Position numbers and translations under genes: made by a program
Shown here: positions 1 through 64,000 of the stretch, piece by piece
Layout of the letters: the number at the start of each line of letters is the position of its first letter
Numbering within the stretch: position 1 is the first letter of the stretch
Sequence record: PZ445450.1
Length of the DNA: 64,000 nt
Source: a phage
Reading direction: 5' to 3' (one strand)
The notes under the pieces: generated by a model
Database searches by the model: none
Told to the model about the DNA's origin: nothing
What the model saw: only the letters and a program-made list of their open reading frames with translations

Positions 1-1
1 C

Positions 2-502
2 AACACCGATAAAACTGATGCTAAAGGTATACCTCCTTACAAGTTCCAAGTGGTTGTGTTTGGTGGTGCAACGGAGGACATTTGCCAAGCGCTTTACCAA
101 ACTATCGCCTGTACGAACAGGACTTATGGTAATATTTTCTACGATGTCACTACATCTGACGGTCAAACTGAAAGAATTTATTATTCCAAGGCAAATACCT
201 ACCGACTGGATGTAAGAATTACCTACTCCGGTGCTGCGCTTTCCACAACCGAAAAAGATGCCATTGTAGAGGCTCTTTTGCAGGTTGTTAACGGACTGGA
301 TGTTGCAGATACGTTGTATAATATCCAATTGGTCGGTGCTGCATCTGCTGCTGTGTCAATAGGCAGATTTAATAGACTGGTAATTCAAGTTAAACCAGTA
401 GGAGCTTCTGATGAAGCTTACACTACAAACGATATTGTTGCGAACATGACCGAGGTGTTTGACCTCGACGAAAGTAATATAACTTTCCAACAAACTATTT
501 AA
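2..502 (+). CDS. Tail/baseplate structural protein, C-terminal part (5' end lies outside window)
   Basis: Frame 2 is open from the window edge to the stop at 500-502; first gene of a co-directional structural block; product inferred from context only. Confidence 0.45.
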   Translation, partial: NTDKTDAKGIPPYKFQVVVFGGATEDICQALYQTIACTNRTYGNIFYDVTTSDGQTERIYYSKANTYRLDVRITYSGAALSTTEKDAIVEALLQVVNGLDVADTLYNIQLVGAASAAVSIGRFNRLVIQVKPVGASDEAYTTNDIVANMTEVFDLDESNITFQQTI

Positions 503-513
503 GGCGGCGAGAT

Positions 514-1200
514 ATGGCAGAGATTAAGTCGGATGTTAACCACATCCACACTCTGCCAGATTTTGTTCAGGGAGGTCTTGACTACCTGCCTGGAGATTTT
601 CTGGCTGAGAAGGTTAATTTAGTCACATTCTTAACCGTGTACCTTAAAAGGTTGGAGGATGTTGATAAGATGCTGGTAGGTTTGGCTGAAGGAAGATTGC
701 TTAACAATGCCAGCGGAAGATACCTTGACGAAGTTGGTAATCAACTTGGTATTCTTAGAAATGGACTTTCAGATGCTGATTTTCGTGCCACACTAATTAT
801 TCAGCAGGCCGCAGCATCAAGGGGCGGGACTCGCGAAGATGTCATCTCTACCTTGCGACAATTGTTCGGAAGAGACAATTTCGATACGTGGAAAGGAGAC
901 AACTTCAGGTTTGACATAAACATTAGAAAAACCTGCTTTGACATACTGCAGTCTATCGACCAGATCTTAGATATGCTACCATTGCCTTGTCATTTGCGTC
1001 TTACAGAATCGCAAGGGCAAGCTTTTGGTTTTGAAGGGGACTCCACAGCTCTTGGCTTCGGATCAGTATGGGAAGAAAACCAGTTCGGAGTTGGGGGGCT
1101 GGCTACTTTGCTGTATGTTCCTGACGTAAGACCTGATTGGGACACCACGACCATTTATTGTGAAAGTATTACAGTAAACGCAACTAGACAGGAGGGTTAA
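514..1200 (+). CDS. Putative small baseplate/tail protein
   Basis: 228-aa ORF packed between structural genes; N-terminal LPDFVQG..YLPGDF motif; function by position. Confidence 0.4.
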   Translation: MAEIKSDVNHIHTLPDFVQGGLDYLPGDFLAEKVNLVTFLTVYLKRLEDVDKMLVGLAEGRLLNNASGRYLDEVGNQLGILRNGLSDADFRATLIIQQAAASRGGTREDVISTLRQLFGRDNFDTWKGDNFRFDINIRKTCFDILQSIDQILDMLPLPCHLRLTESQGQAFGFEGDSTALGFGSVWEENQFGVGGLATLLYVPDVRPDWDTTTIYCESITVNATRQEG

Positions 1201-3272
1201 TGGCAACAGCTGTTTTTAAACCTTACCGTGATTACTCTACAATGGCTGCACAGTTTCATTACCGAACAGTTCAGGATACTGCCGTTCCTGGTAGGGATTA
1301 TAATCATGTTGAGGGCGATGTAACTATCCCAATTGGGGCAACCAGTATTGAGATCCCCGTGGAAATTGTTGACAAATTACCCAACAGGTTGCCAAGAAGC
1401 TTCTTTATGGAGTTTTCATCAAAATCTCAAGGGGTGATGATTGGAACACAAAGGGCGAAATGTACAATAGTTTCAGATGAGAATCTTGACAGGATATCTT
1501 GGGACACTGTTGAGGAGAGAATGTTTCACCCAAGGTATTGGGTTACAACTACTCAGCAGACTGAAAGTACCTGTATTGTTGCAGATAACAACTGTTGTAT
1601 TAACCGTTTAGTGTCAAGAACATATGGAGGTATGGCTGGGTGCATTTGGGAAACAGTTGACAAGTATGACCATTTCGGTATTGGGTTTGATGATCACTAT
1701 GAGATGAGAAACACCAAGCTTTGGTTCAGAATGTCAATAACCAATGCCAGCAACTTCTCCACTCCTGAAAAGATGATTATGACTGTAGACCTTGTTGATG
1801 GCACAATCATCTATGTTCCTTTAGCTCAATATGCTGTCAGCATCTCAGAGGACAAGAATGTTGCAGAAATTCATATTGATTTTGAGGACTGCGTCGGGAT
1901 GGACCAGAACAACAACATGATGGGTGTTGATCCTCGGCAGGTGAGAAGGATTTTAATACCGCTCATGCCTAAAGACTGGGTAAGTAATAGCACAGACCCG
2001 AGAACGGAAAATGTAGAGTGTGAGTTGCGCCTAGATCTGCTCCAGCCAGACACAGGCTGGAAAATGATGCAACTTAACAATATTCAGGTTAAAGAGCACG
2101 ATGTTGGGATCTGCACCGCATATGACGATATGTGGAACGTGTCTCCTTTAAGGGTGTTGAACAATATCAAGCGTCTGGGCTATACCGGAACCATAAACCA
2201 TTATGTTGGTATGAGTCATTATTATGACTACACATGGTCAGGAACCCAATGGTCTATAAACAGAACAGGAGCGCTAAACGCTGCAGCTTATAAATGGCAT
2301 GATGATTTTATGTACAATGCCAAACGACATAACTTCGACGTTATGCAATCTGTAAGTTTTGAGCTTTTCAGCGACGCCTGCCCGTTGGAATGGACCCAAA
2401 GAGACTGGAACGATAACTACGCTAAAACAGGGTATACACCTTGTAGCTACCTCCTGTCTCCAACCATTGAAGAGGGTATGAATTTCCTTACTGCAGTATT
2501 TAAGAATTTTGCATCAGCCGCTATGAGAAACAACCTGCCAGTGATTATGCAGGTTGGTGAACCGTGGTGGTGGTACAATACCGATACTCGTAGACCTTGT
2601 ATTTATGATTACCCTACAAAACAGGCGTTTTATGATGAGACAGGCGAGTATGCATTAGATATTGGGACTATTGACGATCCTAAAACTGGCGGTGTTTACG
2701 ACAAGTATGTAGCATTTTGTCGTGGTAAGCTTGGCGCTCGTATTGCGGCTATTTCAAAGGCAATAAAAGCACACGCTGCATCAGCTCAGATGACAGCTTT
2801 GCTGTTTTTCCCAACCATTATGGAAACCGAGCTTACGCAAAAGCTGAACCTTGCTGACCAATATAAAAAGGAAGCAGGTGCTCTTGATTTCTTCTGCACT
2901 GAGTGCTACGATTGGGTGATGCAGGGAGGTATTGAAAAGGCAAAAGAGTCTGTAAACATACCTATCGTTAAGTTAGGTTGGCAACCGTCTGAAATACAAT
3001 ACCTTGCAGGGTTCGTTCCTAGCAAAGAGCTTGCTCCGGTATATGGCTACGACCCAACTAGGAATTACCAAGAATTTTTATGGAGATGTATTTGCGGAAA
3101 CATGGCAACCATAGAGTATAGATACCCTGAGGTAAAACAGTATGTGTGGGCATACCCGCAAGTAATGTCTGACAGCATCACTGTTACCGCTAGAGATTCT
3201 ACCGTGCTTCATATGGGGCAGGTTGCTCTGAAAGGGTATGTAGAAGATGTTGTCCCGCCAGACTTCTCATAA
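1200..3272 (+). CDS. Putative tail/baseplate structural protein (690 aa)
   Basis: Long ORF, start shares a base with upstream stop (translational coupling), immediately upstream of tail fibre genes. Confidence 0.45.
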   Translation: MATAVFKPYRDYSTMAAQFHYRTVQDTAVPGRDYNHVEGDVTIPIGATSIEIPVEIVDKLPNRLPRSFFMEFSSKSQGVMIGTQRAKCTIVSDENLDRISWDTVEERMFHPRYWVTTTQQTESTCIVADNNCCINRLVSRTYGGMAGCIWETVDKYDHFGIGFDDHYEMRNTKLWFRMSITNASNFSTPEKMIMTVDLVDGTIIYVPLAQYAVSISEDKNVAEIHIDFEDCVGMDQNNNMMGVDPRQVRRILIPLMPKDWVSNSTDPRTENVECELRLDLLQPDTGWKMMQLNNIQVKEHDVGICTAYDDMWNVSPLRVLNNIKRLGYTGTINHYVGMSHYYDYTWSGTQWSINRTGALNAAAYKWHDDFMYNAKRHNFDVMQSVSFELFSDACPLEWTQRDWNDNYAKTGYTPCSYLLSPTIEEGMNFLTAVFKNFASAAMRNNLPVIMQVGEPWWWYNTDTRRPCIYDYPTKQAFYDETGEYALDIGTIDDPKTGGVYDKYVAFCRGKLGARIAAISKAIKAHAASAQMTALLFFPTIMETELTQKLNLADQYKKEAGALDFFCTECYDWVMQGGIEKAKESVNIPIVKLGWQPSEIQYLAGFVPSKELAPVYGYDPTRNYQEFLWRCICGNMATIEYRYPEVKQYVWAYPQVMSDSITVTARDSTVLHMGQVALKGYVEDVVPPDFS

Positions 3273-3284
3273 TCAGGAGATAAA

Positions 3285-4325
3285 ATGTCAAAACCTAGTT
3301 TTCCATTAGAGATTTGGGCAGAGGAGGATCAGGTTCTGCCTAACACCCACAGACAGAACAGGCTACGCCCGATTGATGATTTGTGGAGAAAAGGTTGGGA
3401 TCTTGGTCAAAAGCCCTCATGCGAAGAGCTTAACTATATTTTCAATATGCTCGGGACTTGGGCAAAATACATTGCTGACGAGCAGATTCCCGCTCAAGAA
3501 GGCCGTTATCTGGTACGTGATAATAACTTGAGTGATCTTTTGAACATTCCTGTTGCCCGTAGAAACCTTGGGATTATTACTAAGGAAGAGGCAGACGCCA
3601 GGTATGTAAAAGTTACAGGTGATACAATGACAGGCCCATTGGGTTTGCAACGTATCAACTTTAAAGCTGCCGAGACAGATAAGGCTTGGATAGAGACAAC
3701 TATTGGCCCAGATAAGACAACTCTCGACTTTGGGTTAAGTGATAATTTTGGGTCGTTTGATGATGGTGGCACATCTACAATAGATGCGTTTCGTTGGAGA
3801 TTCCAGCCAACTCAGCCGGATATTAATCCAGAGTTCACTTTGATGTACCTTAACGCGATCACGGCTAACCGTGCGCTGTTGAAAGTGGTAGGCAATGTTG
3901 AAGTTGTCGATAACATGAGGTGCAATAACCTTACTATCAGCAATACAGCAACATTCACCAACTGTAATGTGGCTAGTCAGTTGACGGCTGGGTCAGTATA
4001 TGTTAATGGTGGTGCAAGTTGTGACAGTATGGTTGTAAGAAGCCAGCACTGTGTTGTCGGTAACAGAAATGTGGTGCGCTCCGTGAATGGAGTGACGGCT
4101 AACGGTAACGGTGATGTAACGATCACTATCCCGCAGACAGGTGTGCAAGACATCAGAATCGGTGCAAGACTTGTGGACGGCGTTTCTGAATCTCCAATCC
4201 GCAACGGCTACGTTGTCACAGGCTGGCATTTCGGTGACAAAAAAGAGATGCGTGGTTCAACCTACTGGGCAGGACCTTTACAAAAACTTGTAAATGGTCA
4301 ATGGATCACTGTTAATTATGCATAG
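3285..4325 (+). CDS. Tail fibre protein, paralog A
   Basis: RBS AGGAGA before ATG; N-terminus PLEIWAEEDQV.. and C-terminus LVNGQWITVNYA shared with the 5340-6383 paralog; followed by a Tfa chaperone gene. Confidence 0.65.
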   Translation: MSKPSFPLEIWAEEDQVLPNTHRQNRLRPIDDLWRKGWDLGQKPSCEELNYIFNMLGTWAKYIADEQIPAQEGRYLVRDNNLSDLLNIPVARRNLGIITKEEADARYVKVTGDTMTGPLGLQRINFKAAETDKAWIETTIGPDKTTLDFGLSDNFGSFDDGGTSTIDAFRWRFQPTQPDINPEFTLMYLNAITANRALLKVVGNVEVVDNMRCNNLTISNTATFTNCNVASQLTAGSVYVNGGASCDSMVVRSQHCVVGNRNVVRSVNGVTANGNGDVTITIPQTGVQDIRIGARLVDGVSESPIRNGYVVTGWHFGDKKEMRGSTYWAGPLQKLVNGQWITVNYA

Positions 4326-4339
4326 ATCGGAGGACTAGC

Positions 4340-4924
4340 ATGAAAATACTTCAAGAGTTTAAACTTTACCAACCGGGATCTGGCGAATACCACTCCAACA
4401 AGGAAACCAAGGAGCTGACCCCTCAAGAGGTCGAGGATTACACCGCATACACTGGGTATTTTTTACGTAATGATGATGGTGATTGGTATGTGCAGTCACG
4501 AACATTACGACAAGAAAATCCAGGGTGTATCTTCCTACTTGTTGACGAGAAGGGAATTCTTAAGACATCTACAGAAGAACCTGATGCCTTATGGCCTGCT
4601 CCAGGTCTTCGTGTGGTTATCGCCAAAAAAGAAGAGGTACCAGAAAACATTATGCTTCACCACGACGCTTTGCGTTTAGTTGGTGATGAATTTGTCACAG
4701 ACAATGAATTCTTTGTTCAACAGGCAGAGGGTGTCATAGAGACAGAACTTGCTTGGGCTACTGCTAGAATTGGTGCCTATCAAGACATGATTGACCTTGA
4801 ATATGATCTTACTGATGACCAGAAACGTAACATCAGAGATTTGAAAATGTACAGGGTAAAACTTCTTGAAATAGATACATCTAAAGCCCCTGACATTTTC
4901 TTCCCGGAGCGACCTACCCTCTAA
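4340..4924 (+). CDS. Tail fibre assembly chaperone (Tfa family)
   Basis: C-terminal MYRVKLLEIDTSKAPDIFFPERP matches the conserved Tfa signature (W.KYRV.L..VDTS.APDI.WP); sits directly after a fibre gene; RBS GGAGGA. Confidence 0.7.
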   Translation: MKILQEFKLYQPGSGEYHSNKETKELTPQEVEDYTAYTGYFLRNDDGDWYVQSRTLRQENPGCIFLLVDEKGILKTSTEEPDALWPAPGLRVVIAKKEEVPENIMLHHDALRLVGDEFVTDNEFFVQQAEGVIETELAWATARIGAYQDMIDLEYDLTDDQKRNIRDLKMYRVKLLEIDTSKAPDIFFPERPTL

Positions 4925-4935
4925 GAGGAGGTGTT

Positions 4936-5250
4936 GTGGAGTTGGATTTGGCGGCATTGTACGGTATCTGCATGGGTACCGTTGTCCCGATCTGTGTATG
5001 GGCTTTCAACCAGTGGCACACCAAATGGAAAGGCATTTCCAAGAGGTTGGATGAGCTGGAGAAAGACCTCATCTTAGTGAAAAACAGTATGGTTACAAAA
5101 GATAGACTTGATTCCGTTATCGAGACTCGGTTAAGCAAGCTAGAGGCCGATATTAACGACCTTAAGCAGGATGTCAGGACAGATGTCTCCGGCATCCGAG
5201 CTGATGTACAAAAGATTTTGCACATGCTCGTAGAGCATAGTAAAAGGTAA
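4936..5250 (+). CDS. Membrane-anchored coiled-coil protein, unknown function
   Basis: 104-aa ORF, GTG start after GAGGAGG; N-terminal hydrophobic helix LAALYGICMGTVVPICVWAF then heptad-rich region. Confidence 0.4.
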   Translation: MELDLAALYGICMGTVVPICVWAFNQWHTKWKGISKRLDELEKDLILVKNSMVTKDRLDSVIETRLSKLEADINDLKQDVRTDVSGIRADVQKILHMLVEHSKR

Positions 5251-5259
5251 ACAAAGGTC

Positions 5260-5295
5260 AGAACGGAAAGGACTCCGTTCTTGCATTTTGTTCTC
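5260..5295 (+). terminator. Rho-independent terminator
   Basis: 8-bp stem AGAACGGA/TCCGTTCT with 6-nt loop, followed by TGCATTTTGTTCTC. Confidence 0.6.
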
Positions 5296-5339
5296 TAAAG
5301 TGTTAAAATAGTCCTAAGGAATTTTCTCAGGAGAACGTG

Positions 5340-6383
5340 ATGACTAAACCAGTTATCCCTCTTGATATTTGGGCCAATCAGGATGTTGTGCTTGAAAATA
5401 CGGGAGAGTTGAATAAATCTCAACCAAAAAAAGAAGAGAGATTGAAAGGTTGGGATATGACACAAAGAATGGCATGTGAAGTTGTTAACTTTGAACTTCA
5501 CATGCTTTCTGCGTGGTTGAAGCATTTAACAGAAGATGTTGTCCCAGGATGGGATAATAGATTCTTAAGGGTCACTAATAATCTAGCAGACGTTCCAGAC
5601 AAAGCTGCTGCACGTCAAGTTCTCAATGTATACTCACCTGAAGAAATGGACGATCTATATGTTGACAAGTCTGGAGACATAATGACTCAGACTCAAACTT
5701 TAGGTCTTCAAAGAATCGAGTTTGCATCTGCGTCAACAGACAGTGCGGCAATATATACCACCATAACTCCAGACAAGACGACGATGGATTTCTGGATTAT
5801 GGACAACATCGGTGGTGCTGACGGCACAGACCTTGATGATCCTTCTCACCAAATAGATGGGTTCCGTTGGAGATTTCAACCTTCTGGTGGGCAGCCTGTG
5901 TTTTCAGCTATGAAGCTCAATGCTATAACTGCCAACCGTGCAAGACTGGCTATCCAAGGAAATCTTGAATGCAACGATGCAAAAAGTTCCTCTGCAAATG
6001 CCAATGCGGTCACGATACCAAGAGCCACTGTTAATGGACAACAATCCTGCGGAAGCGCTCAAATAGGTGGAAGAGTTGATTGTAACGATGAAACCGTCAG
6101 GGGCCAATATGCAACAGTTGGTGGAAGAAACGTGGTCCGCAGGGTAAATGGTAACGGCGCAGACAGTAGCGGTAACCTTACTATCCCTATGCCTAGCAGA
6201 GGGGTTGATGATGTAAGGATAGCAAACCGTTTTAAAACCACCTACAGAGAGTCAAGAGTCTACCCTGGACATGTGATGTGCTCTGGTAACTACGCTTATA
6301 AACACCCTTATCAAGGTGATTACTGGACAGGTGCTATCCAAAAACTTGTAAATGGTCAATGGATCACTATATCTTATGCTTAA
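5340..6383 (+). CDS. Tail fibre protein, paralog B
   Basis: ATG at 5340 after AGGAGA (track start 5337 is GTG); N-terminus PLDIWANQD.. and C-terminus LVNGQWITISYA conserved with paralog A, middle divergent. Confidence 0.65.
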   Translation: MTKPVIPLDIWANQDVVLENTGELNKSQPKKEERLKGWDMTQRMACEVVNFELHMLSAWLKHLTEDVVPGWDNRFLRVTNNLADVPDKAAARQVLNVYSPEEMDDLYVDKSGDIMTQTQTLGLQRIEFASASTDSAAIYTTITPDKTTMDFWIMDNIGGADGTDLDDPSHQIDGFRWRFQPSGGQPVFSAMKLNAITANRARLAIQGNLECNDAKSSSANANAVTIPRATVNGQQSCGSAQIGGRVDCNDETVRGQYATVGGRNVVRRVNGNGADSSGNLTIPMPSRGVDDVRIANRFKTTYRESRVYPGHVMCSGNYAYKHPYQGDYWTGAIQKLVNGQWITISYA

Positions 6384-6394
6384 AAAGAGGGTAA

Positions 6395-6661
6395 ATGAAA
6401 CTAACTCAGTTTTTATGGGGACTGGTTGCGGCATCTGATGACCCTACGAAAGTGTCCCAATCTAAGCTATGGTCGAACATAGGCATGGCGGTGATGACTG
6501 GGGTGTTTATTCATATGGGGTATAATGATACGCTTCCTGAATGGTATGCGTGGATATACGCGCCTTCAGTAGCTTGCCCCCAGCTTATTAGCAAATTCAT
6601 CTCGCTCCGGTGGGGTTGCCAGCACCCTGACCACGTTAAAAACGAAGAGCAAAAAGCTTAA
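6395..6661 (+). CDS. Small hydrophobic protein, unknown function
   Basis: 88-aa ORF between fibre genes with hydrophobic segments; possible fibre accessory protein; no motif recognised. Confidence 0.4.
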   Translation: MKLTQFLWGLVAASDDPTKVSQSKLWSNIGMAVMTGVFIHMGYNDTLPEWYAWIYAPSVACPQLISKFISLRWGCQHPDHVKNEEQKA

Positions 6662-6670
6662 GGAGAAATC

Positions 6671-8416
6671 ATGGCGCAAGACATGACAAGCTTTGAGCAG
6701 GCGGTAGATCAAGTAATTGTTGATTCTGAACGTTTGCACCTGATTGTCAACGGTAACGCTGTGGATGAAGTTGTCGTAGAGGATGGGACCACCATCCCTA
6801 CGGTACGAAAAGCCATGCTTGACACCCTTTATTTTAAAACGCCACCGATCCCTTGGGCGTATGGTGCATCCACAACAGTTTTTAACCAGCTGTACGAGTT
6901 TAAAGGGGACACAGGCCCTCAGTGGTGGTACGCTCCCGCAGCATCAAAATCTAACCCGGTTAGAATGCCAGCAGATCCTTCACAATCCCCAAACTGGAGA
7001 TTATATACCGATTCTGCAGTAATGGCAAAATACTACGCAAAACTTAACAGTCCGAGGTTCGAAGGTGACCCGCGAGTACCTACGCCTCCAATGGACGACA
7101 AATCCGAGTCTATAGCAAACACAGAGTTTGTTGTTGACTATGTGGATAGCATATTTGAAGCCATGGAGGGAATGAAAGTTACTGTAGGGTCTTTGGTGGT
7201 AAAAGGTCTTACAGAACTTGCTAACACTATAGTTGGTGGCACACTCACCTTACATGGGCCTGTTAATGGAGCAGATTCTACTGCACGCTTCAGGAACCTA
7301 ATCCTCACGGCAAATACTTCTACACTTACTTTTGCGTGGAGTGATCCTAAGCATGCAGACTGGAGAAGCACAGAGCTGCAACCTCATGAAGTGTCCACCC
7401 ACAGGGTTATAGCTGACACTATAACTTCTGGGAAACCAGTGGCTAATAATAACGATGTGCATTTTGATGGTCTAGGTAATAACTTTTTTGACTACGTGTA
7501 CATTCGTGGTAATGCCATGAAGGCAGCAACCGAACCGACATTGCAGGTAGATGGAACCACCAGGGTTAAGAACCTTGAGGTGACAGGCACTGTTACAGGG
7601 ATAACCTACTCTGTCGATGGCACCATGATTTACCCTAGCTATATTGAAAGCACGGGGGACGCATTAATAAATGGTGATTTAGAAGTTGGCGGATCTGTAG
7701 TTATTCGAGGTACAGCCTCTATCCAAAACATAGCTCTGAATACCCTAAGAGTCAATGAGCGTGCAACTTTTGAAGGGGAAGGGCTTACAGCCAACAAAGG
7801 TGTAATTACCGAGCTGACAACCACTACTTTAACTGCAACAACTGCAAACTCTGAAAACTGCAACGTTACCAGAAACTTGCAGGTAAATGGAGATGTTAGT
7901 TTAAACGCAGCAGGGACGGGCACCACCTACCTTCACAACCTTGAAATATCCGGCACAGTGACTGGGTGGCTGCCAGACTTCTCTAATGTCAACTTTGTTT
8001 GTAATGGCATTAACTCCAGCGGCAAGATAACCACCTCTCAAGAAATTGAGGCGGGTAAAACCATTACTGCCCCTACTTTCCACGCAGGAAAGGTAGATTT
8101 TGATTTAGAGGAGGTTGACGCGTCCAGTGGGACATGGACACCTAACGGGCAGGCCAGTATGTATGTTGTCCACGCGAAAGGGGATTTTACAATAGGACAA
8201 TGGCCTGGTACATCAGCGGAAGATAAACCTTATCCATTCACTGCGGTTATCTATGTCATTCAGGATGCTGTAGGTCACAACGTGACTTTGCACGATAAGT
8301 ATGCTATCCTGTCGGCAACGCCTGTTATTAATAACAAGGCTAATAGTGTTACCTTGCTGCAATTAACATATTGTGGTGTTGGTGATATCGTAGACGTAGT
8401 AATTGCACAACGTTAA
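6671..8416 (+). CDS. Tail fibre protein with conserved phage fibre motif
   Basis: RBS AAGGAGA; contains LNSPRFEGDPRVPTPPMDDKSESIANTEFV, the conserved SP.F.G.P..PT...IANT.FV fibre motif seen in T4/P2/lambda fibres. Confidence 0.7.
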   Translation: MAQDMTSFEQAVDQVIVDSERLHLIVNGNAVDEVVVEDGTTIPTVRKAMLDTLYFKTPPIPWAYGASTTVFNQLYEFKGDTGPQWWYAPAASKSNPVRMPADPSQSPNWRLYTDSAVMAKYYAKLNSPRFEGDPRVPTPPMDDKSESIANTEFVVDYVDSIFEAMEGMKVTVGSLVVKGLTELANTIVGGTLTLHGPVNGADSTARFRNLILTANTSTLTFAWSDPKHADWRSTELQPHEVSTHRVIADTITSGKPVANNNDVHFDGLGNNFFDYVYIRGNAMKAATEPTLQVDGTTRVKNLEVTGTVTGITYSVDGTMIYPSYIESTGDALINGDLEVGGSVVIRGTASIQNIALNTLRVNERATFEGEGLTANKGVITELTTTTLTATTANSENCNVTRNLQVNGDVSLNAAGTGTTYLHNLEISGTVTGWLPDFSNVNFVCNGINSSGKITTSQEIEAGKTITAPTFHAGKVDFDLEEVDASSGTWTPNGQASMYVVHAKGDFTIGQWPGTSAEDKPYPFTAVIYVIQDAVGHNVTLHDKYAILSATPVINNKANSVTLLQLTYCGVGDIVDVVIAQR

Positions 8417-8425
8417 TATATATCT

Positions 8426-8455
8426 AACCGCTCCTGACGGGGCGGTTTTCTTATC
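8426..8455 (+). terminator. Rho-independent terminator
   Basis: Stem AACCGCTCC/GGGGCGGTT with TGAC loop, followed by TTCTTATCT. Confidence 0.55.
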
Positions 8456-8466
8456 TGGAGAACACA

Positions 8467-11400
8467 ATGCTTCCAATCCCTTTGCTAAAACTTGGTCGTC
8501 ATTTCCTCGATAAGAGAGGTGGAATTAAGGAACTTGCTGTTCTGTCATACCCAATAGACAACAGTGATGGTACAAGCAACACAGTATCCTATGTAAATAG
8601 CTTAGCTATACTTTTTGATGATGGTCAACTTAATATCACGGGCTATAACAGGTTCGGAGAGTGCCGCACTGGGGATCTTGACACGATAAACTATCCCAAC
8701 GAGGCTGCCTGGAACGTTGATCATGTGTGGAGAGCAGACCGTGCGTTTGTGATCCGAACTTTTGATAACCAGTTTTTCTACATCGGCTGCACTGCAGGGC
8801 TTATTGGGTCTGATGCTGCAGGCGGTAATGATGTTTGTGTAAGAGAGTGGACACCTCTTCCTGAACAGATCGTTAAAGGATTGCACCTTGACACCCACCC
8901 AGAGCGCCTTATTGAGGTGATGGGTGGTATTAACAACACTGTCTGGGTTATTGCAGAGGCAGAAGGCACTGGCATACTTAACCTGTATGGGTCTGGTAAC
9001 AACACCTACGGATCTTTGCATGTAGATAAAAATCAGCATGCAACCCCTGTAAAGATTGGTGAGACATCGGAAAATCCTGAAACAGGCCCTTGGAAAAACC
9101 CAAGCATCAACTGCGAGGTGCATGACAACTCTGTTATTTTCGGTGGTCCTAGGGGTTTCTGGATTGCTGGATACGACTTTCTGAGAAATAACAGTAGAAA
9201 CGACCTTGTTTGGCCTCCTGTGCAGATCACTCGTAACGATTTGAGGGGCATTCCTGCAGATGAGGAGTGGAAAGGGTTTATGTGTGGTCCTAACGGGGCA
9301 ATAATTGCCACACAGAGGATGCATAGACCCGATGACCAGCAGCTTGTTAACGTATTCTACGGGCAAGACGTTTGGGGAGATGACACATGGCGTTCCTTAA
9401 ATATCACCTACACCCATGAGGTAATAATGGCTCGTGGGTACGGCACAAGTGGCATTTTCTTCAATAATGGCACTAAGCAGTATCGTGGATTCTCTCGCAA
9501 CTTGTGTAATGATATTGGCGCACAATCTGCAAACAATAGCCCTAGGGCCAATTTTATCCACTATCAAGCTCTTGCTACAGCTAAATATGTTGAGCAACGC
9601 CTGCCAGTTAGCTGGACAGAGAGTGTTTATTTCCAAGGCATCCACAGGGAAGGTTTCTTAGGAACCTTTACTGTTGTTAATGGTAAACTTTGGTGGTCAG
9701 GCATCCCAAGGGGGAGTTTTGCAGGCTCTAACAACCTGTTTGGCGGCAGACTTAATAGTCAGGGGTTCACAGAGGTTCCTGAGAATTGGTATAAAAATGT
9801 CCCAGTAGACAGTTGGGGTGTTGATGATATTTTCGACGTTAACGGTGTTAGCAGCGTTAGCAATATTTACATTGGTGACACGGTCAAGATGAAATTGAAG
9901 CCTCAGCCAGAAGGGGCTACGTTCATTATTGACAAGATTGAACTGGTAAATGCTGCAGGCACGGTTGTTACAGATGCAAATTACCAATTCTCCACCAACT
10001 GGAACCACGGCGGGGCCAATGAAGTTGTTGTTACCCAGTATAACAGAAATGTTAACAGACGTGGCCTGTACTCTGTAAAAATAACTTATCATGACAAGCA
10101 TGGCACAGGCAGAACCCATACGACAAGGACTTTGAACTGGAACACCATAGTTCCTGCGTATCCGTCTAACGGCAAGTGGCATACCGTTGGTAGAAACAAG
10201 CAGTTCCATGTTAACGATACTGTATACTTTGGGCTGAATGGTACTCAGCCTGCAGTAGAAGGTGATACATCATATATGGTCCGACTCCACAGAATGGATG
10301 CTGGATCAGTCACTTACGATGTTACCCAAGAGATTTATGATCAGAGAAGAAATACCTACAACAACTTGGTGCAGACACAGGCCGTATGGGAGTTCAACCC
10401 TAACGGCAGAGGTGGTAAAATGTTGCAGGTTAACGAGCAAAACGGAACGTCGTTAACTGTCCACGAACACCCAGACCCTTGGCCTGATCCTGGAAAACCT
10501 CACCCAGGCGCTCGTACGCTGAAAATTGTCAGCCATGATGTAGGATATTTCGGAATACGCTGGGAAGCTACAGTAAGGTATGCCGACGGGACAACAAACA
10601 ACATAGGGATTACACTTGGTGGCACCAGTGAAGATAACTCGCTGAAAATTGCCTACACTCCTAGAGGTATATCTATTGACAATATGGATGTTGTTCGCAA
10701 TGGTTACGGCGATGTGAATGTCAAAGTTACTCTTGGCGAACATCTTGGTGGGGAAAGGATCATCATGTATGCTTTTGATCATGACCCGCGTACCAACGGA
10801 ACTTATGCAAATCAGGCATGGAGTTACCTGATAAATGCACCTGGGCCGAATACTAAAGAGTTCTACTACGGCATGAAGCGAGATGTGTGCAAGAAAACAG
10901 GAACACATGACTGGATTGCTATCTGCGTTAAAGATGAGCGCACAGCTTGGGATGAGCCTGTTAACAGATGGTTCATAGGTATTCCTACCAGAAGTGATAA
11001 GTATGTCGCAGAATATATTGTATGCATGGGCGGTACCAACCTGAACATGTGTTGGAACGAGGATGCAAACAAATACTCTGATTATGACTATATGAGGGAC
11101 TACTCTTGTAATCAGTGGTTTAACCAATCAACAGGATACCCTCCACGTCAGGCGAGAGTAAACCCTGCAATCTTCACAGATACGCAGGTTTTCTTGACAA
11201 AACAGGCCAACGAGGTTCAGACCTTCAAGAATAAATACGATCCTAACAAGTGGTTCTACAACTGTTACGGCGCATTTTTCTGGGGACCTGGTGAGTTACC
11301 TGGTGGAGGATCTTGCTTGAATGAGGCAACTTACGCCAGTGACTACATCATGGGGCAGGTCAAGAAGTATAAGATAATCCCCGGTCCTGAGACTCTGGGC

Positions 11401-14094
11401 AATGCCGTTGACCCTTATATCATCATGACTGCACTGAGATCAAACATGGACGGGACATCCATGTCTATGCAAATTCCGGTAACAAACGGGTACAAACGTG
11501 TTGTGATGATCATTAAGTGCGACTTAATAGGTAAACAAGTTCTTGCAGAAAACGGGACATCCACACATCCTTTTGAGATTGCTCTGCACTATCAGTTTGC
11601 TGACTCGCCTTTTGCAGGTGATAAGGGAATATCTGATACAGATGCACAGCGTTGTAAGAAAGTATTGTTGGGTGCAGGTTGGTGGTGGTATGAGTTTGAT
11701 TTAACAGACAAATTCACCGACACATCTAAAGTTGTAACAGGACTTCGTCTAGACCTTGGCGAGAACATGCACAAAGCTGTTTGTGATGGCACCTATGGTG
11801 ACCCTACAATATACCTAAAATATATTTCTTTTGAGCATCCGGAAGATGTTGTCTATGGTCCAAAACTGAGATTGTTTGGCAGTTGGATTGCAAAAGATAG
11901 GGTAGGCATGGGTAAGAAGGTAAGAGGGTTCTTGGTTGATGCAGGAACAGAAGACATGCTGGTTAATGCAGTATGGCCTGAATTACCTGGGACTCAGTGG
12001 GACAACTCAGCCAAATCTATAAACTGGTTTAACATTCATAGGGCCATGTGGACCACTAACTGCTACTTGTGGAGAGAGCTTAACGATCAGGCCTTTGGAT
12101 TCAGCGATGGTAGAAGGATGGCGATCATTTGCTGGACAACACTGCAAAGATGTTATGACCATGACTATGAGATTGGGGGCAGGGCATGGAAAAATATCAG
12201 GGATAGAATCATAACCAATTTTGCAGACGACAACGGTGGTGGAGCACATAACTTTGGCACAAGCCGACTCATCCATTTGAACGGATCCTCAGCCTACAAG
12301 AAAGAAGGTTACTCTGGGTCTATGATCGAGTGGGGTCTGGTGAAAGATGCTCGCGTATTGATGGGCCAGCAACTTGCTGCCGCAATAGGTCCCAGCGCAG
12401 TGCAGTCGGTTAAACCAGCGTGGTTCGATATTCCATTGTGGTCACCCGGAACACCGGGAACTGCTGCAATCAACCCTACCACTGGGGATCTAGAAATCTC
12501 CTGGGAGGACTTGAAGCAGGTCGGTGGTTGGGACAAAACAGGGTATCAGGTTCAGTGGTGGAGGGCTGATGGATCTTTAGCCGCTGATGAGTTTGTTAAG
12601 GACAATTTCTACACTATGTCCTCTGCAAAAGCACAGCAATTATTTGGTCAGGCAACTCCGTCAACGATCACCATGTCTATGTGCTGTAAAGACAACAGGA
12701 CTGGAGCTTTGGGGCCAAGGGTTGCTAAAGTTTTCTCAGGTATTAAATGGAATCTACCTGTCCAAAGTATTTCATGGAAGCAAATAGGTGATAACAAGCT
12801 GCTGGTTACCCCTGCCTGTCAGTTCAACGCAACTCTTAACGTTGATCCTGCTGTTGCGGCAAACTCAGCTAAAGCTTCTGACTTCTCTGTGTCTAACACT
12901 GCTATGGCAGATGTGAGGAAGATTGACACGCTGAACGCCAGAATTACCTGTAAAAACACTTATGGCACATTCCAGATCATCAACAACTTCACAGATGCTG
13001 ATTCTAAGGTAGTGAGGACAGCAAGCCAGACTTTGAGTTTAGGAACTCTGGCCTATGCGGCCCTGATCACTGAACAGTCGGCAACACTCCAAGGAGGTGG
13101 TGTAGGCAAGTCCATTACAACACCTGTGTGGAAGCCAAATGAGTGGGTTGTGTTTGATTTGACTGTGGACTTCTCCAGCGATAATAACTGGACATGGGTA
13201 AGGAATTGTTTGTCACAGTTGATGGGCGGTCCAAGCTCCGTTAGTGATAGTCACGACTCTACTGACCCGAGTGTGTTCCAGGTAGGTAAAACTCACCCAG
13301 AGACTGGAGAAACGTTGCCTGACAGGAAGTATGCGTTGGTTTGCATCTCTTACGGGAAGGCAGATGTCACCTTCTCAGGGACACACACTTATAACGGAAC
13401 CTACAATTTCTCAAGGAAGTATAGTCTCAAAGCAGGGAACATTATAGACGAGGTTGGTGCACTGTATAATCCTGGCAACGGCATAGGGATTGTGGGTGGT
13501 CAACTGCAGATGCAGGAACCTTCTATTACCCCTTCCAACGTATCTGGGATTAGAAAGACTTGGGAAAGTAGCAATACCAACATTGCAACAGTGGATGCTA
13601 CCACAGGACTGGTAACATTTAAAGCTACTGGGAATGTCACCATAAAGTTTGTAGTTACAGATGATGCAGGCCGCAAAACGTCCTCAACATCATTCACTGT
13701 CAAACAGATGGCACCTCAGTGGTTTATTTGGGAAGGAAATCCTCTTGACGGGGCCTACCCTAGACCTGCAGGAACGTCTAATATGAGGGTCTTTACCGGT
13801 CCGGTAATGAACAATCCGACCACAACCACCAACCCTACATTTTTTGGTGCTTACATACCTGAAATTATTGGCCTACCAAGGAACCAGATACAACTGCTTT
13901 TCGGAGCAGGTGTTGATGGTCTAGCCACTTTTGGGTACAGTGACAACATTGATGCAGCCAGAAGCTCGGGTTGGATTGGATTTAAGTTTCAGTGGAACCC
14001 TGGTGGTAGAACATTAGGTATTGCAAGCATAGGTGTTATGCTACCTGGTAACCAGCAATACCATCTCGAAGCTTATACAAACTTCCCTAGTTAA
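8467..14094 (+). CDS. Giant tail-associated protein (1875 aa) with Ig-like Big_2 domain; putative adhesin/host-specificity protein
   Basis: Uninterrupted 5.6-kb ORF with RBS; near C-terminus SNVSGIRKTWESSNTNIATVDATTGLVTFKATGNVTIKFVVTDDAGRKTSSTSFTV fits the Big_2 pattern. Confidence 0.6.
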   Translation: MLPIPLLKLGRHFLDKRGGIKELAVLSYPIDNSDGTSNTVSYVNSLAILFDDGQLNITGYNRFGECRTGDLDTINYPNEAAWNVDHVWRADRAFVIRTFDNQFFYIGCTAGLIGSDAAGGNDVCVREWTPLPEQIVKGLHLDTHPERLIEVMGGINNTVWVIAEAEGTGILNLYGSGNNTYGSLHVDKNQHATPVKIGETSENPETGPWKNPSINCEVHDNSVIFGGPRGFWIAGYDFLRNNSRNDLVWPPVQITRNDLRGIPADEEWKGFMCGPNGAIIATQRMHRPDDQQLVNVFYGQDVWGDDTWRSLNITYTHEVIMARGYGTSGIFFNNGTKQYRGFSRNLCNDIGAQSANNSPRANFIHYQALATAKYVEQRLPVSWTESVYFQGIHREGFLGTFTVVNGKLWWSGIPRGSFAGSNNLFGGRLNSQGFTEVPENWYKNVPVDSWGVDDIFDVNGVSSVSNIYIGDTVKMKLKPQPEGATFIIDKIELVNAAGTVVTDANYQFSTNWNHGGANEVVVTQYNRNVNRRGLYSVKITYHDKHGTGRTHTTRTLNWNTIVPAYPSNGKWHTVGRNKQFHVNDTVYFGLNGTQPAVEGDTSYMVRLHRMDAGSVTYDVTQEIYDQRRNTYNNLVQTQAVWEFNPNGRGGKMLQVNEQNGTSLTVHEHPDPWPDPGKPHPGARTLKIVSHDVGYFGIRWEATVRYADGTTNNIGITLGGTSEDNSLKIAYTPRGISIDNMDVVRNGYGDVNVKVTLGEHLGGERIIMYAFDHDPRTNGTYANQAWSYLINAPGPNTKEFYYGMKRDVCKKTGTHDWIAICVKDERTAWDEPVNRWFIGIPTRSDKYVAEYIVCMGGTNLNMCWNEDANKYSDYDYMRDYSCNQWFNQSTGYPPRQARVNPAIFTDTQVFLTKQANEVQTFKNKYDPNKWFYNCYGAFFWGPGELPGGGSCLNEATYASDYIMGQVKKYKIIPGPETLGNAVDPYIIMTALRSNMDGTSMSMQIPVTNGYKRVVMIIKCDLIGKQVLAENGTSTHPFEIALHYQFADSPFAGDKGISDTDAQRCKKVLLGAGWWWYEFDLTDKFTDTSKVVTGLRLDLGENMHKAVCDGTYGDPTIYLKYISFEHPEDVVYGPKLRLFGSWIAKDRVGMGKKVRGFLVDAGTEDMLVNAVWPELPGTQWDNSAKSINWFNIHRAMWTTNCYLWRELNDQAFGFSDGRRMAIICWTTLQRCYDHDYEIGGRAWKNIRDRIITNFADDNGGGAHNFGTSRLIHLNGSSAYKKEGYSGSMIEWGLVKDARVLMGQQLAAAIGPSAVQSVKPAWFDIPLWSPGTPGTAAINPTTGDLEISWEDLKQVGGWDKTGYQVQWWRADGSLAADEFVKDNFYTMSSAKAQQLFGQATPSTITMSMCCKDNRTGALGPRVAKVFSGIKWNLPVQSISWKQIGDNKLLVTPACQFNATLNVDPAVAANSAKASDFSVSNTAMADVRKIDTLNARITCKNTYGTFQIINNFTDADSKVVRTASQTLSLGTLAYAALITEQSATLQGGGVGKSITTPVWKPNEWVVFDLTVDFSSDNNWTWVRNCLSQLMGGPSSVSDSHDSTDPSVFQVGKTHPETGETLPDRKYALVCISYGKADVTFSGTHTYNGTYNFSRKYSLKAGNIIDEVGALYNPGNGIGIVGGQLQMQEPSITPSNVSGIRKTWESSNTNIATVDATTGLVTFKATGNVTIKFVVTDDAGRKTSSTSFTVKQMAPQWFIWEGNPLDGAYPRPAGTSNMRVFTGPVMNNPTTTTNPTFFGAYIPEIIGLPRNQIQLLFGAGVDGLATFGYSDNIDAARSSGWIGFKFQWNPGGRTLGIASIGVMLPGNQQYHLEAYTNFPS

Positions 14095-14105
14095 CAGGAG
14101 GAAAA

Positions 14106-14138
14106 TAAAAAAGGGGCCAAACGGCCCCTTTCTTTTTA
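14106..14138. terminator. Bidirectional rho-independent terminator between convergent genes
   Basis: Stem AAGGGGCC/GGCCCCTT with AAAC loop, flanked by A-run upstream and T-run downstream. Confidence 0.75.
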
Positions 14139-14141
14139 TAA

Positions 14142-14342
14142 TTAGTAATATTCCCAACACGACCCATCTTCAGACGGCTGGACACGCTTACCTTCATGAT
14201 CGACATAGGTGTAACCACAGCCTTCACAGATAACAGGTGCCGCGTAACCTTCCTTCCACTGGTCTTCTGTGATCAGTCCTTTCAGATCTCCGCAGTCACG
14301 ACCAAACAACTCTTCAGAACAATCTTTGCAAAAATCAGCCAT
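14142..14342 (-). CDS. Small Cys-rich zinc-ribbon-like protein
   Basis: 66-aa ORF with C..C pairs CKDCSEE and CEGCGY. Confidence 0.45.
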   Translation of the reverse strand: MADFCKDCSEELFGRDCGDLKGLITEDQWKEGYAAPVICEGCGYTYVDHEGKRVQPSEDGSCWEYY

Positions 14343-14345
14343 TTC

Positions 14346-14753
14346 TCAGTCCTCGCATTTAACAAATTTTTCTACAGATCCACCAAGCACAGCTTGCTGT
14401 TTTATGGCGCTTTCTTCATCATAGTGGATAGACTTATGTTCCGTACCCCCAAACTTACCTGTGTGAAAGGTGTGCACCCAAATCTCTTTGGGGAGGGATT
14501 TATTCTCTTTCTCCACCAACTCCCACATACCCCACAAGTGATCTGTGATATCTTTGATGAAATATCCCTCGCCGAGGTTTGTATTCACACTATAAGCTGA
14601 TTCGTGATCTCCACAAATATAACGGAAGGCTGTGTACTCTTTACCTGGTGTGAAGTGAGTATCCATTAGTATAGCTGTTAAAGAATAAGGGTCTCGAAAG
14701 CCCAAGAACTTTAGTTTAACAATTTCGACATTTACATCTGCAAGATTGTTCAT
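14346..14753 (-). CDS. Hypothetical protein
   Basis: Start moved to ATG 14753 (GAGGAG RBS); the track start 14792 would sit on the -10 of the adjacent promoter. Confidence 0.45.
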   Translation of the reverse strand: MNNLADVNVEIVKLKFLGFRDPYSLTAILMDTHFTPGKEYTAFRYICGDHESAYSVNTNLGEGYFIKDITDHLWGMWELVEKENKSLPKEIWVHTFHTGKFGGTEHKSIHYDEESAIKQQAVLGGSVEKFVKCED

Positions 14754-14783
14754 GACGATCTCCTCTGTTTGGTTGGTGAGATA

Positions 14784-14812
14784 ATCATACATAGATCTGA
14801 TGTTGGTGTCAA
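14784..14812 (-). promoter_or_regulatory. Sigma70-like promoter (minus strand)
   Basis: Minus strand reads TTGACA-N17-TATGAT; drives the leftward gene block. Confidence 0.55.
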
Positions 14813-14917
14813 GCTTAATTTTAAACGATTTTGGAGAGGTATTTTGTTCAGGAGGGTAATCACATAAGGTAGGACAATTTATGAAGGCACAGGCCTCGTT
14901 TGAGGCCTTAAAATCGA

Positions 14918-15298
14918 TTATGACACTTTTACGTAGCGCTCTGACAGGGCTGGAAAGCCAAAAGCAGTACCTATACTACCGTACGCTACCCACCATTGAA
15001 GTTCATCGTGACACCATTTTCCGATCAGGAAGGTGCTGGGGTAGCGGGTCAGTATTTTGGCATAAGCTTTAGGGTCTGCATCTTCTGGGATAATGATACT
15101 TGGAACATCTTTGTTATGACCACAGCAGCAGTTTAGAGTTTTCAATCCTGCCGCCCATAGACTCATGATAGGCTTAACCATGCACTTATCAAGGCACACA
15201 CGTTTTTTGCCGTCACGGAGCTTTTTAGGCACATCAACGATAACATTTTGATGCTTGGCACCTTTCACTTTCCAATTATAGGATTTACACTTGCACAT
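14918..15298 (-). CDS. Cys-rich hypothetical protein
   Basis: 126-aa ORF with CKCK and LNCCCGHNKD clusters; GGAG upstream. Confidence 0.45.
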   Translation of the reverse strand: MCKCKSYNWKVKGAKHQNVIVDVPKKLRDGKKRVCLDKCMVKPIMSLWAAGLKTLNCCCGHNKDVPSIIIPEDADPKAYAKILTRYPSTFLIGKWCHDELQWWVAYGSIGTAFGFPALSERYVKVS

Positions 15299-15328
15299 TT
15301 AATCAGTCTCCATCTAGAAAGCAATACT

Positions 15329-15499
15329 TTACTTAAAATCTTTGTCACCTATTACGATTGCACGAATCCACTCATTGTGATGTTCAATGGCGGCAAGGCG
15401 TAACATAATGCAGTGATTGTCATTACTAAACACGGTGCGGTAAGCTTTAGCAGCACCATGATATAACTTCCACATCAGGTAATGATATCTTCGCCTCAT
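15329..15499 (-). CDS. Small hypothetical protein (56 aa, not in ORF track)
   Basis: Hand-translated minus ORF filling the gap; ATG at 15499 preceded by GGAG. Confidence 0.3.
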   Translation of the reverse strand: MRRRYHYLMWKLYHGAAKAYRTVFSNDNHCIMLRLAAIEHHNEWIRAIVIGDKDFK

Positions 15500-15504
15500 G
15501 GCTC

Positions 15505-15975
15505 TTACTCCGGTTCAGGATCTGGGTAATCTTCAATAATAAAAGGCCATCCGTTCCGCTTAGCCTCAGACTTATACTCGATCTCCTTCATTGCAAACTC
15601 TAACTGATTTTTAGCCGGAATACATGCCGGAGAATCATCAATCCAAATATCCGGGTAGATATCAAACTGCGCCAGATAGGCTGCCTTCTGAACACCTCCA
15701 GTATAAAACACACCAACATCAAGCTCCTTGCGCCAATACTCAATGTCTACATTGTCTTGAGTAATGAATCGGAAAGTCACAAGGTAGACTGTCCACCCCT
15801 CCTTCTTCAGATCCCTGATCAGGCGGGAGAAGATGAAAGGGCTCGCATTAAATGTTCCATCAAAGTCAATGGCAATGATGTGTGTGCCGTGGCGTGTCTC
15901 ATATGGATTGCTTGTGGTAAGATTGCTGTAATTAAAAGGGACTTCTTCCCCGCAGTAGCTGTAGTCCATATTCAC
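15505..15975 (-). CDS. HAD-superfamily phosphatase-like protein
   Basis: Motif I IAIDFDGT (DxDGT), motif II YLVT, Lys region KAAY, motif IV IWIDDSP. Confidence 0.55.
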   Translation of the reverse strand: MNMDYSYCGEEVPFNYSNLTTSNPYETRHGTHIIAIDFDGTFNASPFIFSRLIRDLKKEGWTVYLVTFRFITQDNVDIEYWRKELDVGVFYTGGVQKAAYLAQFDIYPDIWIDDSPACIPAKNQLEFAMKEIEYKSEAKRNGWPFIIEDYPDPEPE

Positions 15976-16247
15976 ACCTTCTCGTTGATAAATTTACGGG
16001 CGGTTTGGTGAGTTGTTTCTGCTGTCTTCAGAATAATATTAATTTTATTGTCAAGATCATTCATCTCTGCAGTTAATTCAGGAATCTCCCCGGCATGCAT
16101 AGTGAAATCATACATAGACATGCCCAGAATCTCATTGATGCGGCGGTTGCATTCTGCAGCACGCTGGTTCATTTTCCAAGCTAACACCAAAGCCTCCTGC
16201 GTAGCCTCTAGTGCAAAATCTAATACGTCGGCCTCTTCTTTCGTCAT
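15972..16247 (-). CDS. Hypothetical protein
   Basis: Start moved to internal ATG 16247 with AGGAGA RBS; the track's longer form overlaps the next gene by 236 nt. Confidence 0.45.
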   Translation of the reverse strand: MTKEEADVLDFALEATQEALVLAWKMNQRAAECNRRINEILGMSMYDFTMHAGEIPELTAEMNDLDNKINIILKTAETTHQTARKFINEKV

Positions 16248-16302
16248 CTTTCTCTCCTGTTGTATTGTTGGTAGGTGTATGAATACCTTATAACCCACCT
16301 TT

Positions 16303-16869
16303 TTATTCAAACTGCAATAGTAAGTCCACCACCGCGCTAGGTCTGTCAACAAATTCCCCAGGTCCACATGCCCACAGAGGGTATCCGTCCACATACCGCC
16401 AAATCCAACCTGCAGTGTGGAGTTCGAGCAGGGCAGTACCGTCCTTACTGTCAACCACTCTTTCCCACAGTGTTGGGCAGCGAAGCTTGAGAATCGGATC
16501 ACCTCCCTTATACCCGTCCATGTAGATACCCATTGCAAAGTTCAGCATCATCTTTTTGTGCACTGATCTCTTACTGAGGGTGCTCATCACTTCCTCTTTG
16601 TGAATGTTTGTAAGCTTCTCTTTGGCTACCCGCAGATCGTTGCAACCATTGTTCAGCAGATCTTCCAGACACTTGATCCGGAGGTCGTGAATGTCTTTGT
16701 CGTGTACCGTTGGCACAGGGTCGTAGCGGTATAGCACTGTTGATACAAGGTTGCTCGGGTGTGGGTCTGACAGCAACCCATAACCCCAATACTCTTCTGT
16801 ATCTGAAAGGACAAGACACCCAATGTCTCTGTCAAGCTTTCCTGTGTTGTAAGCCACATTGACCGCCAT
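16303..16869 (-). CDS. Hypothetical protein (188 aa)
   Basis: ORF with GGAG upstream of ATG; no confident motif. Confidence 0.45.
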   Translation of the reverse strand: MAVNVAYNTGKLDRDIGCLVLSDTEEYWGYGLLSDPHPSNLVSTVLYRYDPVPTVHDKDIHDLRIKCLEDLLNNGCNDLRVAKEKLTNIHKEEVMSTLSKRSVHKKMMLNFAMGIYMDGYKGGDPILKLRCPTLWERVVDSKDGTALLELHTAGWIWRYVDGYPLWACGPGEFVDRPSAVVDLLLQFE

Positions 16870-16871
16870 GA

Positions 16872-17117
16872 CTATAGCTCCACTAGCAAAGTGCTTTCAA
16901 AGTGCCGTTCATGCAGACCGTTGTAAGGGACCACTTCCACAACACCATCACGGACATACGGGGCCATCATAGTGGTATAATCTCCAAACGGGTTGGTATT
17001 GTCACTAACCACAACCACCTTCTGCCCTTCCTTGGCAGAGTGCCAAATAGATCTACACTTCATCAGGTGTTCGAGAGCTCCAGGTAAAATTTTGTTACGT
17101 TCTTTACGGGTCTTCAT
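16872..17117 (-). CDS. Hypothetical protein
   Basis: 81-aa ORF tightly packed in leftward operon. Confidence 0.4.
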   Translation of the reverse strand: MKTRKERNKILPGALEHLMKCRSIWHSAKEGQKVVVVSDNTNPFGDYTTMMAPYVRDGVVEVVPYNGLHERHFESTLLVEL

Positions 17118-17563
17118 AACAGATATAGCTCCTTATGAAAGTGGTCTTTTAATTTCTCACTGAGAAACTTCTTGATACCTTCCTCTAAAGTGTTTTCGAT
17201 GTAGTCCAGCTTAACTGCTTCGATGGACATATCATAGATTGCCAGCTCTAAGCTGTCAAGTCCCATCATAGCATGAACCATAAGATTTTCATCTTCAGAT
17301 ACATTCAGGGGACTTCCTATAACATCTGGAGGCAGAATAGTTTCCCAATTATTCTGGGTGGTAGTTCTCCCGCCATCTACTTTACGGCGCAGTTCGAATG
17401 TGTTCTTAGTGTAGAACACTTCATAAGAAACGATACGACTGTCACTCTCATAATAAACGAAGTTCAGGTAGGAGCCTAGCCGCAGTCGGCAAACTTCCAC
17501 CCCAAACCATTGTTTCTTATAAGAATTCAGGCTAATGCTGTCGCATTCACGTTTGCTCAACAC
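17114..17563 (-). CDS. Hypothetical protein
   Basis: 149-aa ORF, 4-nt overlap with downstream gene. Confidence 0.4.
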   Translation of the reverse strand: MLSKRECDSISLNSYKKQWFGVEVCRLRLGSYLNFVYYESDSRIVSYEVFYTKNTFELRRKVDGGRTTTQNNWETILPPDVIGSPLNVSEDENLMVHAMMGLDSLELAIYDMSIEAVKLDYIENTLEEGIKKFLSEKLKDHFHKELYLL

Positions 17564-17579
17564 GGCTATCTCCTTTTTG

Positions 17580-17813
17580 TTAATCTTCGTAAATCAGGAT
17601 TTCTGCTTTAGGTTTTCGTGCTTTCAGGTCCAGCTCTATCCAGTGCACCACAGCTGTTTCAAGAAAAACAGCTTGGATGCATCCGTCCTCAGCGTGCCCC
17701 ACCAACATAACGAGATCTTCACCTTCGTCATCTGCATCACGAACATAAAGAATCTCTCCAGATTCGAAGTCTTTCACAACCTGATTGCTAGATAATTTTC
17801 GAATTTTTGCCAT
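17580..17813 (-). CDS. Hypothetical small protein, possible distant relative of the 87-aa triplet
   Basis: 77-aa ORF adjacent to the tandem triplet. Confidence 0.4.
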   Translation of the reverse strand: MAKIRKLSSNQVVKDFESGEILYVRDADDEGEDLVMLVGHAEDGCIQAVFLETAVVHWIELDLKARKPKAEILIYED

Positions 17814-17814
17814 A

Positions 17815-18078
17815 TCAGAAACCCTCTAAAAAGCTCTTGTAGAAAACAATCTCAGTATCCACACCAGTCACAATCTTGTCGTTCCTGATTTCATCGGTAA
17901 GATAGGTGTCAAAACGCAGAACCTGTGTGGTGTTGTCACACATCCACTCAGCTGTGACCATTGCGAAAATCTTAGCATCTTCATTATCTGGTGTGAATGT
18001 TACCACCTCACCGCACTTAAACTTTTCGATAGGCTGAGTGTTAGCTTTCGGTTCTGCGATAGTGATTTTTGTGGTCAT
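17815..18078 (-). CDS. Small protein, tandem paralog 1 of 3
   Basis: Exactly 264 nt like its two neighbours; shared pattern PGTVV / CGEVV ... ILGE. Confidence 0.5.
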   Translation of the reverse strand: MTTKITIAEPKANTQPIEKFKCGEVVTFTPDNEDAKIFAMVTAEWMCDNTTQVLRFDTYLTDEIRNDKIVTGVDTEIVFYKSFLEGF

Positions 18079-18341
18079 TATTCTCCTCCTTCTTTTGAAT
18101 AGCTTGTCTCTCCAAGGATGGTAATTTTGGTGTCAAGCTCTGTAACTTTCATGTTTGGCGGCAGATCGTACAACTCATTATTTTCTAAATCGAACCCCCA
18201 CACACAATGTTCTCCTGTTTTGACAATCATAACTATGTTTTGAATGCCGTCTCCGTCGCAACTTACCACGGTCCCACACGGAAAACTGTCTGCACGCTTT
18301 TTGTTCTTCACCTTAGAATTGAATACAATGCTGGTAGCCAT
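18078..18341 (-). CDS. Small protein, tandem paralog 2 of 3
   Basis: 264-nt ORF; start/stop overlap with neighbours; conserved CGTVV..IVMIVK..ILGE. Confidence 0.5.
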   Translation of the reverse strand: MATSIVFNSKVKNKKRADSFPCGTVVSCDGDGIQNIVMIVKTGEHCVWGFDLENNELYDLPPNMKVTELDTKITILGETSYSKEGGE

Positions 18342-18604
18342 TATTGTTCCTCCACCATAACTTCGCCAAGAATTTCTATGCAGGCATCCATTTCTGTAAC
18401 AACCAAACTGTGAGGTAGTTCTACAAACACCTTTCTGAACAGATCAAATACCCCAACATATATGTTTGCAGGATGTGATTTTACAACAAGTGCTGTATTC
18501 ACATCCCCAAGTTCATCAACAAACATCACCACAGTGCCTGGAGCTACTGAGGACAGATACTTCTTAGTTTTACGGTTTGATGCAAATTTTAACTCTGTTG
18601 CCAT
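18341..18604 (-). CDS. Small protein, tandem paralog 3 of 3
   Basis: 264-nt ORF; conserved PGTVV..ALVVK..ILGE. Confidence 0.5.
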   Translation of the reverse strand: MATELKFASNRKTKKYLSSVAPGTVVMFVDELGDVNTALVVKSHPANIYVGVFDLFRKVFVELPHSLVVTEMDACIEILGEVMVEEQ

Positions 18605-18619
18605 AAATAACCTCCTCTC

Positions 18620-20080
18620 TTACTTAGCGTACTCGATTAATTCCACAGTTTTCCCAAAGCTCGGGATATAATTTTTATTATACCCTTCAGTTAGGACCCA
18701 TAGAGTATCGTACTTTTTCCACTTGTTGTCAACAGCCTTTTGTTCAAAGTTATGCTCAAAGTATAGGTCGGTCAGGACGATGACATCTTTTGCATTCGGT
18801 ATGTTGGCATCCAGATACTCGAACACGCAAGCAGCTGTTGTGCCCCATGTTGAGTGGACCTCATAGTTGATCATCTCGTCTATGTTGCCGCGAGTGTATA
18901 CTTTAACCTCTCCAACCTCAGTTGACCAACAGAACATTGTAACCTTAAACTCTTTATACAGATTGCACAATCCGGTGATTTCATTGAACATTTTCTTTAA
19001 AGTTCTTTGAGAGATCGAGCCAGAAACGTCTAAAGCTACAACAATATCTATGGTGTTTTCCGGATTACGACCAGGAACAATAACGTGCTGGTTCTTGTTT
19101 ATAGCCCCAACTTTTCGCATTGTGCTGGTCAAAGACCCAGATCGGCGACCAGGTTTTCTGTAGGTCAGTTCAGCCTTTCGTTTAGACAACATGCGTTGCT
19201 TAATGATGTCTATATAGTTGATTACAGGCTTACCCCTGTTCTTGACAAACTCACGCACCGCCTCAGGGCAACGACCTCCGGAAGCTTGCATTGCTGCTTC
19301 CAGCATGTCACCAGAGTCTTGCATGGCCTGATCTTTATCAGATTGGCTGATTACAGGTTGTGGCTGATCATACCCCATAGCCTTTCCGAGATCATCACTG
19401 GTGCCACCGTTCCCACTCATGTGATCATCGGTTTGTCGCTTATCCCCCTGAGAGTTATCACCTTTACCACTCTTACTTTTACCGTTATTCTGATCTCTTT
19501 GCTTATCAAGAACTGCATAGACGTTCTCAGCAATCCATCCATGAAACCTCATGTCGCAGTAGCAGCTGGCTAAGAAACCAAAAGGCTTACCTTTTACGAA
19601 CGTAGTGCTTTTCCCCTTCGGGAAGAAAACACAAGGAGGCTTGCTAAAGTCCACCACAAGGCCTGTGTTGATAACGTGATCACAAGCAATATTGAACAGC
19701 TCTGGCTCAAAGCTTTTACCACGGACTAGGTGATCACAGATAATATGCCCCACCTCATGTGACAGAAGAAAGGCCACCTCTTTCACAGATTTGGGGGAAT
19801 AGAAAACCTCAGCCATTTCAAACTGCTCGTCAGTCAGAGATGCTTTAAGAATTGTTTTGCGCTCATCTGCCAATCCCATAATGAATTCGGGGCTGTAGTA
19901 GATGCGTTTATGGTCGGTTGCCATGGTGGAGCACCATGTGTGGTTTTCTACGAACTGCAACCCTGACAGCAGTGTGCCGTAAAACGGCAGCTTTTCAAGG
20001 AGATACATACGTGCAGCCTGCAACATTCTCAGGGCATCATCTTTTTGTGAGGCAATGATTTCTGAACTTCTGCTATCCAT
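18620..20080 (-). CDS. vWA-domain protein with N-terminal HExxH metallopeptidase-like motif
   Basis: HEVGHIICDH zinc-peptidase motif; C-terminal MIDAS-like VVALDVSGSIS; ATG 20080 with GGAG preferred over track TTG 20101. Confidence 0.65.
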   Translation of the reverse strand: MDSRSSEIIASQKDDALRMLQAARMYLLEKLPFYGTLLSGLQFVENHTWCSTMATDHKRIYYSPEFIMGLADERKTILKASLTDEQFEMAEVFYSPKSVKEVAFLLSHEVGHIICDHLVRGKSFEPELFNIACDHVINTGLVVDFSKPPCVFFPKGKSTTFVKGKPFGFLASCYCDMRFHGWIAENVYAVLDKQRDQNNGKSKSGKGDNSQGDKRQTDDHMSGNGGTSDDLGKAMGYDQPQPVISQSDKDQAMQDSGDMLEAAMQASGGRCPEAVREFVKNRGKPVINYIDIIKQRMLSKRKAELTYRKPGRRSGSLTSTMRKVGAINKNQHVIVPGRNPENTIDIVVALDVSGSISQRTLKKMFNEITGLCNLYKEFKVTMFCWSTEVGEVKVYTRGNIDEMINYEVHSTWGTTAACVFEYLDANIPNAKDVIVLTDLYFEHNFEQKAVDNKWKKYDTLWVLTEGYNKNYIPSFGKTVELIEYAK

Positions 20081-20113
20081 TAAAACTCCAGAAGGGGCCA
20101 ATGGCCCCTGTCA

Positions 20114-21091
20114 TTATTTAACGTGTTTGAAAATACCTGCCAACTCTGTCATTGTCATGCGGGTGGTCTTCATAAGATCTGTCATAGCTTTCTCCATAAT
20201 TGGAGATACTACCATAAAGTTACCTTTGGTGAAACCTTTATTCCAGTCGGTCACTAACAGGGGCTTAAGTCCAGCTCCGAGACGTTCACCAGTTAAAGCA
20301 CAGCATTTGCGAACATACGAACTCTTAAATTGGCTGAACGACAGATCAACTTTCATACCTGCATCGTAGAACGTTTGACAATAGAAAGTGTAAGCCTTAG
20401 CAACCTCAACATCATCAGGCAGTGCAGGAACCTCTTCTGCAATCTCCTCTTCGACCTCCTGAGGCTCTTTTTCCTCTTCAGAGTTCTGTTCTCCAATTTC
20501 TTCTGTCACAGTTTCGTTTACGATGTCTGAAATGTGTTTGTTGGCTGCACGATCAGCCATGAAATTTTTAAAGTCCTGCATTGGTGACATATCTTCTTCC
20601 TCTTCGTCAAAAAGTGCTAGTTTATCTTCTTCTGTCCCATATTGCAAGATGAAGTCTTCAAAAGTATAATCACCTTTCAATTTCTCCATACGCTCTTCGC
20701 TCAGGTGAAGCATCATCTGCTGGACAATTTTTCGATCAGTTTTGTCTTTTATCAATATTGCAGTCTTTTTATCTACCAGACAGTCTTTCAGAGCGTTGCA
20801 CCTCAACCCTACCACACAACAATTGTCAATTGCGTAAGGACCTTCATCATCTATCCGCTCCAGAGATGGGTAGAAAGGATTCCCCAGCCCGTTTTCATCT
20901 GTGTGCATGTCGAAAGGTATAAGGGTATAGTCGCATACCCCCTCTCCTAAAAGTTTTTTACCAAATAGGAGGTATTCTTCCCATGACAGGTTGAACTCTA
21001 TATCTCGTTTCCGTGCATTATTTTGTTTGCGTCTGTATTTTTTGAGCAGGCGCTCTAACTCTTCTGGTGTATAATATTTTTCAAGATTCAT
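20114..21091 (-). CDS. Nuclease-like protein with acidic linker (tentative)
   Basis: ERIDDEGPYAIDNCCVV..CNALK resembles HNH/AP2-type nuclease spacing but lacks the canonical His; central EEEEDM..EEEKEPQEVEEE; start set at ATG 21091. Confidence 0.35.
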   Translation of the reverse strand: MNLEKYYTPEELERLLKKYRRKQNNARKRDIEFNLSWEEYLLFGKKLLGEGVCDYTLIPFDMHTDENGLGNPFYPSLERIDDEGPYAIDNCCVVGLRCNALKDCLVDKKTAILIKDKTDRKIVQQMMLHLSEERMEKLKGDYTFEDFILQYGTEEDKLALFDEEEEDMSPMQDFKNFMADRAANKHISDIVNETVTEEIGEQNSEEEKEPQEVEEEIAEEVPALPDDVEVAKAYTFYCQTFYDAGMKVDLSFSQFKSSYVRKCCALTGERLGAGLKPLLVTDWNKGFTKGNFMVVSPIMEKAMTDLMKTTRMTMTELAGIFKHVK

Positions 21092-21164
21092 GAGTTGTCT
21101 CTCGTGCTCTGTAGGTGAAGAAATCTTATCAAGTGCCTCGACAGATGTCAACCTCAAAAACGTG

Positions 21165-21193
21165 TTGACTTTACTATAAATCTACGATATAGT
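21165..21193 (+). promoter_or_regulatory. Sigma70-like promoter
   Basis: TTGACT-N17-TATAGT in the divergent intergenic region upstream of the rightward block. Confidence 0.6.
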
Positions 21194-21233
21194 GCACCCA
21201 TTCGAAAGAAAACGAACACAGGAGCACTTAATC

Positions 21234-22133
21234 ATGGCAAATCTTAACAGCTTTAGCACTCGGTGGAAACAAGATATCACAACCAATCTCTCAGCAGGTG
21301 ATATCCTTTCTGCAATTTACGAGGCTTTGGATGATAAAGCTACTTCAAGATCGGTTTGTACTAACCCGCTAATTCCTATAGTGATGAAGGTAATTGAGCG
21401 GAGGTTGGTATCCGGGTCTGATAAGTGGACATATTTAGATAATGGAGGGCATACTTACTCCAACGGATATGTTGATATAAAAGTGGAATACGCAGTATCA
21501 TACCGCCGGAGCGGTTCTGTAACTTTCAACTTCTCTGGAGGTTTTCGATCTCTGGCTACTTCACCTTTTGTTTCCTCAGAGGAGAAGTATGAGCTGCCAT
21601 TTCTTTGGATGATGGCTAACGCGACAGGAAAAACCCCCGTTAGCATCCGAGTAAAATACAACTACAACGGATCTAGTAAGATCTATGCCGAAAGTGCCTC
21701 AGCAAGTTTTTATTTTGTGATGGGGGATGGAATCCTCAAACATATAAAGATGTGCGATATGCATGATGTTATAAATGAAGTGACTGATAAGAATGTTCTA
21801 GTGAAAGACCTCAACAATTTTTATACACCCGGAGACTATTACGTCAGCCGTCCACTGTGCATCTTTAATGCCGCACACCCTCTAGGTGAGTATTTGATCG
21901 CCAATAGCGATATTGCCAATAACCGCTTCGAGGTAGCAAGAGTTCAGAATGAGGTATTGACATCTTGCAAGAGCGGTGATAAGTTTACCGAAGAAGAGAT
22001 GGGTGTTTTAGAAATGATGGGATATAAGTGTAGCCTTTGGGTAGATGAGGTGTTTAATGATTGCATCTATGGACAGGATATTTACCCATTAAAGAAGTAT
22101 ACTGATACAAGTTTAATTTATGCGAGGGTTTGA
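21234..22133 (+). CDS. Hypothetical protein (299 aa)
   Basis: ATG 21234 after CAGGAG; first gene of the rightward module. Confidence 0.5.
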   Translation: MANLNSFSTRWKQDITTNLSAGDILSAIYEALDDKATSRSVCTNPLIPIVMKVIERRLVSGSDKWTYLDNGGHTYSNGYVDIKVEYAVSYRRSGSVTFNFSGGFRSLATSPFVSSEEKYELPFLWMMANATGKTPVSIRVKYNYNGSSKIYAESASASFYFVMGDGILKHIKMCDMHDVINEVTDKNVLVKDLNNFYTPGDYYVSRPLCIFNAAHPLGEYLIANSDIANNRFEVARVQNEVLTSCKSGDKFTEEEMGVLEMMGYKCSLWVDEVFNDCIYGQDIYPLKKYTDTSLIYARV

Positions 22134-22408
22134 CTATGATGAAGGCATGTGGTAATGTATATTACGTCGGTGAACATGTTCAGGCAGACAGTGTGTGGAA
22201 ATCTATTAAGTCCACCACTGACGATGCCTTTCTGAGCGGGTTATGCTTTCCCAGCCCAGGGGACACTCTCCCTTACCCTGGAGATTTTGTTGTCAACAAG
22301 ATGGACGGTTATACCGTGTGCCTGATGGTTGAAAAAATCTTTTTAGACACTAGACGCAATCACCGTTTTGTGTTAAAATTTCAAGAATGTAAAATGACAA
22401 TTGCCTAA
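22130..22408 (+). CDS. Hypothetical protein
   Basis: 92-aa ORF overlapping upstream stop. Confidence 0.4.
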   Translation: MTMMKACGNVYYVGEHVQADSVWKSIKSTTDDAFLSGLCFPSPGDTLPYPGDFVVNKMDGYTVCLMVEKIFLDTRRNHRFVLKFQECKMTIA

Positions 22409-22421
22409 GGAGACCTTGCCG

Positions 22422-22778
22422 ATGTCTAAAGTTACTTATCGTGCAGCTATTTACTGCAATGAACACCCAATCAATAATGATGGTCACTGCCTTTTTAAAG
22501 AAAATCAGTTGGGATGTATTGTCCTCCCTGATGAAGGGAAAGGTTATCTGATTGCATTGACAGGGTTTGAACCTGAAGCTCTGGAAGCCAATCTGGACTA
22601 CCTGGTAGAAGAGGGTGCTGCAGACCTGGTTGCCAATGGCCTCTCCATAAGCCTTGACGAAGTGGAGCGCTTCATGGGCAATTACCGTGTAGTGCGTGAG
22701 TTTACTATCGAGGTGGAAACTCCAGAGTGGGGTAGCCATGAAACTAATGCCGAAGAAAAAGAAGAGGAGGTAGAATAA
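22422..22778 (+). CDS. Hypothetical protein with acidic C-terminus
   Basis: ATG 22422 after TAAGGAGA; ends EEKEEEVE. Confidence 0.45.
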   Translation: MSKVTYRAAIYCNEHPINNDGHCLFKENQLGCIVLPDEGKGYLIALTGFEPEALEANLDYLVEEGAADLVANGLSISLDEVERFMGNYRVVREFTIEVETPEWGSHETNAEEKEEEVE

Positions 22779-23035
22779 TGAAAGTGCAGATCTTGACTAA
22801 TGCCGAGAAGATGTTTATTGAAGATACACCTTTTGAAGCTGGTGAGCTACAGTTCATTTATTTTGTTGACTTAGATAAGGTGTTCCCTGCACTGAATCTT
22901 GGTCTGGATGAAGTTCCTCATAAGGTTTTGTGCCAAGTTGTTCGTGCATTAGCGGCAGATGGGGAGTTCCACACCCTTGAAGATGTCCAGACCTACGGGT
23001 ATCTTGAACTACAACGAGAAGAAGAGGTGGACTGA
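22778..23035 (+). CDS. Hypothetical protein
   Basis: 85-aa ORF, start overlaps upstream stop. Confidence 0.4.
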   Translation: MKVQILTNAEKMFIEDTPFEAGELQFIYFVDLDKVFPALNLGLDEVPHKVLCQVVRALAADGEFHTLEDVQTYGYLELQREEEVD

Positions 23036-23037
23036 TA

Positions 23038-23418
23038 ATGGCCCGGTGGAAGACAACAGTTGACCTTCATGATCAGTGGTTAGGACGCATCACTGAAGAC
23101 GGGAAGCTAGTGGAGTGGGACAATAAGCATGTTAGCGAGTTGGCAAGTATTGTGGCTGGCAAGTTACGCTCCAAGTTCCCTGAACAACTGGATCCTGATA
23201 GTTCAAAGTTCGATCCTGAGTTGGAGGATGTTGTATACTACTTCGACACCGTTGATGACTACGACGCGTGGTTTGCAGCACGGGAGCTTTACCCACAAGG
23301 CTCTGCTATGCGTCAGATGGAAGAAGATTATCCTCCGTGTGAGCAATTCAATAGTGCAATGACTTGCCTCTATGATTGGGCAGATAAGAACCTTGTCTGG
23401 ATTCGGACTGCATTTTAG
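23038..23418 (+). CDS. Hypothetical protein
   Basis: 126-aa ORF in tight co-directional array. Confidence 0.4.
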   Translation: MARWKTTVDLHDQWLGRITEDGKLVEWDNKHVSELASIVAGKLRSKFPEQLDPDSSKFDPELEDVVYYFDTVDDYDAWFAARELYPQGSAMRQMEEDYPPCEQFNSAMTCLYDWADKNLVWIRTAF

Positions 23419-23462
23419 TGGGCAGGAATGGCGGCAAGGATGCTGCTTAAGGAGTAGTAGAG

Positions 23463-23732
23463 ATGTTATACCAGCAATATGAACTTCGTGCAGAAAAAGA
23501 GTTAAATTTTGACAAAGATATTCACAGATATTATTATGGGAAAGTTAGAGGGCAAGCAAGAAAGTGTACTCCAACACTCTTTTATGCCAGCAGACGACTA
23601 GCGCCAGAAGAGGCAACAGCAGAAAGGGTTGCGTACAACTGGAGAGTCACGTATGATATTGATAGATCCGATGTAATATCTGTTTTGGAAAACTTTGAAA
23701 ACACTTACACACAAGTAGAGGACTTTTACTAA
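23463..23732 (+). CDS. Hypothetical protein
   Basis: 89-aa ORF; stop overlaps start of the AAA ATPase gene. Confidence 0.4.
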   Translation: MLYQQYELRAEKELNFDKDIHRYYYGKVRGQARKCTPTLFYASRRLAPEEATAERVAYNWRVTYDIDRSDVISVLENFENTYTQVEDFY

Positions 23733-24916
23733 TGTCAAGAAACGTATTCGAAAGTGGTCAAATCACTGTCCGTGAGTTGCCAGCTATTATTCAGTTTGCC
23801 CAACGTCATAGCCGATCTGTCCTAATTTTGGGACCAATGGGTGTAGGTAAAAGCCAGGTGATGAAGCAGATCGCTGATAATATGTTCGGTGAGCGAGATG
23901 ACAACCTTGTTGACGTGCGACTGTCAGATAAAGATCCTGCCGACTTATCTGGGCTACCTATCCCTGTAGAAGCGGATGGAACTACACGTACAGTGTTTGC
24001 AATTCCAGAATTTTGGCCTGCGGATCCTGACTGGAGCGGAATTATCTTTCTGGATGAGCTCACTCATGCAGATAACTACCTGCAAAAGGTTGCAATGCAA
24101 ATTATGCTTGACCACAAGTGCGGTACTTATGCATTCCCTAAGGGGTCTGTTTTTGTGGCTGCTGGTAACCGTTCTACAGATGGTGCGGTTCTTTCGGCGC
24201 TCGAAGCCCCTCTGGCTAACCGTTTTATCATTGTAGAGGTTACAAGCAATGCAGAGGTGTTTATTGAGGACTACGCATTCCTTAATGGGGTGCACTCCTC
24301 TGTAATTGGATATCTGAAAAGAGTTCCATCAGCTATCGATAATTATGAGGCCATGGCTGAGATTAATTGTCCATCTTTTGCCACACCGCGATCTTGGGTT
24401 GCTGCATCTGATATCTTGCACGATTTTGACAGCGGTATTATTTCTGACGCTATGGCCCGTGTTCTTCTGCAAGGTGCTATTGGTCACACTGCAGCGGTAG
24501 AGATCTGGACTTACCACACCAAGAAACGCAACTTACCGGAAATCGGTCGGATTATGGCAGGAGGTTGCAAAGAATACGTAGGTCCTAAACAGCCAGACAT
24601 CTTGTGGATTCTTGGATCTGAAGGTTGCATCGCTATTCGTAATATGATGGAAAATGCAAGTATCTCCGACGAAGATCTTGTTAGCTGTGTGGCAAACTTT
24701 CTCGATTTCCTTTGGGAAAACTTCAAGGACGAGAACCGAGATTTTGTATTTTCAGTCTTTATGGCGATGATGAAACCTAATGCCTTAGGAAATGCCTTGC
24801 TTATCGGTAAAGGTCGTGACAAGATCGTTGCTCAGCTGATCAAAGCATACCCAAACCTGATGAAGATTGTAAAAGAGTTTGGTGAAGAGTTTAGCGCCAT
24901 TTTGGCTAAAGCTTAA
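23732..24916 (+). CDS. AAA+ ATPase (MoxR/CbbQ-like)
   Basis: Walker A GPMGVGKS, Walker B IIFLDEL; about 390 aa typical of MoxR-type ATPases that pair with vWA proteins. Confidence 0.7.
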   Translation: MSRNVFESGQITVRELPAIIQFAQRHSRSVLILGPMGVGKSQVMKQIADNMFGERDDNLVDVRLSDKDPADLSGLPIPVEADGTTRTVFAIPEFWPADPDWSGIIFLDELTHADNYLQKVAMQIMLDHKCGTYAFPKGSVFVAAGNRSTDGAVLSALEAPLANRFIIVEVTSNAEVFIEDYAFLNGVHSSVIGYLKRVPSAIDNYEAMAEINCPSFATPRSWVAASDILHDFDSGIISDAMARVLLQGAIGHTAAVEIWTYHTKKRNLPEIGRIMAGGCKEYVGPKQPDILWILGSEGCIAIRNMMENASISDEDLVSCVANFLDFLWENFKDENRDFVFSVFMAMMKPNALGNALLIGKGRDKIVAQLIKAYPNLMKIVKEFGEEFSAILAKA

Positions 24917-24925
24917 GGAGGTTGT

Positions 24926-25306
24926 ATGGCTAAAGTAGGTAAGCGGGGAAACTACCTGGTGGTATTGACCGAGGAGCCGGAGAAGGAGTACGAATGCAGC
25001 TCCACTTGCGTGATCGATATCCGAGAAAAAGATGTAGATGAAATCTGGTTTAAAATATTGGACGCTTGCGACAGCAGTGATTATTTCTTCATCTATGTCA
25101 ACGATAAGGCTGGGTTCTTCCATGACGACGGAGAGTTGCCGTATGAAATCTATGAACTTGTAGAGGCTTGCCATCGTGGAGATGCGGAGTTGTTTGGCTT
25201 ACGGCTGAAAAGCGGTAAATTCTTCTATCAAGATGAGTGCATGAATCTTCATAACTTTGTAGAGGGAACTTGCAACGATGGAGAGATTTTGGCACACTAC
25301 GATTAA
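24926..25306 (+). CDS. Hypothetical protein
   Basis: 126-aa ORF with AGGAGG RBS. Confidence 0.45.
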   Translation: MAKVGKRGNYLVVLTEEPEKEYECSSTCVIDIREKDVDEIWFKILDACDSSDYFFIYVNDKAGFFHDDGELPYEIYELVEACHRGDAELFGLRLKSGKFFYQDECMNLHNFVEGTCNDGEILAHYD

Positions 25307-25317
25307 TTTCTAAGACC

Positions 25318-25346
25318 TCCCCCGCTTCGGCGGGGATTTTCTATTT
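25318..25346 (+). terminator. Rho-independent terminator
   Basis: Stem CCCCGC/GCGGGG with TTCG tetraloop followed by ATTTTCTATTT. Confidence 0.65.
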
Positions 25347-25355
25347 GGAGTTATT

Positions 25356-25856
25356 GTGAAAATTAAGATCTTTGCTATTATTTTGAGCGCATTTTTATCG
25401 CTGCCTGTTGTTGCAGCACCAAAACAAAAAGTATACCATACTTGCAAGCCATCAGATACTAAGGAAAACATTCTAGCATGCAATATCTACAGGGAAGCTA
25501 GAGGGGATGGCACGATGGGTATGCTGGCATCTGGGTTTGCCACCCTAAACAGGAAATCTCACCCCAAATACCCGGACACCATAAGAAAGATTGTCTACCA
25601 ACCTAACCAGTTTTCGTGGACAAACCACGGCAAAACTTTTAAGGTGACAGAAAAAGATTCATGGGATCACGCTAAAAGTCTTGCAAAGATGCTTCTAAAG
25701 GTCTATAATAACAACCATGTTGCATACATGGCTATGGACATAACAGGTGGAGCAACACACTACCATACAACCAAAGTACGACCGAAATGGGCAAAAAAGA
25801 TGCAGAGGACAGCTCAATTCGGGAGTCATATCTACTACAAGGAGCGCAATAAATGA
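25356..25856 (+). CDS. Secreted cell-wall hydrolase (SleB/Hydrolase_2-like)
   Basis: N-terminal signal peptide MKIKIFAIILSAFLSLPVVAAP; CNIYREARGDG and VYQPNQFSW fit the Hydrolase_2 signature. Confidence 0.6.
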   Translation: MKIKIFAIILSAFLSLPVVAAPKQKVYHTCKPSDTKENILACNIYREARGDGTMGMLASGFATLNRKSHPKYPDTIRKIVYQPNQFSWTNHGKTFKVTEKDSWDHAKSLAKMLLKVYNNNHVAYMAMDITGGATHYHTTKVRPKWAKKMQRTAQFGSHIYYKERNK

Positions 25857-27835
25857 TTGTAAACAGTAATGAAACTAAAGCAGTACTAACCGGAAATATG
25901 GAGGTCACCAGGGGCTCAATTTCTCTGAACAAAGAGACTTTTGGGCTAATCATTAAAGGGATTTACGAAGATAAGGTGCTGGCAAGCTGCCGTGAACCAA
26001 TCTTCAATGCTGTGGACTCCCATGTTGAGTCTGGACGGGGTGATGTACCGATCATCATTCACTCCCCTACAGACCTTGAACCATACTTCTTTGTGCAGGA
26101 CGTTGGATTGGGCATGTCAGAAGAGATGGTCCGCAACACTTTCATGAACCTCGGTGAGTCAACCAAGCGCAACAGCAACGCTCTGGTTGGCAATAAAGGT
26201 GTTGGTTCAAAGGCTCCGTTCAGCATGGTGGACACTTTCGATGTTATCAGTGTGCACAATGGTATTGAAAGCACATATCTATTGTTCTTGGATCAGGGTA
26301 TCCCAAACGTTACCAAGATCCGCGAGCGGAAGACTGAAGAGCACAACGGGGTAAAAGTTCAGTTCCATGTTAAGAAAGAGCATGTCCTGAAATATCGCAC
26401 TGCTATTGCATCGTGCTTACGCTATGCGAAGTTTCCGTTCATCGTCACCGATCCCATGACCAGTAAGATGTTAGAAGGTGACAAGGTTGAGGCACAGTAT
26501 CATTACGAGAAGGATGGCTGGAAAATGACCATCCTGAAAGGTTATACCAGTTCTGATGAGAGCCGTGTTGTGATGGGTAACCAACCTTACCGCTCCAAGT
26601 TCCTGGAGACATTGACCGATTACCCTGCAATCTGCGTGGAAATTCCTATTGGGGATTGCAATATTAACCCTGGGCGTGAATGGACCATAGAGGGCCATGA
26701 CGACGGTGGATTCCAGGATCGCCTGGAGGCATTTGTCAAAGAAGGTATACGTCTTCGCGGGGCAGAAGTTGTTGCAGAACTGGAGACGGCAAAAACCTCC
26801 GCAGAAGCACGTGAAATGATGAAGAATAGTGGAGTGTTCGGACACATCTTCGGCAAGAACTTTATGTGGAACCGTTGGGAAGAAACAGGGCTTGGCGACT
26901 TAGGCGATTGTGAAATTTTCGCTGGAGGCTTAAATAAAGGCCGCATAGGCTATGCTTGTTACGGAAAGTCGGAGTTCTTACGAGGTGTATACCTTGTATT
27001 TAACGACGGAGACGGCAAATATAACCGGAATAAGTGTAACTACTTAAGCGAGATCACCGGACGCAACGTTTTCTATTGCCGGAACACGGATCTGGTGAAA
27101 GAGTTTAAAGAGGCGGCACACCATCCGTTCTTTGCAGATACGGTCAAATTGTTATCGGAGCTTCCACGCCGACCTGCGAAGAAAGGTGAAACCAAAACTC
27201 GTTACGAGCCAGGCTACTGGGTTAAGAAGCTTAGAGAGGATGGCTACTTCCATCGTGAGCGCCTCACGAAGGCAGAGTTCAAGAAGATTAAGCATTGCAT
27301 TCCTTATGAGGGGGATATCCAACGGGGAAGCTGCTGGCTGGGCCAGATGAGTAACATCTACCAGCAAAATTATGACCGTGTGCGTGCTGCACTCCAGATT
27401 CCTGAAGGTGAAGATCTGTACCTGGTATCAGAATCTCGTCTGCTTTGGACTGATCCTGATTGCCAGTATGTTACAGAGAAGAATGTGGAACATTTGTTGA
27501 AAGAGGATGCTTGGAAATTCTTACTGACTCGCGCAGCAAATGAAACTTCATATGACAGCCTGTATAGACAATTAGGGAAAATTATCCCCATGCAGGATTT
27601 TGGAAATTATCGGCCACATTTCCACAAGTGGGAAGGTAACACCGCGTGGAAGCACAGTGAGCTAAATCATCGTGCCAAAATCTTAATCGCCAACCGGGTT
27701 AAGTGCGGGAAGGCCTATATTGCAAGATTGGAAAAGAAATATCCACTTTTGAAGCATGTGGGCTTGAAATATTGGGACACTCCTGCTATGATTGAATACC
27801 GTGAACTGATCGATACAAAGAATAACATCAAATAA
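25853..27835 (+). CDS. rIIA: rIIA-like protein (GHKL ATPase fold)
   Basis: Bergerat-fold boxes DVGLGMSEE and GNKGVGSKAPFS; 660 aa; immediately upstream of an rIIB homolog. Confidence 0.7.
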   Translation: MIVNSNETKAVLTGNMEVTRGSISLNKETFGLIIKGIYEDKVLASCREPIFNAVDSHVESGRGDVPIIIHSPTDLEPYFFVQDVGLGMSEEMVRNTFMNLGESTKRNSNALVGNKGVGSKAPFSMVDTFDVISVHNGIESTYLLFLDQGIPNVTKIRERKTEEHNGVKVQFHVKKEHVLKYRTAIASCLRYAKFPFIVTDPMTSKMLEGDKVEAQYHYEKDGWKMTILKGYTSSDESRVVMGNQPYRSKFLETLTDYPAICVEIPIGDCNINPGREWTIEGHDDGGFQDRLEAFVKEGIRLRGAEVVAELETAKTSAEAREMMKNSGVFGHIFGKNFMWNRWEETGLGDLGDCEIFAGGLNKGRIGYACYGKSEFLRGVYLVFNDGDGKYNRNKCNYLSEITGRNVFYCRNTDLVKEFKEAAHHPFFADTVKLLSELPRRPAKKGETKTRYEPGYWVKKLREDGYFHRERLTKAEFKKIKHCIPYEGDIQRGSCWLGQMSNIYQQNYDRVRAALQIPEGEDLYLVSESRLLWTDPDCQYVTEKNVEHLLKEDAWKFLLTRAANETSYDSLYRQLGKIIPMQDFGNYRPHFHKWEGNTAWKHSELNHRAKILIANRVKCGKAYIARLEKKYPLLKHVGLKYWDTPAMIEYRELIDTKNNIK

Positions 27836-27845
27836 GGAGACCAAG

Positions 27846-29051
27846 ATGATTTTCATCTACGAACATTTCAAAACCCGTAAAGAAGCACGAGACCGCCGTG
27901 CAGAACTTGAGAAGAAGGGTTTCACATGTGCCATTGAGAAAGGCGACACAACCTGGACACTGGCAGTTGGTGCCCCAGAGTTGTTCGATCCTGACCGTGA
28001 CAGCGTCTGCTACACCCGTGAGGATTTTGAAACCCGCGAAGAGGCCCGTTTATTTCGATACGGTCTGGAAGATAACGGTAAGTACGCTATGATCTTAGAT
28101 TTAGGCGAAGGTTCCGTTAAACGTTGGGGCGTGGTATACCCACTGTGTGTTGTTCACGGTGTGGGGTTCACTGGGGTAGCAATCAAGTCAGAAGAACCTT
28201 TAGTAGAAGTCAAAGATCCGGTGCTGGAGGTGGTGAGCAGTGTGTCTCAGCAACAGACTCGAAGCATCGAGCCTTTGGTAGTTATTTGTGGGGAACTCCT
28301 CCAGATCACCTGCAACGAAGGCATTTTTGAAATTCGCCGCAGCGAAAGTGAGGAAGTTTACCAGAAAGTCTTCGACCATATCTCTGTTCAGGAATATGAT
28401 GAGGCAATTGGTGAAATCCTTGTCTGGCTGGAACGCAAGAATGAGTTCACCACACTTGCAGACAACCTGATCATGAAAGATGGCAAGCTCTACTACTACG
28501 GTGTAGAGATGCGATCCACCATTGCAAAGAAAATTGAGAAAGATTATGCAGACGGAACGCTGGATGACCGCTATGTGAAATTCCTCGTTCGCCTGCTACG
28601 CAATCCTTCTGCAAAATCTGTAAACATGCTCTACGATTTTATGCAGGCCAACGATATCCAGATTGCAGAAGATGGTCGAATCATTTGCTACAAAGGGGTT
28701 CAGTTTAACGGCAGCAAGTGGGTGGATTGGCACAGTGGTAAAGTTCCACAATACCAGGGTGCTTTTGTATCCATGCCTCGTAACTTTGTAGAGGATGATC
28801 CGGAAGCTGCGTGCTCCTATGGCTTACACTGCGCCAGCAAAGAGTATGCAAAGAGCTACGGCACTGTAATGACTGTCATGGTTGACCCTGCAGATGTGGT
28901 TAGTGTGCCATACCAACACAATAGCGCCAAGTGCCGTGCATGCCGCTATGAGATTGTGGTAGCTCCGGAAGCACGCAAAGATGGAGACCCTATTGAATAT
29001 GTAGTTGATCGTGACGGTAACACTATCGACATTCTTTACGAGGAGGCGTAA
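27846..29051 (+). CDS. rIIB: rIIB-like protein
   Basis: C-terminal CSYGLHCASKEYAKSYGTV..VDPADVVSVPYQHNSAKCRACRYEIV closely parallels T4 rIIB as recalled from memory; not database-verified. Confidence 0.75.
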   Translation: MIFIYEHFKTRKEARDRRAELEKKGFTCAIEKGDTTWTLAVGAPELFDPDRDSVCYTREDFETREEARLFRYGLEDNGKYAMILDLGEGSVKRWGVVYPLCVVHGVGFTGVAIKSEEPLVEVKDPVLEVVSSVSQQQTRSIEPLVVICGELLQITCNEGIFEIRRSESEEVYQKVFDHISVQEYDEAIGEILVWLERKNEFTTLADNLIMKDGKLYYYGVEMRSTIAKKIEKDYADGTLDDRYVKFLVRLLRNPSAKSVNMLYDFMQANDIQIAEDGRIICYKGVQFNGSKWVDWHSGKVPQYQGAFVSMPRNFVEDDPEAACSYGLHCASKEYAKSYGTVMTVMVDPADVVSVPYQHNSAKCRACRYEIVVAPEARKDGDPIEYVVDRDGNTIDILYEEA

Positions 29052-30421
29052 TGGAAAAAGGGCAGTATGATGTAGGCACAGATGCTGCCCTCGTTGCAAT
29101 CATGAGCGGTGAGAATGTCTTCGTTTCAGGACCTGCAGGTTGTGGGAAGACGTATCTCATCAACATGATCCAGTCGATGTATGGAGACTCTTGCATAACG
29201 GTTGCCCCGACAGGGGTAGCCGCTTTAAACGTTAATGGAGCAACAGCACACCGAACCTTCGATCTTGCAGCAGGTGTGAGCATGGAGTCAGACTGGACCG
29301 CAATAAGGGCAAAAACAGCAAAGCCTTTGAAAAGCAAGGCATTTACCATCCTAATTATCGATGAAATCTCTATGATCCGTGCTGATAAGTTTATAGAGAT
29401 GGATAGGAAACTCCGCTTCCTTCGAAAAAATGACAAACCTTTCGGAGGCATACAGGTCATATTGTTTGGCGATTTTTACCAGGCACCTCCTGTTGTCTCT
29501 TCTATGGAGAAGGAAGCCTACTTCAACTTCTACCATACGGACCTGTGTTGCTATACCGAATCTTGGAAAGAGCTTGACCTCCACAACATAGCCCTAGTAG
29601 ATCAGTTCCGACAGGAGTCTATTCGATTTGCTACAATGCTCAACTGTGTTCGTGAGGGTCGTCGCATAAAAGAGGTTGTAGCAGAACTTAATGCTCGCTG
29701 TTACAAAGGAGGTGTACCAACAGACGCTCTCACAATTTGCGCCACCAACAAACAAGCAGAGGAAGTGAACAGAAGGTTCTATGATGCCATCAACGCCCCA
29801 GAGAAGGTATACACTGGTGAAATGAAGGGTAAGTTTCCCTCCACCCTGCCAGTTGAGCAGGAGATGAAGTTGAAAATTGGCATGAAAGTTATGATAACCG
29901 CCAACGATGTTGACCCGACGCACAAAGTACCTTATTATGTTAACGGAACACGTGCTACAATTGTTAAATTTAAGAACAAGGCGGTGGTGGTAGAGCTTGA
30001 AGATGGAACACAGGTTGACATAGAGCAGAGGTTGTGGGAGAATAACGAGTATAAGCCATCTCAGAGATACAACATTGCAGAAAGGAAGATGGAGAAGTTT
30101 ATAGAGAGGGTAGTGATTGGGTCATACAAGCAACTTCCTCTGAAATCTGGGTACGCCGTAACATCTCATAAAAGTCAAGGACTTACACTAGATTGTTACA
30201 ACCTAGACCTTGGAAAGAACGGAGCTTTCTCTCCTGGGATGACGTATGTCGCTTTGAGTAGAGTTAAGACAATACAAGGAATAAACTTGTTGCGTCCACT
30301 AAGAGAGGTTGACATTATTGTTGACCCGCGAGTCGTAGAGTTTTACAATACAACATTCCCTGACTTAGACAAAATTGTCAGGAAAGATTTTGAAACCAGA
30401 GCAGAAGAGGGGGACGTATGA
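29051..30421 (+). CDS. dda: Dda-like SF1B DNA helicase
   Basis: Walker A GPAGCGKT, motif II IIDEISM, QAPPV, VTSHKSQGLTLD and YVALSRVK; 456 aa. Confidence 0.75.
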   Translation: MEKGQYDVGTDAALVAIMSGENVFVSGPAGCGKTYLINMIQSMYGDSCITVAPTGVAALNVNGATAHRTFDLAAGVSMESDWTAIRAKTAKPLKSKAFTILIIDEISMIRADKFIEMDRKLRFLRKNDKPFGGIQVILFGDFYQAPPVVSSMEKEAYFNFYHTDLCCYTESWKELDLHNIALVDQFRQESIRFATMLNCVREGRRIKEVVAELNARCYKGGVPTDALTICATNKQAEEVNRRFYDAINAPEKVYTGEMKGKFPSTLPVEQEMKLKIGMKVMITANDVDPTHKVPYYVNGTRATIVKFKNKAVVVELEDGTQVDIEQRLWENNEYKPSQRYNIAERKMEKFIERVVIGSYKQLPLKSGYAVTSHKSQGLTLDCYNLDLGKNGAFSPGMTYVALSRVKTIQGINLLRPLREVDIIVDPRVVEFYNTTFPDLDKIVRKDFETRAEEGDV

Positions 30422-30759
30422 GTTTGTGGAGAAATATCGTTAACTACGTGTGCGGCAATCCAACTCCTGAAGAGAAGGATGTTGTGATTCACGATTTTAC
30501 TAAAAGATCTCGTGAAAAAGATCTACTGCTAACAAAGGTGACTGATAAAGATCCTGCAGTAGGGGACTGGGCAGGTTTTGCGTTTACATCGGACAAATAC
30601 ACCTTTAACAAAGGTGACTACCTTGTTGTGGATTTTAACGAAGACATTGAGGGTGCTGAACCTTACTATCAAACCCTTATTGTTGCAGGGTGTGTTGATC
30701 TCTCTGCAGGCATGCACAGTTTGATTCTTTTTGAGCTTGACTCTGAAGACCTTGAGTAG
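30418..30759 (+). CDS. Hypothetical protein
   Basis: 113-aa ORF overlapping helicase stop. Confidence 0.4.
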   Translation: MSLWRNIVNYVCGNPTPEEKDVVIHDFTKRSREKDLLLTKVTDKDPAVGDWAGFAFTSDKYTFNKGDYLVVDFNEDIEGAEPYYQTLIVAGCVDLSAGMHSLILFELDSEDLE

Positions 30760-30819
30760 TAAGATGTGAGTATAAAGGGGAGGCACTCCTCCCCACAAAA
30801 ACTAAGGAAGCACTAAACG

Positions 30820-31122
30820 ATGAAACGTTATAAACCATACACTTTTGAAATCGATTTCGAACTTGACGATATGTTTACTGTGGAAGCTCAGGCAGTTGTC
30901 CAGTTGCCAGACTCGGAGTGCCGTGACTCTGATGTTGACTATTACGGGTTTAGACAAATTACCGATGTGCGTGTTTACCACAACGGTGAAGAGGTGGACT
31001 TCCACCAACTGCCAAACGATATGCGCCACTCAATTTACAAACGTGCAGCCCGTGAACTAGAGTCCTATCTGGATGCAGCGACGACAGCAGCTGCATTTGC
31101 TGAAGAAGTGGGAGGTTTCTGA
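30820..31122 (+). CDS. Hypothetical protein
   Basis: 100-aa ORF after a GC stem-loop near 30775-30792. Confidence 0.4.
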   Translation: MKRYKPYTFEIDFELDDMFTVEAQAVVQLPDSECRDSDVDYYGFRQITDVRVYHNGEEVDFHQLPNDMRHSIYKRAARELESYLDAATTAAAFAEEVGGF

Positions 31123-31517
31123 TGATTACAGGTGTGAAGATTATCCAATACCACTTAACCAAATTGGAAGATGCTGAAAAAGAGCTTGCAGAAGTTCTGA
31201 ATGGTGGATATACTTTGCTATCATGCGCCTGCTCAGACACATACGCTGTGTGGACACTTATCCGGAAGGAAGAGCCTGCGGGGATCTTGGTGCCAAACCC
31301 TAAGATCATTAGTGAGGTGGATGACTACGCTCAGGACGGCCTGCCAGAAGGCTGGGAAGTATGGGAAGGTGGTGAAAACCCTGCACCAGGTAAGTGGGTA
31401 AAATACAAACTGCGTAGTGGCGCACAGTACGCTGACTATTCTGATGACCTGGACTGGAGTCATTCTTCACCAGAATCATCTGCAAGTTCCTATGATATCA
31501 TAGCTTTTAAGGAATAA
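31122..31517 (+). CDS. Hypothetical protein
   Basis: 131-aa ORF; start overlaps upstream stop. Confidence 0.4.
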   Translation: MITGVKIIQYHLTKLEDAEKELAEVLNGGYTLLSCACSDTYAVWTLIRKEEPAGILVPNPKIISEVDDYAQDGLPEGWEVWEGGENPAPGKWVKYKLRSGAQYADYSDDLDWSHSSPESSASSYDIIAFKE

Positions 31518-31529
31518 GGAGAAGGTGGT

Positions 31530-32012
31530 ATGTCAGATTTTATGTGGAAAGTTGGTTATTCCTCCCCTGAAATGTGTAAGGCCTGTTTTGTGAAAATAGG
31601 TCGCGAGGATATCGACAAAGTGATTCTTAAGTTTCGTGATGTGGCTGTAATCGGCAACCGAGTGCTTAAGCACTTAAAGAATCTGAAGCTCACCAAAAAG
31701 AAGTTCTTTGGACTTTTCGAAGAGAAGGTTGATGCTTGGACCCATTGCATTCAGGAAGCTAAATCTCACTACAGTGCTATCATTACCCCAGAACGGGTAG
31801 CCAAGATGGAAGGATTCATAAACAGCACAGAGTTTGAGTGCCTGAAAGCTGCACTTGATAGTTATCCGAAATGCCTCAAGCACTTGGACAAGTATGTAGA
31901 AAAGGATGGGGAAATGTACCTAACCCTGGACGCATATTATGAGATGCAAGAAATTTTAAATTTAGATTTGACATTGGTATCCACCGAGTATACAATAGGT
32001 ATCCGGGTTTAA
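31530..32012 (+). CDS. Hypothetical protein
   Basis: 160-aa ORF with GGAGAAGG RBS. Confidence 0.45.
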   Translation: MSDFMWKVGYSSPEMCKACFVKIGREDIDKVILKFRDVAVIGNRVLKHLKNLKLTKKKFFGLFEEKVDAWTHCIQEAKSHYSAIITPERVAKMEGFINSTEFECLKAALDSYPKCLKHLDKYVEKDGEMYLTLDAYYEMQEILNLDLTLVSTEYTIGIRV

Positions 32013-32018
32013 CACTAG

Positions 32019-32047
32019 GCCCTGCCCGAAAGGGTGGGGCTTTTTGC
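32019..32047 (+). terminator. Rho-independent terminator (one of two identical copies)
   Basis: GCCCTGCCC-GAAA-GGGTGGGGC then TTTTT; identical 23-mer recurs at 42168. Confidence 0.7.
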
Positions 32048-32063
32048 ATTAGGAGACAGCAAA

Positions 32064-32828
32064 TTGAAATTCATCTACAAAGAACACTACCACAAAGGTG
32101 TTGTGTGGAGTCTATTTGACGGGTCTGGTGGTGCAGTTATTGACTGGGCAAAAGCTGGGTACCTGTGCCTGTGCTTTAATGCAGAAGGTGCTGACCACGG
32201 CAGTTATGCAGAGGTGATAACCGATCATCCTAACATTCACTATGTGGATTATTGGATTGACCCATGGTTCCCTCAAGAAACTTTTTGCATGTATCCAGCT
32301 CCAGACTTTATTCTTGCATTTCCTCCGTGCACGCATTTAGCAGTATCCGGAGCTGCACACTTTAAGAAAAAGCTGGCTAAGGACCCACTGATCCAAATTA
32401 ATGCTGTGAAAGATGCTCGGGTTGCGGAAGAGTTGGGAGAGATTTACGATTGCCCGTGGCATGTAGAGAATCCTGTAGGGGTTATGTCCACACTGTGGCG
32501 AAAACCTGATTACCGTTTTCATCCTTCGGATTATGGTGGGTATTTACCGGAGGATGATGTAAACCCCTGGTTTCCTGAATTTATAGCTCCACGTGATGCC
32601 TATCCAAAAATAACTTGCGGCTGGATAGGCAATGGATTTATAATCCCGGCCACAAAACCTGTCCCGCAAATAGTTGACGCGGTTAGCGGGTATTCCATGC
32701 AACACGCCAAGCTGGGTGGAAAGAGTGCAAGAACGAAGATGATCCGAAGCCTCACGCCACGTGGCTGGGCAAAAGCCGTATTCTTAGCAAACGAGCCTGT
32801 AGTAAGGAGCAGAATTAATGGGAAGTAA
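32064..32828 (+). CDS. Compact C5-cytosine DNA methyltransferase-like protein
   Basis: Motif I LFDGSGG, motif IV-like FPPCTHLAVSG (Thr where Gln is usual), motif VI HVENPVG, C-terminal RSLTPRGWAKAV; start tentatively TTG 32064 after AGGAGA. Confidence 0.5.
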   Translation: MKFIYKEHYHKGVVWSLFDGSGGAVIDWAKAGYLCLCFNAEGADHGSYAEVITDHPNIHYVDYWIDPWFPQETFCMYPAPDFILAFPPCTHLAVSGAAHFKKKLAKDPLIQINAVKDARVAEELGEIYDCPWHVENPVGVMSTLWRKPDYRFHPSDYGGYLPEDDVNPWFPEFIAPRDAYPKITCGWIGNGFIIPATKPVPQIVDAVSGYSMQHAKLGGKSARTKMIRSLTPRGWAKAVFLANEPVVRSRINGK

Positions 32829-34896
32829 ATTTATGGCATCTGCATACAACCGTTTCGGTGAGCCAAACCCGAAAGCAACTAAGTATAAAAGTGGGGGAAG
32901 TGTGAAACGAGACTATCGTGATGAAAAAGAGGTTGAAACTGTAGAGACTGTTTTAGAAAATACTAAAATCGTCCCTGTCCCACAACAAAATATCGGTCTG
33001 ATGGCTGCACAATATTTTGGTGTGCGATCAGCATTGTCCCAAGAAGACGGTGTGACAGTTACTGCAACATATTTCCCATATTACGACCGCTACGGAAATC
33101 TGTCCGGTTTCAAAAAGCGTGACTGGACGATTCCTAAAGAGCAAAGAGGCCATTTCTCCGTTGTTGGCATAGTAAAGGCTAACTCTCAGATGTTTGGTCA
33201 AAAGCTGTGTGCATCTTCCAACAACCGTAAGCAGATTAACGTTTGTGAGGGAGAAGGTGATGTTATTGCAGCATGGCAGGCTGCATATCAGATACAAGTA
33301 AAAGGGATTCTCACCAACGCTAAAGCCCCAGCAAAGGTGAAGCAGTGGGCTAAAGAGGTCCAGGACGGGATCGACGCAGTTATCAACGGTGGTGATCTGG
33401 CAGGAAAACCCTGCCTGCCTTTTGTTGGAATTAACTGTGGATGTGCAAACGCAGTAGATACTTTTGCAAACAATGAGAAGTTTATCCGTAGCTATGGAAC
33501 AGTTGTGCTGGCAATGGATAACGATGCAGCTAACGAGGTAGAGAAGCAAAAACACGTCATTAAAGGTGTTGAGGCTACGCACAATATCGCAGCATTTTTG
33601 ATGGCTGATAACGTTTACCACGTAGAGTACCCTGGTGAAGTAAACGATCCTGACGGTGTAAAAGATATCCGTGACATGCTGAAGGCTAAAAAGCTGGAAG
33701 ATATTGTAAACATGTTCCGGCATCCTGTTAAGTATGTACCGGATGCTGTATCGGATTTAGAAGACTTCTCTATCGAATCTTTGCGGAAAAAGACTTCCAA
33801 CGGGGTAGATATCAGCGCAGAGTTCCCAAAACTGCAAAAAATGCTAAAAGGCTTGCACAAAGGGACACTCGTAATGCTTACAGGTCCATCAGGAGGCGGT
33901 AAAACAACTGTAGCTAAAAAACTGGAACACTGTATTGCAAGATACCTAATGGACCCGACATGTCCAAAGGCTGATGATTACGAAGAGGATGATCGTCTAT
34001 GCATGATTCATCTTGAGGAGGACCCAGAGGAAGCAATTAACTCCTTGTATGCAAACCAGTTAGGGTTTGATGTTAAAGAGTTTGTTGAAGATCCTAGCCA
34101 GTTTTTAACTGATCAAGAACACGCAGAGATTCACCAATCATGGGCAAAAGCTGGAAAAATCAAAGTGTTCAAACATTTCGGGTCTATTCCGGTGGACGAG
34201 TTGATTACCAAGCTTAAGCAAATGGTTTGCCTGTACCATTGTCGTTATATTGTGCTGGATCACCTGTCCATGGTAATTTCGGGGCTTAATGTTAAGGATG
34301 AGCGAAAAGAGCTGGACATGGCTATGACCCAACTGGCTGCGTTTTGTAAGCAGTTTAACGTGTTTATCTTGGTGATCGCTCACCTCAAACGTACAGAGAT
34401 TGTGCCTCCTAAAGACAAGGATGGTAACCCGTTACCTTTCTGGTATCCTGTGCGAAAAGAGAATTTGCGAGGATCGGCTGGGCTTGAACAGTTGAGTTGG
34501 GTAGTCATAGGTGTCGAGGCCGAAGAAATGGTGGATCGTTCTCGTGGGCGTGTCCGTTTAGTAGGTCTTAAAAACCGTCCAGCAAAAACATTGGGTATTG
34601 CAGACACTTTGGTTATGGACCCACATACAGGTAAGTTTCATGATGCCAGTAATTGGTACTGGGACAAAGAAATGCAAATGTTTACAGATGGAGAAGGTGG
34701 GGAGGTTGTTTGGAGACCTCAGGCTATGTTTGAGGATCAGGAGCATGCAGTTGTAGAAACACCTATGGGCAAGGTTGTGGCTGATAAGGTTGTAACTCCT
34801 ACTGTTAAGCCTGTTGACACACAAGAAGACCTTCCGTATGATGATCCGTCCTCTGACCCTGTTCCTGGTTTTGAAGACGATGAAACACCTTTTTAA
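32818..34896 (+). CDS. Bifunctional primase-helicase (T7 gp4-like)
   Basis: TOPRIM-like CEGEGD; DnaB-family Walker A LTGPSGGGKTT; 692 aa. Confidence 0.75.
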   Translation: MGSKFMASAYNRFGEPNPKATKYKSGGSVKRDYRDEKEVETVETVLENTKIVPVPQQNIGLMAAQYFGVRSALSQEDGVTVTATYFPYYDRYGNLSGFKKRDWTIPKEQRGHFSVVGIVKANSQMFGQKLCASSNNRKQINVCEGEGDVIAAWQAAYQIQVKGILTNAKAPAKVKQWAKEVQDGIDAVINGGDLAGKPCLPFVGINCGCANAVDTFANNEKFIRSYGTVVLAMDNDAANEVEKQKHVIKGVEATHNIAAFLMADNVYHVEYPGEVNDPDGVKDIRDMLKAKKLEDIVNMFRHPVKYVPDAVSDLEDFSIESLRKKTSNGVDISAEFPKLQKMLKGLHKGTLVMLTGPSGGGKTTVAKKLEHCIARYLMDPTCPKADDYEEDDRLCMIHLEEDPEEAINSLYANQLGFDVKEFVEDPSQFLTDQEHAEIHQSWAKAGKIKVFKHFGSIPVDELITKLKQMVCLYHCRYIVLDHLSMVISGLNVKDERKELDMAMTQLAAFCKQFNVFILVIAHLKRTEIVPPKDKDGNPLPFWYPVRKENLRGSAGLEQLSWVVIGVEAEEMVDRSRGRVRLVGLKNRPAKTLGIADTLVMDPHTGKFHDASNWYWDKEMQMFTDGEGGEVVWRPQAMFEDQEHAVVETPMGKVVADKVVTPTVKPVDTQEDLPYDDPSSDPVPGFEDDETPF

Positions 34897-34911
34897 TGTT
34901 TAACCAAGAGT

Positions 34912-34940
34912 GGGAGGGGTAGTACAACCGCCTCCCCTTT
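34912..34940 (+). terminator. Stem-loop, possible terminator
   Basis: GGGAGG/CCTCCC stem with 13-nt loop then CTTT; weak U-tract. Confidence 0.35.
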
Positions 34941-34954
34941 AAGGAGAACACTTT

Positions 34955-37732
34955 ATGAGTATGTATAGCTTCGATTTTGAGGCCTCTGGGCTTTTGGAAG
35001 ATCCAGACCTTTATTATCACTGCGGCCTGTTTAAAGCGTTGAATAAGAACCGTTTTATGCTGTTCCTTCCTCTGAATGACCGCACACACTACTCCGAGGA
35101 GGATATAGAAAAGGCTAAGAACTTCATTCTGGCAAAGAAAACTCTTTATAAAGATTTTGAAGTTCGCATAGCAGATTTTTCGGAGTTGGAAGGTTGGCTT
35201 ACAGGCAATTCTGACTGGTCACCAACAGCTTTGAACTGCCATAACTGCTACAGTTATGACTTTATGCTAATGGAAAGATTATCCGGTATTCATTTTGATA
35301 TGTTCCGTGATCCTAAATGCATGGGGACTATCAACGACCACCAGGTTAACCTGTTTGATACGTTGGCTATGAGCCGAATCTTGTGGCCTGATCGCCCTTT
35401 ACCAAAAGGTTGTCCGGACGCTGTATTCAACCCGGTTACTAAGAAAATGCAACCTGTTGGTCCTCACGGCCTTATGGCATGGGGCTACGCCCTTGGTAAC
35501 CAGAAAGTTCAAATTGATGACTGGCGCGATCTTCCGCTGTGGAAATATGTGGATCGTGTGTTCGAGGACGTTATCATCCAGGAGTTGCTCTGGAAAGAGT
35601 TGGTAGCGGAATCAAAAGGTGTATTCTACGGCAAATCTGACATGCAGAACTTTATGTATGACCCTGCCAAAGAGAAGCCTAAAGGATTCAAGAAGATTAC
35701 CTGGAAGAATGCATTACGCCGAGGCATGCTGCAGCATTTCCTGATGGAGTTGCAGGCTCGACAGGGTGTGTATTTCGACATAGATGGGGCTATTGCTTTA
35801 CGTGACCGCTGCGATGCGTGGATGAAAGAGATCGCTGATCGTGTTGAACCACAACTTCCTTTAAAAGAGTTATCAATGTCTCAGCGGCCTAAGTTCCCTG
35901 AAAAGCCGTTTAACCAGGATGGGACAATCTCCAATAATGGTTGGAAATGGTTAAAAGACAAGCTTGGCTACCCTGTGGACATGAGTGCTTTAGAATTCAA
36001 AGCTCCTCCTAAGCGAGCATTTACCTCCACAGGAGATGTCAGTAAGATGGGGATAAAATGGTGTGAAGAGATGGGCTGTAAAGACCCTGATAAGATGGCG
36101 GATTTCTTGAGGGGCTATATCAAGGGCACCTCCACACCACAACCTTTACCTAAAGAGCTAATGGATCAGGCAATAAGCGATCTACAGCAGAAGCGAATGC
36201 CTGACTGCAAGATACCTATGAAAATCAGCAATCAGGACGATATTAAGCGATACCTGATCAGTGCTGGTTGGCTTCCGACAATGTGGAGAACTAAGGATGT
36301 AACTAAAGACAGCAAGAAGAAAGCTCTACCTGATGCAGATGTTGATGCACGAGTGTATGCATATATGGACGAGCTTTTAGAGTCAGAGTATTGTGACCTA
36401 ATTATCAACTTCTGGAACAAAACTGATGCTAAGTTCCAGACAACCGTGCACAAGTTCCGAAGCTTTCCTAACTCCGAAAGGATTAAAAAGGAAGTATTCG
36501 GGAAAATACGTAGAAAAGCTAGGGCACTTATTACTTCTCCGCAACTGAAAGATACGTTTGGACACCTATGCCCGAATCTTGAAAAATTGAACGGAGAGAT
36601 GGCTAAAGATATCGTCTTGTGGTTATCATTGCGAAACCGCAGATCGGTCCTTGATCCAATCAAGGAGGATAAGGTTGATACTGGTCTTCTTAATCACCCA
36701 CGTTTGAAGATTGACCATAAGCTTCCTGCTAAAAGTTCTGGATTAACAAACACTTCCCGACAGAAACACAGTATTTGTGCAAACATGCCTAAACCATCTC
36801 CTAAAGTGGTTATGGGTAAAGAGATGCGTAGTCTGTGGGGTGTTCCTCCAGGATACTTTGAGATCGGTATTGACGGGTCCAACTTAGAGCAGCTTATCGG
36901 GGCTTGGGGTGCCTTTGAGTTCGACAACGGCTTGTACTATGATGTTGTAAGTAACGGAGACGCACACCAAAACAATGCTGAGGCATATACAAAAGTAGCA
37001 GGCAAAGAGGTGTCTCGTAACGACGGTAAACCTATCACGTATGGGGTTATGTACGGGGCACAAAAAGATAAAGTTGCAGATATGCTGGATATCTCCCCAG
37101 AGTTGGGGCAAAGGGTGATCGATGCACTTTGGGATGCCAACCCCGGTCTTAAGGGGCGCAAAGAGGATCTGGAGAAATTCTGGGAAGCAACAGGTAAGAA
37201 GTTTATCTACTCTTTTGATGGTCATGCTATCTGGACCCGATCTAAACACTCTTTACTTAATGCATACCAACAAAATGGTGGTGCATCGCTGTGTGACTTA
37301 GTTGGGATACTCATGCACCACCAAATGGTGAAGCGTGGGTGGTACGATGAAGGTGTCCGTCGTATTATTTATTACCATGATGAGTACCAACTTCAGGTCC
37401 CTGACACACCTAAGTATAAGACTGTGTACACCTTCGACACAATTGAAGAATTGGAAGCATTTAAGGCAGAGCAGGAGGCCAAACTTCATGTGTTCGACGG
37501 TCATAAGTACAAAAAGGCACGCAAGGATGAAAACGGAAACGAAGTGGTTGACAGAGACGGAAACACGGTGTACGATCCTATCCTGAACGATGACGGAAAG
37601 CTTGAACTTATCTGGAGCCCTGTGGGTGAAATGGTGGTGCATTGCTTCTGGCAAGCTTCTAAAATGATGGGCGTTCCATTCCAGATCACAGGTGAATACT
37701 TGTGCGGTCGTAACTGGGGTGATTGTCACTAA
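34955..37732 (+). CDS. Family A DNA polymerase (Pol I/T7-type)
   Basis: Motif A-like IDGSNLEQLIGAW, motif B KPITYGVMYGAQ, motif C YYHDEYQL; 925 aa. Confidence 0.75.
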   Translation: MSMYSFDFEASGLLEDPDLYYHCGLFKALNKNRFMLFLPLNDRTHYSEEDIEKAKNFILAKKTLYKDFEVRIADFSELEGWLTGNSDWSPTALNCHNCYSYDFMLMERLSGIHFDMFRDPKCMGTINDHQVNLFDTLAMSRILWPDRPLPKGCPDAVFNPVTKKMQPVGPHGLMAWGYALGNQKVQIDDWRDLPLWKYVDRVFEDVIIQELLWKELVAESKGVFYGKSDMQNFMYDPAKEKPKGFKKITWKNALRRGMLQHFLMELQARQGVYFDIDGAIALRDRCDAWMKEIADRVEPQLPLKELSMSQRPKFPEKPFNQDGTISNNGWKWLKDKLGYPVDMSALEFKAPPKRAFTSTGDVSKMGIKWCEEMGCKDPDKMADFLRGYIKGTSTPQPLPKELMDQAISDLQQKRMPDCKIPMKISNQDDIKRYLISAGWLPTMWRTKDVTKDSKKKALPDADVDARVYAYMDELLESEYCDLIINFWNKTDAKFQTTVHKFRSFPNSERIKKEVFGKIRRKARALITSPQLKDTFGHLCPNLEKLNGEMAKDIVLWLSLRNRRSVLDPIKEDKVDTGLLNHPRLKIDHKLPAKSSGLTNTSRQKHSICANMPKPSPKVVMGKEMRSLWGVPPGYFEIGIDGSNLEQLIGAWGAFEFDNGLYYDVVSNGDAHQNNAEAYTKVAGKEVSRNDGKPITYGVMYGAQKDKVADMLDISPELGQRVIDALWDANPGLKGRKEDLEKFWEATGKKFIYSFDGHAIWTRSKHSLLNAYQQNGGASLCDLVGILMHHQMVKRGWYDEGVRRIIYYHDEYQLQVPDTPKYKTVYTFDTIEELEAFKAEQEAKLHVFDGHKYKKARKDENGNEVVDRDGNTVYDPILNDDGKLELIWSPVGEMVVHCFWQASKMMGVPFQITGEYLCGRNWGDCH

Positions 37733-37781
37733 TGTAAACTATCAGCACAGGGAGGTGCTGTTGAGCAAAGAGGAGACTTTT

Positions 37782-38066
37782 ATGGTAGTAGAGCCAACAA
37801 AAACATTTACATCCATGACCATTCCTGTTATTATGCAGGTGGAGTGTGTTCAGGTATCTCAAGTGTGGCCTGGCACCAAAATCCCAACAGGGCCTGATTT
37901 CTTTCAGGTTGGGAAAGTGTACAATGTCTGGAAGGCACCAGATTGTTACCCTTTCATTAAAGATGACCGTGGGATGCTGTGGTATCTTGGAAATGACTTG
38001 ACACTGCACCTTGGGAATGCTATTATTGCAGTATTCAGACTTAACAAGAAGGAGACCGATCAATGA
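37782..38066 (+). CDS. Small protein, paralog family X (1 of 3)
   Basis: ATG 37782 after AGGAGA; FQVGKVYNVWKAPDCYPFIKDDRGMLWYLGND shares a pattern with the next two ORFs. Confidence 0.45.
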   Translation: MVVEPTKTFTSMTIPVIMQVECVQVSQVWPGTKIPTGPDFFQVGKVYNVWKAPDCYPFIKDDRGMLWYLGNDLTLHLGNAIIAVFRLNKKETDQ

Positions 38067-38290
38067 CGACTTTGGTTAAAGCTACCTTTGTAGAAGAAAA
38101 GATGACAGACCTGTCATTCTTTAAAGAAGGAAAGACCTACGAGGTTTATTACGATAAAGCTCGTGCAAACAAAATGATTAAAGACGAGGAAGGGGTTGCC
38201 TGGTATATCTCTCACCTGGCAAACGGTGAGTATCATATCTACGGAACCACTTTGCTTGCCAAGTTTGTAGTTGTTGAAGAGGACCTATGA
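38063..38290 (+). CDS. Small protein, paralog family X (2 of 3)
   Basis: FKEGKTYEVYYDK..IKDEEGVAWYISHLANG. Confidence 0.45.
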   Translation: MTTLVKATFVEEKMTDLSFFKEGKTYEVYYDKARANKMIKDEEGVAWYISHLANGEYHIYGTTLLAKFVVVEEDL

Positions 38291-38481
38291 AAGTAAAGTA
38301 TCTTGCTGAAGGTATGAATAGGTATTTTACCCTTGGTGAAGAATATTGGCCCTTTACAAACAACGGTGATGTCTACGTGAAAGATAATTTCGGCACGCCG
38401 TGGTTTCTGCACTCTAATGGGCTGGGATACTCCATTTACTGCGGTGCAGTGAACAACACAACTCTTGCAGAGTTCGTTTAG
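38287..38481 (+). CDS. Small protein, paralog family X (3 of 3)
   Basis: FTLGEEYWPF..VKDNFGTPWFLHSNG. Confidence 0.45.
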   Translation: MKVKYLAEGMNRYFTLGEEYWPFTNNGDVYVKDNFGTPWFLHSNGLGYSIYCGAVNNTTLAEFV

Positions 38482-38491
38482 AGGAGGTAGG

Positions 38492-38863
38492 ATGTTAGTA
38501 AAAGGTACCCACACAGTCAAACAACGTATTGAAGTTGAGATTGATGATTGTGAGCTGAAGCATATTTTACGGTCATGCTCCAACGTTTTGCTCCTTAGTA
38601 TTCTCCAGGAGCGAGCGGAGAACGAGTTCTTAAATGCACTGGCAGGCCGCCCTGGTGATTTCTGTGTGCGTAAGCGTGGTGACAACAAGTCATGGCTGTG
38701 GGAGATAGACGCAGAATGGGATTACCATAAAAATGAGGGTATAGATGAACCTATTCGTGAATTGACGGACAACGAGGTTCAGATGTACAATGAAGTTTGT
38801 CAGTGGGCAAAAAGTCAACAAACTTATCTTGATCCTTGGTGGATGATCGAAAATAGTCGTTGA
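38492..38863 (+). CDS. Hypothetical protein
   Basis: ATG 38492 after GAGGAGG; 123 aa. Confidence 0.45.
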   Translation: MLVKGTHTVKQRIEVEIDDCELKHILRSCSNVLLLSILQERAENEFLNALAGRPGDFCVRKRGDNKSWLWEIDAEWDYHKNEGIDEPIRELTDNEVQMYNEVCQWAKSQQTYLDPWWMIENSR

Positions 38864-38888
38864 CAGGAAGTAAGATTAGATATAAGAT
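38860..38888 (+). promoter_or_regulatory. Sigma70-like promoter (weak -10)
   Basis: TTGACA-N17-TAAGAT upstream of 38940 gene. Confidence 0.4.
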
Positions 38889-38939
38889 GCTTCACACAAA
38901 CAGAGCGTTGATTGTTTAACACTTAAGGAGACCGCTAAG

Positions 38940-39194
38940 ATGAAAATTACTCTGAAGCCAGAATGCGTTGAAAATGACCGAGCTTTTAAAGATTGCACAA
39001 TCGGTGCAATTTATGAAGCAGAGTTTTGTGAGAACCCTTTGGTAAAAGCCCTTCTGGAAGAAGGAGCTCCTCTATCACAGGAAGAGCTTGATGAGTTGGA
39101 AAACTCAGCACAGTGCCTTACCTTTAAAGATGATGAAGGAGACTCTGTCTGGTGCACTGTTAATGAAGTAGTTTTTGTAAAACCTGAACATTAA
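38940..39194 (+). CDS. Small protein, paralog family Y (1 of 2)
   Basis: KPECVENDRAFKDCT..KDDEGDSVWCT pattern shared with 39258 gene. Confidence 0.45.
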   Translation: MKITLKPECVENDRAFKDCTIGAIYEAEFCENPLVKALLEEGAPLSQEELDELENSAQCLTFKDDEGDSVWCTVNEVVFVKPEH

Positions 39195-39197
39195 TGC

Positions 39198-39226
39198 TTG
39201 ACAACAGTCATAGGGCTTACTATAAT
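39198..39226 (+). promoter_or_regulatory. Consensus sigma70 promoter
   Basis: Exact TTGACA-N17-TATAAT. Confidence 0.7.
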
Positions 39227-39257
39227 GGCCCTATCAAAACGAAAGGGGACCACAGCA

Positions 39258-39530
39258 ATGACCAAACAATATCAACGAATTAAAGCCAAGGTTAAGCCAG
39301 ACTATCTGGAGAAGGACTCTGCTTTTCGGGACTGCACAGCTGACAAAGTTTACACAGGGGCCGTCCTGTTGAACGATGAACTTGAAGTAGATATTCTGGG
39401 TAAAGAGGCCACTATTAAGGACGACCAAGGCGATTATGTTTGCTGCACCACACGTGAGCTAGAAATCTTAGAATACTTCGGTGAAATCTTCACCTCTCTT
39501 GATGATTACTTAGATGATGAGGAAGCGTGA
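39258..39530 (+). CDS. Small protein, paralog family Y (2 of 2)
   Basis: ATG 39258 downstream of the promoter (track start 39198 lies on the -35); KPDYLEKDSAFRDCT..KDDQGDYVCCT. Confidence 0.45.
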   Translation: MTKQYQRIKAKVKPDYLEKDSAFRDCTADKVYTGAVLLNDELEVDILGKEATIKDDQGDYVCCTTRELEILEYFGEIFTSLDDYLDDEEA

Positions 39531-39919
39531 TGAAAAATATTTGGGATATCGATATCTTTGAAGCCTCTAAGCTTGATGGTGCTGATGGAGTGATTATGGT
39601 GTCTGATGGCAAGGCAACACTAACTTCCGGAGATATCATCTATGCCTTGGACGAGCTGGCGCTTCTGAAATCTACCGGTAACACTTTAGAGGAGCGTCTT
39701 CAAGGCTTCGCCTTCAAAGAAGGCACAAATACCGCCATGATGTGCACCACACGGACAGTTCAAGTTGGTAACGGTGTCTATATGATCATTGCTGTGTGTC
39801 CTAAATTCAGCAACGTCAACAAAGATGATGCTGACGCTGTCAACGATGTGGTTGTTCTCTTCGTGGGTGACGCTATGGCAGATCTGATGAATGCAGGAGA
39901 AGCAGCAAATGAAGACTGA
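39527..39919 (+). CDS. Hypothetical protein
   Basis: 130-aa ORF overlapping upstream stop. Confidence 0.4.
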   Translation: MMKNIWDIDIFEASKLDGADGVIMVSDGKATLTSGDIIYALDELALLKSTGNTLEERLQGFAFKEGTNTAMMCTTRTVQVGNGVYMIIAVCPKFSNVNKDDADAVNDVVVLFVGDAMADLMNAGEAANED

Positions 39920-40211
39920 AAACATCACCCCCGCAGGGTTCTTAAAAGTATACCGTGAACTGCTATATACTACAGAGGACAGTGTTCTAGAGTATCCAGA
40001 ATATCTTTTGCTGTATAAGTATCTGCAGGAGGCTGGTGAAAATCTGCCAGTTAGTGCAGAAGGTGGTCCGAACTGGATATACAGCGCATGGAGAAAGGTT
40101 GACATTCTCCCCGACCCAGGTAAAGATATGGTAGTTTGGCAGCTTATTAACAACATCGGGATTCCAATCTTTGATGAAGCTGTTAAAATCTATTTTGAAC
40201 TTGACGATTAA
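39909..40211 (+). CDS. Hypothetical protein
   Basis: ATG 39909 after AGGAGA; overlaps upstream stop. Confidence 0.4.
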   Translation: MKTENITPAGFLKVYRELLYTTEDSVLEYPEYLLLYKYLQEAGENLPVSAEGGPNWIYSAWRKVDILPDPGKDMVVWQLINNIGIPIFDEAVKIYFELDD

Positions 40212-40228
40212 TATCAGGAGACCTTAAG

Positions 40229-40474
40229 ATGACTGAAGTAGTTGCTCGCGCAGGACAGAAAGTACGTTGTGTTGAAGTAGGTTTTGGTGGCAAAGGGTGT
40301 CAAAACTTGACTCAAGGTAAGGAATACGCTGTTATTTCTGGTGGTGGCGACGAAAGTATTGTGTTCGAGGGCCACATCCTGGATGCTGAAAACTTTGAAA
40401 TCTTTGACGACGATGGGGATCCGATCACCTGCCTGCTGGACGGGAATTGGGGAACTTTCGAAGTGATTGGCTAA
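40229..40474 (+). CDS. Hypothetical small protein
   Basis: 81-aa ORF with AGGAGA RBS. Confidence 0.45.
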   Translation: MTEVVARAGQKVRCVEVGFGGKGCQNLTQGKEYAVISGGGDESIVFEGHILDAENFEIFDDDGDPITCLLDGNWGTFEVIG

Positions 40475-40557
40475 CAAATACCTATTGTAATTTACAGAAG
40501 GAGATGCTAAAATAGTGTCTCCTTCTATGTTGTTCAAATAAAATCGGAGATTCCATA

Positions 40558-40923
40558 ATGGAACAAATGAACGATCAAGCGTCGGTTGCGATGAACGAGC
40601 AAGAACAACCTCAAGAATTTTTCTTAGGGTTAAGTAAAGATCAAGTGTCTCTTTTGCTAGTGCTTTCTTCTTTCATGGGAAGACTTCAGGAGCTCACACA
40701 ACAACCGGAGGCTGAACAATTATTTCAGGCTCTGCGTGAAGAAGAAAAATATCGTCGTTTGGACTATGCCTTAGGTTGGGTAGCTCAACAACGAGATATG
40801 CTGATGGCCCTCTCTGGGACCACAAGTTTTGCAATGGGCCTGTTGGCTCAAGTTCAGGACAAATTAATTCAAGCAGGGTTTGCACACACGGCAAACACTA
40901 ACGAAGAACAAGGAGACAAATAA
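40558..40923 (+). CDS. Hypothetical protein
   Basis: 121-aa ORF; stop overlaps start of SSB-like gene; preceded by stem-loop GAAGGAGA..TCTCCTTC. Confidence 0.45.
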   Translation: MEQMNDQASVAMNEQEQPQEFFLGLSKDQVSLLLVLSSFMGRLQELTQQPEAEQLFQALREEEKYRRLDYALGWVAQQRDMLMALSGTTSFAMGLLAQVQDKLIQAGFAHTANTNEEQGDK

Positions 40924-42152
40924 TGAGCGTTATTCAACAATTCGCTAACCCGATGAATCCGCGTGAAACTGTTTTACTGGCTCACGGCATGATTAAACGC
41001 GTCAGCATCAAGCCTATCAAAGGTGCTGATCCTACAACAGGTATTAAAACCACTGTGTGGCAAGGTAAGAAAATTGAGTCCAGCCACACCATCTCTTTAC
41101 TGATTTCTGAACTGGATTCCTCTGATAACCTGCTTCAAGGTGGTGAAGAAGTCTGGATCAGCATGGGTGATAAACTGCTTAAACCGGGTCATCAAGACTC
41201 TGTCTCTGTTAAGATTGATGACAAGTGGGAAACCGTAACGCCAGGATGGATCGTAAATATCCCTTTGAAGGCAAACGAGCATAACGGTAAGACCTACTAC
41301 AAAGGCTCACTGGCTAAGATGGTTAAGCTGGGCGCAGGAGAGGCTCCAGCAGCGACTCAGCAGCAAAAACAGCAACAAGGTGCACAATCACAAGGCCAGA
41401 AGCAGAAACCTCAGCAGAATGCCAATCAGGACGTTTTACGCATCTATGGTGATGTGACTCAGATTGTTGGCAACGTGGTTACTGTAAATGACCACAAGAT
41501 TGGCGAAGGTGCTATGGTTGTAACTGATGAGCAGCTTAAAGACCTGGTGGTAGGCGGTCGTGTTGCAGCCATTGTGGACAAAGACACCGGAAACATTATC
41601 AGTGGTTTCAAAGCCTACCCACCTAAGGCAGAGAACGGCACTCAAGGCCCTGGTGGCAAGCGTAAATCCTCTTACGACCCTATTGGTGTGGAGACGGGGC
41701 ATAGCATCAATGCGTTGCAGATCATCCTGGATCGTGGGTTTAAGGTAGACGACCCACTAGGCGTGGCTAAAACACTGCACGTAGTCACCATCGAGCTTAA
41801 GAAAGAGTATGCTCAAGCCACCAACCGAACTGAAGATGAAGTAGGTGCCAGTGTCGGTAATGCGGTGTTGAACGCTTGTCGCCGTATTGACAAGAAAACG
41901 AAAGTTGATGATTTTGCAGCGGCAATTACTGCAGAAGCAAAAGATGTTTTGACTAATCTGGCTGAGCCGTTGTACGATTGGATCAAGAACGGTGCTGAGT
42001 CCACTGACCATCAAGAACCTCAAGCTGCCAAACAGGAAGAAGCCGCTCCACAGCAAAACACTGTAGACGCCCCTCCTGTAAATGATGAGGAAGATGACCC
42101 GATGGATCAGAATCCAGCACAGTACGCCTTTGATGATGACATCCCTTTTTAA
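40923..42152 (+). CDS. SSB-like protein with host-type acidic C-terminal tip
   Basis: Ends FDDDIPF, identical to the bacterial SSB C-terminal tip; Gln-rich low-complexity linker QQQKQQQGAQSQGQKQKPQQ; in replication module. Confidence 0.55.
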   Translation: MSVIQQFANPMNPRETVLLAHGMIKRVSIKPIKGADPTTGIKTTVWQGKKIESSHTISLLISELDSSDNLLQGGEEVWISMGDKLLKPGHQDSVSVKIDDKWETVTPGWIVNIPLKANEHNGKTYYKGSLAKMVKLGAGEAPAATQQQKQQQGAQSQGQKQKPQQNANQDVLRIYGDVTQIVGNVVTVNDHKIGEGAMVVTDEQLKDLVVGGRVAAIVDKDTGNIISGFKAYPPKAENGTQGPGGKRKSSYDPIGVETGHSINALQIILDRGFKVDDPLGVAKTLHVVTIELKKEYAQATNRTEDEVGASVGNAVLNACRRIDKKTKVDDFAAAITAEAKDVLTNLAEPLYDWIKNGAESTDHQEPQAAKQEEAAPQQNTVDAPPVNDEEDDPMDQNPAQYAFDDDIPF

Positions 42153-42167
42153 CATCTAGTCAACATG

Positions 42168-42197
42168 GCCCTGCCCGAAAGGGTGGGGCATTTTTGT
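42168..42197 (+). terminator. Rho-independent terminator (second identical copy)
   Basis: Same 23-mer GCCCTGCCC-GAAA-GGGTGGGGC followed by ATTTTTGT. Confidence 0.7.
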
Positions 42198-42214
42198 ATA
42201 AGGAGATCTGAAAA

Positions 42215-42631
42215 ATGACATTAGAAGATATCATTGTTAAGCCTGAGAACTATGACCAATACAACCTGTCAACTCAATCTGTAGACCTTGGATGCGCCAC
42301 GGTCAGTGCGTGGCTGGTTAACGGAAAAGAGTTGGATAAATGCTTGGAAGCCCACATGTCTGTTAACAAGTTCCTGGATGAAAACACTCACTGGCTTGAG
42401 GGTGCAGGCGTATATGCTTCATGGTTGGAGAGTATGGGATTCGACTACCAATCTGAAGAGGGGTGGTGGAGCTATTTAGCTATCTGCCCAGAGACGCTAC
42501 AATGCTTCATGAAATATTCTGAAGATTTGGAGTACCGTGCGGTGGTTGATAGTGCTATTGCCCGTTATAGCCGTAAACCTTTTTCCCACGACATTAAAAC
42601 TGTGGAAGAATTTGTTGAAGTTTTCTGTTGA
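42215..42631 (+). CDS. Hypothetical protein
   Basis: 138-aa ORF with AAGGAGA RBS. Confidence 0.45.
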   Translation: MTLEDIIVKPENYDQYNLSTQSVDLGCATVSAWLVNGKELDKCLEAHMSVNKFLDENTHWLEGAGVYASWLESMGFDYQSEEGWWSYLAICPETLQCFMKYSEDLEYRAVVDSAIARYSRKPFSHDIKTVEEFVEVFC

Positions 42632-42657
42632 CACGGATTGAAAGGTGTGCAATTATA
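42628..42657 (+). promoter_or_regulatory. Sigma70-like promoter
   Basis: TTGACA then AT-rich -10 (AATTATAAC) at 17-19 nt. Confidence 0.45.
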
Positions 42658-42727
42658 ACTTCATAGAACGGGAGGACGTGATGAACGAAGAAAACTGGGA
42701 TGTATAACTAACAGGAGGCCACTGCCC

Positions 42728-42925
42728 ATGATTTATCGAATCCGTGTAAGAGAAGATGCACCAGGCTGTTACTTTGACTGGCGTGGGTGGTGGTTTCTCC
42801 ACCCGATGGATGGACTCACAGATAGAATGCTGGATGCTGCCCTTTATACAGATACCGATATAGAATATAATCTCTATCTGAAGGACGGTATAGATAACGG
42901 TCTATTTGAAGCAATTCCTGTGTAA
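42728..42925 (+). CDS. Hypothetical small protein
   Basis: 65-aa ORF. Confidence 0.4.
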   Translation: MIYRIRVREDAPGCYFDWRGWWFLHPMDGLTDRMLDAALYTDTDIEYNLYLKDGIDNGLFEAIPV

Positions 42926-42993
42926 GAGACTGTGATAGCCATGTTTTATGATCTTCCTGTAGCACCACCACCTGTTGAACCCGGAGAACTAAG

Positions 42994-43419
42994 ATGATCT
43001 ATGAAATGCCAAAACTGATTCGTGACGATGCCCAAAACGCTCACACCATTATTATGGGCAAACGCATGGATATTATTTGTCATAAAGATTTCTGGGAAGG
43101 AAGTTACTTCACAGAGTATTTTGGTAAACTGGACAATGGTCTGCTGATCCAGTTCTACACCGATGCGGAAAACAACATTCACTGGGAGTTCGAAACTGAA
43201 GATATCCATAAACTTTTCACCTTCCTCGGTATTAAGGTTGAGGCCAAGTTTGAAGAAGGTGAGTGCGACGATTGTGGATTCTATGAGGTAACAGATTTCT
43301 ACCTTCCAAGTGGTAAAAATCTCTACTACGAAAGCCACTTCGGCAACTCAAATATGCCACAGGGTTGGGATGAGTTTTTGGAAATTGCAGAAGAGGAGCT
43401 GGAATACCGTGATTATTGA
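42994..43419 (+). CDS. Hypothetical protein, translationally coupled to the macro-like gene
   Basis: 141-aa ORF; stop overlaps downstream start. Confidence 0.45.
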   Translation: MIYEMPKLIRDDAQNAHTIIMGKRMDIICHKDFWEGSYFTEYFGKLDNGLLIQFYTDAENNIHWEFETEDIHKLFTFLGIKVEAKFEEGECDDCGFYEVTDFYLPSGKNLYYESHFGNSNMPQGWDEFLEIAEEELEYRDY

Positions 43420-43867
43420 TACTGTAAAGGGAGATCTAATCTCCATTTTCAAGAAAGGGTCAGGCCACATGATCCACGGTTGTAACTGCTTTCACACAAT
43501 GGGTGCAGGTATAGCGAAAGATATTGCCCGTGAGTTCCCTCAAGCACTGGCAGCCGACAAAGAGACTGCTTATGGTAATCTAGACAAGCTGGGTATGTTT
43601 TCTTGTTGGGAGCATTTTGCCAAGGCCAGGGTCGTATATGGAATCAACCTGTATACCCAGTTCTACCCAGGGCCCAATGCTGAATACTTCTCAATCATGA
43701 AAGGTTTTGAGCGAGTCAACGAGGTATTCAAAGGTATGTCATTGCCGTTCTACATTCCTAAAATCGGATGCGGTATTGGAGGTCTAAAGTGGGAACATGT
43801 AGAAGATGTAATTAATCTTGCAACCACAGATATTGATGTGGTTGTAGTAGAGTACAAAAAGTGTTGA
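43409..43867 (+). CDS. Macro-like domain protein (ADP-ribose binding/processing fold)
   Basis: IHGCNCFHTMGAGIAKDIAREFP and PKIGCGIGG fit the Macro_2/Poa1p-like signature; start proposed at GTG 43409 after GAGGAG (track start would overlap upstream gene by 110 nt). Confidence 0.5.
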   Translation: MIIDTVKGDLISIFKKGSGHMIHGCNCFHTMGAGIAKDIAREFPQALAADKETAYGNLDKLGMFSCWEHFAKARVVYGINLYTQFYPGPNAEYFSIMKGFERVNEVFKGMSLPFYIPKIGCGIGGLKWEHVEDVINLATTDIDVVVVEYKKC

Positions 43868-43892
43868 CGACCATCTTCTGAGGTGATATAGT
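43864..43892 (+). promoter_or_regulatory. Sigma70-like promoter
   Basis: TTGACG-N17-TATAGT. Confidence 0.55.
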
Positions 43893-43921
43893 TTCCACAA
43901 CAACTAAGAGAGGAGAGCACT

Positions 43922-44092
43922 GTGGAGACTAAAATCTTAATTCTTGCTGTGGTAGATACAACCGAAGGAGCTATATTCGAATCTGCAGGAGGGTATTTCT
44001 ACCTACCATACGGAAAAAGAACTTCCGAGCCAAGTAAAGATTCAATCCTCAAAGTGTTCCCGTGTGCTTTCTGGCTGGAGATTTTGGTATAA
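43922..44092 (+). CDS. Small hypothetical protein (56 aa, not in ORF track)
   Basis: GTG start after GAGGAGA, hand-translated, downstream of promoter. Confidence 0.3.
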   Translation: METKILILAVVDTTEGAIFESAGGYFYLPYGKRTSEPSKDSILKVFPCAFWLEILV

Positions 44093-44118
44093 GATTGCAG
44101 ATGATTTGGGAGAGAATT

Positions 44119-44313
44119 ATGAGAAACAAGAAAGAACTTTACTCTGGTGAGTGGATCAACGATCAACAGGTGGGAGAGGTAACCTGCTTCCGATGTTTTA
44201 CCAGGTACAATCTTAAAACTGCACCAAAAAGTGTTCCAAAGACTGATGGTTATTATATAAAAGAACCCCATTGCCCAAAATGTAAATGCCGATTGTACTG
44301 GAGCAATCTGTAA
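44119..44313 (+). CDS. Small zinc-ribbon-like protein
   Basis: CFRCF and CPKCKC pairs; ATG 44119 after GGAG. Confidence 0.4.
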   Translation: MRNKKELYSGEWINDQQVGEVTCFRCFTRYNLKTAPKSVPKTDGYYIKEPHCPKCKCRLYWSNL

Positions 44314-44317
44314 GAGG

Positions 44318-44345
44318 TTGACATCTGAAAACTGCAGTGTATAAT
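44318..44345 (+). promoter_or_regulatory. Sigma70-like promoter
   Basis: TTGACA-N16-TATAAT. Confidence 0.65.
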
Positions 44346-44376
44346 ATACGCATAAACTAACAGAGAGCGATGTATT

Positions 44377-44568
44377 ATGGTAATTTTTAACCGAGATGGT
44401 ATCATAGTTAGACAGCACCCGTTCCTTGAATACTATCAAATTGAGCAATGGTGCTACGGGGATTGCAGTCACTCCTATGGGCAAAGTTGGGGATACCGTA
44501 CAGTTTTTGAATCCACAGACCTTGACAAAGTAAGACAGAAAGTTTTAGAACTTATTAACAACAAGTGA
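44377..44568 (+). CDS. Hypothetical small protein
   Basis: 63-aa ORF downstream of promoter. Confidence 0.4.
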   Translation: MVIFNRDGIIVRQHPFLEYYQIEQWCYGDCSHSYGQSWGYRTVFESTDLDKVRQKVLELINNK

Positions 44569-44575
44569 GTATGAT

Positions 44576-44908
44576 ATGGTAACATTGGAAAGACGTAAAG
44601 CTATCGCCGCCACACTGGCAGACATCTTTTGGGATTGCAACTTAAAAGATACCAGAAATTGTGGCGCATCTGTAGATGTATTATTCTCACGGCCCACCAT
44701 TGTTGCAATGGGAAACCTGTTAAACGTAGTGTACGGAGCATGGGATAAAGAGGGTGGATTTTACATCTGGCAACCTGACTACGGGACCTGGAAAGAGGTA
44801 AGGGGTGCGGATGACTTTGGGCCTGCAGCTGCTAAGATGGATGGCTGGCAAATTTATGTTGGAAACGACATGAAGCTGAAAGGCGAGATTGTTTACTGGT
44901 TACCTTAA
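44576..44908 (+). CDS. Hypothetical protein
   Basis: 110-aa ORF. Confidence 0.4.
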   Translation: MVTLERRKAIAATLADIFWDCNLKDTRNCGASVDVLFSRPTIVAMGNLLNVVYGAWDKEGGFYIWQPDYGTWKEVRGADDFGPAAAKMDGWQIYVGNDMKLKGEIVYWLP

Positions 44909-44928
44909 GAGAATGCAGGAGATAAAGT

Positions 44929-45174
44929 ATGAACAAAGGGTGGACATTTGTAGACGGCGTTAAAAACATGCCTCTAGGGAAGTATATTGTAGCCATGGCA
45001 GATGAGAATGGCAAGGTGGATTTCGGAGTTTGCGAGGTTGTTCTTGCAGGATCTGGTGACTATGCTCACAAAACTGGGATAATTAACGGTCATTTCTACT
45101 TTGATTACAACCCTGTTGTGGCGTATATGGCTATGCCAGAGTTAGAGCTCCCAAAGGAGGGTGCAGATGTTTAA
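44929..45174 (+). CDS. Hypothetical protein
   Basis: 81-aa ORF with GGAG RBS. Confidence 0.4.
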   Translation: MNKGWTFVDGVKNMPLGKYIVAMADENGKVDFGVCEVVLAGSGDYAHKTGIINGHFYFDYNPVVAYMAMPELELPKEGADV

Positions 45175-45364
45175 GCTTAAATCTGCATGGAACATCGCTG
45201 TGGGGGACGAGATCCGCATCCCAGGTGGAAAGACCATTATGAAGATATCACGTATCGAGTATGAAGGTGATCGTGTATTTCATATCTTTGCAGAAGATGG
45301 TCGAGAAATTTATATACAGGCAGGCTCTCACATCTATATCCGTAAGAAAGGGGACGACAAATGA
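45161..45364 (+). CDS. Hypothetical protein
   Basis: 67-aa ORF overlapping neighbours. Confidence 0.4.
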   Translation: MQMFKLKSAWNIAVGDEIRIPGGKTIMKISRIEYEGDRVFHIFAEDGREIYIQAGSHIYIRKKGDDK

Positions 45365-45693
45365 CAGAGATCATCGTTTCAACTGCAGGGTATGTATTCC
45401 TGACAATCATTGCGTTGGCTATTCTGGTGGCGGTGTATGGATTTGTTATCCTGCCTATTCTTGAGACATTTAGTTTGTGTCGGTGTTGGAGAAAAGCTTA
45501 CGGACCACAACCGTGGAAAGACTGGTTCCATTTGGTGCGTATAGCGTTCTCTTATGCCTATGACCACTCTAGCAGTGCATGCGTAACCGGGTACCATGCC
45601 TACAACTGGAACTGGGAAGGGCTGGGGAGATGGACTGTTACAAAAACTATACCCTTACGGTTGTATAAAGGAAAGAACAAACTGGGCACCTGA
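45361..45693 (+). CDS. Small membrane protein
   Basis: Hydrophobic N-terminal helices GYVFLTIIALAILVAVYGFVILPIL. Confidence 0.45.
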   Translation: MTEIIVSTAGYVFLTIIALAILVAVYGFVILPILETFSLCRCWRKAYGPQPWKDWFHLVRIAFSYAYDHSSSACVTGYHAYNWNWEGLGRWTVTKTIPLRLYKGKNKLGT

Positions 45694-46005
45694 TATTTTT
45701 AAGTTATCAGGTTGCTAGAGATCAGGAGGATTTCTAAAATGGATTTCCTCCTTTTGATATTTCACCGGACCAGATATTTTAAAATTCTTAGAAAATCAGA
45801 AAATGGATCGAAAACTAAAATGGATTTTTCAGAGTAGGCGCGACAAGCTGAATCGCTCATCCTATCGTTTGCACCATATTCTAGACCACCATTACAGATT
45901 TCCCGCACATGCTCACATCCTTCTACTAGAACTTCCTCCACTTACCCTTGACTTTTTATGGTAATAGTCTAACCACTATCTTGAGGTTGCGGTACAGCTT
46001 TCCGG

Positions 46006-46170
46006 GTACTCGATCTGTTTTTCGTTTCAAAGATTGAATTTTCTGAAAATTTTTCTCGATAAATTTCTCAGTACTCGATCTGTTTTTCGTTTTCTGAATC
46101 GGATTTTCTGGAAATCGTTCCGGAGCTCGACCTGAAATTTTTGGGGACGAAATCGATTTTTCGTTTTCAG
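46006..46170. repeat. Imperfect direct repeats with about 65-bp period
   Basis: GTACTCGATCTGTTTTTCGTTT at 46006 and 46071, related CGATTTTTCGTTTTC at 46154; AAATGGATTTTT motif recurs in the region. Confidence 0.6.
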
Positions 46171-46242
46171 AAATGGATTTTTAAAATTTCTATATGGGAA
46201 TATTTTATAGGATACTGTTTTATAGGAAATTGTTACGGAGGG

Positions 46243-46260
46243 TAATTAGCATGCTAATTA
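46243..46260. repeat. Perfect 18-bp palindrome
   Basis: TAATTAGCATGCTAATTA; operator-like. Confidence 0.6.
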
Positions 46261-46330
46261 AATTTATTAAATGCGAGGAGTTCTCATTTAGAATTTTGAA
46301 TGATAATCATTCTCGTTTGCAGAATAACGG

Positions 46331-46370
46331 GCAGGCCCGGTGATTGTCTCCCGGCCCCTGTTGCCCCGGC
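46331..46370 (+). repeat. GC-rich element, copy 1
   Basis: Core CCGGTGATTGTCTCCC within GGGCAGGCCCGG..CCGGCCCCTG. Confidence 0.55.
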
Positions 46371-46464
46371 TTGTTATTATAGTATCACACAGGACAAAGA
46401 AAGCAAGGACTTTTTGCATAAATTTTTAAATGATAATGATAACCGTTCTCATTTTATGCAGCGC

Positions 46465-46505
46465 CCATCCCCGGTGGTTGTCTCCCCCGTCACCGGTGCC
46501 TGCCG
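46465..46505 (+). repeat. GC-rich element, copy 2
   Basis: Core CCGGTGGTTGTCTCCC followed by CACCGGTGCCTGCC; reverse complement matches copy at 55694. Confidence 0.55.
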
Positions 46506-46675
46506 TCCTTTCGATAGGTATATTGTGCCACCTGGCGGGGCCGCTGTCAACACTTTTCAAAAAATTTTTCTAACCTGATGCGCTAACCGTTGCAACCTGG
46601 CGGGGCCAGCCTGGCAGGGGGGTGAAAGCTTGCAAACCTGGTAGTAGGGTAAACAATTGAAGAGGAGGTACAAAA

Positions 46676-46849
46676 ATGAAAGGTAATGCTACTCACCTGG
46701 AGAATGTAGCGATTAATGACGCTGAGGCTATCGCCCTGGTTGAAAAGGCTATGGCGGGAGCGTTGGAACATAAAGAAGAGTACGAAAAAATGGTGGTTAA
46801 CCTAGCGGGGGCGGCAGGTGGATTCTATCATAAAAATAATTTAAAATAG
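46676..46849 (+). CDS. Small early protein (57 aa, not in ORF track)
   Basis: ATG after GAGGAGG; hand-translated to TAG 46847-46849. Confidence 0.4.
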   Translation: MKGNATHLENVAINDAEAIALVEKAMAGALEHKEEYEKMVVNLAGAAGGFYHKNNLK

Positions 46850-46852
46850 TCG

Positions 46853-46880
46853 TTGACAACAAGGTTAATCATGGTATTAT
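46853..46880 (+). promoter_or_regulatory. Sigma70-like early promoter
   Basis: TTGACA-N16-TATTAT; the track ORF start at 46853 lies on this promoter. Confidence 0.6.
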
Positions 46881-46930
46881 TACCCTACAAGGTGAACAAC
46901 ACCGCACTAACCAGTAAAGAGGATAAATTT

Positions 46931-47128
46931 ATGAACGCATACGGGATCAAAGTACGTTGCAACACTCGCCAGGTGGTCACCAATCAAGTGATTTGCCGGG
47001 TGGATGTAACCATCAACAACGGGCAAGGCCTTTATAAATTTCGTCGCGGTCATAGCTATACCCTGCAACAGCTTAATCGTTGCGCCCTGACAAAAGGTCA
47101 GATCAACCACTGGTTTAATAAAAAATAA
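46931..47128 (+). CDS. Small early protein
   Basis: ATG 46931 after AAAGAGGA. Confidence 0.45.
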   Translation: MNAYGIKVRCNTRQVVTNQVICRVDVTINNGQGLYKFRRGHSYTLQQLNRCALTKGQINHWFNKK

Positions 47129-47131
47129 ATA

Positions 47132-47160
47132 TTGACATGTAGTCTGAAACAAAATATACT
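47132..47160 (+). promoter_or_regulatory. Sigma70-like early promoter
   Basis: TTGACA-N17-TATACT. Confidence 0.6.
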
Positions 47161-47192
47161 GAAAGCACAAAAGACACTAAGAGGATAAAATC

Positions 47193-47591
47193 ATGAAAAC
47201 CACAACCTTTAATTTTGACAATGCTGACTTCTCTTTTTCTGATGTTAAAAGCTGCCGCCGTGATCGCGGATTCTACAAGGCCTATAATCTGGTTGGCCTG
47301 GACGATGATAATAATTTGCACGAAGTAGCGGAGATCCGGTACTATGCCGCCGCCAGCGGTAACACTCACTACTGTGTATTTTGGATTCACGACAACAAGA
47401 ACAATAAGTACGGTTATACTGGCGGCAAGGCGAGCGGTCACGGTTATGATAAAGCCAACGCTGCACTTGAAAGCGCATTAAGTGCCATGGGAATCACTGC
47501 CGACGGCTGGATCTATGAAGAAGAGTTTTTGGCGGCACTTGCTAACCACCTGGGCTATAAAAAGCACATTGTAACATGTGCCCACGAATAA
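47193..47591 (+). CDS. Early protein, unknown function
   Basis: 132-aa ORF with AAGAGGA RBS. Confidence 0.5.
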   Translation: MKTTTFNFDNADFSFSDVKSCRRDRGFYKAYNLVGLDDDNNLHEVAEIRYYAAASGNTHYCVFWIHDNKNNKYGYTGGKASGHGYDKANAALESALSAMGITADGWIYEEEFLAALANHLGYKKHIVTCAHE

Positions 47592-47599
47592 AAAAATTA

Positions 47600-47627
47600 T
47601 TGACACGCTGCAAAATTCAAGTAAACT
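47600..47627 (+). promoter_or_regulatory. Sigma70-like early promoter
   Basis: TTGACA-N16-TAAACT, then 5' hairpin GGCGGGAATGTTTCCCGCC. Confidence 0.5.
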
Positions 47628-47675
47628 ATACACAAAAGGCGGGAATGTTTCCCGCCAACACAAAGGAAAAAGATC

Positions 47676-48071
47676 ATGAATAAGAACGTACGCCGCATCA
47701 TGAACGAACTGGCAAACGATGAAAAAATTATTGACATGCATTTAGTCAACATTTGCCGCCGTTGTGTAACATATAACAACCGCGCCGCAAAAGCGCGTGA
47801 GATGAACGCAAAAGGCACCTTAAAGCCTTTTCAGGTGGTTGTAAAATCTATAACTAATGCAGCAGGCCAGGCGCATGACCACAACAACGAGAGCACTAAT
47901 ATTGATCCGTCTTACGTAATGAAACGGATCCGGACTTGCAAGAATAAAGAGCAGGTGTATAACGTCATAGATTGGCTGGACTCCCTGGGCGATGTGGTTT
48001 ACAATAGGTTTTCTGCAGCCATCGAGATCCAGCTTGACAGATTGGACGGGAAAGTACTAAAAACTTATTGA
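47676..48071 (+). CDS. Early protein, unknown function
   Basis: 131-aa ORF; leader ..CCAACACAAAGGAAAAAGATC ATG. Confidence 0.5.
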   Translation: MNKNVRRIMNELANDEKIIDMHLVNICRRCVTYNNRAAKAREMNAKGTLKPFQVVVKSITNAAGQAHDHNNESTNIDPSYVMKRIRTCKNKEQVYNVIDWLDSLGDVVYNRFSAAIEIQLDRLDGKVLKTY

Positions 48072-48082
48072 GTTTATTTTTA

Positions 48083-48119
48083 GATGGCCTTGACTCCAGG
48101 GCCATCAATAAAGTAAACT
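48083..48119 (+). repeat. Conserved hairpin-promoter repeat, copy 1
   Basis: GATGGCC-TTGACTCCAG-GGCCATC hairpin holding TTGACT, then AATAAAGTAAACT; near-identical at 48704 and 52448. Confidence 0.6.
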
Positions 48120-48151
48120 AACCACAATTAAGCGGAAAAGGAGGCTTAAAG

Positions 48152-48271
48152 ATGAGCACTACACGCCAGCACACAAAGGTAACTATTATCGTTTGCATCA
48201 TTGGTTACATCCTGGCGCAAATGTTGATGGGTAGCGCCAACGGTGTAGCAAAATTTTTCTTAAACTTTTAA
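48152..48271 (+). CDS. Small hydrophobic peptide (39 aa)
   Basis: RBS AAAAGGAGG; VTIIVCIIGYILAQMLMG. Confidence 0.35.
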   Translation: MSTTRQHTKVTIIVCIIGYILAQMLMGSANGVAKFFLNF

Positions 48272-48299
48272 TTGACAAGCTAACTTAGATCAGTATACT
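48272..48299 (+). promoter_or_regulatory. Sigma70-like early promoter
   Basis: TTGACA-N16-TATACT. Confidence 0.6.
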
Positions 48300-48350
48300 A
48301 AGCACATAGACGGGAAAACTTCCCCAGACACACGAAAGGAGAAAAACACC

Positions 48351-48692
48351 ATGACTACTATGACCGCCGAAGAAAAAGCCCTGCAGATCGCCGCTCTGAA
48401 AAAACAGATCGCAGACCTTGAGAATAAGATCGATAACTTTGAAATCGACGAGGACAAGTACGACGAAAACTATGATGAATGGCTAGACGAGGTTTATGGC
48501 GAAATTATGATCGGAAACATTTCTTTTCTTCCGTCGCGTATCCTCAAGGAGTTAGATCCTATCGCTTACCGCTGCGGATTTAGCGACTACATCGACAGCC
48601 TGGATATTGAGGACGATGAAGAATACCGGGAATTACAGACAGAGTTGGAAGAAGCAAAAGAAGAGCTTGCGGAGCTGGAAGAAAACGAGTAA
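48351..48692 (+). CDS. Highly acidic early protein (113 aa)
   Basis: About one third Asp/Glu with coiled-coil segments; strong promoter and AAAGGAGA RBS. Confidence 0.5.
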   Translation: MTTMTAEEKALQIAALKKQIADLENKIDNFEIDEDKYDENYDEWLDEVYGEIMIGNISFLPSRILKELDPIAYRCGFSDYIDSLDIEDDEEYRELQTELEEAKEELAELEENE

Positions 48693-48703
48693 GATTATTT
48701 TTA

Positions 48704-48740
48704 GATGGCCTTGACTCCAGGGCCATCAATAAAGTAAACT
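48704..48740 (+). repeat. Conserved hairpin-promoter repeat, copy 2
   Basis: Same GATGGCCTTGACTCCAGGGCCATC..AAAGTAAACT element. Confidence 0.6.
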
Positions 48741-48781
48741 TTATACTGTTAACACTGAACTAATGCATAGGAGTTAAAACC

Positions 48782-49027
48782 ATGGCAGCACTAATCACTA
48801 AATATTACGCCCCTACCAACACCAAAAGCGCCCGTATCATGGTAAAAGGCTTCGGACGTAAAAAGGTTTACACCTGGGATTATGCCTTAGACACGGAAGA
48901 CAACTACACCAACGCGATGACAGATTTTATTAATGAGCTGAACACGCGGATCTTGACAAATTATAAAATTACCGATATTGCCTATATAGGGGAAGGCGGG
49001 ATCTGTTTTGTCGGTATCGTCAAATAA
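48782..49027 (+). CDS. Early protein, unknown function
   Basis: 81-aa ORF after repeat copy 2. Confidence 0.45.
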   Translation: MAALITKYYAPTNTKSARIMVKGFGRKKVYTWDYALDTEDNYTNAMTDFINELNTRILTNYKITDIAYIGEGGICFVGIVK

Positions 49028-49103
49028 ACTGTTTTTTCGGTGGTCCTGGTAGCAGGGCCATCTATAAAGATAGTTTATCAATACAATGAAAGGAGAAAGT
49101 AAC

Positions 49104-49451
49104 ATGATCAGTGGGGCAAGTTTTATTATTGGCGCTATTGCTACGGCTTTAATTGTAAACAAGATCCAATCTAAAAACGAAAAAGAGAGCAACGCGCTCA
49201 CAGAATACCCATTTTGGATATTCAACGACAATGAAGACTACATTATCAAGTACAAGAATGAGAAGGGCGACCAGGTAACACCGCGACCGATCCCGGCCTA
49301 CAAGATGCAAGAAACACTATACCGCCTAAAGGCTGGAGGCGCAAAAATCGTAGACTTTTGGGGATATGATTGCAAGGATCAGGAGGTTATAAAACGGCGT
49401 ATCCGGGCTATTCAGGCCAATATTGAAGTTAGCAAGGGGGGGAATATATGA
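49104..49451 (+). CDS. Early protein with N-terminal hydrophobic helix
   Basis: ATG 49104 after AAGGAGAAAG; N-terminus ISGASFIIGAIATALIV. Confidence 0.45.
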   Translation: MISGASFIIGAIATALIVNKIQSKNEKESNALTEYPFWIFNDNEDYIIKYKNEKGDQVTPRPIPAYKMQETLYRLKAGGAKIVDFWGYDCKDQEVIKRRIRAIQANIEVSKGGNI

Positions 49452-49645
49452 AGATTAATTTTGAGAAGATTGTAAAGCGATCTCATGTTTCCGAAGAGCT
49501 GCCGGAACGACGCCAGCGTAACAATAAACTGAATAAGCCAAAAAGATTTGGAAAGATCTGGCGAAATCATTATGATCGTAAATTGCCTGGCCTACTTTTG
49601 GAACGTGAACGACAGGCAGAACGATACCGCCATAAAGACAAATAA
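49448..49645 (+). CDS. Small basic protein
   Basis: 65-aa Lys/Arg-rich ORF overlapping upstream stop. Confidence 0.4.
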   Translation: MKINFEKIVKRSHVSEELPERRQRNNKLNKPKRFGKIWRNHYDRKLPGLLLERERQAERYRHKDK

Positions 49646-49653
49646 CAACCAAC

Positions 49654-49683
49654 GCCCCGCCATTGTGCGGGGCTTTTTATTTC
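49654..49683 (+). terminator. Rho-independent terminator
   Basis: Stem GCCCCGC/GCGGGGC, loop CATTGT, then TTTTTATTTC. Confidence 0.7.
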
Positions 49684-49826
49684 TATCCTACGAATAGCGC
49701 CCCTGGTTGGCCCTGTAAGCGCCAAAAAGGCCCCACCTATGCAATCGCCCCCCTTTAACCTGAAAACATCGCTTAGGGCCGTTTTATGGCGTTAAAAATA
49801 TCATTGACAGTGATTTTATTTAAAGC

Positions 49827-49854
49827 TTGACATCTTAAACAGGTTAGCTATACT
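49827..49854 (+). promoter_or_regulatory. Sigma70-like early promoter
   Basis: TTGACA-N16-TATACT; second TTGACA at 49804. Confidence 0.6.
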
Positions 49855-49886
49855 AACCACATCAAAGAGAGAAAGGAGTAAACGCC

Positions 49887-50147
49887 ATGCGTAAATTAAA
49901 AAATTTTGATAAAGTTGATGTTGTCCTGAATAATTTTTACTACTGCAACAACAAGGCCATTTGGTGGCGTGATAGTTCCACCGATAAAGTCAAGGCGCGC
50001 TTTCTCCAGGGGCACTGGCAAGGCCGCCCAGTGATTAAAATCATGGGGCAATTGGTAGCGTTTAAAAATTGCCGCCGTGTTGATGACGTTGAGGAGATTT
50101 TAAACATTTTGCGCCACAATAATTTAAAAAATAGTGTTGACAAGTAA
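49887..50147 (+). CDS. Early protein, unknown function
   Basis: 86-aa ORF; 3' end overlaps next promoter. Confidence 0.45.
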   Translation: MRKLKNFDKVDVVLNNFYYCNNKAIWWRDSSTDKVKARFLQGHWQGRPVIKIMGQLVAFKNCRRVDDVEEILNILRHNNLKNSVDK

Positions 50148-50164
50148 ATCTCAATAAGTATAAT
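50137..50164 (+). promoter_or_regulatory. Sigma70-like early promoter
   Basis: TTGACA-N16-TATAAT, then 5' hairpin GGCGGGAAAACTTACCGCC. Confidence 0.65.
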
Positions 50165-50221
50165 TAAACACACAGGCGGGAAAACTTACCGCCACTAACA
50201 AAGAAAACAGGAGAAAATATC

Positions 50222-50845
50222 ATGACCACCGTTAACATTACCACAGGTTACAATTTATCTTTCGACGTGCTGACCGACGAACAAAAAGAAAAAGCCATTG
50301 AAATGGTACGCGAAAGAGAAGAACACAGCGGGGATGACTTTTTTGCAGAAAGTGTAATTGAACACTACAAAGAATATATCTTTCCAGAGTACGGCCTTGA
50401 AGATACCGAAGTACATTGGTCCGGCTTTTGGTGCCAGGGTGACGGCGCGTCAATCAGTGCTGAAAACGTGGATTTAGAAAAATTTTTGCGTAAAGTAAAG
50501 GCCCTGACCAAGTTCCGATCAATTCGTCACTTGTTCGGCACAATGCACGATGGCGAGTTATCAGCCAGTGTTGAACGCGACAAGTACAGCCATTACAGCC
50601 ATGAAAACACTGTAAGCGGATACATTGATACCACCTGGCTAGATCTGACCGCCAAACAAGAAAACAAAGTGGAAGACCTGGAAGAGCTGATCACCGAGAC
50701 GGTACGGGAGCTATCCCGCAAGGTTTACGTAGACCTGGAGGAGGCCTATCTAGAACAGTTCACTACCGAAAACCTGATCGGCCTTATTGAGGCCAATGAT
50801 TGGCGGTTTGATGTGGATGAATATGGAGAGATGAGTTTTTCATAA
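50222..50845 (+). CDS. Acidic early protein (207 aa), unknown function
   Basis: ORF with CAGGAGA RBS; Glu/Asp-rich. Confidence 0.5.
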   Translation: MTTVNITTGYNLSFDVLTDEQKEKAIEMVREREEHSGDDFFAESVIEHYKEYIFPEYGLEDTEVHWSGFWCQGDGASISAENVDLEKFLRKVKALTKFRSIRHLFGTMHDGELSASVERDKYSHYSHENTVSGYIDTTWLDLTAKQENKVEDLEELITETVRELSRKVYVDLEEAYLEQFTTENLIGLIEANDWRFDVDEYGEMSFS

Positions 50846-50853
50846 ATAAAGTG

Positions 50854-50881
50854 TTGCAATAATCTAAAAACCTGCTATATT
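50854..50881 (+). promoter_or_regulatory. Sigma70-like early promoter
   Basis: TTGCAA-N16-TATATT, then hairpin GGGGCAAGACGTTTGCCCC. Confidence 0.5.
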
Positions 50882-50934
50882 AAAACTCAAGGGGGCAAGA
50901 CGTTTGCCCCACACAAAACAAAGAGGAAAACATT

Positions 50935-51315
50935 ATGAAAAACACTACTAAAGCTATTGACACCGTTATGTTTAACCTGGTTACCTTTCGCGAGGATATG
51001 AAAGATCTTCCACGTGAAACAGTGTGCGATCACATTGAAAACTATCGCAAACTAATCAAAGAGTTGCCTTTAAAACGTGACCAGTATGCGGCTAACGCTA
51101 TGCTCAACGCCATGATCAAAAAGATGATTCAGTGTGATTTAACCCTGGCCTATGATTATGCAGGTGGTCGTTTTGCAGTATACAATCAGCCCGTGCCTGG
51201 TATGGGCACCACTGAAGAATTGCACGCGCTCAATCTAAAACAAGACGTGTGGGATAGTATGCCCCGCGTGGTGGTGTGGGCAGAAAGCGGAAAGATTTAC
51301 GGCGATAATTTTTAA
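50935..51315 (+). CDS. Early protein, unknown function
   Basis: 126-aa ORF with AAGAGGAAAA RBS. Confidence 0.5.
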   Translation: MKNTTKAIDTVMFNLVTFREDMKDLPRETVCDHIENYRKLIKELPLKRDQYAANAMLNAMIKKMIQCDLTLAYDYAGGRFAVYNQPVPGMGTTEELHALNLKQDVWDSMPRVVVWAESGKIYGDNF

Positions 51316-51324
51316 TCAGGTAAC

Positions 51325-51351
51325 AGGCGGCATATTTGCCGCCTTATTGTT
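51325..51351 (+). terminator. Rho-independent terminator
   Basis: Stem AGGCGGCA/TGCCGCCT, loop TATT, then TATTGTT. Confidence 0.6.
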
Positions 51352-51379
51352 AAACAGAACTGCAAAAGAGGTACATAGA

Positions 51380-51751
51380 ATGGAATTTATTATTTTGGCC
51401 GTATTAGTTGCCTTGTTTAACGCCTGGATCGCTGGCAAGATGGGTAGATCCGCCTTTTTATGGTTTATTATATCTATTTTCCTGGGGGTGGTTGCAACTA
51501 TTGTACTTGTTATCCTTGCAATTGTTGACAAAGGCGATAATAGAAAGGGTAAAGTATTTTCCGACCTGTATGACGCGCAAACATTTGTCAACGCCTATTA
51601 TAGTGATCTTCCAGTCTCCCTACGCTGCAGCCTTGCACAACAGGTTTTCGATGAAGCTAAAACCAGAGATCACGCCCATGAGATTTGTTTAACTGAGGCG
51701 GATCGCCTATTTGAGAGGAATAGAAAATATGTGGGCCAGCCGTTTAAATAA
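51380..51751 (+). CDS. Membrane protein
   Basis: ATG 51380 after AAAGAGG; two hydrophobic helices FIILAVLVALFNAWIAG and LWFIISIFLGVVATIVLVILAIV. Confidence 0.45.
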   Translation: MEFIILAVLVALFNAWIAGKMGRSAFLWFIISIFLGVVATIVLVILAIVDKGDNRKGKVFSDLYDAQTFVNAYYSDLPVSLRCSLAQQVFDEAKTRDHAHEICLTEADRLFERNRKYVGQPFK

Positions 51752-51974
51752 TACCACGTTAATTAATCCCTTTGATGAAGATTTGAAGCCAGCCGCCTGG
51801 CGTGATGGATTCAATAACGAACGCTTTATTTTCAGGCCTGATCTTAAGGAATTTTATAACAATGGATCGAACAACGACAGAGATAATTTTTCTTGTGATG
51901 TGCGTGGTGATGGTACTCCTGGGGGCCATTGTAAACCACGTCACTACTACCAGGATGAAAGGGGGAGACGATGA
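51729..51974 (+). CDS. Hypothetical protein
   Basis: ATG 51729 after GAGGAA; overlaps neighbours. Confidence 0.35.
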   Translation: MWASRLNNTTLINPFDEDLKPAAWRDGFNNERFIFRPDLKEFYNNGSNNDRDNFSCDVRGDGTPGGHCKPRHYYQDERGRR

Positions 51975-52090
51975 CAACCAAGGATAAGCCCCGCACCGAT
52001 AAGGTGCGCCGGGTTATGGTATGGCTTGAGATCATCGCCCTTGAAATATTGTTAGGCGTAGGGATGTATTTTATCGCTGTAAGTAACTGA
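51971..52090 (+). CDS. Small membrane peptide (39 aa, not in ORF track)
   Basis: ATGA overlap with upstream stop; WLEIIALEILLGVGMYFIAV. Confidence 0.3.
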   Translation: MTTKDKPRTDKVRRVMVWLEIIALEILLGVGMYFIAVSN

Positions 52091-52094
52091 TAAC

Positions 52095-52125
52095 GGCCCC
52101 CGATCCCTGGGGGCCTAACTTTTTC
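52095..52125 (+). terminator. Rho-independent terminator
   Basis: Stem GGCCCCC/GGGGGCC, loop GATCCCT, then TAACTTTTTC. Confidence 0.65.
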
Positions 52126-52147
52126 AAAAAATTTTTCTTCCGGGGTG

Positions 52148-52175
52148 TTGCAATCCGGTCCGAAATATGGATAAT
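52148..52175 (+). promoter_or_regulatory. Sigma70-like promoter, TTGCA-type
   Basis: TTGCAA-N16-GATAAT preceded by TG; same ATATGGATAAT box as promoter at 53314. Confidence 0.5.
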
Positions 52176-52234
52176 AATAATAATCAACGGGGAGCTAATC
52201 CCCACCAACACAAAAACCAGAAAGGAGAAACAAA

Positions 52235-52435
52235 ATGAGCAACAATATCCGCGTTATTAACTTCAAAAAAGAAGAAAAAATTGCCGTGCTGATTGACGGT
52301 CAAGAAATCTTCAAGGGCGACTATGAAGATCATCAAACGGCGATTAGTATCACTCGCGTGATTGGTTACCATAATTTTTACCCCCAAGGCGCTGAGGCAG
52401 CTGTTAAACGAATCAAAGAGATTGTAGGCCTGTAA
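52235..52435 (+). CDS. Small early protein
   Basis: 66-aa ORF; leader hairpin GGGGAGCTAATCCCC + CCAACACAAAAACC + AAAGGAGA. Confidence 0.5.
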   Translation: MSNNIRVINFKKEEKIAVLIDGQEIFKGDYEDHQTAISITRVIGYHNFYPQGAEAAVKRIKEIVGL

Positions 52436-52447
52436 AATTTATTTTTA

Positions 52448-52484
52448 GATGGCCTTGACTCCAGGGCCATCAATAAAGTAAATT
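52448..52484 (+). repeat. Conserved hairpin-promoter repeat, copy 3
   Basis: GATGGCCTTGACTCCAGGGCCATC..AAAGTAAATT. Confidence 0.6.
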
Positions 52485-52528
52485 TAAACCCTGTTAAAAT
52501 ACCACGCAGTTAACAAGGAGTGATAGAC

Positions 52529-52828
52529 ATGTTTATCCAGGCTAATAATCTTTATTTCTTTGATGGTCAGATCGTAGACGGCGTGGAAGTAGAGATCACC
52601 GGGTGCCCTGGCGGTCAGGTTATGACTTTTCGGAATAATGCCTTTGATGATTCTCATATCGTTATGAGAATGGAAGTTAGTAAGCTGGACGATAAGAAAA
52701 CACTCATTGATTATTCCGTGAAAGATCATCCAGACTACCACATGATCTATGGCGATTTGTGCATTGTTGACCGTGACAAGGTGAACGGCATTGTGATCGC
52801 TATTGTGAACGATGTTTTCTCAAACTAG
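52529..52828 (+). CDS. Early protein, unknown function
   Basis: ATG 52529 after AAGGAG. Confidence 0.45.
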   Translation: MFIQANNLYFFDGQIVDGVEVEITGCPGGQVMTFRNNAFDDSHIVMRMEVSKLDDKKTLIDYSVKDHPDYHMIYGDLCIVDRDKVNGIVIAIVNDVFSN

Positions 52829-52845
52829 TTTCAGCAGGTTATTTT

Positions 52846-53196
52846 ATGAAAGTAAAACTATATTACCTTAATGAGCTTAACCCCCTTGCCCAGGTCCGCG
52901 CCCTGGCTAATACCTTGATTTGTGAGAAATCTGTATATTGTGTTGAGATTAACGCCATGCGTGAACGTCTCAAAGGTGGTTACTTTGACATCCATGCTGC
53001 AATCAACGGCCTGAATATGGAATTTATCCGCTTACGTAACAGCCGCCAGAGTCTGGCAAGAATGGAACAAGATCCGGCCCACCTTCGTAAGCTGGTTATT
53101 GAAAACCATCTGATGTTCAATGCCGATGGCGATTATTACCATTTTCACCGTAAACGCTGGTACCGTAGCGGCAATATAGGAAATAATGCAAAATAA
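52846..53196 (+). CDS. Early protein, unknown function
   Basis: 116-aa ORF. Confidence 0.45.
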   Translation: MKVKLYYLNELNPLAQVRALANTLICEKSVYCVEINAMRERLKGGYFDIHAAINGLNMEFIRLRNSRQSLARMEQDPAHLRKLVIENHLMFNADGDYYHFHRKRWYRSGNIGNNAK

Positions 53197-53232
53197 GGCC
53201 CCCGGCAGGGCCTACAGCGATATAATCATCTA

Positions 53233-53266
53233 AAGGCTATGCAACCGCATGGCCTTTATTATTTTG
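53233..53266 (+). terminator. Rho-independent terminator
   Basis: 10-bp stem AAGGCTATGC/GCATGGCCTT, loop AACC, then TATTATTTT. Confidence 0.6.
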
Positions 53267-53313
53267 GCGTTACAGCGGCCCCAAGGCGCTTAAAAATTTT
53301 TTTAAAGAAGTGC

Positions 53314-53341
53314 TTGCATCAAGTCCTACAATATGGATAAT
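53314..53341 (+). promoter_or_regulatory. Sigma70-like promoter, TTGCA-type
   Basis: TTGCAT-N16-GATAAT with upstream TG; 5' hairpin GGGGGCGGCCCCC follows. Confidence 0.5.
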
Positions 53342-53397
53342 AGGACGTGTCAGGGGGCGGCCCCCAATCATTAACCGGATAGATAGGAGTTAAAACT

Positions 53398-53682
53398 ATG
53401 GCTATTGTTACCGTTGGCGATGTAGTAGAAATGGAAGCCAAATACTTAAAAGCGGGTATGCATATCCTACGCAACGATCTTGAGCTAGTCCTGACAATGG
53501 TCGACTATAATCCCGGCCAGGATTATCCAAGCATCGACTACTTTTTTGAGTATGTTGATGAAGAGCTAAAAGAAGACGAAGCCTATTGCGGTGAATTTTG
53601 CAACTTCTTTTGCCCTGATGAGGTTGTAAAAGTTATCTATCAACCTGGCGTACCTTTCCCGTTGCACGCCATCAATAAATAA
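53398..53682 (+). CDS. Early protein, unknown function
   Basis: 94-aa ORF with TAGGAG RBS. Confidence 0.5.
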   Translation: MAIVTVGDVVEMEAKYLKAGMHILRNDLELVLTMVDYNPGQDYPSIDYFFEYVDEELKEDEAYCGEFCNFFCPDEVVKVIYQPGVPFPLHAINK

Positions 53683-53744
53683 GCCTAGCGGGGCCGAAAA
53701 GGCCCCTCCTGAAATTATGAAAAAATAAAGAGGGGTAAATCATC

Positions 53745-53981
53745 ATGATTGAACAAATTAAAAGCACTAAACCGAACGTTAACGGCAATGTTTCTCACTT
53801 TATTGGTGATAATGAAAGAGGGACACCGTACGCTGCGGTAACAGTTCAACCGAACGGGGATTATTGGTTTACTGTATACGGATCTTATTCTTTTGGGCGT
53901 CCGGTGCATGATAGAATTTTAAAAGTAGCTAATCCGACCGGGAAGAATATCACAGCAGAAAAATTTTTTGAAAATAGTTGA
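53745..53981 (+). CDS. Early protein, unknown function
   Basis: 78-aa ORF with AGAGGGG RBS. Confidence 0.45.
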   Translation: MIEQIKSTKPNVNGNVSHFIGDNERGTPYAAVTVQPNGDYWFTVYGSYSFGRPVHDRILKVANPTGKNITAEKFFENS

Positions 53982-54008
53982 CATGACCGTATAAGACTGT
54001 AGTATATA
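53978..54008 (+). promoter_or_regulatory. Sigma70-like promoter
   Basis: TTGACA then TATATA at about 19 nt; 5' hairpin GGGGGCAAGCCCC follows. Confidence 0.4.
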
Positions 54009-54053
54009 AATCAAAGGGGGCAAGCCCCACCAACCACAAAGAGGATAAAAATC

Positions 54054-54233
54054 ATGGCTATTATTGCAAAGACCGAGATTGTAGGGTTAGATTCTATTCT
54101 CCTGGCATATGAGGAAGCTATAGAAATGTATGTGGTTTCCTACGGTGAGTATATCCGTGAATATAAATCTGTTGATCTAGCTTTTGAATGTTATATTCGC
54201 CAGGTCAATAAAGCATATGATGATTATCGTTAA
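54054..54233 (+). CDS. Small early protein (59 aa, not in ORF track)
   Basis: ATG after AAGAGGA; hand-translated to TAA 54231-54233. Confidence 0.35.
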   Translation: MAIIAKTEIVGLDSILLAYEEAIEMYVVSYGEYIREYKSVDLAFECYIRQVNKAYDDYR

Positions 54234-54239
54234 AATAGT

Positions 54240-54267
54240 TTGACAACAATTATAAATCGGGTAGAAT
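54240..54267 (+). promoter_or_regulatory. Sigma70-like promoter
   Basis: TTGACA-N16-TAGAAT, then hairpin GCGGCA-ATGA-TGCCGC. Confidence 0.55.
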
Positions 54268-54318
54268 GTATTTCGTAGGGCGGCAATGATGCCGCTCACA
54301 ACTAGAAGAGGGGTCATC

Positions 54319-54513
54319 ATGGCGCTTAAAAAACTAACAAGCAATACTCGTTGGGATGAAATCGACGGGGAAGTTTACATTTTCGCCCGTAAACCAGGGG
54401 ATCAAAAATGGTCAAAGGCTTTTACTTGCCACCCTGCAACAATAGACCTGATAAAAAGGGAAGGTCTACGTGAAGCAGTATCAAGAAGCCTACTGATCCC
54501 TTGTAAAAAATAG
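54319..54513 (+). CDS. Small early protein
   Basis: ATG 54319 after AGAAGAGGGG; track start 54286 lies inside the leader hairpin. Confidence 0.45.
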   Translation: MALKKLTSNTRWDEIDGEVYIFARKPGDQKWSKAFTCHPATIDLIKREGLREAVSRSLLIPCKK

Positions 54514-54594
54514 TTGGACAATACGCGGTTACCTGGTAAAGTGTACGACATAGGGCGGGGCAATAAGGCAACGCCCATTAATGAGGGTGGAATC

Positions 54595-54699
54595 ATGTTA
54601 GAGAAAATTTTCACGGTTGTAGTAGTGGGCCTGGCGTTATCGGTTGGAGTAGTTGCAACTATGGCTAACATGATCCTATCTTCCCACGGTATTGGATAA
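54595..54699 (+). CDS. Small membrane peptide (34 aa)
   Basis: ATG 54595 after GAGGGTGG; FTVVVVGLALSVGVVATMANMIL; the track's 54514 start is probably an artefactual extension. Confidence 0.3.
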   Translation: MLEKIFTVVVVGLALSVGVVATMANMILSSHGIG

Positions 54700-54925
54700 G
54701 GTGAATCAAATGATCACGAATAAAACAGGTAAAACAGAATTTTTACGCGGCTTGCAGATCGGCAAGCCTGAGATCTGGTATTGCACTAAAACACCACGTG
54801 ACGAAATGAAAGACTTCACCGCCACGCTACAACGGGTAAAGATATCCATCACACAGAAAAAGGCCTTGATAGTGGTGGAAGGTGAGATCCCCCAAGCCGT
54901 TGTTATAGTTGAGCGTACAGCATAG
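54692..54925 (+). CDS. Hypothetical protein
   Basis: Track ORF; alternative in-frame ATG at 54710. Confidence 0.4.
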   Translation: MDKVNQMITNKTGKTEFLRGLQIGKPEIWYCTKTPRDEMKDFTATLQRVKISITQKKALIVVEGEIPQAVVIVERTA

Positions 54926-55014
54926 TTTAATCTATACCGTACACCCCATTAACTAACAAAGCATAAACAGGCGGCGGTGACCGCCTTAAACGCAACAGAA
55001 AGAGGATAGACACA

Positions 55015-55299
55015 ATGAAAAAGATGATCGCAGTGGTTGCCCTGGTTGTTGGACTTAATGCGCCTGCAATGGCTAAAGAGCTGGCAAAAGAGGTAGATCT
55101 AACTGATATCCATGCCGTCAATCAAATCGGGGTTACTTATCGCTTATGCCTTGCCGCTAAAACTTTTAAGGACGGCACTACAGAGTACTACGGATTCGAG
55201 GGCGTCCGGTGCGGTGAACTTGCTCGCGACCTTAAAGAAGATCCAGACCTGGAGGATCTGCCGATAACCGTAAACGGGAAAACTTACGTGAACCGTTAA
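55015..55299 (+). CDS. Secreted small protein
   Basis: Signal-peptide-like MKKMIAVVALVVGLNAPAMA; RBS AAAGAGGA. Confidence 0.5.
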   Translation: MKKMIAVVALVVGLNAPAMAKELAKEVDLTDIHAVNQIGVTYRLCLAAKTFKDGTTEYYGFEGVRCGELARDLKEDPDLEDLPITVNGKTYVNR

Positions 55300-55444
55300 C
55301 CATGAGAAAGATAATTATTACCATAGGGATCGTGGCGGCAATGTTGGCGATCTTTCCCCTTATGGTTAGGTATGTGCTGATCAGTGTTGTCCTGGTAGTC
55401 AGCGATCTAATGTTATATATTAACTCATTGTTTTAGGTGGAATA

Positions 55445-55636
55445 ATGACAGCAGAAGAAGTTAAAAAAGTACTGGCAGTACTACGTTACCATAATCATTG
55501 CAAGGTGAAGAATGATCCTGATTATCTCGATTCATCCCTTGAAGAGGATACACTGCAAGCCATAAGCAACATGCAAGAATTGCTTAAGCGTATGACAGAG
55601 AAAAACCGACCGGACTATATAGGCGAAAAAATATAA
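55445..55636 (+). CDS. Small early protein
   Basis: 63-aa ORF. Confidence 0.45.
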   Translation: MTAEEVKKVLAVLRYHNHCKVKNDPDYLDSSLEEDTLQAISNMQELLKRMTEKNRPDYIGEKI

Positions 55637-55650
55637 TCTTTATAAACCAT

Positions 55651-55684
55651 AAAACAGGGCTTGTAATGGTCCTGTTTTTTGTTA
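55651..55684 (+). terminator. Rho-independent terminator
   Basis: Stem AAAACAGG/CCTGTTTT with wobble-extended inner pairs, T-run TTTTTTGTT. Confidence 0.65.
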
Positions 55685-55693
55685 TACTTATTT

Positions 55694-55745
55694 CACGGCA
55701 GGCACCTGGCGACGGGGGGAGACAATCACCGGGGGTGCCTGTCAT
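55694..55745 (-). repeat. GC-rich element, copy 3 (inverted)
   Basis: GGCAGGCACC..GACGGGGGGAGACAATCACCGGGGGTGCCTGTC is the near reverse complement of copy 2. Confidence 0.55.
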
Positions 55746-55765
55746 ATAAAAAACTATAAAAACCG

Positions 55766-55794
55766 TTGACACCTGCCAGGCGGTGGGGTAACAT
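55766..55794 (+). promoter_or_regulatory. Sigma70-like promoter
   Basis: TTGACA-N17-TAACAT. Confidence 0.45.
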
Positions 55795-55848
55795 TTATCT
55801 TGAAGGGGCAAAAGTGCTCACACAACAACCAGAAGAGAGGAAAACGCC

Positions 55849-56121
55849 ATGTTAAGCTGGATTAACCAAGAAGTCGAATCACGTTTTAATACTATTTAGG
55901 ATCTCATCGAAAAAGAGGACGGAACATCAAGCCCTTATCTCAATAATCTTGAATTCCATTTCGTGGAAGCGATGAACGCAGAACATGATCACGAAGGTGG
56001 TGCGGACGAGTTCGCTAAAGGGTATGGCTTCAACAATGCCAACGAAATGATCGAGGCGGTTGTACTCCAGGCTGAGGAAGATTATCAATTAAAAACGCTT
56101 GAATTCTGCCGCCGTAAGTAA
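55849..56121 (+). other. Early ORF interrupted by an in-frame TAG at 55897-55899 (codon 17 of 90)
   Basis: ATG 55849 after AGAAGAGAGGAAAA; frame open on both sides of a single amber codon to TAA 56119-56121; alternative downstream start ATG 55975. Confidence 0.4.
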
Positions 56122-56183
56122 TAAGATAATGACACGGGCCAAAAGGCCCACTAATCAGAACCGCACAAAAAGAGAGAAAGAAA

Positions 56184-56402
56184 ATGGCAACCCGTAAAAT
56201 TAAAGTTGTTTGCATTGAATCAACTGGTAGCGCTTTTGTAGTTGGTCAGAAATATAATGCGGTTTTAATGGGTACGGATTGGAAGGTTAAAGGCCTTGAT
56301 GGTTACGAATACGGCACTACTCGGGGATTGCGTGGTCGAATCGGATACGTGAGTTTTGACAACAAAGAAAAATTTGTTTTCGATATTGTTGTGAGTAAAT
56401 AG
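56184..56402 (+). CDS. Small early protein
   Basis: 72-aa ORF with AAAGAGAGAAAG RBS. Confidence 0.45.
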   Translation: MATRKIKVVCIESTGSAFVVGQKYNAVLMGTDWKVKGLDGYEYGTTRGLRGRIGYVSFDNKEKFVFDIVVSK

Positions 56403-56458
56403 CAATTCATGCTATATTATCAACTAATCAAAACGAACCGCATAAAGAGGAAAACATC

Positions 56459-56722
56459 ATGAAACGTCTTGACCAGCTCAAACTAGTTCAGTACATGGCT
56501 TACAGAATTCTTGAAGTCCAAAAAGGTAGCAAAAAAGAAGTTTGCGAGAAAGCGTACAAGATCTTTACTCGCAAAAAAGACGATTGGATGTTACGCCAGA
56601 CCAAAAAAGCCGATATCTTGGGGTACCTGGAAGAAGAGATCCGGCTTGAAGAACAAGAAGAGATCCGCCGTAGTGAGGCAGATTATCAGGCAGCTTGGGA
56701 AAACTGGATGAGCAACAAATAA
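56459..56722 (+). CDS. Small early protein
   Basis: 87-aa charged ORF with AAAGAGGAAAA RBS. Confidence 0.45.
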   Translation: MKRLDQLKLVQYMAYRILEVQKGSKKEVCEKAYKIFTRKKDDWMLRQTKKADILGYLEEEIRLEEQEEIRRSEADYQAAWENWMSNK

Positions 56723-56788
56723 TACAACAGGTTGCATGGTCAGGGGCGATAAAGCCCCTTGATCACATAAAAATTATGCTATCCCTTG

Positions 56789-56817
56789 TTGACAGGGATC
56801 GGCAGTTTTGCTATATT
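56789..56817 (+). promoter_or_regulatory. Sigma70-like promoter
   Basis: TTGACA-N17-TATATT. Confidence 0.6.
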
Positions 56818-56866
56818 CTTTTTTGAAGGGAAGTTGTAAGAAAATTAACTAAGAGGTAAAAACACC

Positions 56867-57286
56867 ATGAACATTAAATCTGATAATCCGGCATATAGCT
56901 TTGATAACGCTTTTTGTCACGGTCCGGCGGCGAAAGGATTCGAAATCGATGGTAAACTAATTATTGTCAATGTTGACGGGGAAGAGGTTGCAGTATATCC
57001 GGTGGCAGACGTTAAAAGCCGTCTACAATGCCGCATAGATGTTACCGCCTATCAGCTTGATCCGGTCCGGGTAGTTGCCCTGGTCCTGGAAGAAGAAATT
57101 AAAGCAATGCACCACAGCAACAAGTTTATTGGTGACGCTCAAGATAATATGCAGGTATGCCGCTATAAAGTTAATGAAGTGCTTAAAGAGTACGGCTATA
57201 AGGATTTAATGATCAAGCGCGATGAAAAATTCCGCTACCGTAACAACCTGGCAAATCGGATTTTTGAAATATACGAATCATTATAA
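56867..57286 (+). CDS. Early protein, unknown function
   Basis: 139-aa ORF with TAAGAGGTAAAA RBS; last gene of rightward early cluster. Confidence 0.5.
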   Translation: MNIKSDNPAYSFDNAFCHGPAAKGFEIDGKLIIVNVDGEEVAVYPVADVKSRLQCRIDVTAYQLDPVRVVALVLEEEIKAMHHSNKFIGDAQDNMQVCRYKVNEVLKEYGYKDLMIKRDEKFRYRNNLANRIFEIYESL

Positions 57287-57304
57287 TTTCTTAACTGAAT
57301 TATC

Positions 57305-57334
57305 AAGGGGCTTAAAGGCCCCTTTCTTTTTGTC
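57305..57334 (+). terminator. Rho-independent terminator closing the early cluster
   Basis: Stem AAGGGGC/GCCCCTT then TCTTTTTGTC. Confidence 0.75.
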
Positions 57335-58046
57335 TGCTCTTCTCCTACCATAAACGGCCCTACCTGGCAAGTGGAATAATTGACTAGCCATCAATCCCAC
57401 ATACTGTACAAATATACATGGAAAATAACTATTGCATAATCTTTCATTGTGCGGTAGCAGGGCCATTTTTACCCGTTTTCTCTCCCAAAAGTGCACGTAA
57501 TGCCGCTATTGCACAAATTTTAACCTGATGCACATATCCAATATCTTGTCAACAACTAAAAATCTTTATAAGTCATACACTTATACAGCATCGAAAGCGT
57601 GTTCTACGTGAAAAATCGAGTATAACTATAGCCGCCAGATCTCAGAATTCACGTACGCACGCCATTCTATAGCCTGCAAAGTATTTATTCCAACCACAGA
57701 ATAACGGAATAGTCAATACCTGCATAAAATAATTATTCGTGTAAACTGCATAACATAAATCAGCTCAGGTGTCAACATTTTTCGTAAACAGTCCGAAATT
57801 ATCACGATGAGTTATCATAAACAGAGAAATCTTTAGTCGTCTAATGTTTACTGTACATTACTATACTGACTGGAATCATTAGATGACTAAGAAAAAGATA
57901 AGAAATAATTAATAATGTAATTGTTTTATCTGTAACAATAAGGCAACCATGCAAACGAATGTCATGGCGCGACGGAGTCGCGACATAATATAAAAGCAGT
58001 AACCATCACCCCCGTGATAGTTTGTCTGCAATCTATTATTCAGATC

Positions 58047-58118
58047 ATAGTTGCCTTGTATTTAGTTAATCATGACATAACAAGCAAGGCAACTATAGCT
58101 CTGATAATAGTTGCCCTG
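58047..58118. repeat. 12-bp inverted repeat pair plus a direct copy
   Basis: ATAGTTGCCTTG (58047) / CAAGGCAACTAT (58085) with 26-bp spacer; direct variant ATAGTTGCCCTG at 58107. Confidence 0.6.
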
Positions 58119-58247
58119 CTTTTATATTATGTCATAGATTGTTAGCTTGTTAACTGTCAGCCTGTTGGCTGTTAGCTTGTCAATTATTAAATTGCTAATC
58201 TTTATCATGCAAACGAATGTCATGGCTTATCATCTCTGTGTAAACAG

Positions 58248-58302
58248 TTTGGGCGTAAACTATTCAGGCGTAAACAGTCTATGCGTAAACAGTGAGATAT
58301 GG
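58248..58302 (+). repeat. Four tandem 15-bp repeats (iteron-like)
   Basis: Units start 58248, 58263, 58278, 58293, each G(T/C)GTAAAC(A/T)..; dispersed GTAAACAG copies also near 57783, 58587, 59347. Confidence 0.65.
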
Positions 58303-59837
58303 AATAGTAACAGCCGTTATTGTGTCATATTGTGTGACATTGTGTCCGGTGTCTGGTGTCCAGTGTGTCAGACAAGTTTTTCTCCTCTTTGTCAAGTGCT
58401 GCATGAAAAATTTACAAACTGGTATGGTAGCATTTTTGCGGCCCTGTTTACATTCAGTTGTGTATGTATAACCCTTGTTGTGTGGGCGTTTAGACGTCTA
58501 GACGGTTGGAAGTCTGCAGGTCAATATCTAATCTATCGGCTGCTAACTATATCCCACACAAATAGTAAGAAATATAATTGTTATGTGCGTAAACAGTAAC
58601 TCATGTTATCAATCCCTGTATGTATCGCCAGTGGTGCGCATAATGGGTATTATGTTAAATTGCCCGTAATGATAATGGTTCTCACAATGATAGGTATTCT
58701 CATTCATCCACACAAAATAGGTTGCAAATGTTGTGCCACTGTGTGAACGGCCTGGCCTATTAATTTCCCTCACTGCCTCGATATTTGAGAATTGTTATAA
58801 GAATGAGAAGTATTCCCATTTCGTCCGCCTGGCAGCACTCCTGTAGTCCTACAAGGACTCTAGCTGAAAGCTAGACCCTTCGGGCCTCCCTGCAGGTCAG
58901 GTCAAAATCGTGGTAGAATTGGGCTTATTCAGATATTTCTGGCCGACTCTTCAGGTCTGTGTGGGAAAAGCCAACCTCTCCGGCGGGGCAGGGGGAGGTC
59001 AATTAAAAAATTTACGTGGTGTATGAAGCGCTCTTCAGGTAAGGCAGGTATTATGGGATGAAACCCTCTTCAGGCAATGATATTTGTGGGTGTGATATTT
59101 GCTGGAAAGCCAGATATGACGGGACTCCCGGCGGGGATGGGGCAGTACAGACAGGGAAAATATGGGGATGTAGTTGGGTAAATTGATCAGACAGGTAGAG
59201 TATGGAATATGTTACAAGTATGTTAAATATGGAGGGTGAATATCTGTAGGATTTGTGTGTAAAATCAAAGACTTAAGCGGTGTTGTGGTATTTTCTATAA
59301 ATAATTCAAGTTTAATAGGTAATATTTGTCTCTATCCACTCTGTGTGGTAAACAGATTCAGATGATATTGGTTTGCAAGTGTATACATAATATACAAATT
59401 AAAGATACAAGAAACCCCCCTCCCCCTTCGGCTACCATTCACCTTTTCCTCTGACTGGTACTTAAACACTTATTCAGACTCTTCAGGTTATCACCCATAT
59501 ATCATATGGCAGTGACTGGTGTCCTCCGGCCCCTCTTTCGTCACCCGTCCGCTTCGCCATGCTAATGCCATAGCCAAATGTTCGGTTGTTCACCCTGTTC
59601 ACTCAGGTGTATCTCCATACCCCTTCAAACCGAAGAGAACAGAAAACCCGAATTACTCGGTAAAAGAAAAGAGAAGAACTTAATTTTATCATGATAGGCA
59701 AGAATGTCAAGGCATGACTGCTCACTAAACAAGCAAACAGTCATGTGTGGAAGGTAAGTGATTGTGGTGGTAGGAAATTTAGTTGAAAGATGTGTTATAG
59801 GTGCTCCCAGCACTTTAGCCGGGTAGCTAATTGTGTG

Positions 59838-60053
59838 TCAGTCCAGTGGTTCATCACCTACTTCACTGAAATCAATGTTCATGGTCTCCTCCCAACCATC
59901 AATCTCAGCACCAGAGTAGAGATCTTTAGGACTTACTCCCAAAGCCTCAGCAACAGAGTCTATATTTAACACCTCTGGCAGGTATGATTCATCGAATTCA
60001 AGGTAAATCAGGCCACGAGTGTTGTCAGCTCCACCAAATATTTCTATCTTCAT
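59838..60053 (-). CDS. Small acidic protein
   Basis: Start set at ATG 60053 with GAGGAGA RBS; 71 aa. Confidence 0.45.
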   Translation of the reverse strand: MKIEIFGGADNTRGLIYLEFDESYLPEVLNIDSVAEALGVSPKDLYSGAEIDGWEETMNIDFSEVGDEPLD

Positions 60054-60173
60054 GAAATCTCCTCTGGAAATGAGAATGTGAACAGGGTTTATATGTTCCA
60101 ATGCACTGGAATTATGCACGTTTGCCTCTTCAGGCCATGCTTTAGCATGAGGAACCTGTGTGGGCTCGGTGCT

Positions 60174-60386
60174 TCATAGTCTACCACCTCTGAACTCTTC
60201 GTGCTCAGGCATAATAGAGAACCAGATATCTACGATGTCTTCCCACGTTAGGTCATCAGCCTCAGGATCTACCTGGAGCGAAGATGGAGAATCTTCAGAA
60301 TTGAAGTTTTCCTCTTGCACTGGCTCAGTCAAGGGACATATAGTCACTCCTTTGGATGTCTCTTCAGACGCATGTGTGGTAGTCAT
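60174..60386 (-). CDS. Small acidic protein
   Basis: 70-aa Asp/Glu-rich ORF; weak RBS. Confidence 0.35.
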   Translation of the reverse strand: MTTTHASEETSKGVTICPLTEPVQEENFNSEDSPSSLQVDPEADDLTWEDIVDIWFSIMPEHEEFRGGRL

Positions 60387-60689
60387 GTTCCACCCGTGAG
60401 TATTCCGGCAACAGCCGCTATGGAAGTAATGATCATCAGGATCACCACTAAAACTTCAGACAATGTTCTCATTGTGTATTCCATATTCTCCAAACTGTGT
60501 GTGGATACTATCACGGGAGCGGTAATGTGTCAACAGCAACGCCGCGAGGGTTTGGTTAAAATCCGAGCGTATGGTGATTTGGGTCAAAACGGACGTGCGT
60601 TCTCGCTACGCTCGAAAGAGAGGTTTGTTTATAGACCGTCCTTAAACGCTCTGTAACGAGATTATCTGTCCAAGGTATGCAATCGTGCA

Positions 60690-60722
60690 CCAGATAAAGA
60701 AAAGGACGCCATAGAGCGTCCT
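60690..60722 (-). terminator. Rho-independent terminator (minus strand)
   Basis: Stem AGGACGC/GCGTCCT; minus-strand RNA gets a U-tract from the + strand A-run CAGATAAAGAAAAGG. Confidence 0.55.
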
Positions 60723-60752
60723 AGGTGTCTTAAATTTGATATTTTGCTATAC

Positions 60753-61058
60753 CTATGAGGGCTTATCAAGGTTGGAGTAGCTGAAAGGTGTCAAAAGGTG
60801 ATTGTCAAAATCTCTCAAACTGTCCAGATCTTTTTCCTCGTCCTGACACCATCTGTGCCTACATTTATTGTTGTAGTGCATAGAATGCATAGCGTTCTGC
60901 AACTTAACAGGCACAAGTGATTCAGGAGTGGATAGTATTGTTGGGTATGCCAGAACCACCTCAAATAGTGGGAACACATCGAAACTAAAGTCTACCTCTG
61001 CAGAGGTTGATGGCATGTAGGAGTATTTAGCCGCCTTTGTAGACATAATCCACCTCAC
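60753..61058 (-). CDS. Hypothetical protein
   Basis: 101-aa ORF. Confidence 0.45.
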   Translation of the reverse strand: MRWIMSTKAAKYSYMPSTSAEVDFSFDVFPLFEVVLAYPTILSTPESLVPVKLQNAMHSMHYNNKCRHRWCQDEEKDLDSLRDFDNHLLTPFSYSNLDKPS

Positions 61059-61381
61059 ACAGGTTTGATAATACCTTTACCGAATAATTCTTCGTATCTA
61101 ATCTTATCCGGATCCCACTCCTGGATAATTTCGAAGACAATATCCAACCCAGGGATAATCACTTCTCCAGTGTCAAGTTTGGCAAGAACAAAACCAGAAG
61201 GCTGAATGGTTTCCCAGTTGCGACGATTGGAATAGAAGACCTCGAAAATATCACCGACCTTGATCTGTTGATCAAGATGTTCAAGATTCTCTTTCATATA
61301 GATGCAGCGGATTTTTCGTGCAGGCCATAGACCGCCTGCATCACGTTCATTTAGTTCTTTTACAGTAATCGGTATACCCAT
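61055..61381 (-). CDS. Hypothetical protein
   Basis: 108-aa ORF with AAGGAGA RBS. Confidence 0.45.
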   Translation of the reverse strand: MGIPITVKELNERDAGGLWPARKIRCIYMKENLEHLDQQIKVGDIFEVFYSNRRNWETIQPSGFVLAKLDTGEVIIPGLDIVFEIIQEWDPDKIRYEELFGKGIIKPV

Positions 61382-61404
61382 CTCAAATCTCCTTCATGGA
61401 TAGT

Positions 61405-61432
61405 AAAAGAGGGGCTTGGGCCCCTCTTTGTC
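61405..61432. terminator. Stem-loop terminator/attenuator between minus-strand genes
   Basis: Stem AGAGGGG/CCCCTCT flanked by A-run and T-run. Confidence 0.5.
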
Positions 61433-61433
61433 A

Positions 61434-61739
61434 TTATTCTACAGAGCGTTTGAACAGAATGTCTGCCTCAGACATGTGCTCAACCTCTTCTTCGATTTTA
61501 GCTCGACGTTTTTCAGCCTCATAGCGAATATCGAACTCGGTAGCCACCAGAGATTTGATGAATTTAGGAGAATACAGATGATCCTGCTTCTCAACAAGAA
61601 TGATATCCTTGATGGCATCTTTCAGATCTTTAATCTGAAGCTGGAGTTCCACCAGTTCTTCGATTGTTTTGCGAAGGCGATCACGTTCTGCAGTGTCAGA
61701 AGGAAGAGAGGTGAACAGTTCAACTTTAGATTTAGCCAT
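61434..61739 (-). CDS. Coiled-coil protein
   Basis: 101-aa charged heptad-rich ORF. Confidence 0.45.
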   Translation of the reverse strand: MAKSKVELFTSLPSDTAERDRLRKTIEELVELQLQIKDLKDAIKDIILVEKQDHLYSPKFIKSLVATEFDIRYEAEKRRAKIEEEVEHMSEADILFKRSVE

Positions 61740-61767
61740 AGTAGGAGTCTCCTTATGTTGTTTTAAA

Positions 61768-62019
61768 TTAACGTTCTACAAAAATACCATTCAGTTCAAT
61801 AACCAGGAATTTCTGGTCTTCACTATCGTCTCGTGCCAGTACCTCACAGACGTATCGGTCATCCCCATCATCATCGCAGTCAAATACAAGACTGAGGACT
61901 TTATCATGGTAAACCTTCGCCACTACCGCCTCGTAAGTATTGCCGATTGTGAATCCAAGATAATCTCCGATGCATTTGACAACAACATGGTCTCCAGCAT
62001 TTAAGTCAATCTTTGTCAT
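61768..62019 (-). CDS. Small protein
   Basis: Start moved to ATG 62019 with AAGGAG RBS; acidic patch DCDDDGDD. Confidence 0.45.
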   Translation of the reverse strand: MTKIDLNAGDHVVVKCIGDYLGFTIGNTYEAVVAKVYHDKVLSLVFDCDDDGDDRYVCEVLARDDSEDQKFLVIELNGIFVER

Positions 62020-62174
62020 TACTGCGCTCCTTGGGTAATAATACTGTATGTAAAACTTTAACCAGAGATGTGAATAACGCCCCAAAACACACCGATAGCA
62101 CTAAAACAGACAAGGCCATCATTAAAGCTTCAGTAAAATCAGTCACTCCTCACCTCTTGTTAGTCACTATACTG

Positions 62175-62438
62175 TCATTTATCCTTGCCGTCAAGAACTT
62201 TTTTAAATCTTTCAGGGATATCTCCTGTTCTTAGATAGTTCATGACCTCGCAAGGTTCCCACTTGAATTTCTTACAGAGCAGGACGGCTGAGATTGTTTC
62301 ATTGCGAAAAGAAAGGATATTAATATCCCACTCTGAGAACCCCAACTTCCGAAGGGTAGCTATAGAAATCCTCACCGCAACCCAGCAGCAAAAACATGCA
62401 ACAAACGCCACTGCTACAACCCACATCAGGATGTTCAT
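62175..62438 (-). CDS. Small membrane protein
   Basis: N-terminal helix ILMWVVAVAFVACFCCWVAV. Confidence 0.45.
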   Translation of the reverse strand: MNILMWVVAVAFVACFCCWVAVRISIATLRKLGFSEWDINILSFRNETISAVLLCKKFKWEPCEVMNYLRTGDIPERFKKVLDGKDK

Positions 62439-62527
62439 ACAAGCACCTTACTGAAATACAAGACACAGTGTTAAGGTTACTGACCAGCAAATAATTAACA
62501 GAACTGTTGCAACCTTGGCAAGATTTA

Positions 62528-62815
62528 TCATAGTGCCTCTAAGATTTCATATCCATCTGGTCGGAATACAAGCCACTCCGTGGCTCCGTTTGGTCGATAC
62601 GCTTTATACAGAACAACCTGATCTCGGCACATGCACATAGCTACATAGTTTTCATCCACACCTGCAGCCTGCATTGCAGCTTCTTCTCCGGCAACTGCTT
62701 TGCTTACAACCTCCTTGGTAGGCAGGTGTGCGATCAGTTCGTCACCATCATTAACTCCAAAATGGCTGAGCTCCCCATTGGTATCTTTAATCTTAATCTT
62801 AACCAGATCTTTCAT
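62528..62815 (-). CDS. Hypothetical protein
   Basis: 95-aa ORF. Confidence 0.4.
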   Translation of the reverse strand: MKDLVKIKIKDTNGELSHFGVNDGDELIAHLPTKEVVSKAVAGEEAAMQAAGVDENYVAMCMCRDQVVLYKAYRPNGATEWLVFRPDGYEILEAL

Positions 62816-63144
62816 TAGTCTTCCTCCAGGTTCAAAGGCCCTAAGATTTCATATGCCAGATTAGAAGTTACCAGAGGGTCTTCTGCATCTTTAGTATTAT
62901 ACCACCCGTGAATAACCAGAGTCCCACTCTGTTTCATATCCAACTGGAACTGTTCTGCAGTTTCCTCCTCCATCTCTAAGATTTCCATAAGGTATTTGAT
63001 GTTAGGAAGGTATGCAGCTGTTACAGTCCCCTCTACCAGACCTTCAGGCCAACCTACATCTGGATGACAAGTAGGAACCAGGTTGGTCAGCTTAATGGTG
63101 TACGCTTTTTCTGCACGAGCCTTCAGTAACGGGTCAATCTTCAT
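62815..63144 (-). CDS. Hypothetical protein
   Basis: 109-aa ORF, start/stop overlap with neighbours. Confidence 0.4.
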   Translation of the reverse strand: MKIDPLLKARAEKAYTIKLTNLVPTCHPDVGWPEGLVEGTVTAAYLPNIKYLMEILEMEEETAEQFQLDMKQSGTLVIHGWYNTKDAEDPLVTSNLAYEILGPLNLEED

Positions 63145-63494
63145 TATTCGTCCTCCTCTTCGGTGCCTGCTTCCAGTAATAAGTTAAGAATATCTTCTGC
63201 ACAAGGCTCATAGAACTCTTGGCCTTCATTATCGATGATTTTGTAGTCATCTCCACGAATAATCAGGGGATCACTCTCAAAATTATCGAGACCTTTAACA
63301 ACGACAACACGATCGATTGCCATCATTGTAAGAACTTTATCGACATCTTCCTCTGCTACACCATACTGCAGCAGAATGTCCTTGGTAGGAGGAACAGCAT
63401 CCACCACAACACCGTTACCAAAACCTTCCGGCAAGTTAGCTAAAATATCTTCCGGAACCACATTAGTATCAAAACCGGTAATTTCTACTTTCAT
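63144..63494 (-). CDS. Hypothetical acidic protein
   Basis: 116-aa ORF. Confidence 0.4.
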   Translation of the reverse strand: MKVEITGFDTNVVPEDILANLPEGFGNGVVVDAVPPTKDILLQYGVAEEDVDKVLTMMAIDRVVVVKGLDNFESDPLIIRGDDYKIIDNEGQEFYEPCAEDILNLLLEAGTEEEDE

Positions 63495-63755
63495 TTACAG
63501 CACCTCTTCGTCAACTACTTCATAAAAATGGCCTGGGATTGCAATAGCGTTCTCACCTTCACCTACAAACACAGTTCCATCAAGAATCAACATCATAAGA
63601 ATTTCTGTAATATCCTCTTCCGGAACGTTGCCAAAACCTTTAATCAGCTCGTAGGTTGGGAGATTTACCTCTAAGATGTCACCATCTTTAGAACGGAAAT
63701 CAACACCGTCCTGAATCTCTGCCGTTTCAAGGTTTTTCAATTTAATCTTCATCAA
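63495..63755 (-). CDS. Hypothetical protein
   Basis: 86-aa ORF with AGGAGA RBS. Confidence 0.45.
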   Translation of the reverse strand: MMKIKLKNLETAEIQDGVDFRSKDGDILEVNLPTYELIKGFGNVPEEDITEILMMLILDGTVFVGEGENAIAIPGHFYEVVDEEVL

Positions 63756-63784
63756 TCAGTCTCCTGTCTTGTTAAGATGAAGGT

Positions 63785-63813
63785 ATTATTTCACACAGGG
63801 TTGGCGTTGTCAA
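63785..63813 (-). promoter_or_regulatory. Sigma70-like promoter (minus strand) with -35 inside a hairpin loop
   Basis: Minus strand TTGACA-N17-AATAAT; -35 lies in loop of CACACAGG/CCTGTGTG hairpin (63792-63823). Confidence 0.45.
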
Positions 63814-63831
63814 CACCTGTGTGCAAGAAAA

Positions 63832-64000
63832 TTACTGAAACAGTGTGAATAAATTACCTTCCGGTGGGAACTTATCTGCCAAAAACGGTGTTAGCACAGT
63901 AGCCTTCTGAAGATCTGGGGTCCACTCGTTGTTCAGAACATCCCAATAGTACGCAATGTTGCTGTGTGGGTGCCGCATTACGAACTTTTTCCCTTCGTAG
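63832..64000 (-). CDS. Hypothetical protein, C-terminal part (5' end outside window)
   Basis: Minus frame open from window edge to TAA at 63834-63832; hand-translated; not in ORF track. Confidence 0.3.
   Translation of the reverse strand, partial: YEGKKFVMRHPHSNIAYYWDVLNNEWTPDLQKATVLTPFLADKFPPEGNLFTLFQ

What the first reader, a model, noticed from the sequence alone, without database searches (positions are those of the whole stretch)
18620..20080. vWA protein with HExxH metallopeptidase motif, partnered at a distance by a MoxR-like AAA ATPase
HEVGHIICDH plus a C-terminal DVSGS MIDAS-like motif matches the architecture that usually pairs with MoxR ATPases; the matching ATPase (23732-24916; Walker A GPMGVGKS) is 3.6 kb away on the opposite strand. 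Such pairs act as chaperone-like remodelling systems; their role in phage infection is poorly defined.
Basis: partly seen in the sequence, partly recalled or inferred. Interest (0 to 1): 0.55.

Follow-up and report, generated by a model that had tools for sequence, protein, structure and literature searches.

The report
Split MoxR–vWA-peptidase pair in rV5-like phage
This rV5-like E. coli phage carries a zinc-peptidase/vWA adaptor gene and its MoxR-type ATPase partner, a gene pair already recognised in N4-like and jumbo phages; here it is unusually split onto opposite strands, and what the pair acts on is still unknown.

Summary
ORF 18620-20080(-), 486 aa, is a DUF2201_N zinc-peptidase domain (HEVGH) fused to a vWA domain with a complete MIDAS site (DVSGS...T...D). 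ORF 23732-24916(+) is an AAA+ ATPase with all catalytic motifs. Pfam AAA models score below threshold on it, but its predicted fold, best structural matches (CbbQ, NorQ, dynein, midasin) and homologues place it in the MoxR/helix-2-insert clade.

The partnership is real. In 68 of 70 viral loci chosen by the ATPase, 68 of 78 chosen by the vWA gene, and 64 of 80 bacterial loci, the ATPase lies directly upstream of the vWA-peptidase gene. The pair corresponds to N4 gp24/gp25, two of the 14 core genes of N4-like phages, and to the jumbo-phage MoxR–vWA-peptidase pair described in 2021. Only rV5-, GAP31- and BIS47-like phages have it split and divergent.

Both genes sit in units that start at back-to-back sigma-70-like promoters. 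Neither is marked as a virion protein in the rV5 gene table. The most likely reading is an ATP-driven remodelling and cleavage module acting on a cytoplasmic client early or mid infection. The client is unknown.

This is a new member of a known kind, and of modest interest.

The parts
18620..20080 (-). CDS of the vWA-peptidase protein (486 aa; rV5 genes 12+13, bas50_0056)
   Evidence: ORF. ATG with a GGAG ribosome-binding site. Pfam DUF2201_N plus DUF2201. phrog_1314 E=1e-122. AlphaFold model mean pLDDT 77.8.
19106..20080 (-). N-terminal helical zincin-like domain (about aa 1-325), with a low-confidence Gly/Ser/Asp-rich linker at aa 200-227
   Evidence: PF13203 E=7e-28. pLDDT above 90 over most of aa 1-190 and below 50 at aa 200-227. 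Only a weak motif-level match to Peptidase_M48.
19745..19759 (-). HEVGH zinc-binding and catalytic motif (H108 E109 H112)
   Evidence: Translation. H108 and H112 are kept in 172 of 175 homologues and E109 in 162 of 175.
19667..19693 (-). NIACDHVIN segment (N130, A132, D134, N138), a candidate third metal ligand and active-site wall
   Evidence: Translation. D134 is kept in 173 of 175 and N138 in 174 of 175. Its role as a ligand is inferred, not shown.
18638..19045 (-). C-terminal vWA domain
19016..19030 (-). MIDAS DxSxS motif (DVSGS, D351 S353 S355). The remaining MIDAS residues are T414 (18839-18841) and D438 (18767-18769)
   Evidence: Translation. D351, S353 and S355 are kept in 175 of 175, T414 in 170 of 175 and D438 in 174 of 175.
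23732..24916 (+). CDS of the MoxR-class AAA+ ATPase (394 aa; rV5 gene 4, bas50_0064)
23831..23854 (+). Walker A motif GPMGVGKS
   Evidence: Translation. G37, G39, K40 and S41 are invariant in alignment A2.
24047..24058 (+). Walker B motif FLDE. Further catalytic residues: sensor 1 N146 (24167-24169), arginine finger R164 (24221-24223), sensor 2 R220 (24389-24391)
   Evidence: Translation. D108, E109, N146, R147, R164 and R220 are invariant in A2. The assignment of roles follows the standard AAA+ motif order and is an inference.
23954..24001 (+). Predicted beta-hairpin (aa 75-90) at the helix-2 position, the hallmark insert of the MoxR/midasin/dynein clade
   Evidence: Strands 75-81 and 84-90 follow helix 69-73 in the model. 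The clade definition is taken from PMC7159879.
21093..21234 (.). Intergenic region with back-to-back sigma-70-like promoters that head the two divergent units holding the vWA gene (leftward, second gene) and the ATPase gene (rightward, seventh gene)
   Evidence: Minus strand TTGACA-17-TAAGAT with a TG extension, at 21151..21123. Plus strand TTGACT-17-TATAGT at 21165..21193. [quoted passage not shown]
20093..20109 (-). GC-rich hairpin (AGGGGCC-AUU-GGCCCCU) between the stop codon of the Srd-like gene and the ribosome-binding site of the vWA gene
   Evidence: RNA fold -15.2 kcal/mol, z = -2.25 against shuffles. Function not tested.

Best explanation
The two genes encode the two halves of one ATP-driven protein-remodelling and cleavage module.

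The 394-aa protein is a catalytically competent MoxR-class AAA+ ATPase that, by analogy with NorQ and CbbQ, forms a hexameric ring. The 486-aa protein is its adaptor. Its C-terminal vWA domain docks on the ring and uses its MIDAS metal site to grip a carboxylate on a client protein. Its N-terminal HExxH zinc-peptidase domain cuts the client, or a partner of it, once ATP hydrolysis has exposed the site.

In this phage the ancestral ATPase-then-vWA operon has been broken, apparently by an inversion. Both genes still sit in units that start at the same pair of back-to-back sigma-70-like promoters. They should therefore be made together early in infection and act in the cytoplasm, not in the virion.

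What is shown: the domain identities, intact catalytic and MIDAS residues, and near-obligate gene linkage across phages and bacteria.

What is inferred: hexamer formation and docking, proteolysis, early timing, and a cytoplasmic client. The client's identity is unknown.
For: Domains:
- Pfam DUF2201_N and DUF2201 above cut-off.
- ATPase fold closest to CbbQ and NorQ, then dynein and midasin; profile match to midasin, E=7e-11.
- Predicted helix-2 hairpin.

Catalytic integrity:
- Walker A and B, sensor 1, arginine finger and sensor 2 are invariant in 31 homologues.
- MIDAS is intact in 170 of 175 diverse homologues and HExxH in 161 of 175.

Linkage:
- The ATPase is directly upstream of the vWA gene in 68 of 70 IMG/VR loci that have room downstream.
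- In the reverse test, 68 of 78 loci chosen by the vWA gene have the ATPase directly upstream, and 77 of 78 have it within 8 kb.
- 64 of 80 bacterial loci have the adjacent arrangement.
- The pair is adjacent in N4 (gp24/gp25), CR8, 121Q, Atu_ph07 and Aeromonas phage 4L372D.
- Host-genus counts for the two proteins run in parallel across 50,697 phage records: 724 and 820 records.

Mechanistic precedent: NorD's vWA domain plugs the pore of the NorQ hexamer, and surface carboxylates on the client are required. The authors propose this binding mode for MoxR/vWA couples in general (PMC9976466).

Timing and location:
- Back-to-back sigma-70-like promoters.
- N4 gp24/gp25 are middle genes.
- rV5 genes 4 and 12 are not marked with virion mass-spectrometry evidence in the rV5 gene table.
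- The pair's neighbours in many lineages are replication and nucleotide-metabolism genes.
Against: - No experiment on any member of this phage family turned up in ten literature searches.
- No Pfam AAA model reaches its gathering score on the window ATPase itself.
- The peptidase domain has no convincing match to a solved zincin, only a motif-level M48 hit at E=0.008 to 0.57. Both fold searches were dominated by the vWA domain.
- The catalytic Glu is replaced in about 6% of homologues, so cleavage is not universal in the family.
- The promoters are consensus matches only.
- In PA5oct the ATPase homologue carries an 'ESI-MS/MS' note, meaning it was detected in particle preparations.
- In 121Q the pair is flanked by structural genes.
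- The inversion is inferred from gene order in three genomes only.
Confidence: 0.7

Rival explanations
1. Virion-assembly chaperone and protease. The pair folds or assembles structural proteins and trims them proteolytically, as proposed for the jumbo-phage version by analogy with the p618/p892 MoxR-vWA pair of Acidianus two-tailed virus.
For: - Proposed by Iyer et al. 2021 (PMC7824862).
- The PA5oct ATPase homologue is flagged ESI-MS/MS.
- The 121Q pair lies between structural genes.
Against: - In this window both genes are in units headed by sigma-70-like promoters, outside the rV5 genes treated as late (27-66).
- rV5 genes 4 and 12 lack the virion MS mark in the rV5 gene table.
- N4 gp24/gp25 are middle genes.
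- The pair occurs in podoviruses (N4-like) and in several groups of myoviruses whose tail modules differ. In most lineages it sits among replication and nucleotide-metabolism genes.
- The PA5oct study itself counted 7 'virion-unrelated enzymes' among its MS hits.
Confidence: 0.15
2. Metallo-cofactor insertion or enzyme reactivation. Like NorQ/NorD, CbbQ/CbbO or the chelatases, the pair opens up a specific enzyme, for example one of nucleotide metabolism, to load or release a metal or an inhibitor. The HExxH site would then serve metal handling rather than proteolysis.
For: - The closest solved ATPase structures are CbbQ and NorQ, and NorD is among the vWA hits.
- Thymidylate synthase, dCTP or dCMP deaminase, or glutaredoxin recur as neighbours in N4, 121Q, 4L372D, Atu_ph07 and environmental phages.
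- The metal-binding His residues are kept more strictly (172 of 175) than the catalytic Glu (162 of 175).
Against: - The catalytic Glu is still kept in 93% of homologues, which points to hydrolysis.
- No single enzyme gene is a constant neighbour. No conserved third gene was found in phage loci by BLAST, and genes inserted between the pair are unrelated to each other.
- Clustering of nucleotide-metabolism genes may simply reflect the general early/middle module.
Confidence: 0.1
3. The two genes no longer work together in rV5-like phages. Once separated, each acts alone or with a host partner such as E. coli RavA/ViaA-type proteins.
For: In the window the genes are 3.6 kb apart on opposite strands, in different transcription units.
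Against: - Both are retained intact, with all catalytic and MIDAS residues, across the split clade. Identity to the window proteins falls to about 45-53% there (GAP31-, BIS47- and Ro1-like phages).
- Both units start at the same divergent promoter region.
- In every other lineage the pair is linked.
Confidence: 0.04

Closest known systems
Bacteriophage N4 gp24 (AAA ATPase) and gp25 (vWFA protein), core genes of N4-like phages (Schitoviridae)
   Same: Both are homologous to the window proteins. Family profiles built from the window proteins hit N4 gp24 at E=3e-57 and gp25 at E=2e-55, and tblastn with the vWA protein hits gp25 at E=4e-13. The ATPase plus peptidase-vWA architecture is the same. 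The function is listed as unknown, and the genes are middle genes. rIIA/rIIB lie a few kb downstream of the ATPase in both genomes.
   Different: In N4 the genes are adjacent and co-oriented, with a 132-nt gap between the stop-to-stop reading frames. Here they are 3.6 kb apart and divergent. Identity is only about 21-27%. N4 transcribes them with its own RNA polymerase II, whereas rV5-like phages appear to use host sigma-70 promoters.
MoxR AAA+ and vWA chaperone/co-chaperone pair with an N-terminal metallopeptidase on the vWA protein, reported for 'group 2.2' jumbo phages (Iyer et al. 2021, Viruses 13:63)
   Same: The architecture is identical. Jumbo-phage pairs are clear homologues: Atu_ph07 gp264/gp263 (E=1e-81 and 6e-76) and 121Q 563/564 (E=4e-80 and 8e-97).
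   Different: That report covers jumbo phages only and proposes a virion-assembly role. This phage has a 137-kb genome, the pair is split, and its setting argues for early or middle cytoplasmic action. I did not check which phage the accession numbers in the paper belong to.
NorQ/NorD and CbbQ/CbbO (bacterial MoxR-vWA remodelling pairs)
   Different: NorD and CbbO have no peptidase domain. Their clients (nitric oxide reductase, Rubisco) are known and are encoded nearby. Sequence identity is below 20%.
Chromosomal three-gene operon X - MoxR - DUF2201 of Campylobacterota (Sulfurimonas, Sulfuricurvum, Aliarcobacter)
   Same: These include the closest cellular relatives of the ATPase, mostly 32-38% identical; the rV5 authors found the same best hit in Sulfuricurvum kujiense. 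The adjacent gene has the same DUF2201_N plus DUF2201 architecture.
   Different: The setting is cellular: a Na+/H+ antiporter and GGDEF proteins flank it in S. indica. A conserved gene of about 420-450 aa lies directly upstream in 33 of 79 loci and has no counterpart in the phage loci. There the ATPase passes the Pfam AAA_3 and AAA_5 cut-offs.
Midasin/Rea1
   Same: Best sequence-profile match of the ATPase among solved structures (E=7e-11). Its MIDAS domain is among the vWA structural matches. The logic is the same: an AAA ring plus a MIDAS domain that grips and removes a client.
   Different: Midasin is a single eukaryotic polypeptide of about 5,000 residues with six fused AAA modules and no peptidase.
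Acidianus two-tailed virus p618 (MoxR) and p892 (vWA)
   Same: According to Iyer et al. 2021, a viral MoxR-vWA pair previously reported as required for a virion process, tail assembly.
   Different: It is an archaeal virus, the vWA protein has no peptidase domain, and the system acts in tail assembly. Homology to the window proteins was not tested here.

Membership tests
MoxR / helix-2-insert clade of AAA+ ATPases (MoxR, CbbQ/NorQ, midasin, dynein, chelatases) | Complete AAA+ catalytic set: Walker A, Walker B, sensor 1, arginine finger, sensor 2 | tested here: met
   GPMGVGKS, FLDE, N146, R164 and R220 are present and invariant across 31 homologues.
MoxR / helix-2-insert clade of AAA+ ATPases (MoxR, CbbQ/NorQ, midasin, dynein, chelatases) | Curated family models (Pfam AAA_3 PF07726, AAA_5 PF07728) above the gathering score | tested here: not met
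   AAA_5 scores 16.7 bits against a cut-off of 22, and AAA_3 gives no hit on the window protein. Homologues at 31-38% identity do carry these hits, and the Sulfurimonas indica homologue passes both cut-offs (AAA_3 31.3 against 27; AAA_5 25.5 against 22).
MoxR / helix-2-insert clade of AAA+ ATPases (MoxR, CbbQ/NorQ, midasin, dynein, chelatases) | Beta-hairpin insert in helix 2 of the AAA+ core (definition from PMC7159879) | tested here: met
   The AlphaFold model has strands 75-81 and 84-90 after helix 69-73, before the Walker B strand 102-108. This rests on a predicted structure only.
MoxR / helix-2-insert clade of AAA+ ATPases (MoxR, CbbQ/NorQ, midasin, dynein, chelatases) | Closest structures are members of the clade | tested here: met
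MoxR / helix-2-insert clade of AAA+ ATPases (MoxR, CbbQ/NorQ, midasin, dynein, chelatases) | Genomic association with a vWA-domain partner | tested here: met
   (see linkage counts).
MoxR / helix-2-insert clade of AAA+ ATPases (MoxR, CbbQ/NorQ, midasin, dynein, chelatases) | Hexameric ring with ATPase activity | not testable with these tools
   Needs purified protein, or at least a multimer prediction, which was not available.
vWA domain with a functional MIDAS site | Rossmann-like vWA fold | tested here: met
vWA domain with a functional MIDAS site | DxSxS ... T ... D metal-coordinating residues | tested here: met
   D351, S353, S355, T414 and D438 are present. All five are kept in 170 of 175 homologues.
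DUF2201_N putative zinc metallopeptidase (Pfam PF13203) | Family model above the gathering score | tested here: met
   E=7e-28, 98.3 bits against a cut-off of 23.2.
DUF2201_N putative zinc metallopeptidase (Pfam PF13203) | HExxH with conserved further ligand candidates | tested here: met
   HEVGH plus H117 and D134. Conservation 92-99%.
DUF2201_N putative zinc metallopeptidase (Pfam PF13203) | Zincin fold shared with a solved peptidase | tested here: inconclusive
   Only motif-level hits to Peptidase_M48, E=0.008 and 0.57. Both whole-model fold searches returned vWA matches only.
DUF2201_N putative zinc metallopeptidase (Pfam PF13203) | Peptidase activity | not testable with these tools
   I found no biochemical report for any member.
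Phage ATPase / vWA-peptidase pair (N4 gp24/gp25; jumbo-phage pair of Iyer et al. 2021) | Both proteins homologous to the reference pair | tested here: met
   N4 E=3e-57 and 2e-55; Atu_ph07 E=1e-81 and 6e-76; 121Q E=4e-80 and 8e-97.
Phage ATPase / vWA-peptidase pair (N4 gp24/gp25; jumbo-phage pair of Iyer et al. 2021) | ATPase gene directly upstream of the vWA gene on the same strand | tested here: not met
   In the window the genes are 3.6 kb apart and divergent. The same split is seen in L008 and L009 and in GAP31. This is an arrangement variant, not a loss of either component.
Cobaltochelatase-like CobS/CobT pair (the other AAA+/vWA pair I recall as common in phages; recalled from memory, considered and set aside) | Hits to CobS/CobT family models | tested here: not met
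   No CobS or CobT model appears among the Pfam, NCBIfam or PHROG hits of either protein. From memory, CobT-type proteins have no HExxH domain.
Known anti-phage defence or anti-defence families (PADLOC models) | Significant hit to a defence-system model | tested here: not met
   The vWA protein has no hit. The ATPase has only P-loop-level hits at E above 0.002.

The most novel reading that the evidence does not exclude
The pair is a phage-encoded, ATP-dependent targeting protease. Early in infection it recognises, through its MIDAS site, and cuts a specific host protein, such as a defence, stress-response or nucleoid/replication factor. That would make it a widespread and so far unrecognised host-takeover or counter-defence device shared by all N4-like phages, rV5-like phages and many jumbo phages. 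The conserved third gene of the Campylobacterota operon would then point to the natural class of client.
Probability: 0.25. Interest if true: 0.7.

Novelty: new member of a known kind. Interest (0 to 1): 0.3.

Why it matters
The family is large. A profile of the vWA-peptidase finds 28,663 clusters at 50% identity. It is also one of only 14 genes shared by all N4-like phages. Yet no function has been shown for any member.

This analysis links four things that have been annotated separately and often wrongly (the vWA-peptidase is frequently labelled 'HNH endonuclease'):
- the rV5 clade,
- N4 gp24/gp25,
- the jumbo-phage pair,
- a bacterial chromosomal operon.

That gives a single target for experiments, and tractable systems already exist in E. 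coli K-12: N4 and the BASEL Vequintavirus phages. The split arrangement in rV5-like phages is convenient because each gene can be deleted without polar effects on the other.

In itself the finding is ordinary. Both genes were already annotated with these domains, and the architecture is in the literature.

Tried and rejected
- **Sequence search of solved structures with the single proteins.** Nothing for the vWA protein, and only P-loop matches to ClpB/ClpC for the ATPase. Profiles were needed.
- **PADLOC and NCBIfam.** No informative hits.
- **Locus search with the full vWA alignment A1.** It worked with the ATPase alignment and with a second vWA alignment, A3.
- **A conserved third gene in phages.** BLAST of all neighbouring window ORFs against the other loci found none. 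Genes inserted between the pair in other phages are unrelated to one another.
- **Literature.** 'DUF2201' gave only incidental mentions. Nothing was found for rV5 plus MoxR, for anti-defence links, for N4-like plus von Willebrand, or for genome-wide phage fitness screens covering this family. The O177 Vequintavirus paper had nothing on these genes. PA5oct supplementary tables are not held.
- **CobS/CobT-type chelatase.** Rejected because no such models hit either protein.
- **'HNH endonuclease' label (PHROG 1314 and many RefSeq records).** Rejected because no HNH domain is detectable.
Full report
**Origin of the window.** The region 18000-25000 is 97.5% identical over its full length to Vequintavirus genomes. 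121 phage records match it and 114 of them cover at least 80% of the query. In Escherichia phage DrSchubert the two genes are annotated 'putative metallopeptidase' (bas50_0056) and 'ATPase, MoxR ATPase' (bas50_0064). In the original rV5 paper they are gene 12, 'CHP, PF13203 DUF2201_N' (with gene 13 as a frameshifted tail), and gene 4, 'MoxR - ATPase'. The components were therefore already annotated. I found no statement that the two form a pair in this clade.

**The observation.** The mechanical ORF is 18620..20101(-). The ATG at 20080 is the likely start. It has a GGAG 8 nt upstream, whereas the TTG at 20101 sits in the loop of a GC-rich hairpin. Taken alone they would be weak, since HExxH occurs 7 times and DxSxS 31 times in the six-frame translation of the window. 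Pfam, however, gives DUF2201_N at E=7e-28 and DUF2201 (VWA-like) at E=4e-11, both above the curated cut-offs.

**The vWA-peptidase protein.** An AlphaFold model built on 22 homologues has mean pLDDT 77.8. It shows four parts:
- a confident helical N-terminal domain (aa 1-190, mostly pLDDT above 90);
- a disordered Gly/Ser/Asp-rich linker (aa 200-227);
- further helices;
- a C-terminal alpha/beta domain (aa 344-480).

I aligned 175 diverse homologues, most of them representatives of 50%-identity clusters, to the family profile:
- All five MIDAS residues are intact in 170.
- HExxH is intact in 161.
- The two zinc-binding His residues are each kept in 172.
- The catalytic Glu is kept in 162.

Binding through the MIDAS site is thus the most strictly conserved property, and catalysis has been lost in a minority. 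The peptidase fold could not be tied to a solved zincin. Only motif-level hits to family M48 were obtained.

**The ATPase.** No Pfam AAA model reaches its threshold on this protein; AAA_5 scores 16.7 bits against a cut-off of 22. The other evidence outweighs this:
- Of 8,000 candidates scored, 5,711 were homologues, and many proteins of about 360 aa at 31-38% identity (E about 1e-44) carry AAA_3, AAA_5 or bpMoxR hits.
- A Sulfurimonas indica homologue passes both the AAA_3 and AAA_5 cut-offs.
- The family profile's best match among solved structures is midasin, E=7e-11, with the next family at 4e-5.
- The AlphaFold model (pLDDT 83.3) has a beta-hairpin (aa 75-90) at the helix-2 position that defines the MoxR/midasin/dynein clade.
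- Walker A, Walker B, sensor 1, the arginine finger and sensor 2 are invariant in 31 homologues.

I file it as a divergent member of the MoxR-class clade, closest to the CbbQ/NorQ type.

**Are the two genes partners?** This was the least secure part of the interpretation, because the genes are 3.6 kb apart on opposite strands. Four results bear on it.

*tblastn against 50,697 phage records.* The vWA-peptidase is found in 724 records and the ATPase in 820. Host-genus counts run in parallel: Escherichia 214 and 215, Pseudomonas 104 and 108, Klebsiella 61 and 68, Cronobacter 17 and 17, Achromobacter 17 and 17.

*80 IMG/VR loci fetched with the ATPase alignment.*
- 68 have the vWA-peptidase gene directly downstream on the same strand (spacing between reading frames -58 to 548 nt).
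- 9 end within about 110 nt of the ATPase gene, and one more has only about 1 kb downstream, so none of these 10 has room for a full partner gene.
- Only 2, both rV5-type, show the split divergent arrangement.

*78 new IMG/VR loci fetched with a vWA alignment (the reverse test).*
- 68 have the ATPase directly upstream.
- 9 have it 0.8-5.7 kb upstream on the same strand.
- 1 lacks it within 7.8 kb.

*80 loci from bacterial genome assemblies, mostly Campylobacterota.*
- 64 have the adjacent arrangement.
- 9 more have the two genes within 5.5 kb.

The pair is also adjacent in named phages: N4 (gp24/gp25), Certrevirus CR8 (gp116/gp117), 121Q (563/564), Atu_ph07 (gp264/gp263), Aeromonas phage 4L372D (078/077), and a 578-kb metagenomic contig. 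It is separated but co-oriented in PA5oct, where a homing endonuclease lies in between, and in Bacillus phage G. Linkage is thus close to obligate in both directions, and the arrangement in the window is a derived exception.

*How the split may have arisen.* In a Certrevirus-like contig (L010) the helicase and the SleB-like hydrolase lie on the strand opposite to ATPase-then-vWA. In the window the ATPase is collinear with the hydrolase, rIIA, rIIB and the helicase, and the vWA gene is on the other strand. This fits one inversion with a breakpoint between the two genes. It is an inference from gene order only.

**What is already known.**
[quoted passage not shown] Their function is listed as unknown, and they are described as middle genes.
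- Iyer et al. [quoted passage not shown] By analogy with Acidianus two-tailed virus they proposed a role in virion assembly with peptidolytic processing.
- For MoxR/vWA pairs in general, work on NorQ/NorD shows a hexameric ring with the vWA domain plugging the pore, and a requirement for an intact vWA domain and for surface carboxylates on the client.

I found no experimental work on any DUF2201-type pair, phage or bacterial.

**Timing and place of action.**
- The intergenic region 21093-21234 carries back-to-back sigma-70-like promoters: minus strand TTGACA-17-TAAGAT with a TG extension, plus strand TTGACT-17-TATAGT. [quoted passage not shown]
- The leftward unit runs Srd-like gene, vWA-peptidase, then small ORFs, down to a bidirectional terminator at 14107-14134. 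Beyond the terminator the tail-fibre (late) genes begin.
- The rightward unit runs through six genes (one of 299 aa, then five small ORFs) to the ATPase, and then a hydrolase, rIIA, rIIB, a helicase and methyltransferases.
- Neither rV5 gene 4 nor gene 12 is marked with virion mass-spectrometry evidence in the rV5 gene table.
- In other lineages the neighbours are mostly replication and nucleotide-metabolism genes: 5'-3' exonuclease and thymidylate synthase, dCTP deaminase, DNA polymerase, glutaredoxin and RNA ligase, dCMP deaminase. In one huge-phage contig the neighbours are HSP20, ClpS and ClpP.

Counter-indications exist. The PA5oct ATPase homologue carries an 'ESI-MS/MS' note, although that study lists 7 'virion-unrelated enzymes' among its 93 detections. 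The 121Q pair lies between structural genes. The pair also occurs in podoviruses and in several kinds of myoviruses. On balance I favour early or middle cytoplasmic action over a virion-assembly role.

**Mechanism proposed.** The ATPase forms a ring. The vWA domain docks on it and holds a client through the MIDAS metal. ATP hydrolysis remodels the client, and the tethered HExxH domain cleaves it. I estimate:
- about 0.85 that the two proteins form such a MoxR/vWA machine;
- about 0.6 that proteolysis is part of its action in this phage;
- no more than 0.25-0.3 for any particular class of client.

The rivals are virion assembly (0.15), metal-centre or enzyme reactivation in the manner of NorQD or CbbQO (0.1), and functional uncoupling of the two genes (0.04).

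**Cellular relatives.** The ATPase's closest cellular relatives are largely in Campylobacterota, mostly 32-38% identical, which matches the best hit reported in 2013. In Sulfurimonas indica the pair sits among ordinary chromosomal genes (Na+/H+ antiporter, GGDEF proteins), not in a prophage. A conserved gene of about 420-450 aa lies directly upstream of the ATPase in 33 of 79 such loci. It may be a client or a regulator. Nothing comparable is conserved next to the phage pairs.

**Verdict.** The thing itself is a member, with a derived split arrangement, of a known and very large family of phage and bacterial MoxR/vWA-peptidase pairs. A vWA profile finds 28,663 clusters at 50% identity. The family's biological role remains open. 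Interest is modest, at 0.3. A specialist would not be surprised, but the family's size, its core status in N4-like phages and the available E. coli K-12 systems make the open question approachable.

Noticed in passing
window 17815-18604 (-), perhaps also 17580-17813: Three head-to-tail ORFs of exactly 264 nt (87 aa each) lie directly downstream of the vWA-peptidase gene in the same unit. Two of them (18078-18341 and 18341-18604) are 39% identical paralogues. No homologues were found in the other loci held, and their function is unknown.
   Followed up: partly
many phage records: The vWA-peptidase family is widely mislabelled. PHROG 1314 and RefSeq records for CR8, Atu_ph07, phage G, 4L372D, K64-1 and others call it 'HNH endonuclease'. 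Other labels include 'putative anti-sigma factor', 'tail protein', 'metallo-phosphohydrolase' and 'Zn-dependent hydrolase (T4-gp25-like)'. Pfam finds no HNH domain, only DUF2201_N plus DUF2201.
   Followed up: yes
window 20093-20109: A perfect 7-bp GC-rich hairpin lies between the stop codon of the Srd-like gene and the ribosome-binding site of the vWA-peptidase gene (RNA fold -15.2 kcal/mol, z = -2.25). It could be an attenuator, a processing site or a stabiliser. Its conservation was not checked.
   Followed up: partly
window 14107-14134: A terminator-like hairpin readable on both strands (12 pairs) marks the boundary between the leftward small-gene unit and the tail-fibre genes. It matches the bidirectional terminator that the rV5 paper places between genes 26 and 27.
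   Followed up: partly
window 23509-23537 (+): A near-consensus sigma-70-like promoter (TTGACA-17-TATTAT, 11 of 12 positions) lies inside the 89-aa ORF 23463-23732, about 195 nt upstream of the ATPase start. A weak terminator-like hairpin precedes it at 23395-23408. The ATPase may have its own promoter.
   Followed up: no
phage records (e.g. MG065661 'Campylobacter phage C9'): Sixteen records named 'Campylobacter phage', 15 of them with host Campylobacter jejuni, match this E. coli phage region at megablast level; one of them (C9) encodes an ATPase 99.5% identical to the window's. The host label looks doubtful.
   Followed up: no
DQ832317 (type phage rV5) 7756-9217: In the type rV5 record the vWA-peptidase ORF is broken into gene 12 (441 aa) and gene 13 (81 aa), and tblastn needs two pieces there. 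It is intact in the window and in the other Vequintavirus records listed for that search. This is either a sequencing frameshift or a real lesion in that isolate.
   Followed up: partly
L169 6685-7947 (Sulfurimonas indica), and 33 of 79 bacterial loci: A conserved gene of about 420-450 aa lies directly upstream of the MoxR-like ATPase in Campylobacterota, forming a three-gene operon with the DUF2201 gene. Its only Pfam signal is a weak, sub-threshold DUF2336 hit. It is a candidate client or regulator. At least four loci (L113, L124, L127, L164) appear to hold a second copy of the ATPase gene within 16 kb.
   Followed up: partly
L187 5286-9254: In a 480-kb viral contig one ATPase gene is followed by two tandem vWA-peptidase paralogues (6600-7892 and 7980-9254).
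   Followed up: no
L006 / L007 (578-kb metagenomic contig): Here the pair is embedded among protein-quality-control genes: HSP20 and ClpS upstream, ClpP downstream. The ATPase carries an insertion of roughly 130 residues between the helix-2 region and Walker B.
   Followed up: partly
L090 (PA5oct 234078-239264): The PA5oct pair is interrupted by three small ORFs and a putative homing endonuclease. The ATPase homologue carries an 'ESI-MS/MS' note and the vWA homologue does not.
   Followed up: partly
window 25853-29000, and N4 15460-20075: rIIA and rIIB follow the ATPase within 1-4 kb in both rV5-like phages and N4. I did not test whether this is more than shared early/middle gene order.
   Followed up: no
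window 20114-21092 (-): The first gene of the leftward unit, upstream of the vWA gene, is the Srd-like 'anti-sigma factor' (rV5 gp11). It hits PHROGs labelled HNH endonuclease, 'decoy of host sigma70', endonuclease VII and Srd, has no Pfam hit, and has a very acidic central stretch.
   Followed up: no

What the first reader, a model, noticed from the sequence alone, without database searches (positions are those of the whole stretch)
25356..25856. Signal-peptide cell-wall hydrolase inside the DNA-metabolism module
A SleB-type hydrolase with its own secretion signal sits just upstream of rIIA with no holin or spanin nearby. It could be a holin-independent endolysin or a wall-remodelling enzyme acting at entry.
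Basis: partly seen in the sequence, partly recalled or inferred. Interest (0 to 1): 0.45.

Follow-up and report, generated by a model that had tools for sequence, protein, structure and literature searches.

The report
Secreted SleB-type wall hydrolase, rV5 gp2
This is the already-annotated "cell wall hydrolase" gene (gp2) of rV5-like coliphages: a small wall-cutting enzyme that appears to be exported, made alongside the early replication genes, and that sits in addition to, not instead of, the phage's ordinary lysis genes.

Summary
ORF 25356-25856 (+, GTG start, 166 aa) has a Sec-type N-terminal signal and a SleB/CwlJ-type catalytic domain (Pfam PF07486, 70 bits). The AlphaFold model (pLDDT 95) matches only the SleB catalytic domains 4F55/4FET. 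The catalytic Glu (E47) is invariant in the family. The stop codon overlaps the rIIA start (ATGA), and no holin or spanin lies within about 8 kb.

It is not new. The window is a Vequintavirus (99.6% identical to an O157 typing phage), and the gene is rV5 gene 2, annotated "cell wall hydrolase" in 2013. A 2020 paper on a sister genus already noted its signal peptide, its spread across Vequintavirinae and its toxicity in E. coli.

Close relatives carry a full lysis set elsewhere in the genome:
- a lambda-R-type endolysin (LysECP26, shown active);
- Rz/Rz1-like spanins next to the terminase gene;
- a candidate holin, which in this window lies at 51380-51748.

The same secreted hydrolase also accompanies a canonical endolysin in T5-like, phi92-like, Seunavirus, Certrevirus and Septuagintavirus phages.

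Best reading: an accessory periplasmic lytic transglycosylase transcribed from the early promoter P010 through an attenuating terminator. A role at entry is not supported. Its physiological role is untested.

The parts
21165..21193 (+). Sigma-70-type promoter (TTGACT-17-TATAGT), equivalent to rV5 promoter P010. It is the only predicted promoter for the unit that contains the hydrolase.
   Evidence: Promoter scan. The sequence read matches rV5 Table S4 P010 apart from two substitutions.
24926..25306 (+). Upstream conserved hypothetical gene (126 aa, acidic). It is rV5 gene 3 and resembles T5.083.
   Evidence: PHROG 12370, 9.4e-89; rV5 Table S3. It is not found within about 4 kb of the hydrolase homologue in the 4MG, ALITA, T5_ev219 or Adele loci.
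25320..25346 (+). Rho-independent terminator-like hairpin: CCCCGC-TTCG-GCGGGG followed by ATTTTCTATTT. It lies between gene 3 and the hydrolase and is identical to rV5 t003.
   Evidence: Terminator scan, RNA fold, rV5 Table S4 t003 with deltaG -16.0. A 'terminator' feature is also annotated here in phages EdH4 and HdK5.
25347..25350 (+). Shine-Dalgarno GGAG, 5 nt upstream of the GTG start.
   Evidence: Read directly from the sequence.
25356..25415 (+). Codons 1-20: predicted Sec signal peptide MKIKIFAIILSAFLSLPVVA, with inferred cleavage VVA|AP.
   Evidence: An N-terminal hydrophobic segment is present in 140 of 160 family representatives. In the AlphaFold model residues 4-13 form a helix; the first two 10-residue blocks average pLDDT 72 and 85, against 93-98 for the rest.
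25416..25856 (+). Mature SleB/CwlJ-type catalytic domain (146 aa, pI about 9.95) plus the stop codon. The catalytic Glu47 codon GAA is at 25494-25496. Cys30 and Cys42 are a probable disulfide.
   Evidence: Pfam PF07486. PDB 4F55/4FET matched by sequence and by fold. E47, R66 and W145 are invariant in both alignments, and Y45 is invariant in A1 and nearly invariant in A2. Cys-pair co-occurrence. pI.
25853..27835 (+). rIIA. Its ATG overlaps the hydrolase TGA (ATGA at 25853-25856), which suggests co-transcription and possible translational coupling.
27846..29051 (+). rIIB.
   Evidence: PHROG 609, 1.3e-61.
51380..51748 (+). Homologue of the 'putative holin' bas56_0110 of phage AlexBoehm (123 aa, two N-terminal hydrophobic segments). 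It is the only other lysis-related gene in the window.
   Evidence: tblastn, 96% identity over 123 aa; annotation. It has no family support: Pfam gave no match and the PHROG families are of unknown function.

Best explanation
The gene is the orthologue of rV5 gene 2. It encodes a small, very basic enzyme with a SleB/CwlJ-type catalytic domain, most likely a lytic transglycosylase that uses Glu47.

How it most likely works:
1. The protein is made with a cleavable Sec signal peptide and released as a soluble 146-aa protein into the periplasm.
2. It is transcribed by host RNA polymerase from the early promoter P010, reading through the terminator just upstream.
3. It is translated from a GTG start and is co-expressed with rIIA and rIIB.
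4. The terminator and the GTG start probably keep its level low.

It is an accessory wall-degrading enzyme already in place next to the peptidoglycan. It is not the main endolysin. Main lysis in these phages uses a lambda-R-type endolysin, a holin and Rz/Rz1-type spanins encoded elsewhere.

Shown here: the domain, fold and catalytic residue; the signal-like N-terminus; the gene order; and the existence of the separate lysis set in near-identical genomes.

Inferred: export and cleavage, enzymatic activity on E. coli peptidoglycan, early low-level expression, and the accessory role in lysis.
For: Domain and active site:
- Pfam Hydrolase_2, 70.4 bits.
- phmmer finds only SleB catalytic domains 4F55/4FET, with E47 aligned to the Glu of the SleB motif YGESRGE.
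- That Glu is described as essential for SleB lytic transglycosylase activity (PMC12331253).
- AlphaFold model with pLDDT 95. Foldseek matches only 4F55/4FET: probability 1.0, target-normalised TM 0.74-0.79.
- E47, R66 and W145 are invariant in 48- and 74-sequence alignments.

Export:
- Tripartite signal, in which the hydrolase is the only annotated gene among the four filter hits in the window.
- Homologues in 4MG, ALITA and T5 have N-termini ending in AxA-like motifs; the Pakpunavirus Adele homologue has an uncleaved-looking anchor.
- 140 of 160 family representatives have a hydrophobic N-terminus.
- Two alternative Cys pairs co-occur perfectly, as expected for disulfides in an oxidising compartment.
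- PMC7344957 reports a signal peptide on the Certrevirus homologue and toxicity on expression in E. coli.

Separate lysis set in relatives:
- Lambda-R-type endolysin; LysECP26 is active; rV5 Gp89 is called the 'obvious lysin'.
- Spanins and a candidate holin.

Co-occurrence with a canonical endolysin in other lineages:
- T5-like phages.
- Phapecoctavirus.
- Septuagintavirus.
- Certrevirus.
- Phage vB_EcoM_LNA4.

Expression context: promoter P010 and terminator t003; none of rV5's listed putative late promoters lies near gene 2.

Conservation: the region is present in 118 phage records at 95% identity or more. The only partial matches among the rows listed are at record ends.
Against: - There are no enzymatic, genetic or expression data for the Vequintavirus protein. 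The toxicity report for the Certrevirus homologue is 'data not shown'.
- Bacillus SleB needs muramic-delta-lactam, which E. coli peptidoglycan lacks (my own knowledge of the family), so activity on vegetative Gram-negative peptidoglycan is an assumption. Partial support: recombinant single-domain Hydrolase_2 proteins from ladybirds limited growth of vegetative B. subtilis (PMC7807722).
- An active wall hydrolase exported early should risk premature lysis, and I can only propose low expression as the safeguard.
- The signal peptide was assessed with a home-made heuristic, not SignalP. One paper on Vequintavirus O177 phages says no signal peptides were detected, although it is unclear whether this protein was tested.
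- The timing is inferred from promoter predictions, not from transcript data.
Confidence: 0.62

Rival explanations
1. It is the phage's real, holin-independent endolysin. It is exported by Sec, accumulates in the periplasm and is sufficient for lysis, in the manner of the signal-peptide endolysin Lys44 of oenophage fOg44 (my own knowledge).
For: Export signal plus muralytic domain. Some pipelines annotate it 'endolysin'. The Certrevirus homologue is reported toxic in E. coli. In Seunavirus and Certrevirus a small two-segment membrane protein, a holin or pinholin candidate, lies next to it.
Against: Every lineage examined also has a canonical endolysin. In Vequintavirus the small membrane partner is missing at this position and no homologue was detected in the window or in the whole AlexBoehm genome. 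The gene lies in the early unit behind a terminator and starts with GTG, which is not how a main lysis gene is usually arranged.
Confidence: 0.1
2. It is a non-lytic wall-remodelling enzyme that acts early in infection. It might loosen or trim the sacculus to allow cell enlargement, change envelope properties together with rIIA/rIIB, or interfere with superinfecting phages.
For: Early/replication-unit location in Vequintavirus, Seunavirus, phi92-like, T5-like and Pakpunavirus genomes. ATGA overlap with rIIA. The position upstream of rIIA-rIIB-helicase is kept in Seunavirus 4MG. The gene persists alongside a canonical endolysin in many lineages, which suggests a function that is not redundant.
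Against: No direct data. The neighbours (rIIA, upstream gene) are not conserved outside Vequintavirinae, and Certrevirus has the hydrolase without rIIA/B, so a dedicated functional link to rII is unlikely.
Confidence: 0.2
3. It is a virion-associated or entry enzyme that opens the wall for DNA injection.
For: SleB-type domains do occur inside very large phage proteins (more than 1000 aa) in other phages.
Against: It has a Sec signal and is a 166-aa stand-alone protein outside the structural module. It is not among the proteins named in the rV5 virion mass spectrometry. The PA5oct homologue was not detected in virions. Relatives annotate other tail-associated lysins.
Confidence: 0.02
4. It is a membrane-tethered SAR-type endolysin, or an inactive remnant.
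For: The N-terminal hydrophobic segment could act as a signal anchor. The Pakpunavirus homologue has an anchor-like N-terminus with no obvious cleavage site.
Against: The h-region is 67% L/I/V/F with no Gly and is followed by V-V-A|A. SAR domains recalled from memory (P1 Lyz, R21) are about 50% G/A/S/T. All catalytic and invariant residues are intact, and the gene is kept at 95% identity or more in 118 records.
Confidence: 0.05

Closest known systems
rV5 gene 2 'cell wall hydrolase' (Kropinski et al. 2013, PMC3606486) and its Vequintavirus orthologues, e.g. bas56_0063 of phage AlexBoehm
   Same: Same length (166 aa), mass (19.05 kDa), pI (10.0) and Pfam domain. Same position between gene 3/terminator t003 and rIIA. 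The cluster representative P0001 is 99% identical, and the AlexBoehm copy (bas56_0063) is 100% identical over 166 aa.
   Different: Nothing of substance; this is the same gene.
CB7_83 / CR3_087 SleB-like hydrolases of Certrevirus (PMC7344957)
   Same: About 50% identical, signal peptide noted, present in all Vequintavirinae genera, toxic on expression in E. coli.
   Different: In Certrevirus (and Seunavirus 4MG) a small two-segment membrane protein follows the gene. Certrevirus lacks rIIA/B. In the window the hydrolase overlaps rIIA directly and no such partner exists.
Bacillus SleB and CwlJ spore cortex-lytic enzymes (PDB 4F55, 4FET)
   Same: Same catalytic fold and catalytic Glu. The single-domain architecture resembles CwlJ.
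   Different: About 24% identity. No N-terminal peptidoglycan-binding domain. Well below the TIGR02869 cut-off (48 vs 236.5 bits). No sporulation context and no muramic-delta-lactam substrate in E. coli.
Sec-exported endolysins such as Lys44 of oenophage fOg44, and SAR endolysins (P1 Lyz, phage 21 R) (own knowledge)
   Same: A muralytic enzyme that reaches the wall by the host Sec system without a holin pore.
   Different: Those are the main endolysins, sit in lysis cassettes and belong to other enzyme families. Here there is a separate canonical endolysin, an early-unit location and a strongly hydrophobic, apparently cleavable signal rather than a SAR domain.
T5-like 'SleB putative cell wall hydrolase' (e.g. 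AKFV33 ORF81)
   Same: About 40% identical catalytic domain. Signal peptide MKAALLLVAALTFSFSSQA|S. Early-gene region. Coexists with the T5 holin and endolysin.
   Different: Different Cys pair (positions 39/77 rather than 30/42) and no rII neighbours.

Membership tests
Pfam PF07486 Hydrolase_2 (SleB/CwlJ catalytic domain) | HMM score above the gathering threshold | tested here: met
   70.4 bits against a cut-off of 27; residues 51-161 cover profile positions 2-100 of 100.
Pfam PF07486 Hydrolase_2 (SleB/CwlJ catalytic domain) | SleB catalytic-domain fold | tested here: met
   AlphaFold2 pLDDT 95, pTM 0.85. The only significant PDB matches are 4F55 and 4FET: probability 1.0, TM 0.74-0.79 normalised to the target.
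Pfam PF07486 Hydrolase_2 (SleB/CwlJ catalytic domain) | Conserved catalytic glutamate | tested here: met
   E47 aligns with the Glu of SleB's YGESRGE motif and is invariant in alignments of 48 and 74 sequences. Its essential role in SleB is stated in PMC12331253.
Pfam PF07486 Hydrolase_2 (SleB/CwlJ catalytic domain) | Lytic transglycosylase activity on peptidoglycan | not testable with these tools
   Needs purified protein, sacculi and muropeptide analysis.
SleB proper (NCBIfam TIGR02869 equivalog) | Score above the equivalog cut-off | tested here: not met
   48.3 bits against a cut-off of 236.5; only the C-terminal profile positions 83-201 are matched.
SleB proper (NCBIfam TIGR02869 equivalog) | N-terminal peptidoglycan-binding domain | tested here: not met
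   Only Hydrolase_2 is found. Only about 17 mature residues precede the point where the SleB alignment begins.
Canonical holin-dependent endolysin | Cytoplasmic protein without an export signal, encoded next to holin or spanin genes | tested here: not met
   It has a signal-like N-terminus, and no holin or spanin lies within about 8 kb. The relatives' lambda-type endolysin fills this role.
SAR (signal-arrest-release) endolysin | Weakly hydrophobic Gly/Ala/Ser-rich N-terminal segment with no signal-peptidase site | tested here: not met
   The h-region is 67% L/I/V/F, 27% G/A/S/T and has no Gly, and V-V-A|A follows it. The comparison SAR sequences were recalled from memory.
Sec-exported (signal-peptide) endolysin | Cleavable type I signal peptide | tested here: inconclusive
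   It passes a home-made n/h/c plus -3/-1 filter, and the three other hits are short - strand ORFs. The trait is family-wide. Cys-pair covariation fits the periplasm. No SignalP and no experiment.
Sec-exported (signal-peptide) endolysin | Required or sufficient for host lysis | not testable with these tools
   Needs deletion mutants and expression tests.
Virion-associated lysin | Encoded in the structural module and present in virions | tested here: not met
   It is encoded in the early/replication unit and is not among the proteins named in the rV5 virion mass spectrometry. I did not read the full MS table.

The most novel reading that the evidence does not exclude
The secreted SleB-type enzyme is not a lysis protein at all. 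Instead it is an early-acting periplasmic remodelling factor, shared by many large virulent phages of Gram-negative bacteria (rV5-, T5-, phi92- and PAK_P1-like). It would trim the sacculus for a purpose other than lysis, for example allowing cell enlargement, altering envelope integrity together with rIIA/rIIB, or blocking superinfection.
Probability: 0.15. Interest if true: 0.6.

Novelty: already known. Interest (0 to 1): 0.22.

Why it matters
For this window it matters little: the gene, its domain, its position next to rIIA and even the terminator in front of it were published for rV5 in 2013. The signal peptide and a possible lysis role were discussed for a sister genus in 2020.

A modest open question remains. 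Several unrelated groups of large lytic coliphages keep a second, exported SleB-type hydrolase in their early region in addition to a normal endolysin, and nobody appears to have tested why. The question is easy to address with the genetically tractable BASEL Vequintavirus and T5-like phages. The answer could add a Sec-dependent accessory step to the standard holin-endolysin-spanin picture of Gram-negative lysis.

Tried and rejected
- The word-indexed homology search gave only 10 hits. I replaced it with the full HMMER scan, which found 11,334 representatives.
- Conserved gene neighbours: tblastn of the upstream genes, rIIA and rIIB against the loci around the 4MG, ALITA, T5 and Adele homologues found nothing. 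The hydrolase therefore travels as a single gene outside Vequintavirinae.
- Partner membrane protein: I looked for the small two-segment protein that follows the gene in Seunavirus 4MG. No credible homologue was found in the window or in the whole AlexBoehm genome. The T5, ALITA, Adele and CR9 downstream genes are not membrane proteins. A universal 'hydrolase plus pinholin' module is therefore rejected.
- Lipoprotein export is rejected: no lipobox Cys follows the h-region.
- SAR endolysin is rejected on composition.
- Literature searches for Vequintavirus transcriptomics, or for direct experiments on phage Hydrolase_2 proteins, found nothing specific.

Full report
**1. The observation**

The ORF at 25356..25856 (+) is real. 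It is 166 codons long and starts at GTG. A GGAG Shine-Dalgarno lies 5 nt upstream. The next in-frame Met is residue 54/56, which lies after the catalytic motif, so the GTG must be the start.

Pfam places residues 51-161 in PF07486 Hydrolase_2, the SleB/CwlJ catalytic domain (E 2.1e-19; 70.4 bits against a cut-off of 27). PHROGs gives family 938, 'endolysin'.

The next two genes are rIIA (25853..27835) and rIIB (27846..29051). The hydrolase TGA and the rIIA ATG overlap as ATGA.

No real gene with a membrane segment or lipobox lies on the coding strand between 17 and 34 kb, apart from the hydrolase itself.

**2. Where the window comes from**

The region is 99.6% identical to E. coli O157 typing phage 5 and 99.3% identical to BASEL phage Bas56 AlexBoehm. 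These are genus Vequintavirus, the rV5-like myoviruses.

The gene is rV5 gene 2. Table S3 of the rV5 paper lists 'cell wall hydrolase, 166 aa, 19052 Da, pI 10.0, PF07486' next to rIIA, which is gene 1 (PMC3606486). The window protein computes to 19053 Da and pI 10.01.

The region from the upstream gene through the hydrolase into rIIA is present at 95% identity or more in 118 phage records. The only partial matches among the listed rows lie at record ends.

**3. The protein**

*Family and fold*
- Sequence search of the PDB finds only the SleB catalytic domains of B. cereus (4F55) and B. anthracis (4FET).
- An AlphaFold2 model built on 74 homologues has mean pLDDT 95.
- By Foldseek, the model again matches only 4F55/4FET: probability 1.0, TM 0.74-0.79 normalised to the target.
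- In the viral structure library it matches many phage 'SleB' proteins.

*Active site*
- Glu47, in the motif YREARGD, aligns with the Glu of SleB's YGESRGE.
- E47, R66 and W145 are invariant across both alignments; Y45 is invariant in one and nearly invariant in the other.
- That glutamate is essential for SleB's lytic transglycosylase activity (PMC12331253).

*Not a SleB orthologue*
- It scores 48 bits against the TIGR02869 cut-off of 236.5.
- It lacks SleB's N-terminal peptidoglycan-binding domain. Its one-domain layout is closer to CwlJ.

**4. The export signal**

Residues 1-20 have the classical layout: MKIK, then a 15-residue hydrophobic core (67% L/I/V/F, no Gly), then V-V-A followed by Ala-Pro.

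A simple filter requiring that layout passed 4 of 251 six-frame ORFs in the window. The other three are 60-68-aa ORFs on the - strand, which I take to be spurious.

The trait is family-wide:
- Homologues from Seunavirus 4MG, the phi92-like phage ALITA and T5 all begin with a signal ending in an AxA-like motif. The Pakpunavirus homologue has an anchor-like N-terminus.
- 140 of 160 representatives from a full HMMER scan have a hydrophobic N-terminus. That scan found 11,334 representatives with E of 0.001 or better.

The family also shows two alternative cysteine pairs that co-occur perfectly: positions 30+42 in 22 sequences, and positions 39+77 in 46. This is what one expects of disulfides formed in the periplasm.

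The composition argues against a SAR domain, and no lipobox is present.

I had no SignalP. Export and cleavage after Ala20 therefore remain inferences, although PMC7344957 reports a predicted signal peptide for the Certrevirus homologue.

**5. Is there a lysis cassette elsewhere?**

Yes, in the parts of the genome outside this window. In AlexBoehm:
- bas56_0202 is a 156-aa lambda-R-type enzyme: PDB 1AM7 at E 3.5e-56 and PHROG 90 'endolysin'. It has no hydrophobic N-terminus.
- Genes 1 and 2, next to the large terminase gene, are Rz/Rz1-like spanins. The second has a lipobox.
- bas56_0110 is annotated as a putative holin.

The rV5 paper calls the lambda-type enzyme (Gp89) the 'obvious lysin'. 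Its ECP26 orthologue, LysECP26, lyses permeabilised Gram-negative cells (PMC9728275).

By tblastn, only the holin candidate (51380-51748) lies in the window.

**6. Comparative context**

The hydrolase sits in the early or DNA-metabolism region in every genome inspected:
- Seunavirus 4MG;
- phi92-like ALITA;
- T5_ev219;
- Pakpunavirus Adele;
- Certrevirus CR9.

Published genome papers independently report it as a second wall enzyme alongside a canonical endolysin:
- T5-like phages (PMC11180984; PMC3326045);
- Phapecoctavirus (PMC10793346);
- Septuagintavirus (PMC11370258);
- Certrevirus (PMC7344957).

Its neighbours are not conserved outside Vequintavirinae.

Within the subfamily, the position upstream of rIIA-rIIB-helicase is kept in 4MG. 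There, a 57-aa protein with two hydrophobic segments and a basic tail lies between the hydrolase and rIIA. The Certrevirus paper proposes the equivalent protein as a class II holin. Vequintavirus has no such gene at this position, and no homologue was detected in the window or in the AlexBoehm genome.

**7. Expression context**

A hairpin CCCCGC-TTCG-GCGGGG followed by a T-run lies at 25320-25346, directly before the ribosome-binding site. It is identical to rV5's predicted terminator t003.

The only predicted promoter for this unit is rV5 P010, which corresponds to window 21165-21193. None of the putative late promoters listed for rV5 lies near gene 2.

I infer early, host-polymerase-driven and attenuated expression, lowered further by the GTG start. 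This inference has not been checked against transcript data.

**8. Conclusion**

The most likely reading is an accessory, Sec-exported periplasmic lytic transglycosylase. It is not the main endolysin and not an entry enzyme.

An exclusive role as a holin-independent endolysin is unlikely. A non-lytic early remodelling role cannot be excluded.

The finding is correct but already documented, so its novelty and interest are low. The remaining open question is why many large lytic phages keep this second, exported enzyme.

Noticed in passing
L004:4536-4709 (Escherichia phage 4MG, gene 4MG_271), compared with window 25853-25856: In Seunavirus 4MG a 57-aa ORF lies between the SleB-like gene and rIIA. 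It has two hydrophobic segments and a basic C-terminus, which makes it a holin or pinholin candidate. In the window the two genes overlap directly (ATGA) and no homologue of the small ORF is detectable.
   Followed up: partly
Alignment A2 (family of the window 25356-25856 protein): Two mutually exclusive cysteine pairs co-occur perfectly across the family: window positions 30+42 in 22 of 74 sequences, and positions 39+77 in 46 of 74, including the T5 type. This suggests alternative disulfides and a periplasmic location.
   Followed up: partly
GenBank MG0656xx records matched by window 1-28000: Sixteen to eighteen records named 'Campylobacter phage', with host given as C. jejuni, are 97-99.5% identical to this E. 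coli rV5-like DNA. They are unannotated and probably mislabelled or contaminant assemblies.
   Followed up: no
P0003 (NCBI protein, 111 aa) compared with window 25356-25856: At least one database entry for this gene starts at the equivalent of Met56. It misses the GTG start and so lacks the signal peptide and the catalytic Glu. Automatic annotation of this gene is inconsistent: it is variously called hypothetical protein, endolysin or cell wall hydrolase.
   Followed up: no
window 25320-25346: A strong UUCG-tetraloop terminator hairpin lies only 9 nt before the hydrolase's ribosome-binding-site-to-start-codon region, with no promoter after it. The hydrolase, rIIA, rIIB and the helicase must therefore depend on read-through.
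   Followed up: partly
window 24926-25306: The acidic 126-aa gene upstream of the hydrolase is listed in rV5 Table S3 as similar to T5.083. It is not next to the T5 SleB-like gene, so there is no conserved pair.
   Followed up: partly
window 51380-51748: This is the homologue of the BASEL-annotated 'putative holin': 123 aa, with two N-terminal hydrophobic segments and a long soluble tail. rV5's authors proposed a different protein (gp129, 78 aa) as the holin, so the holin of this genus is still unsettled.
   Followed up: no
window 23509-23537: This is the best sigma-70 consensus match in the region (TTGACA-17-TATTAT, 11 of 12). It lies inside the 89-aa gene just upstream of the MoxR-like ATPase and is not in the rV5 promoter list. 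It could be an internal promoter feeding the ATPase-to-rIIB stretch.
   Followed up: no

What the first reader, a model, noticed from the sequence alone, without database searches (positions are those of the whole stretch)
32064..32828. Compact C5-methyltransferase-like protein with an atypical catalytic motif beside the replisome genes
Motifs I (LFDGSGG), VI (HVENPVG) and a C-terminal RSLTPRG box are present, but motif IV reads PPCT rather than PCQ and the protein is only about 255 aa, leaving little room for a target-recognition domain. It may be a minimal orphan methylase for anti-restriction or a DNA-modifying enzyme with altered chemistry.
Basis: partly seen in the sequence, partly recalled or inferred. 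Interest (0 to 1): 0.6.

Follow-up and report, generated by a model that had tools for sequence, protein, structure and literature searches.

The report
Known compact phage cytosine-C5 DNA methyltransferase
This gene encodes a small phage DNA cytosine-C5 methyltransferase that GenBank already annotates as such in a phage with an identical protein, and a 54%-identical relative has been shown to make 5-methylcytosine, so the finding is real but ordinary.

Summary
A 254-aa ORF (TTG 32064 to stop 32828, + strand) carries LFDGSGG, PPCT, HVENPVG and RSLTPRG. It sits between a Dda-like helicase and the primase/helicase and family-A polymerase genes of an rV5-like (Vequintavirus) phage.

It is not new. 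The protein is 100% identical to CarlMeissner bas48_0074, annotated "Dcm-like C5 cytosine methyltransferase". It matches PHROG 757 at E 8e-87, and 1,503 phage records encode a relative.

A 54%-identical homologue, from a KarlJaspers-like phage called K42, raised 5mC on retron Ec86 msDNA and triggers that retron (bioRxiv 10.1101/2023.08.16.553469). Its catalytic Cys and Glu align with C89 and E135 here.

"PPCT" and the small size are traits of the whole family, not a degenerate active site; DNMT3A itself reads SPCND. Altered chemistry is not supported.

Still open: the exact target site (CCWGG is assumed, not mapped) and which canonical motif the C-terminal box corresponds to.

The parts
31968..31996 (+). 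Sigma-70-like promoter match (TTGACA-17-TACAAT, 11 of 12) inside the 3' end of the upstream ORF
   Evidence: This is a consensus match only. It lies directly upstream of the hairpin, so its function is uncertain.
32017..32042 (+). Terminator-like G+C-rich hairpin followed by a T run, ending the upstream gene block. It contains the alternative GTG start at 32034.
32051..32055 (+). Ribosome-binding site AGGAG, 8 nt before the TTG start
   Evidence: Read directly from the sequence.
32064..32828 (+). Coding sequence of the 254-aa compact Dcm-like DNA cytosine-C5 methyltransferase (PHROG 757), stop codon included
32109..32129 (+). Motif I, SLFDGSG (residues 16-22), the AdoMet-binding loop
   Evidence: hhalign aligns it to DNMT3A SLFDGIA, E 1.6e-4. 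L17 is present in 68/73 members, D19 in 61/73 and G22 in 58/73.
32319..32333 (+). Motif IV, FPPCT (residues 86-90). C89 is the predicted catalytic nucleophile.
   Evidence: C89 is present in 70/73 members. It aligns with C82 of the K42/KarlJaspers Dcm, one of four residues mutated in the inactive mutant, and with the Cys of DNMT3A SPCN and HhaI FPCQ.
32466..32474 (+). Motif VI, E135-N136-P137 (ENP in place of ENV)
   Evidence: E is present in 71/73 members, N in 70/73 and P in 73/73. It aligns with E128 of K42 Dcm and with ENV of DNMT3A, HhaI and E. coli Dcm.
32592..32639 (+). Motif VIII-like block RDAYPKITCGWIGNGF (residues 177-192). K182 and T184 stand where DNMT3A has R790 and R792.
   Evidence: Y180 is present in 73/73 members, K182 in 70/73 and W187 in 72/73. 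The register comes from a global hhalign against DNMT3A. K182 corresponds to K176 of K42 Dcm.
32742..32765 (+). Conserved C-terminal box IRSLTPRG (residues 227-234), which precedes the final long helix (233-253)
   Evidence: R228 is present in 71/73 members, T231 in 65/73, P232 in 69/73 and G234 in 71/73. Helix. Its assignment to canonical motif IX or X is unresolved.
32818..34896 (+). Downstream primase/helicase gene, whose ATG overlaps the methyltransferase 3' end by 11 nt
   Evidence: CarlMeissner annotates the same start.

Best explanation
The ORF encodes an active, AdoMet-dependent DNA cytosine-C5 methyltransferase of the compact phage 'Dcm-like' family (PHROG 757).

Inferred mechanism: C89 of the Pro-Cys dipeptide attacks C6 of a flipped-out cytosine. 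E135 of the ENP motif contacts N3/N4, and K182 takes the place of the motif VIII arginine. The methyl group passes from AdoMet to C5, giving 5-methylcytosine.

Inferred expression: the gene lies within the replication gene block and overlaps the primase/helicase start, so it is probably expressed together with those genes and acts on replicating phage DNA and on host DNA.

Inferred function: there is no partner nuclease. Its most likely role is narrow, site-specific self-protection, probably at Dcm-type CCWGG sites, against EcoRII-type restriction. A side effect is that it can betray the phage to methylation-sensing defences such as retron Ec86/Eco1.

What is shown: the fold, the conserved catalytic residues, and homology to an enzyme shown by LC-MS to raise 5mC. 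What is inferred: the target sequence, the timing of expression and the protective role.
For: - PHROG 757 'DNA methyltransferase', E 7.7e-87.
- 100% identity to a GenBank protein annotated 'Dcm-like C5 cytosine methyltransferase'.
- 54% identity (E 2e-86) to the KarlJaspers Dcm. Phage K42 is a KarlJaspers-like isolate (genomes 95.4% identical). Its Dcm raised 5mC on msDNA by LC-MS, and a C82A/E128A/K175A/K176A mutant did not. C82, E128 and K176 correspond to C89, E135 and K182 here.
- AlphaFold model with pLDDT 91 and pTM 0.90.
- The 50 listed Foldseek PDB hits are 49 DNMT3A/3B/3C structures and one prophage C5-methyltransferase (3g7u), best E 2.5e-6.
- hhalign of the family profile against DNMT3A gives E 1.6e-4 across motifs I-IV.
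- Catalytic residues are near-invariant in 73 diverse members.
- CCWGG is not avoided in the window: 140 observed against 160 expected.
Against: - Pfam PF00145 and NCBIfam give no hit for this protein. Only 1 of 73 relatives touches PF00145, at E 0.007.
- The profile search against PDB sequences is not significant: DNMT2 at E 0.27, M.HaeIII at E 0.75.
- The motif II acidic residue is N39 here (D in 66/73 relatives). Motif VIII has Lys/Thr where other enzymes have Arg-x-Arg.
- CCWGG specificity was never mapped. In the K42 study it was assumed from the name and from mutating the msDNA site, and the host strain already carries its own Dcm.
- BASEL found Vequintavirinae very sensitive to restriction-modification systems, and found no link between methyltransferase genes and restriction resistance in Drexlerviridae.
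- No experiment has been done on the rV5-clade protein itself.
Confidence: 0.85

Rival explanations
1. It is an active C5-methyltransferase, but its target is not CCWGG. It may recognise a shorter or relaxed site, or prefer single-stranded or hairpin DNA. That would fit its very small recognition region and DNMT3-like build.
For: - Only about 40 residues separate motif VIII (W187) from the C-terminal box (R228).
- There is no significant similarity to E. coli Dcm outside motifs IV-VI.
- In the K42 work the msDNA stayed at a low 5mC level in dcm-positive MG1655 until the phage enzyme was expressed. This hints that the phage enzyme's substrate preference differs from host Dcm.
Against: - Mutating CCTGG in the msDNA abolished defence against K42.
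- Vequintavirinae remain sensitive to the restriction-modification systems tested in BASEL, so methylation cannot be dense.
- Close relatives of this phage were isolated on E. coli K-12 MG1655 (host column). From general knowledge that strain carries McrBC, which cuts at purine-5mC sites. This argues, by inference only, against methylation in purine-C contexts.
Confidence: 0.3
2. It has altered chemistry. It transfers a group other than methyl, for example carboxymethyl from Cx-SAM as the phage enzyme CmoX does.
For: - From general knowledge, E. coli makes Cx-SAM through its own CmoA.
- The family has a near-invariant Arg (R228) in the C-terminal box, which might lie near the cofactor.
Against: - The 54%-identical K42 enzyme, which has the same PPCT, ENP and IRSLTPRG motifs, raised 5mC.
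- CmoX candidates were defined by an SPPC motif plus Arg at the position of HhaI N304, and are usually encoded together with CmoA and a ligase.
- Here the motif is FPPC, and neither CmoA nor a ligase is among the seven neighbouring ORFs scanned.
- DNMT3A, a true methyltransferase, also has PCN and an Arg in motif X (verified sequence).
Confidence: 0.03
3. It is not a DNA enzyme. It is a DNMT2-like RNA (tRNA) m5C methyltransferase, or a catalytically dead DNA-binding protein.
Against: - The catalytic Cys and Glu are conserved across more than 1,000 clusters, which argues against a dead enzyme.
- The homologue methylates DNA.
Confidence: 0.03

Closest known systems
Phage K42 / KarlJaspers (Bas06) Dcm, the trigger of retron Ec86 (Eco1); bioRxiv 10.1101/2023.08.16.553469
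   Same: - Same family: 54% identity over 235 residues, E 2e-86.
- Same compact size: 236 aa against 254 aa.
- Same PPCT, ENP, K-x-TC-W and IRSLTPRG motifs.
- Its catalytic C82, E128 and K176 correspond to C89, E135 and K182.
   Different: - Different phage group: a Drexlerviridae siphovirus against an rV5-like myovirus.
- K175 is P181 here.
- Different gene neighbourhood: small hypothetical genes there, the replisome block here.
- The rV5-clade enzyme has not been tested, either for activity or as a retron trigger.
Escherichia phage CarlMeissner (Bas48) bas48_0074, QXV76640.1, 'Dcm-like C5 cytosine methyltransferase'
   Same: - 100% identical protein with the same TTG start and the same neighbours.
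- 112 phage records cover at least 80% of the 5-kb region around the gene by megablast; 119 of the 122 matching records are at least 90% identical.
   Different: CarlMeissner carries an extra 1.33-kb N6-adenine methyltransferase gene 1.3 kb upstream, which this window lacks.
Eukaryotic DNMT3A/DNMT3B catalytic domain
   Same: - The only reference enzyme with significant profile similarity, E 1.6e-4.
- Shared SLFDG (motif I) and a PC-x-DL-type motif IV (PPCTHLA here, PPCTDLA in the family consensus, against SPCNDLS).
- Both have a short target-recognition region.
   Different: - Only 12-15% identity.
- ENP in place of ENV.
- Lys/Thr where DNMT3A has R790/R792.
- No regulatory domains.
- Whether it forms oligomers is unknown.
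E. coli Dcm / M.EcoRII (CCWGG) and M.HhaI, classical bacterial C5-methyltransferases (Pfam PF00145)
   Same: - Motifs I, IV and VI align in register.
   Different: - No significant sequence similarity: E 0.14-0.27.
- No PF00145 hit.
- 254 aa against 327 aa (HhaI) and 472 aa (Dcm).
- No recognisable large target-recognition domain.
- 'Dcm-like' is a functional label, not orthology.
CmoX, phage DNA C5-carboxymethyltransferase (PDB 8yf3; PMC12783734)
   Same: - Phage-encoded.
- Has a Pro-Pro-Cys motif.
   Different: - CmoX has SPPC plus Arg at the position of HhaI N304, and is usually encoded with CmoA and often a ligase.
- None of these features was found here.

Membership tests
DNA cytosine-C5 methyltransferase superfamily | Class I AdoMet-methyltransferase fold with the C5-methyltransferase arrangement | tested here: met
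   [not shown]
DNA cytosine-C5 methyltransferase superfamily | Motif I, the F-x-G-x-G AdoMet-binding loop | tested here: met
   SLFDGSGG at residues 16-23. It aligns with DNMT3A SLFDGIATG (E 1.6e-4) and with HhaI DLFAGLGG.
DNA cytosine-C5 methyltransferase superfamily | Motif IV, the Pro-Cys catalytic dipeptide | tested here: met
   P88-C89. C89 is conserved in 70/73 members and aligns with the catalytic Cys of DNMT3A, HhaI, E. coli Dcm and K42 Dcm. The next residue is T, not Q, but DNMT3A has N there.
DNA cytosine-C5 methyltransferase superfamily | Motif VI, the E-N-V glutamate | tested here: met
   E135-N136-P137, conserved in 71/73, 70/73 and 73/73 members. In register with ENV of the reference enzymes. 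V is replaced by P throughout the family.
DNA cytosine-C5 methyltransferase superfamily | Motif VIII, Arg-x-Arg contacting the target cytosine | tested here: inconclusive
   A global hhalign places K182 and T184 opposite DNMT3A R790 and R792. K182 is conserved in 70/73 members, but the Arg-x-Arg pair itself is absent.
DNA cytosine-C5 methyltransferase superfamily | Motifs IX and X at the C-terminus | tested here: inconclusive
   There is one conserved box, IRSLTPRG, followed by a long terminal helix. Pairwise and profile alignments do not assign it to motif IX or motif X.
DNA cytosine-C5 methyltransferase superfamily | Scores above the curated threshold of Pfam PF00145 | tested here: not met
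   No hit even at E up to 10. Only 1 of 73 relatives matches, at E 0.0067. The fold and motifs are met, so this reflects divergence beyond the reach of the model.
DNA cytosine-C5 methyltransferase superfamily | Makes 5-methylcytosine in DNA | not testable with these tools
   Shown by LC-MS only for the 54%-identical K42 homologue.
PHROG 757 / compact phage 'Dcm-like' methyltransferases | Full-length match to the family profile and to its characterised member | tested here: met
   E 7.7e-87 covering residues 2-251. 54% identity to KarlJaspers Dcm. 100% identity to CarlMeissner bas48_0074.
E. coli Dcm / M.EcoRII orthologues (CCWGG-specific) | Significant sequence similarity, including the target-recognition domain | tested here: not met
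   hhalign E 0.21-0.27, covering only the core motifs.
E. coli Dcm / M.EcoRII orthologues (CCWGG-specific) | Methylates the inner C of CCWGG | not testable with these tools
   Assumed, not mapped, for the K42 homologue. The window merely shows no avoidance of CCWGG.
CmoX DNA C5-carboxymethyltransferases | SPPC motif, Arg at the position of HhaI N304, and CmoA or a ligase in the neighbourhood | tested here: not met
   The motif is FPPC. No CmoA or ligase was found among the seven neighbouring ORFs scanned. The Arg position could not be mapped.

The most novel reading that the evidence does not exclude
These roughly 210-260-aa phage enzymes may be minimal, DNMT3-like C5-methyltransferases. Their sequence recognition would not use a classical target-recognition domain. 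It might instead come from the family-specific WRKPD...YGGYLP...RDAY loop region, or from dimerisation. Their true specificity may differ from CCWGG, for example a relaxed site or a preference for hairpin or single-stranded DNA at the replication fork. That would explain why the phage enzyme, but not host Dcm, raises 5mC on the retron msDNA and triggers the retron.
Probability: 0.2. Interest if true: 0.4.

Novelty: already known. Interest (0 to 1): 0.12.

Why it matters
It matters little as a discovery. The identical protein is already annotated in GenBank, the family is a PHROG, and a relative has been characterised.

Three modest points of value remain:
- Pfam PF00145 and NCBIfam miss this very common phage family (1,503 phage records, more than 1,000 clusters at 50% identity). 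Many records therefore still call it 'hypothetical protein'.
- The family is a natural example of a minimal C5-methyltransferase with a DNMT3-like core.
- Its real target sequence, and whether the rV5-clade enzyme also triggers retron Ec86, have not been measured.

Tried and rejected
- Pfam and NCBIfam scans of the protein found no methyltransferase hit.
- A Pfam scan of 73 relatives gave one weak PF00145 hit.
- phmmer and a family profile against PDB sequences gave only non-significant DNMT2 and M.HaeIII matches in motifs I-IV.
- hhalign against E. coli Dcm and M.HhaI put the motifs in register but was not significant.
- I tried to decide whether the RSLTPRG box is motif IX or motif X, using global and local hhalign and shuffled pairwise alignments. 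The results were inconsistent and not significant.
- I checked palindrome statistics for evidence of the target site. CCWGG is not avoided, which is compatible with protection but proves nothing.
- Literature searches for a mapped methylome of phages carrying this family found none. The published version of the retron paper is not held in the library.
- I rejected hypermodification and carboxymethylation, a tRNA methyltransferase, and a dead enzyme. The reasons are given under the rival explanations.

Full report
**What is there.** The window holds an ORF on the + strand that ends at 32828. It could start at GTG 32034 or TTG 32064. TTG 32064 is the credible start for three reasons:
- An AGGAG ribosome-binding site lies at 32051-32055.
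- GTG 32034 sits inside a terminator-like hairpin (32017-32042, followed by a T run) that closes the upstream gene block.
- GenBank annotates the same start in phage CarlMeissner.

The product is 254 aa. Its stop overlaps the ATG (32818) of the downstream primase/helicase gene by 11 nt. The neighbours are a Dda/PIF1-like helicase (29051-30421), four small genes of unknown function, the primase/helicase (32818-34896) and a family-A DNA polymerase (34955-37732).

**Where the window comes from.** A 5-kb stretch around the gene is 97-98% identical to rV5-like Escherichia phages of the genus Vequintavirus, such as HdK5, CM1 and CarlMeissner. It matches 122 phage records. The protein is 100% identical to CarlMeissner bas48_0074 (QXV76640.1), annotated "Dcm-like C5 cytosine methyltransferase". 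Other records name it "putative site specific DNA methylase", "DNA methyltransferase" or "hypothetical protein".

**How common the family is.**
- The protein matches PHROG 757 "DNA methyltransferase" over its whole length, E 7.7e-87.
- tblastn finds a relative in 1,503 phage records. These include Drexlerviridae, Krischvirus RB49, phiKO2, and many Klebsiella, Salmonella and Vibrio phages.
- The large protein collection holds 3,546 hits.
- An exhaustive search of 50%-identity representatives finds 1,018 clusters. Nearly all listed full-length hits are about 210-260 aa.

Small size is therefore a property of the family and not a truncation.

**Is it a C5-methyltransferase? Sequence evidence.** Sequence methods against the classical family are weak.
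- Pfam PF00145 and NCBIfam give nothing. Only 1 of 73 relatives touches PF00145.
- A family profile against PDB sequences gives only DNMT2 at E 0.27 and M.HaeIII at E 0.75.
- hhalign against E. coli Dcm and M.HhaI puts motifs I, IV and VI in the right register but without significance.
- Against the DNMT3A catalytic domain, hhalign is significant, E 1.6e-4. It aligns SLFDG with SLFDG and PPCTHLAVSG with SPCNDLSIVN.

**Is it a C5-methyltransferase? Structural evidence.** Structure settles the question.
- An AlphaFold model built on 64 homologues has pLDDT 91 and pTM 0.90.
- The 50 listed Foldseek PDB hits are DNMT3A/3B/3C catalytic domains plus one prophage C5-methyltransferase (3g7u).
- Among predicted viral structures the best matches are phage "DNA-cytosine methylases".

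**The catalytic residues.** In 73 diverse members the conservation is as follows:

| Residue | Conserved in |
|---|---|
| P87 | 69/73 |
| C89 | 70/73 |
| G96 | 73/73 |
| E135 | 71/73 |
| N136 | 70/73 |
| P137 | 73/73 |
| Y180 | 73/73 |
| K182 | 70/73 |
| W187 | 72/73 |
| R228 | 71/73 |
| P232 | 69/73 |
| G234 | 71/73 |

The residue after the catalytic Cys is T in 64/73 members. "PPCT" is thus the family consensus and not a local oddity. The Q of the bacterial PCQ motif is not universal either, since DNMT3A has N at that position. In the same way, ENP replaces ENV throughout the family.

Two real departures from the canon exist. First, Lys/Thr (K182, T184) stand where DNMT3A has R790 and R792. 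Second, the motif II acidic residue is N39 in this subfamily but D in 66/73 of the wider family. The experimentally active homologue shares both features.

**Experimental anchor.** A preprint on retron Ec86 (10.1101/2023.08.16.553469) isolated escape mutants of phage K42, a KarlJaspers-like phage. All four mutants had lesions in or just upstream of a 711-bp "Dcm-like C5 cytosine methyltransferase" gene.
- Expressing that gene was toxic only when the retron was present.
- LC-MS showed a high 5mC level on the msDNA with the wild-type enzyme. Levels were low with a C82A/E128A/K175A/K176A mutant and with empty vector.

The KarlJaspers orthologue is 54% identical to the window protein (E 2e-86). 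Its C82, E128 and K176 align with C89, E135 and K182. Many later papers cite the published version, [quoted passage not shown], but the library does not hold it.

**Mechanism and role.** The best explanation is a standard C5-methyltransferase reaction that produces 5mC in DNA. The enzyme has no partner nuclease and lies in the replication gene block.

The target site is uncertain. The K42 authors assumed CCWGG by analogy with host Dcm, and showed that mutating the CCTGG in the msDNA abolished defence. They did not map the enzyme's sites, and their host strain already carries Dcm.

In the window, CCWGG occurs 140 times against 160 expected, so it is not avoided. GTAC, CTAG and ACGT are depleted. 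This fits protection of CCWGG sites but does not prove it.

The BASEL study found Vequintavirinae "exceptionally susceptible" to restriction-modification systems. It also found no simple link between methyltransferase genes and restriction resistance in Drexlerviridae. Any protective role must therefore be narrow. Dense or exotic modification is unlikely.

**Verdict.** It is already annotated and belongs to a very common, partly characterised phage family. The "atypical" features are family-wide and are shared with a proven 5mC-forming enzyme. Novelty: already known. Interest: low.

Three questions remain open: the exact target sequence, how so small an enzyme reads that sequence, and whether the rV5-clade enzyme also triggers retron Ec86.

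Noticed in passing
window 30759-30823 (junction at about 30815-30823): Relative to phage CarlMeissner (about 97% identical here), the window lacks a 1.33-kb gene annotated 'putative N6 adenine methyltransferase'. In CarlMeissner it lies between the homologues of ORFs 30418-30759 and 30820-31122. tblastn finds no copy elsewhere in the window.
   Followed up: partly
window 31968-32066: A near-consensus sigma-70-like promoter (TTGACA-17-TACAAT, 11 of 12) at 31968-31996 is followed within about 20 nt by a strong terminator-like hairpin (32017-32042 plus a T run). Then come the ribosome-binding site and the TTG start of the methyltransferase. A promoter firing straight into a terminator is an odd arrangement.
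   Followed up: no
window 32818-32828: The methyltransferase 3' end overlaps the ATG of the primase/helicase gene by 11 nt, which suggests translational coupling with the replisome genes.
   Followed up: no
whole window: Palindrome statistics against a Markov expectation: GTAC 0.62x, CTAG 0.57x, ACGT 0.74x. TGGCCA occurs 0 times against 10.8 expected, GGCGCC 0 against 8.1, and CCCGGG is absent. CCWGG (0.87x) and GATC (0.96x) are not avoided.
   Followed up: partly
window 32178-32180 (residue N39): The motif II position is Asp in 66/73 diverse family members. It is an invariant Asn in the subfamily that holds the rV5-like and KarlJaspers enzymes. This position usually carries the acidic residue that binds the AdoMet ribose.
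   Followed up: partly
window 30820-31122: This 100-aa ORF of unknown function (phrog_4240) weakly matches the C-terminal part of phrog_1573 'DNA methyltransferase', E 2e-4. It lies immediately next to the site where relatives carry the N6-adenine methyltransferase gene.
   Followed up: no
related proteins (BFVD A0A6J5SE15, 1,397 aa; A0A6J5NPY6, 1,126 aa): In some uncultured phages a structurally similar methyltransferase domain (23-26% identity) forms part of a very large protein. One of these is named 'Helicase/UvrB, N-terminal'.
   Followed up: no
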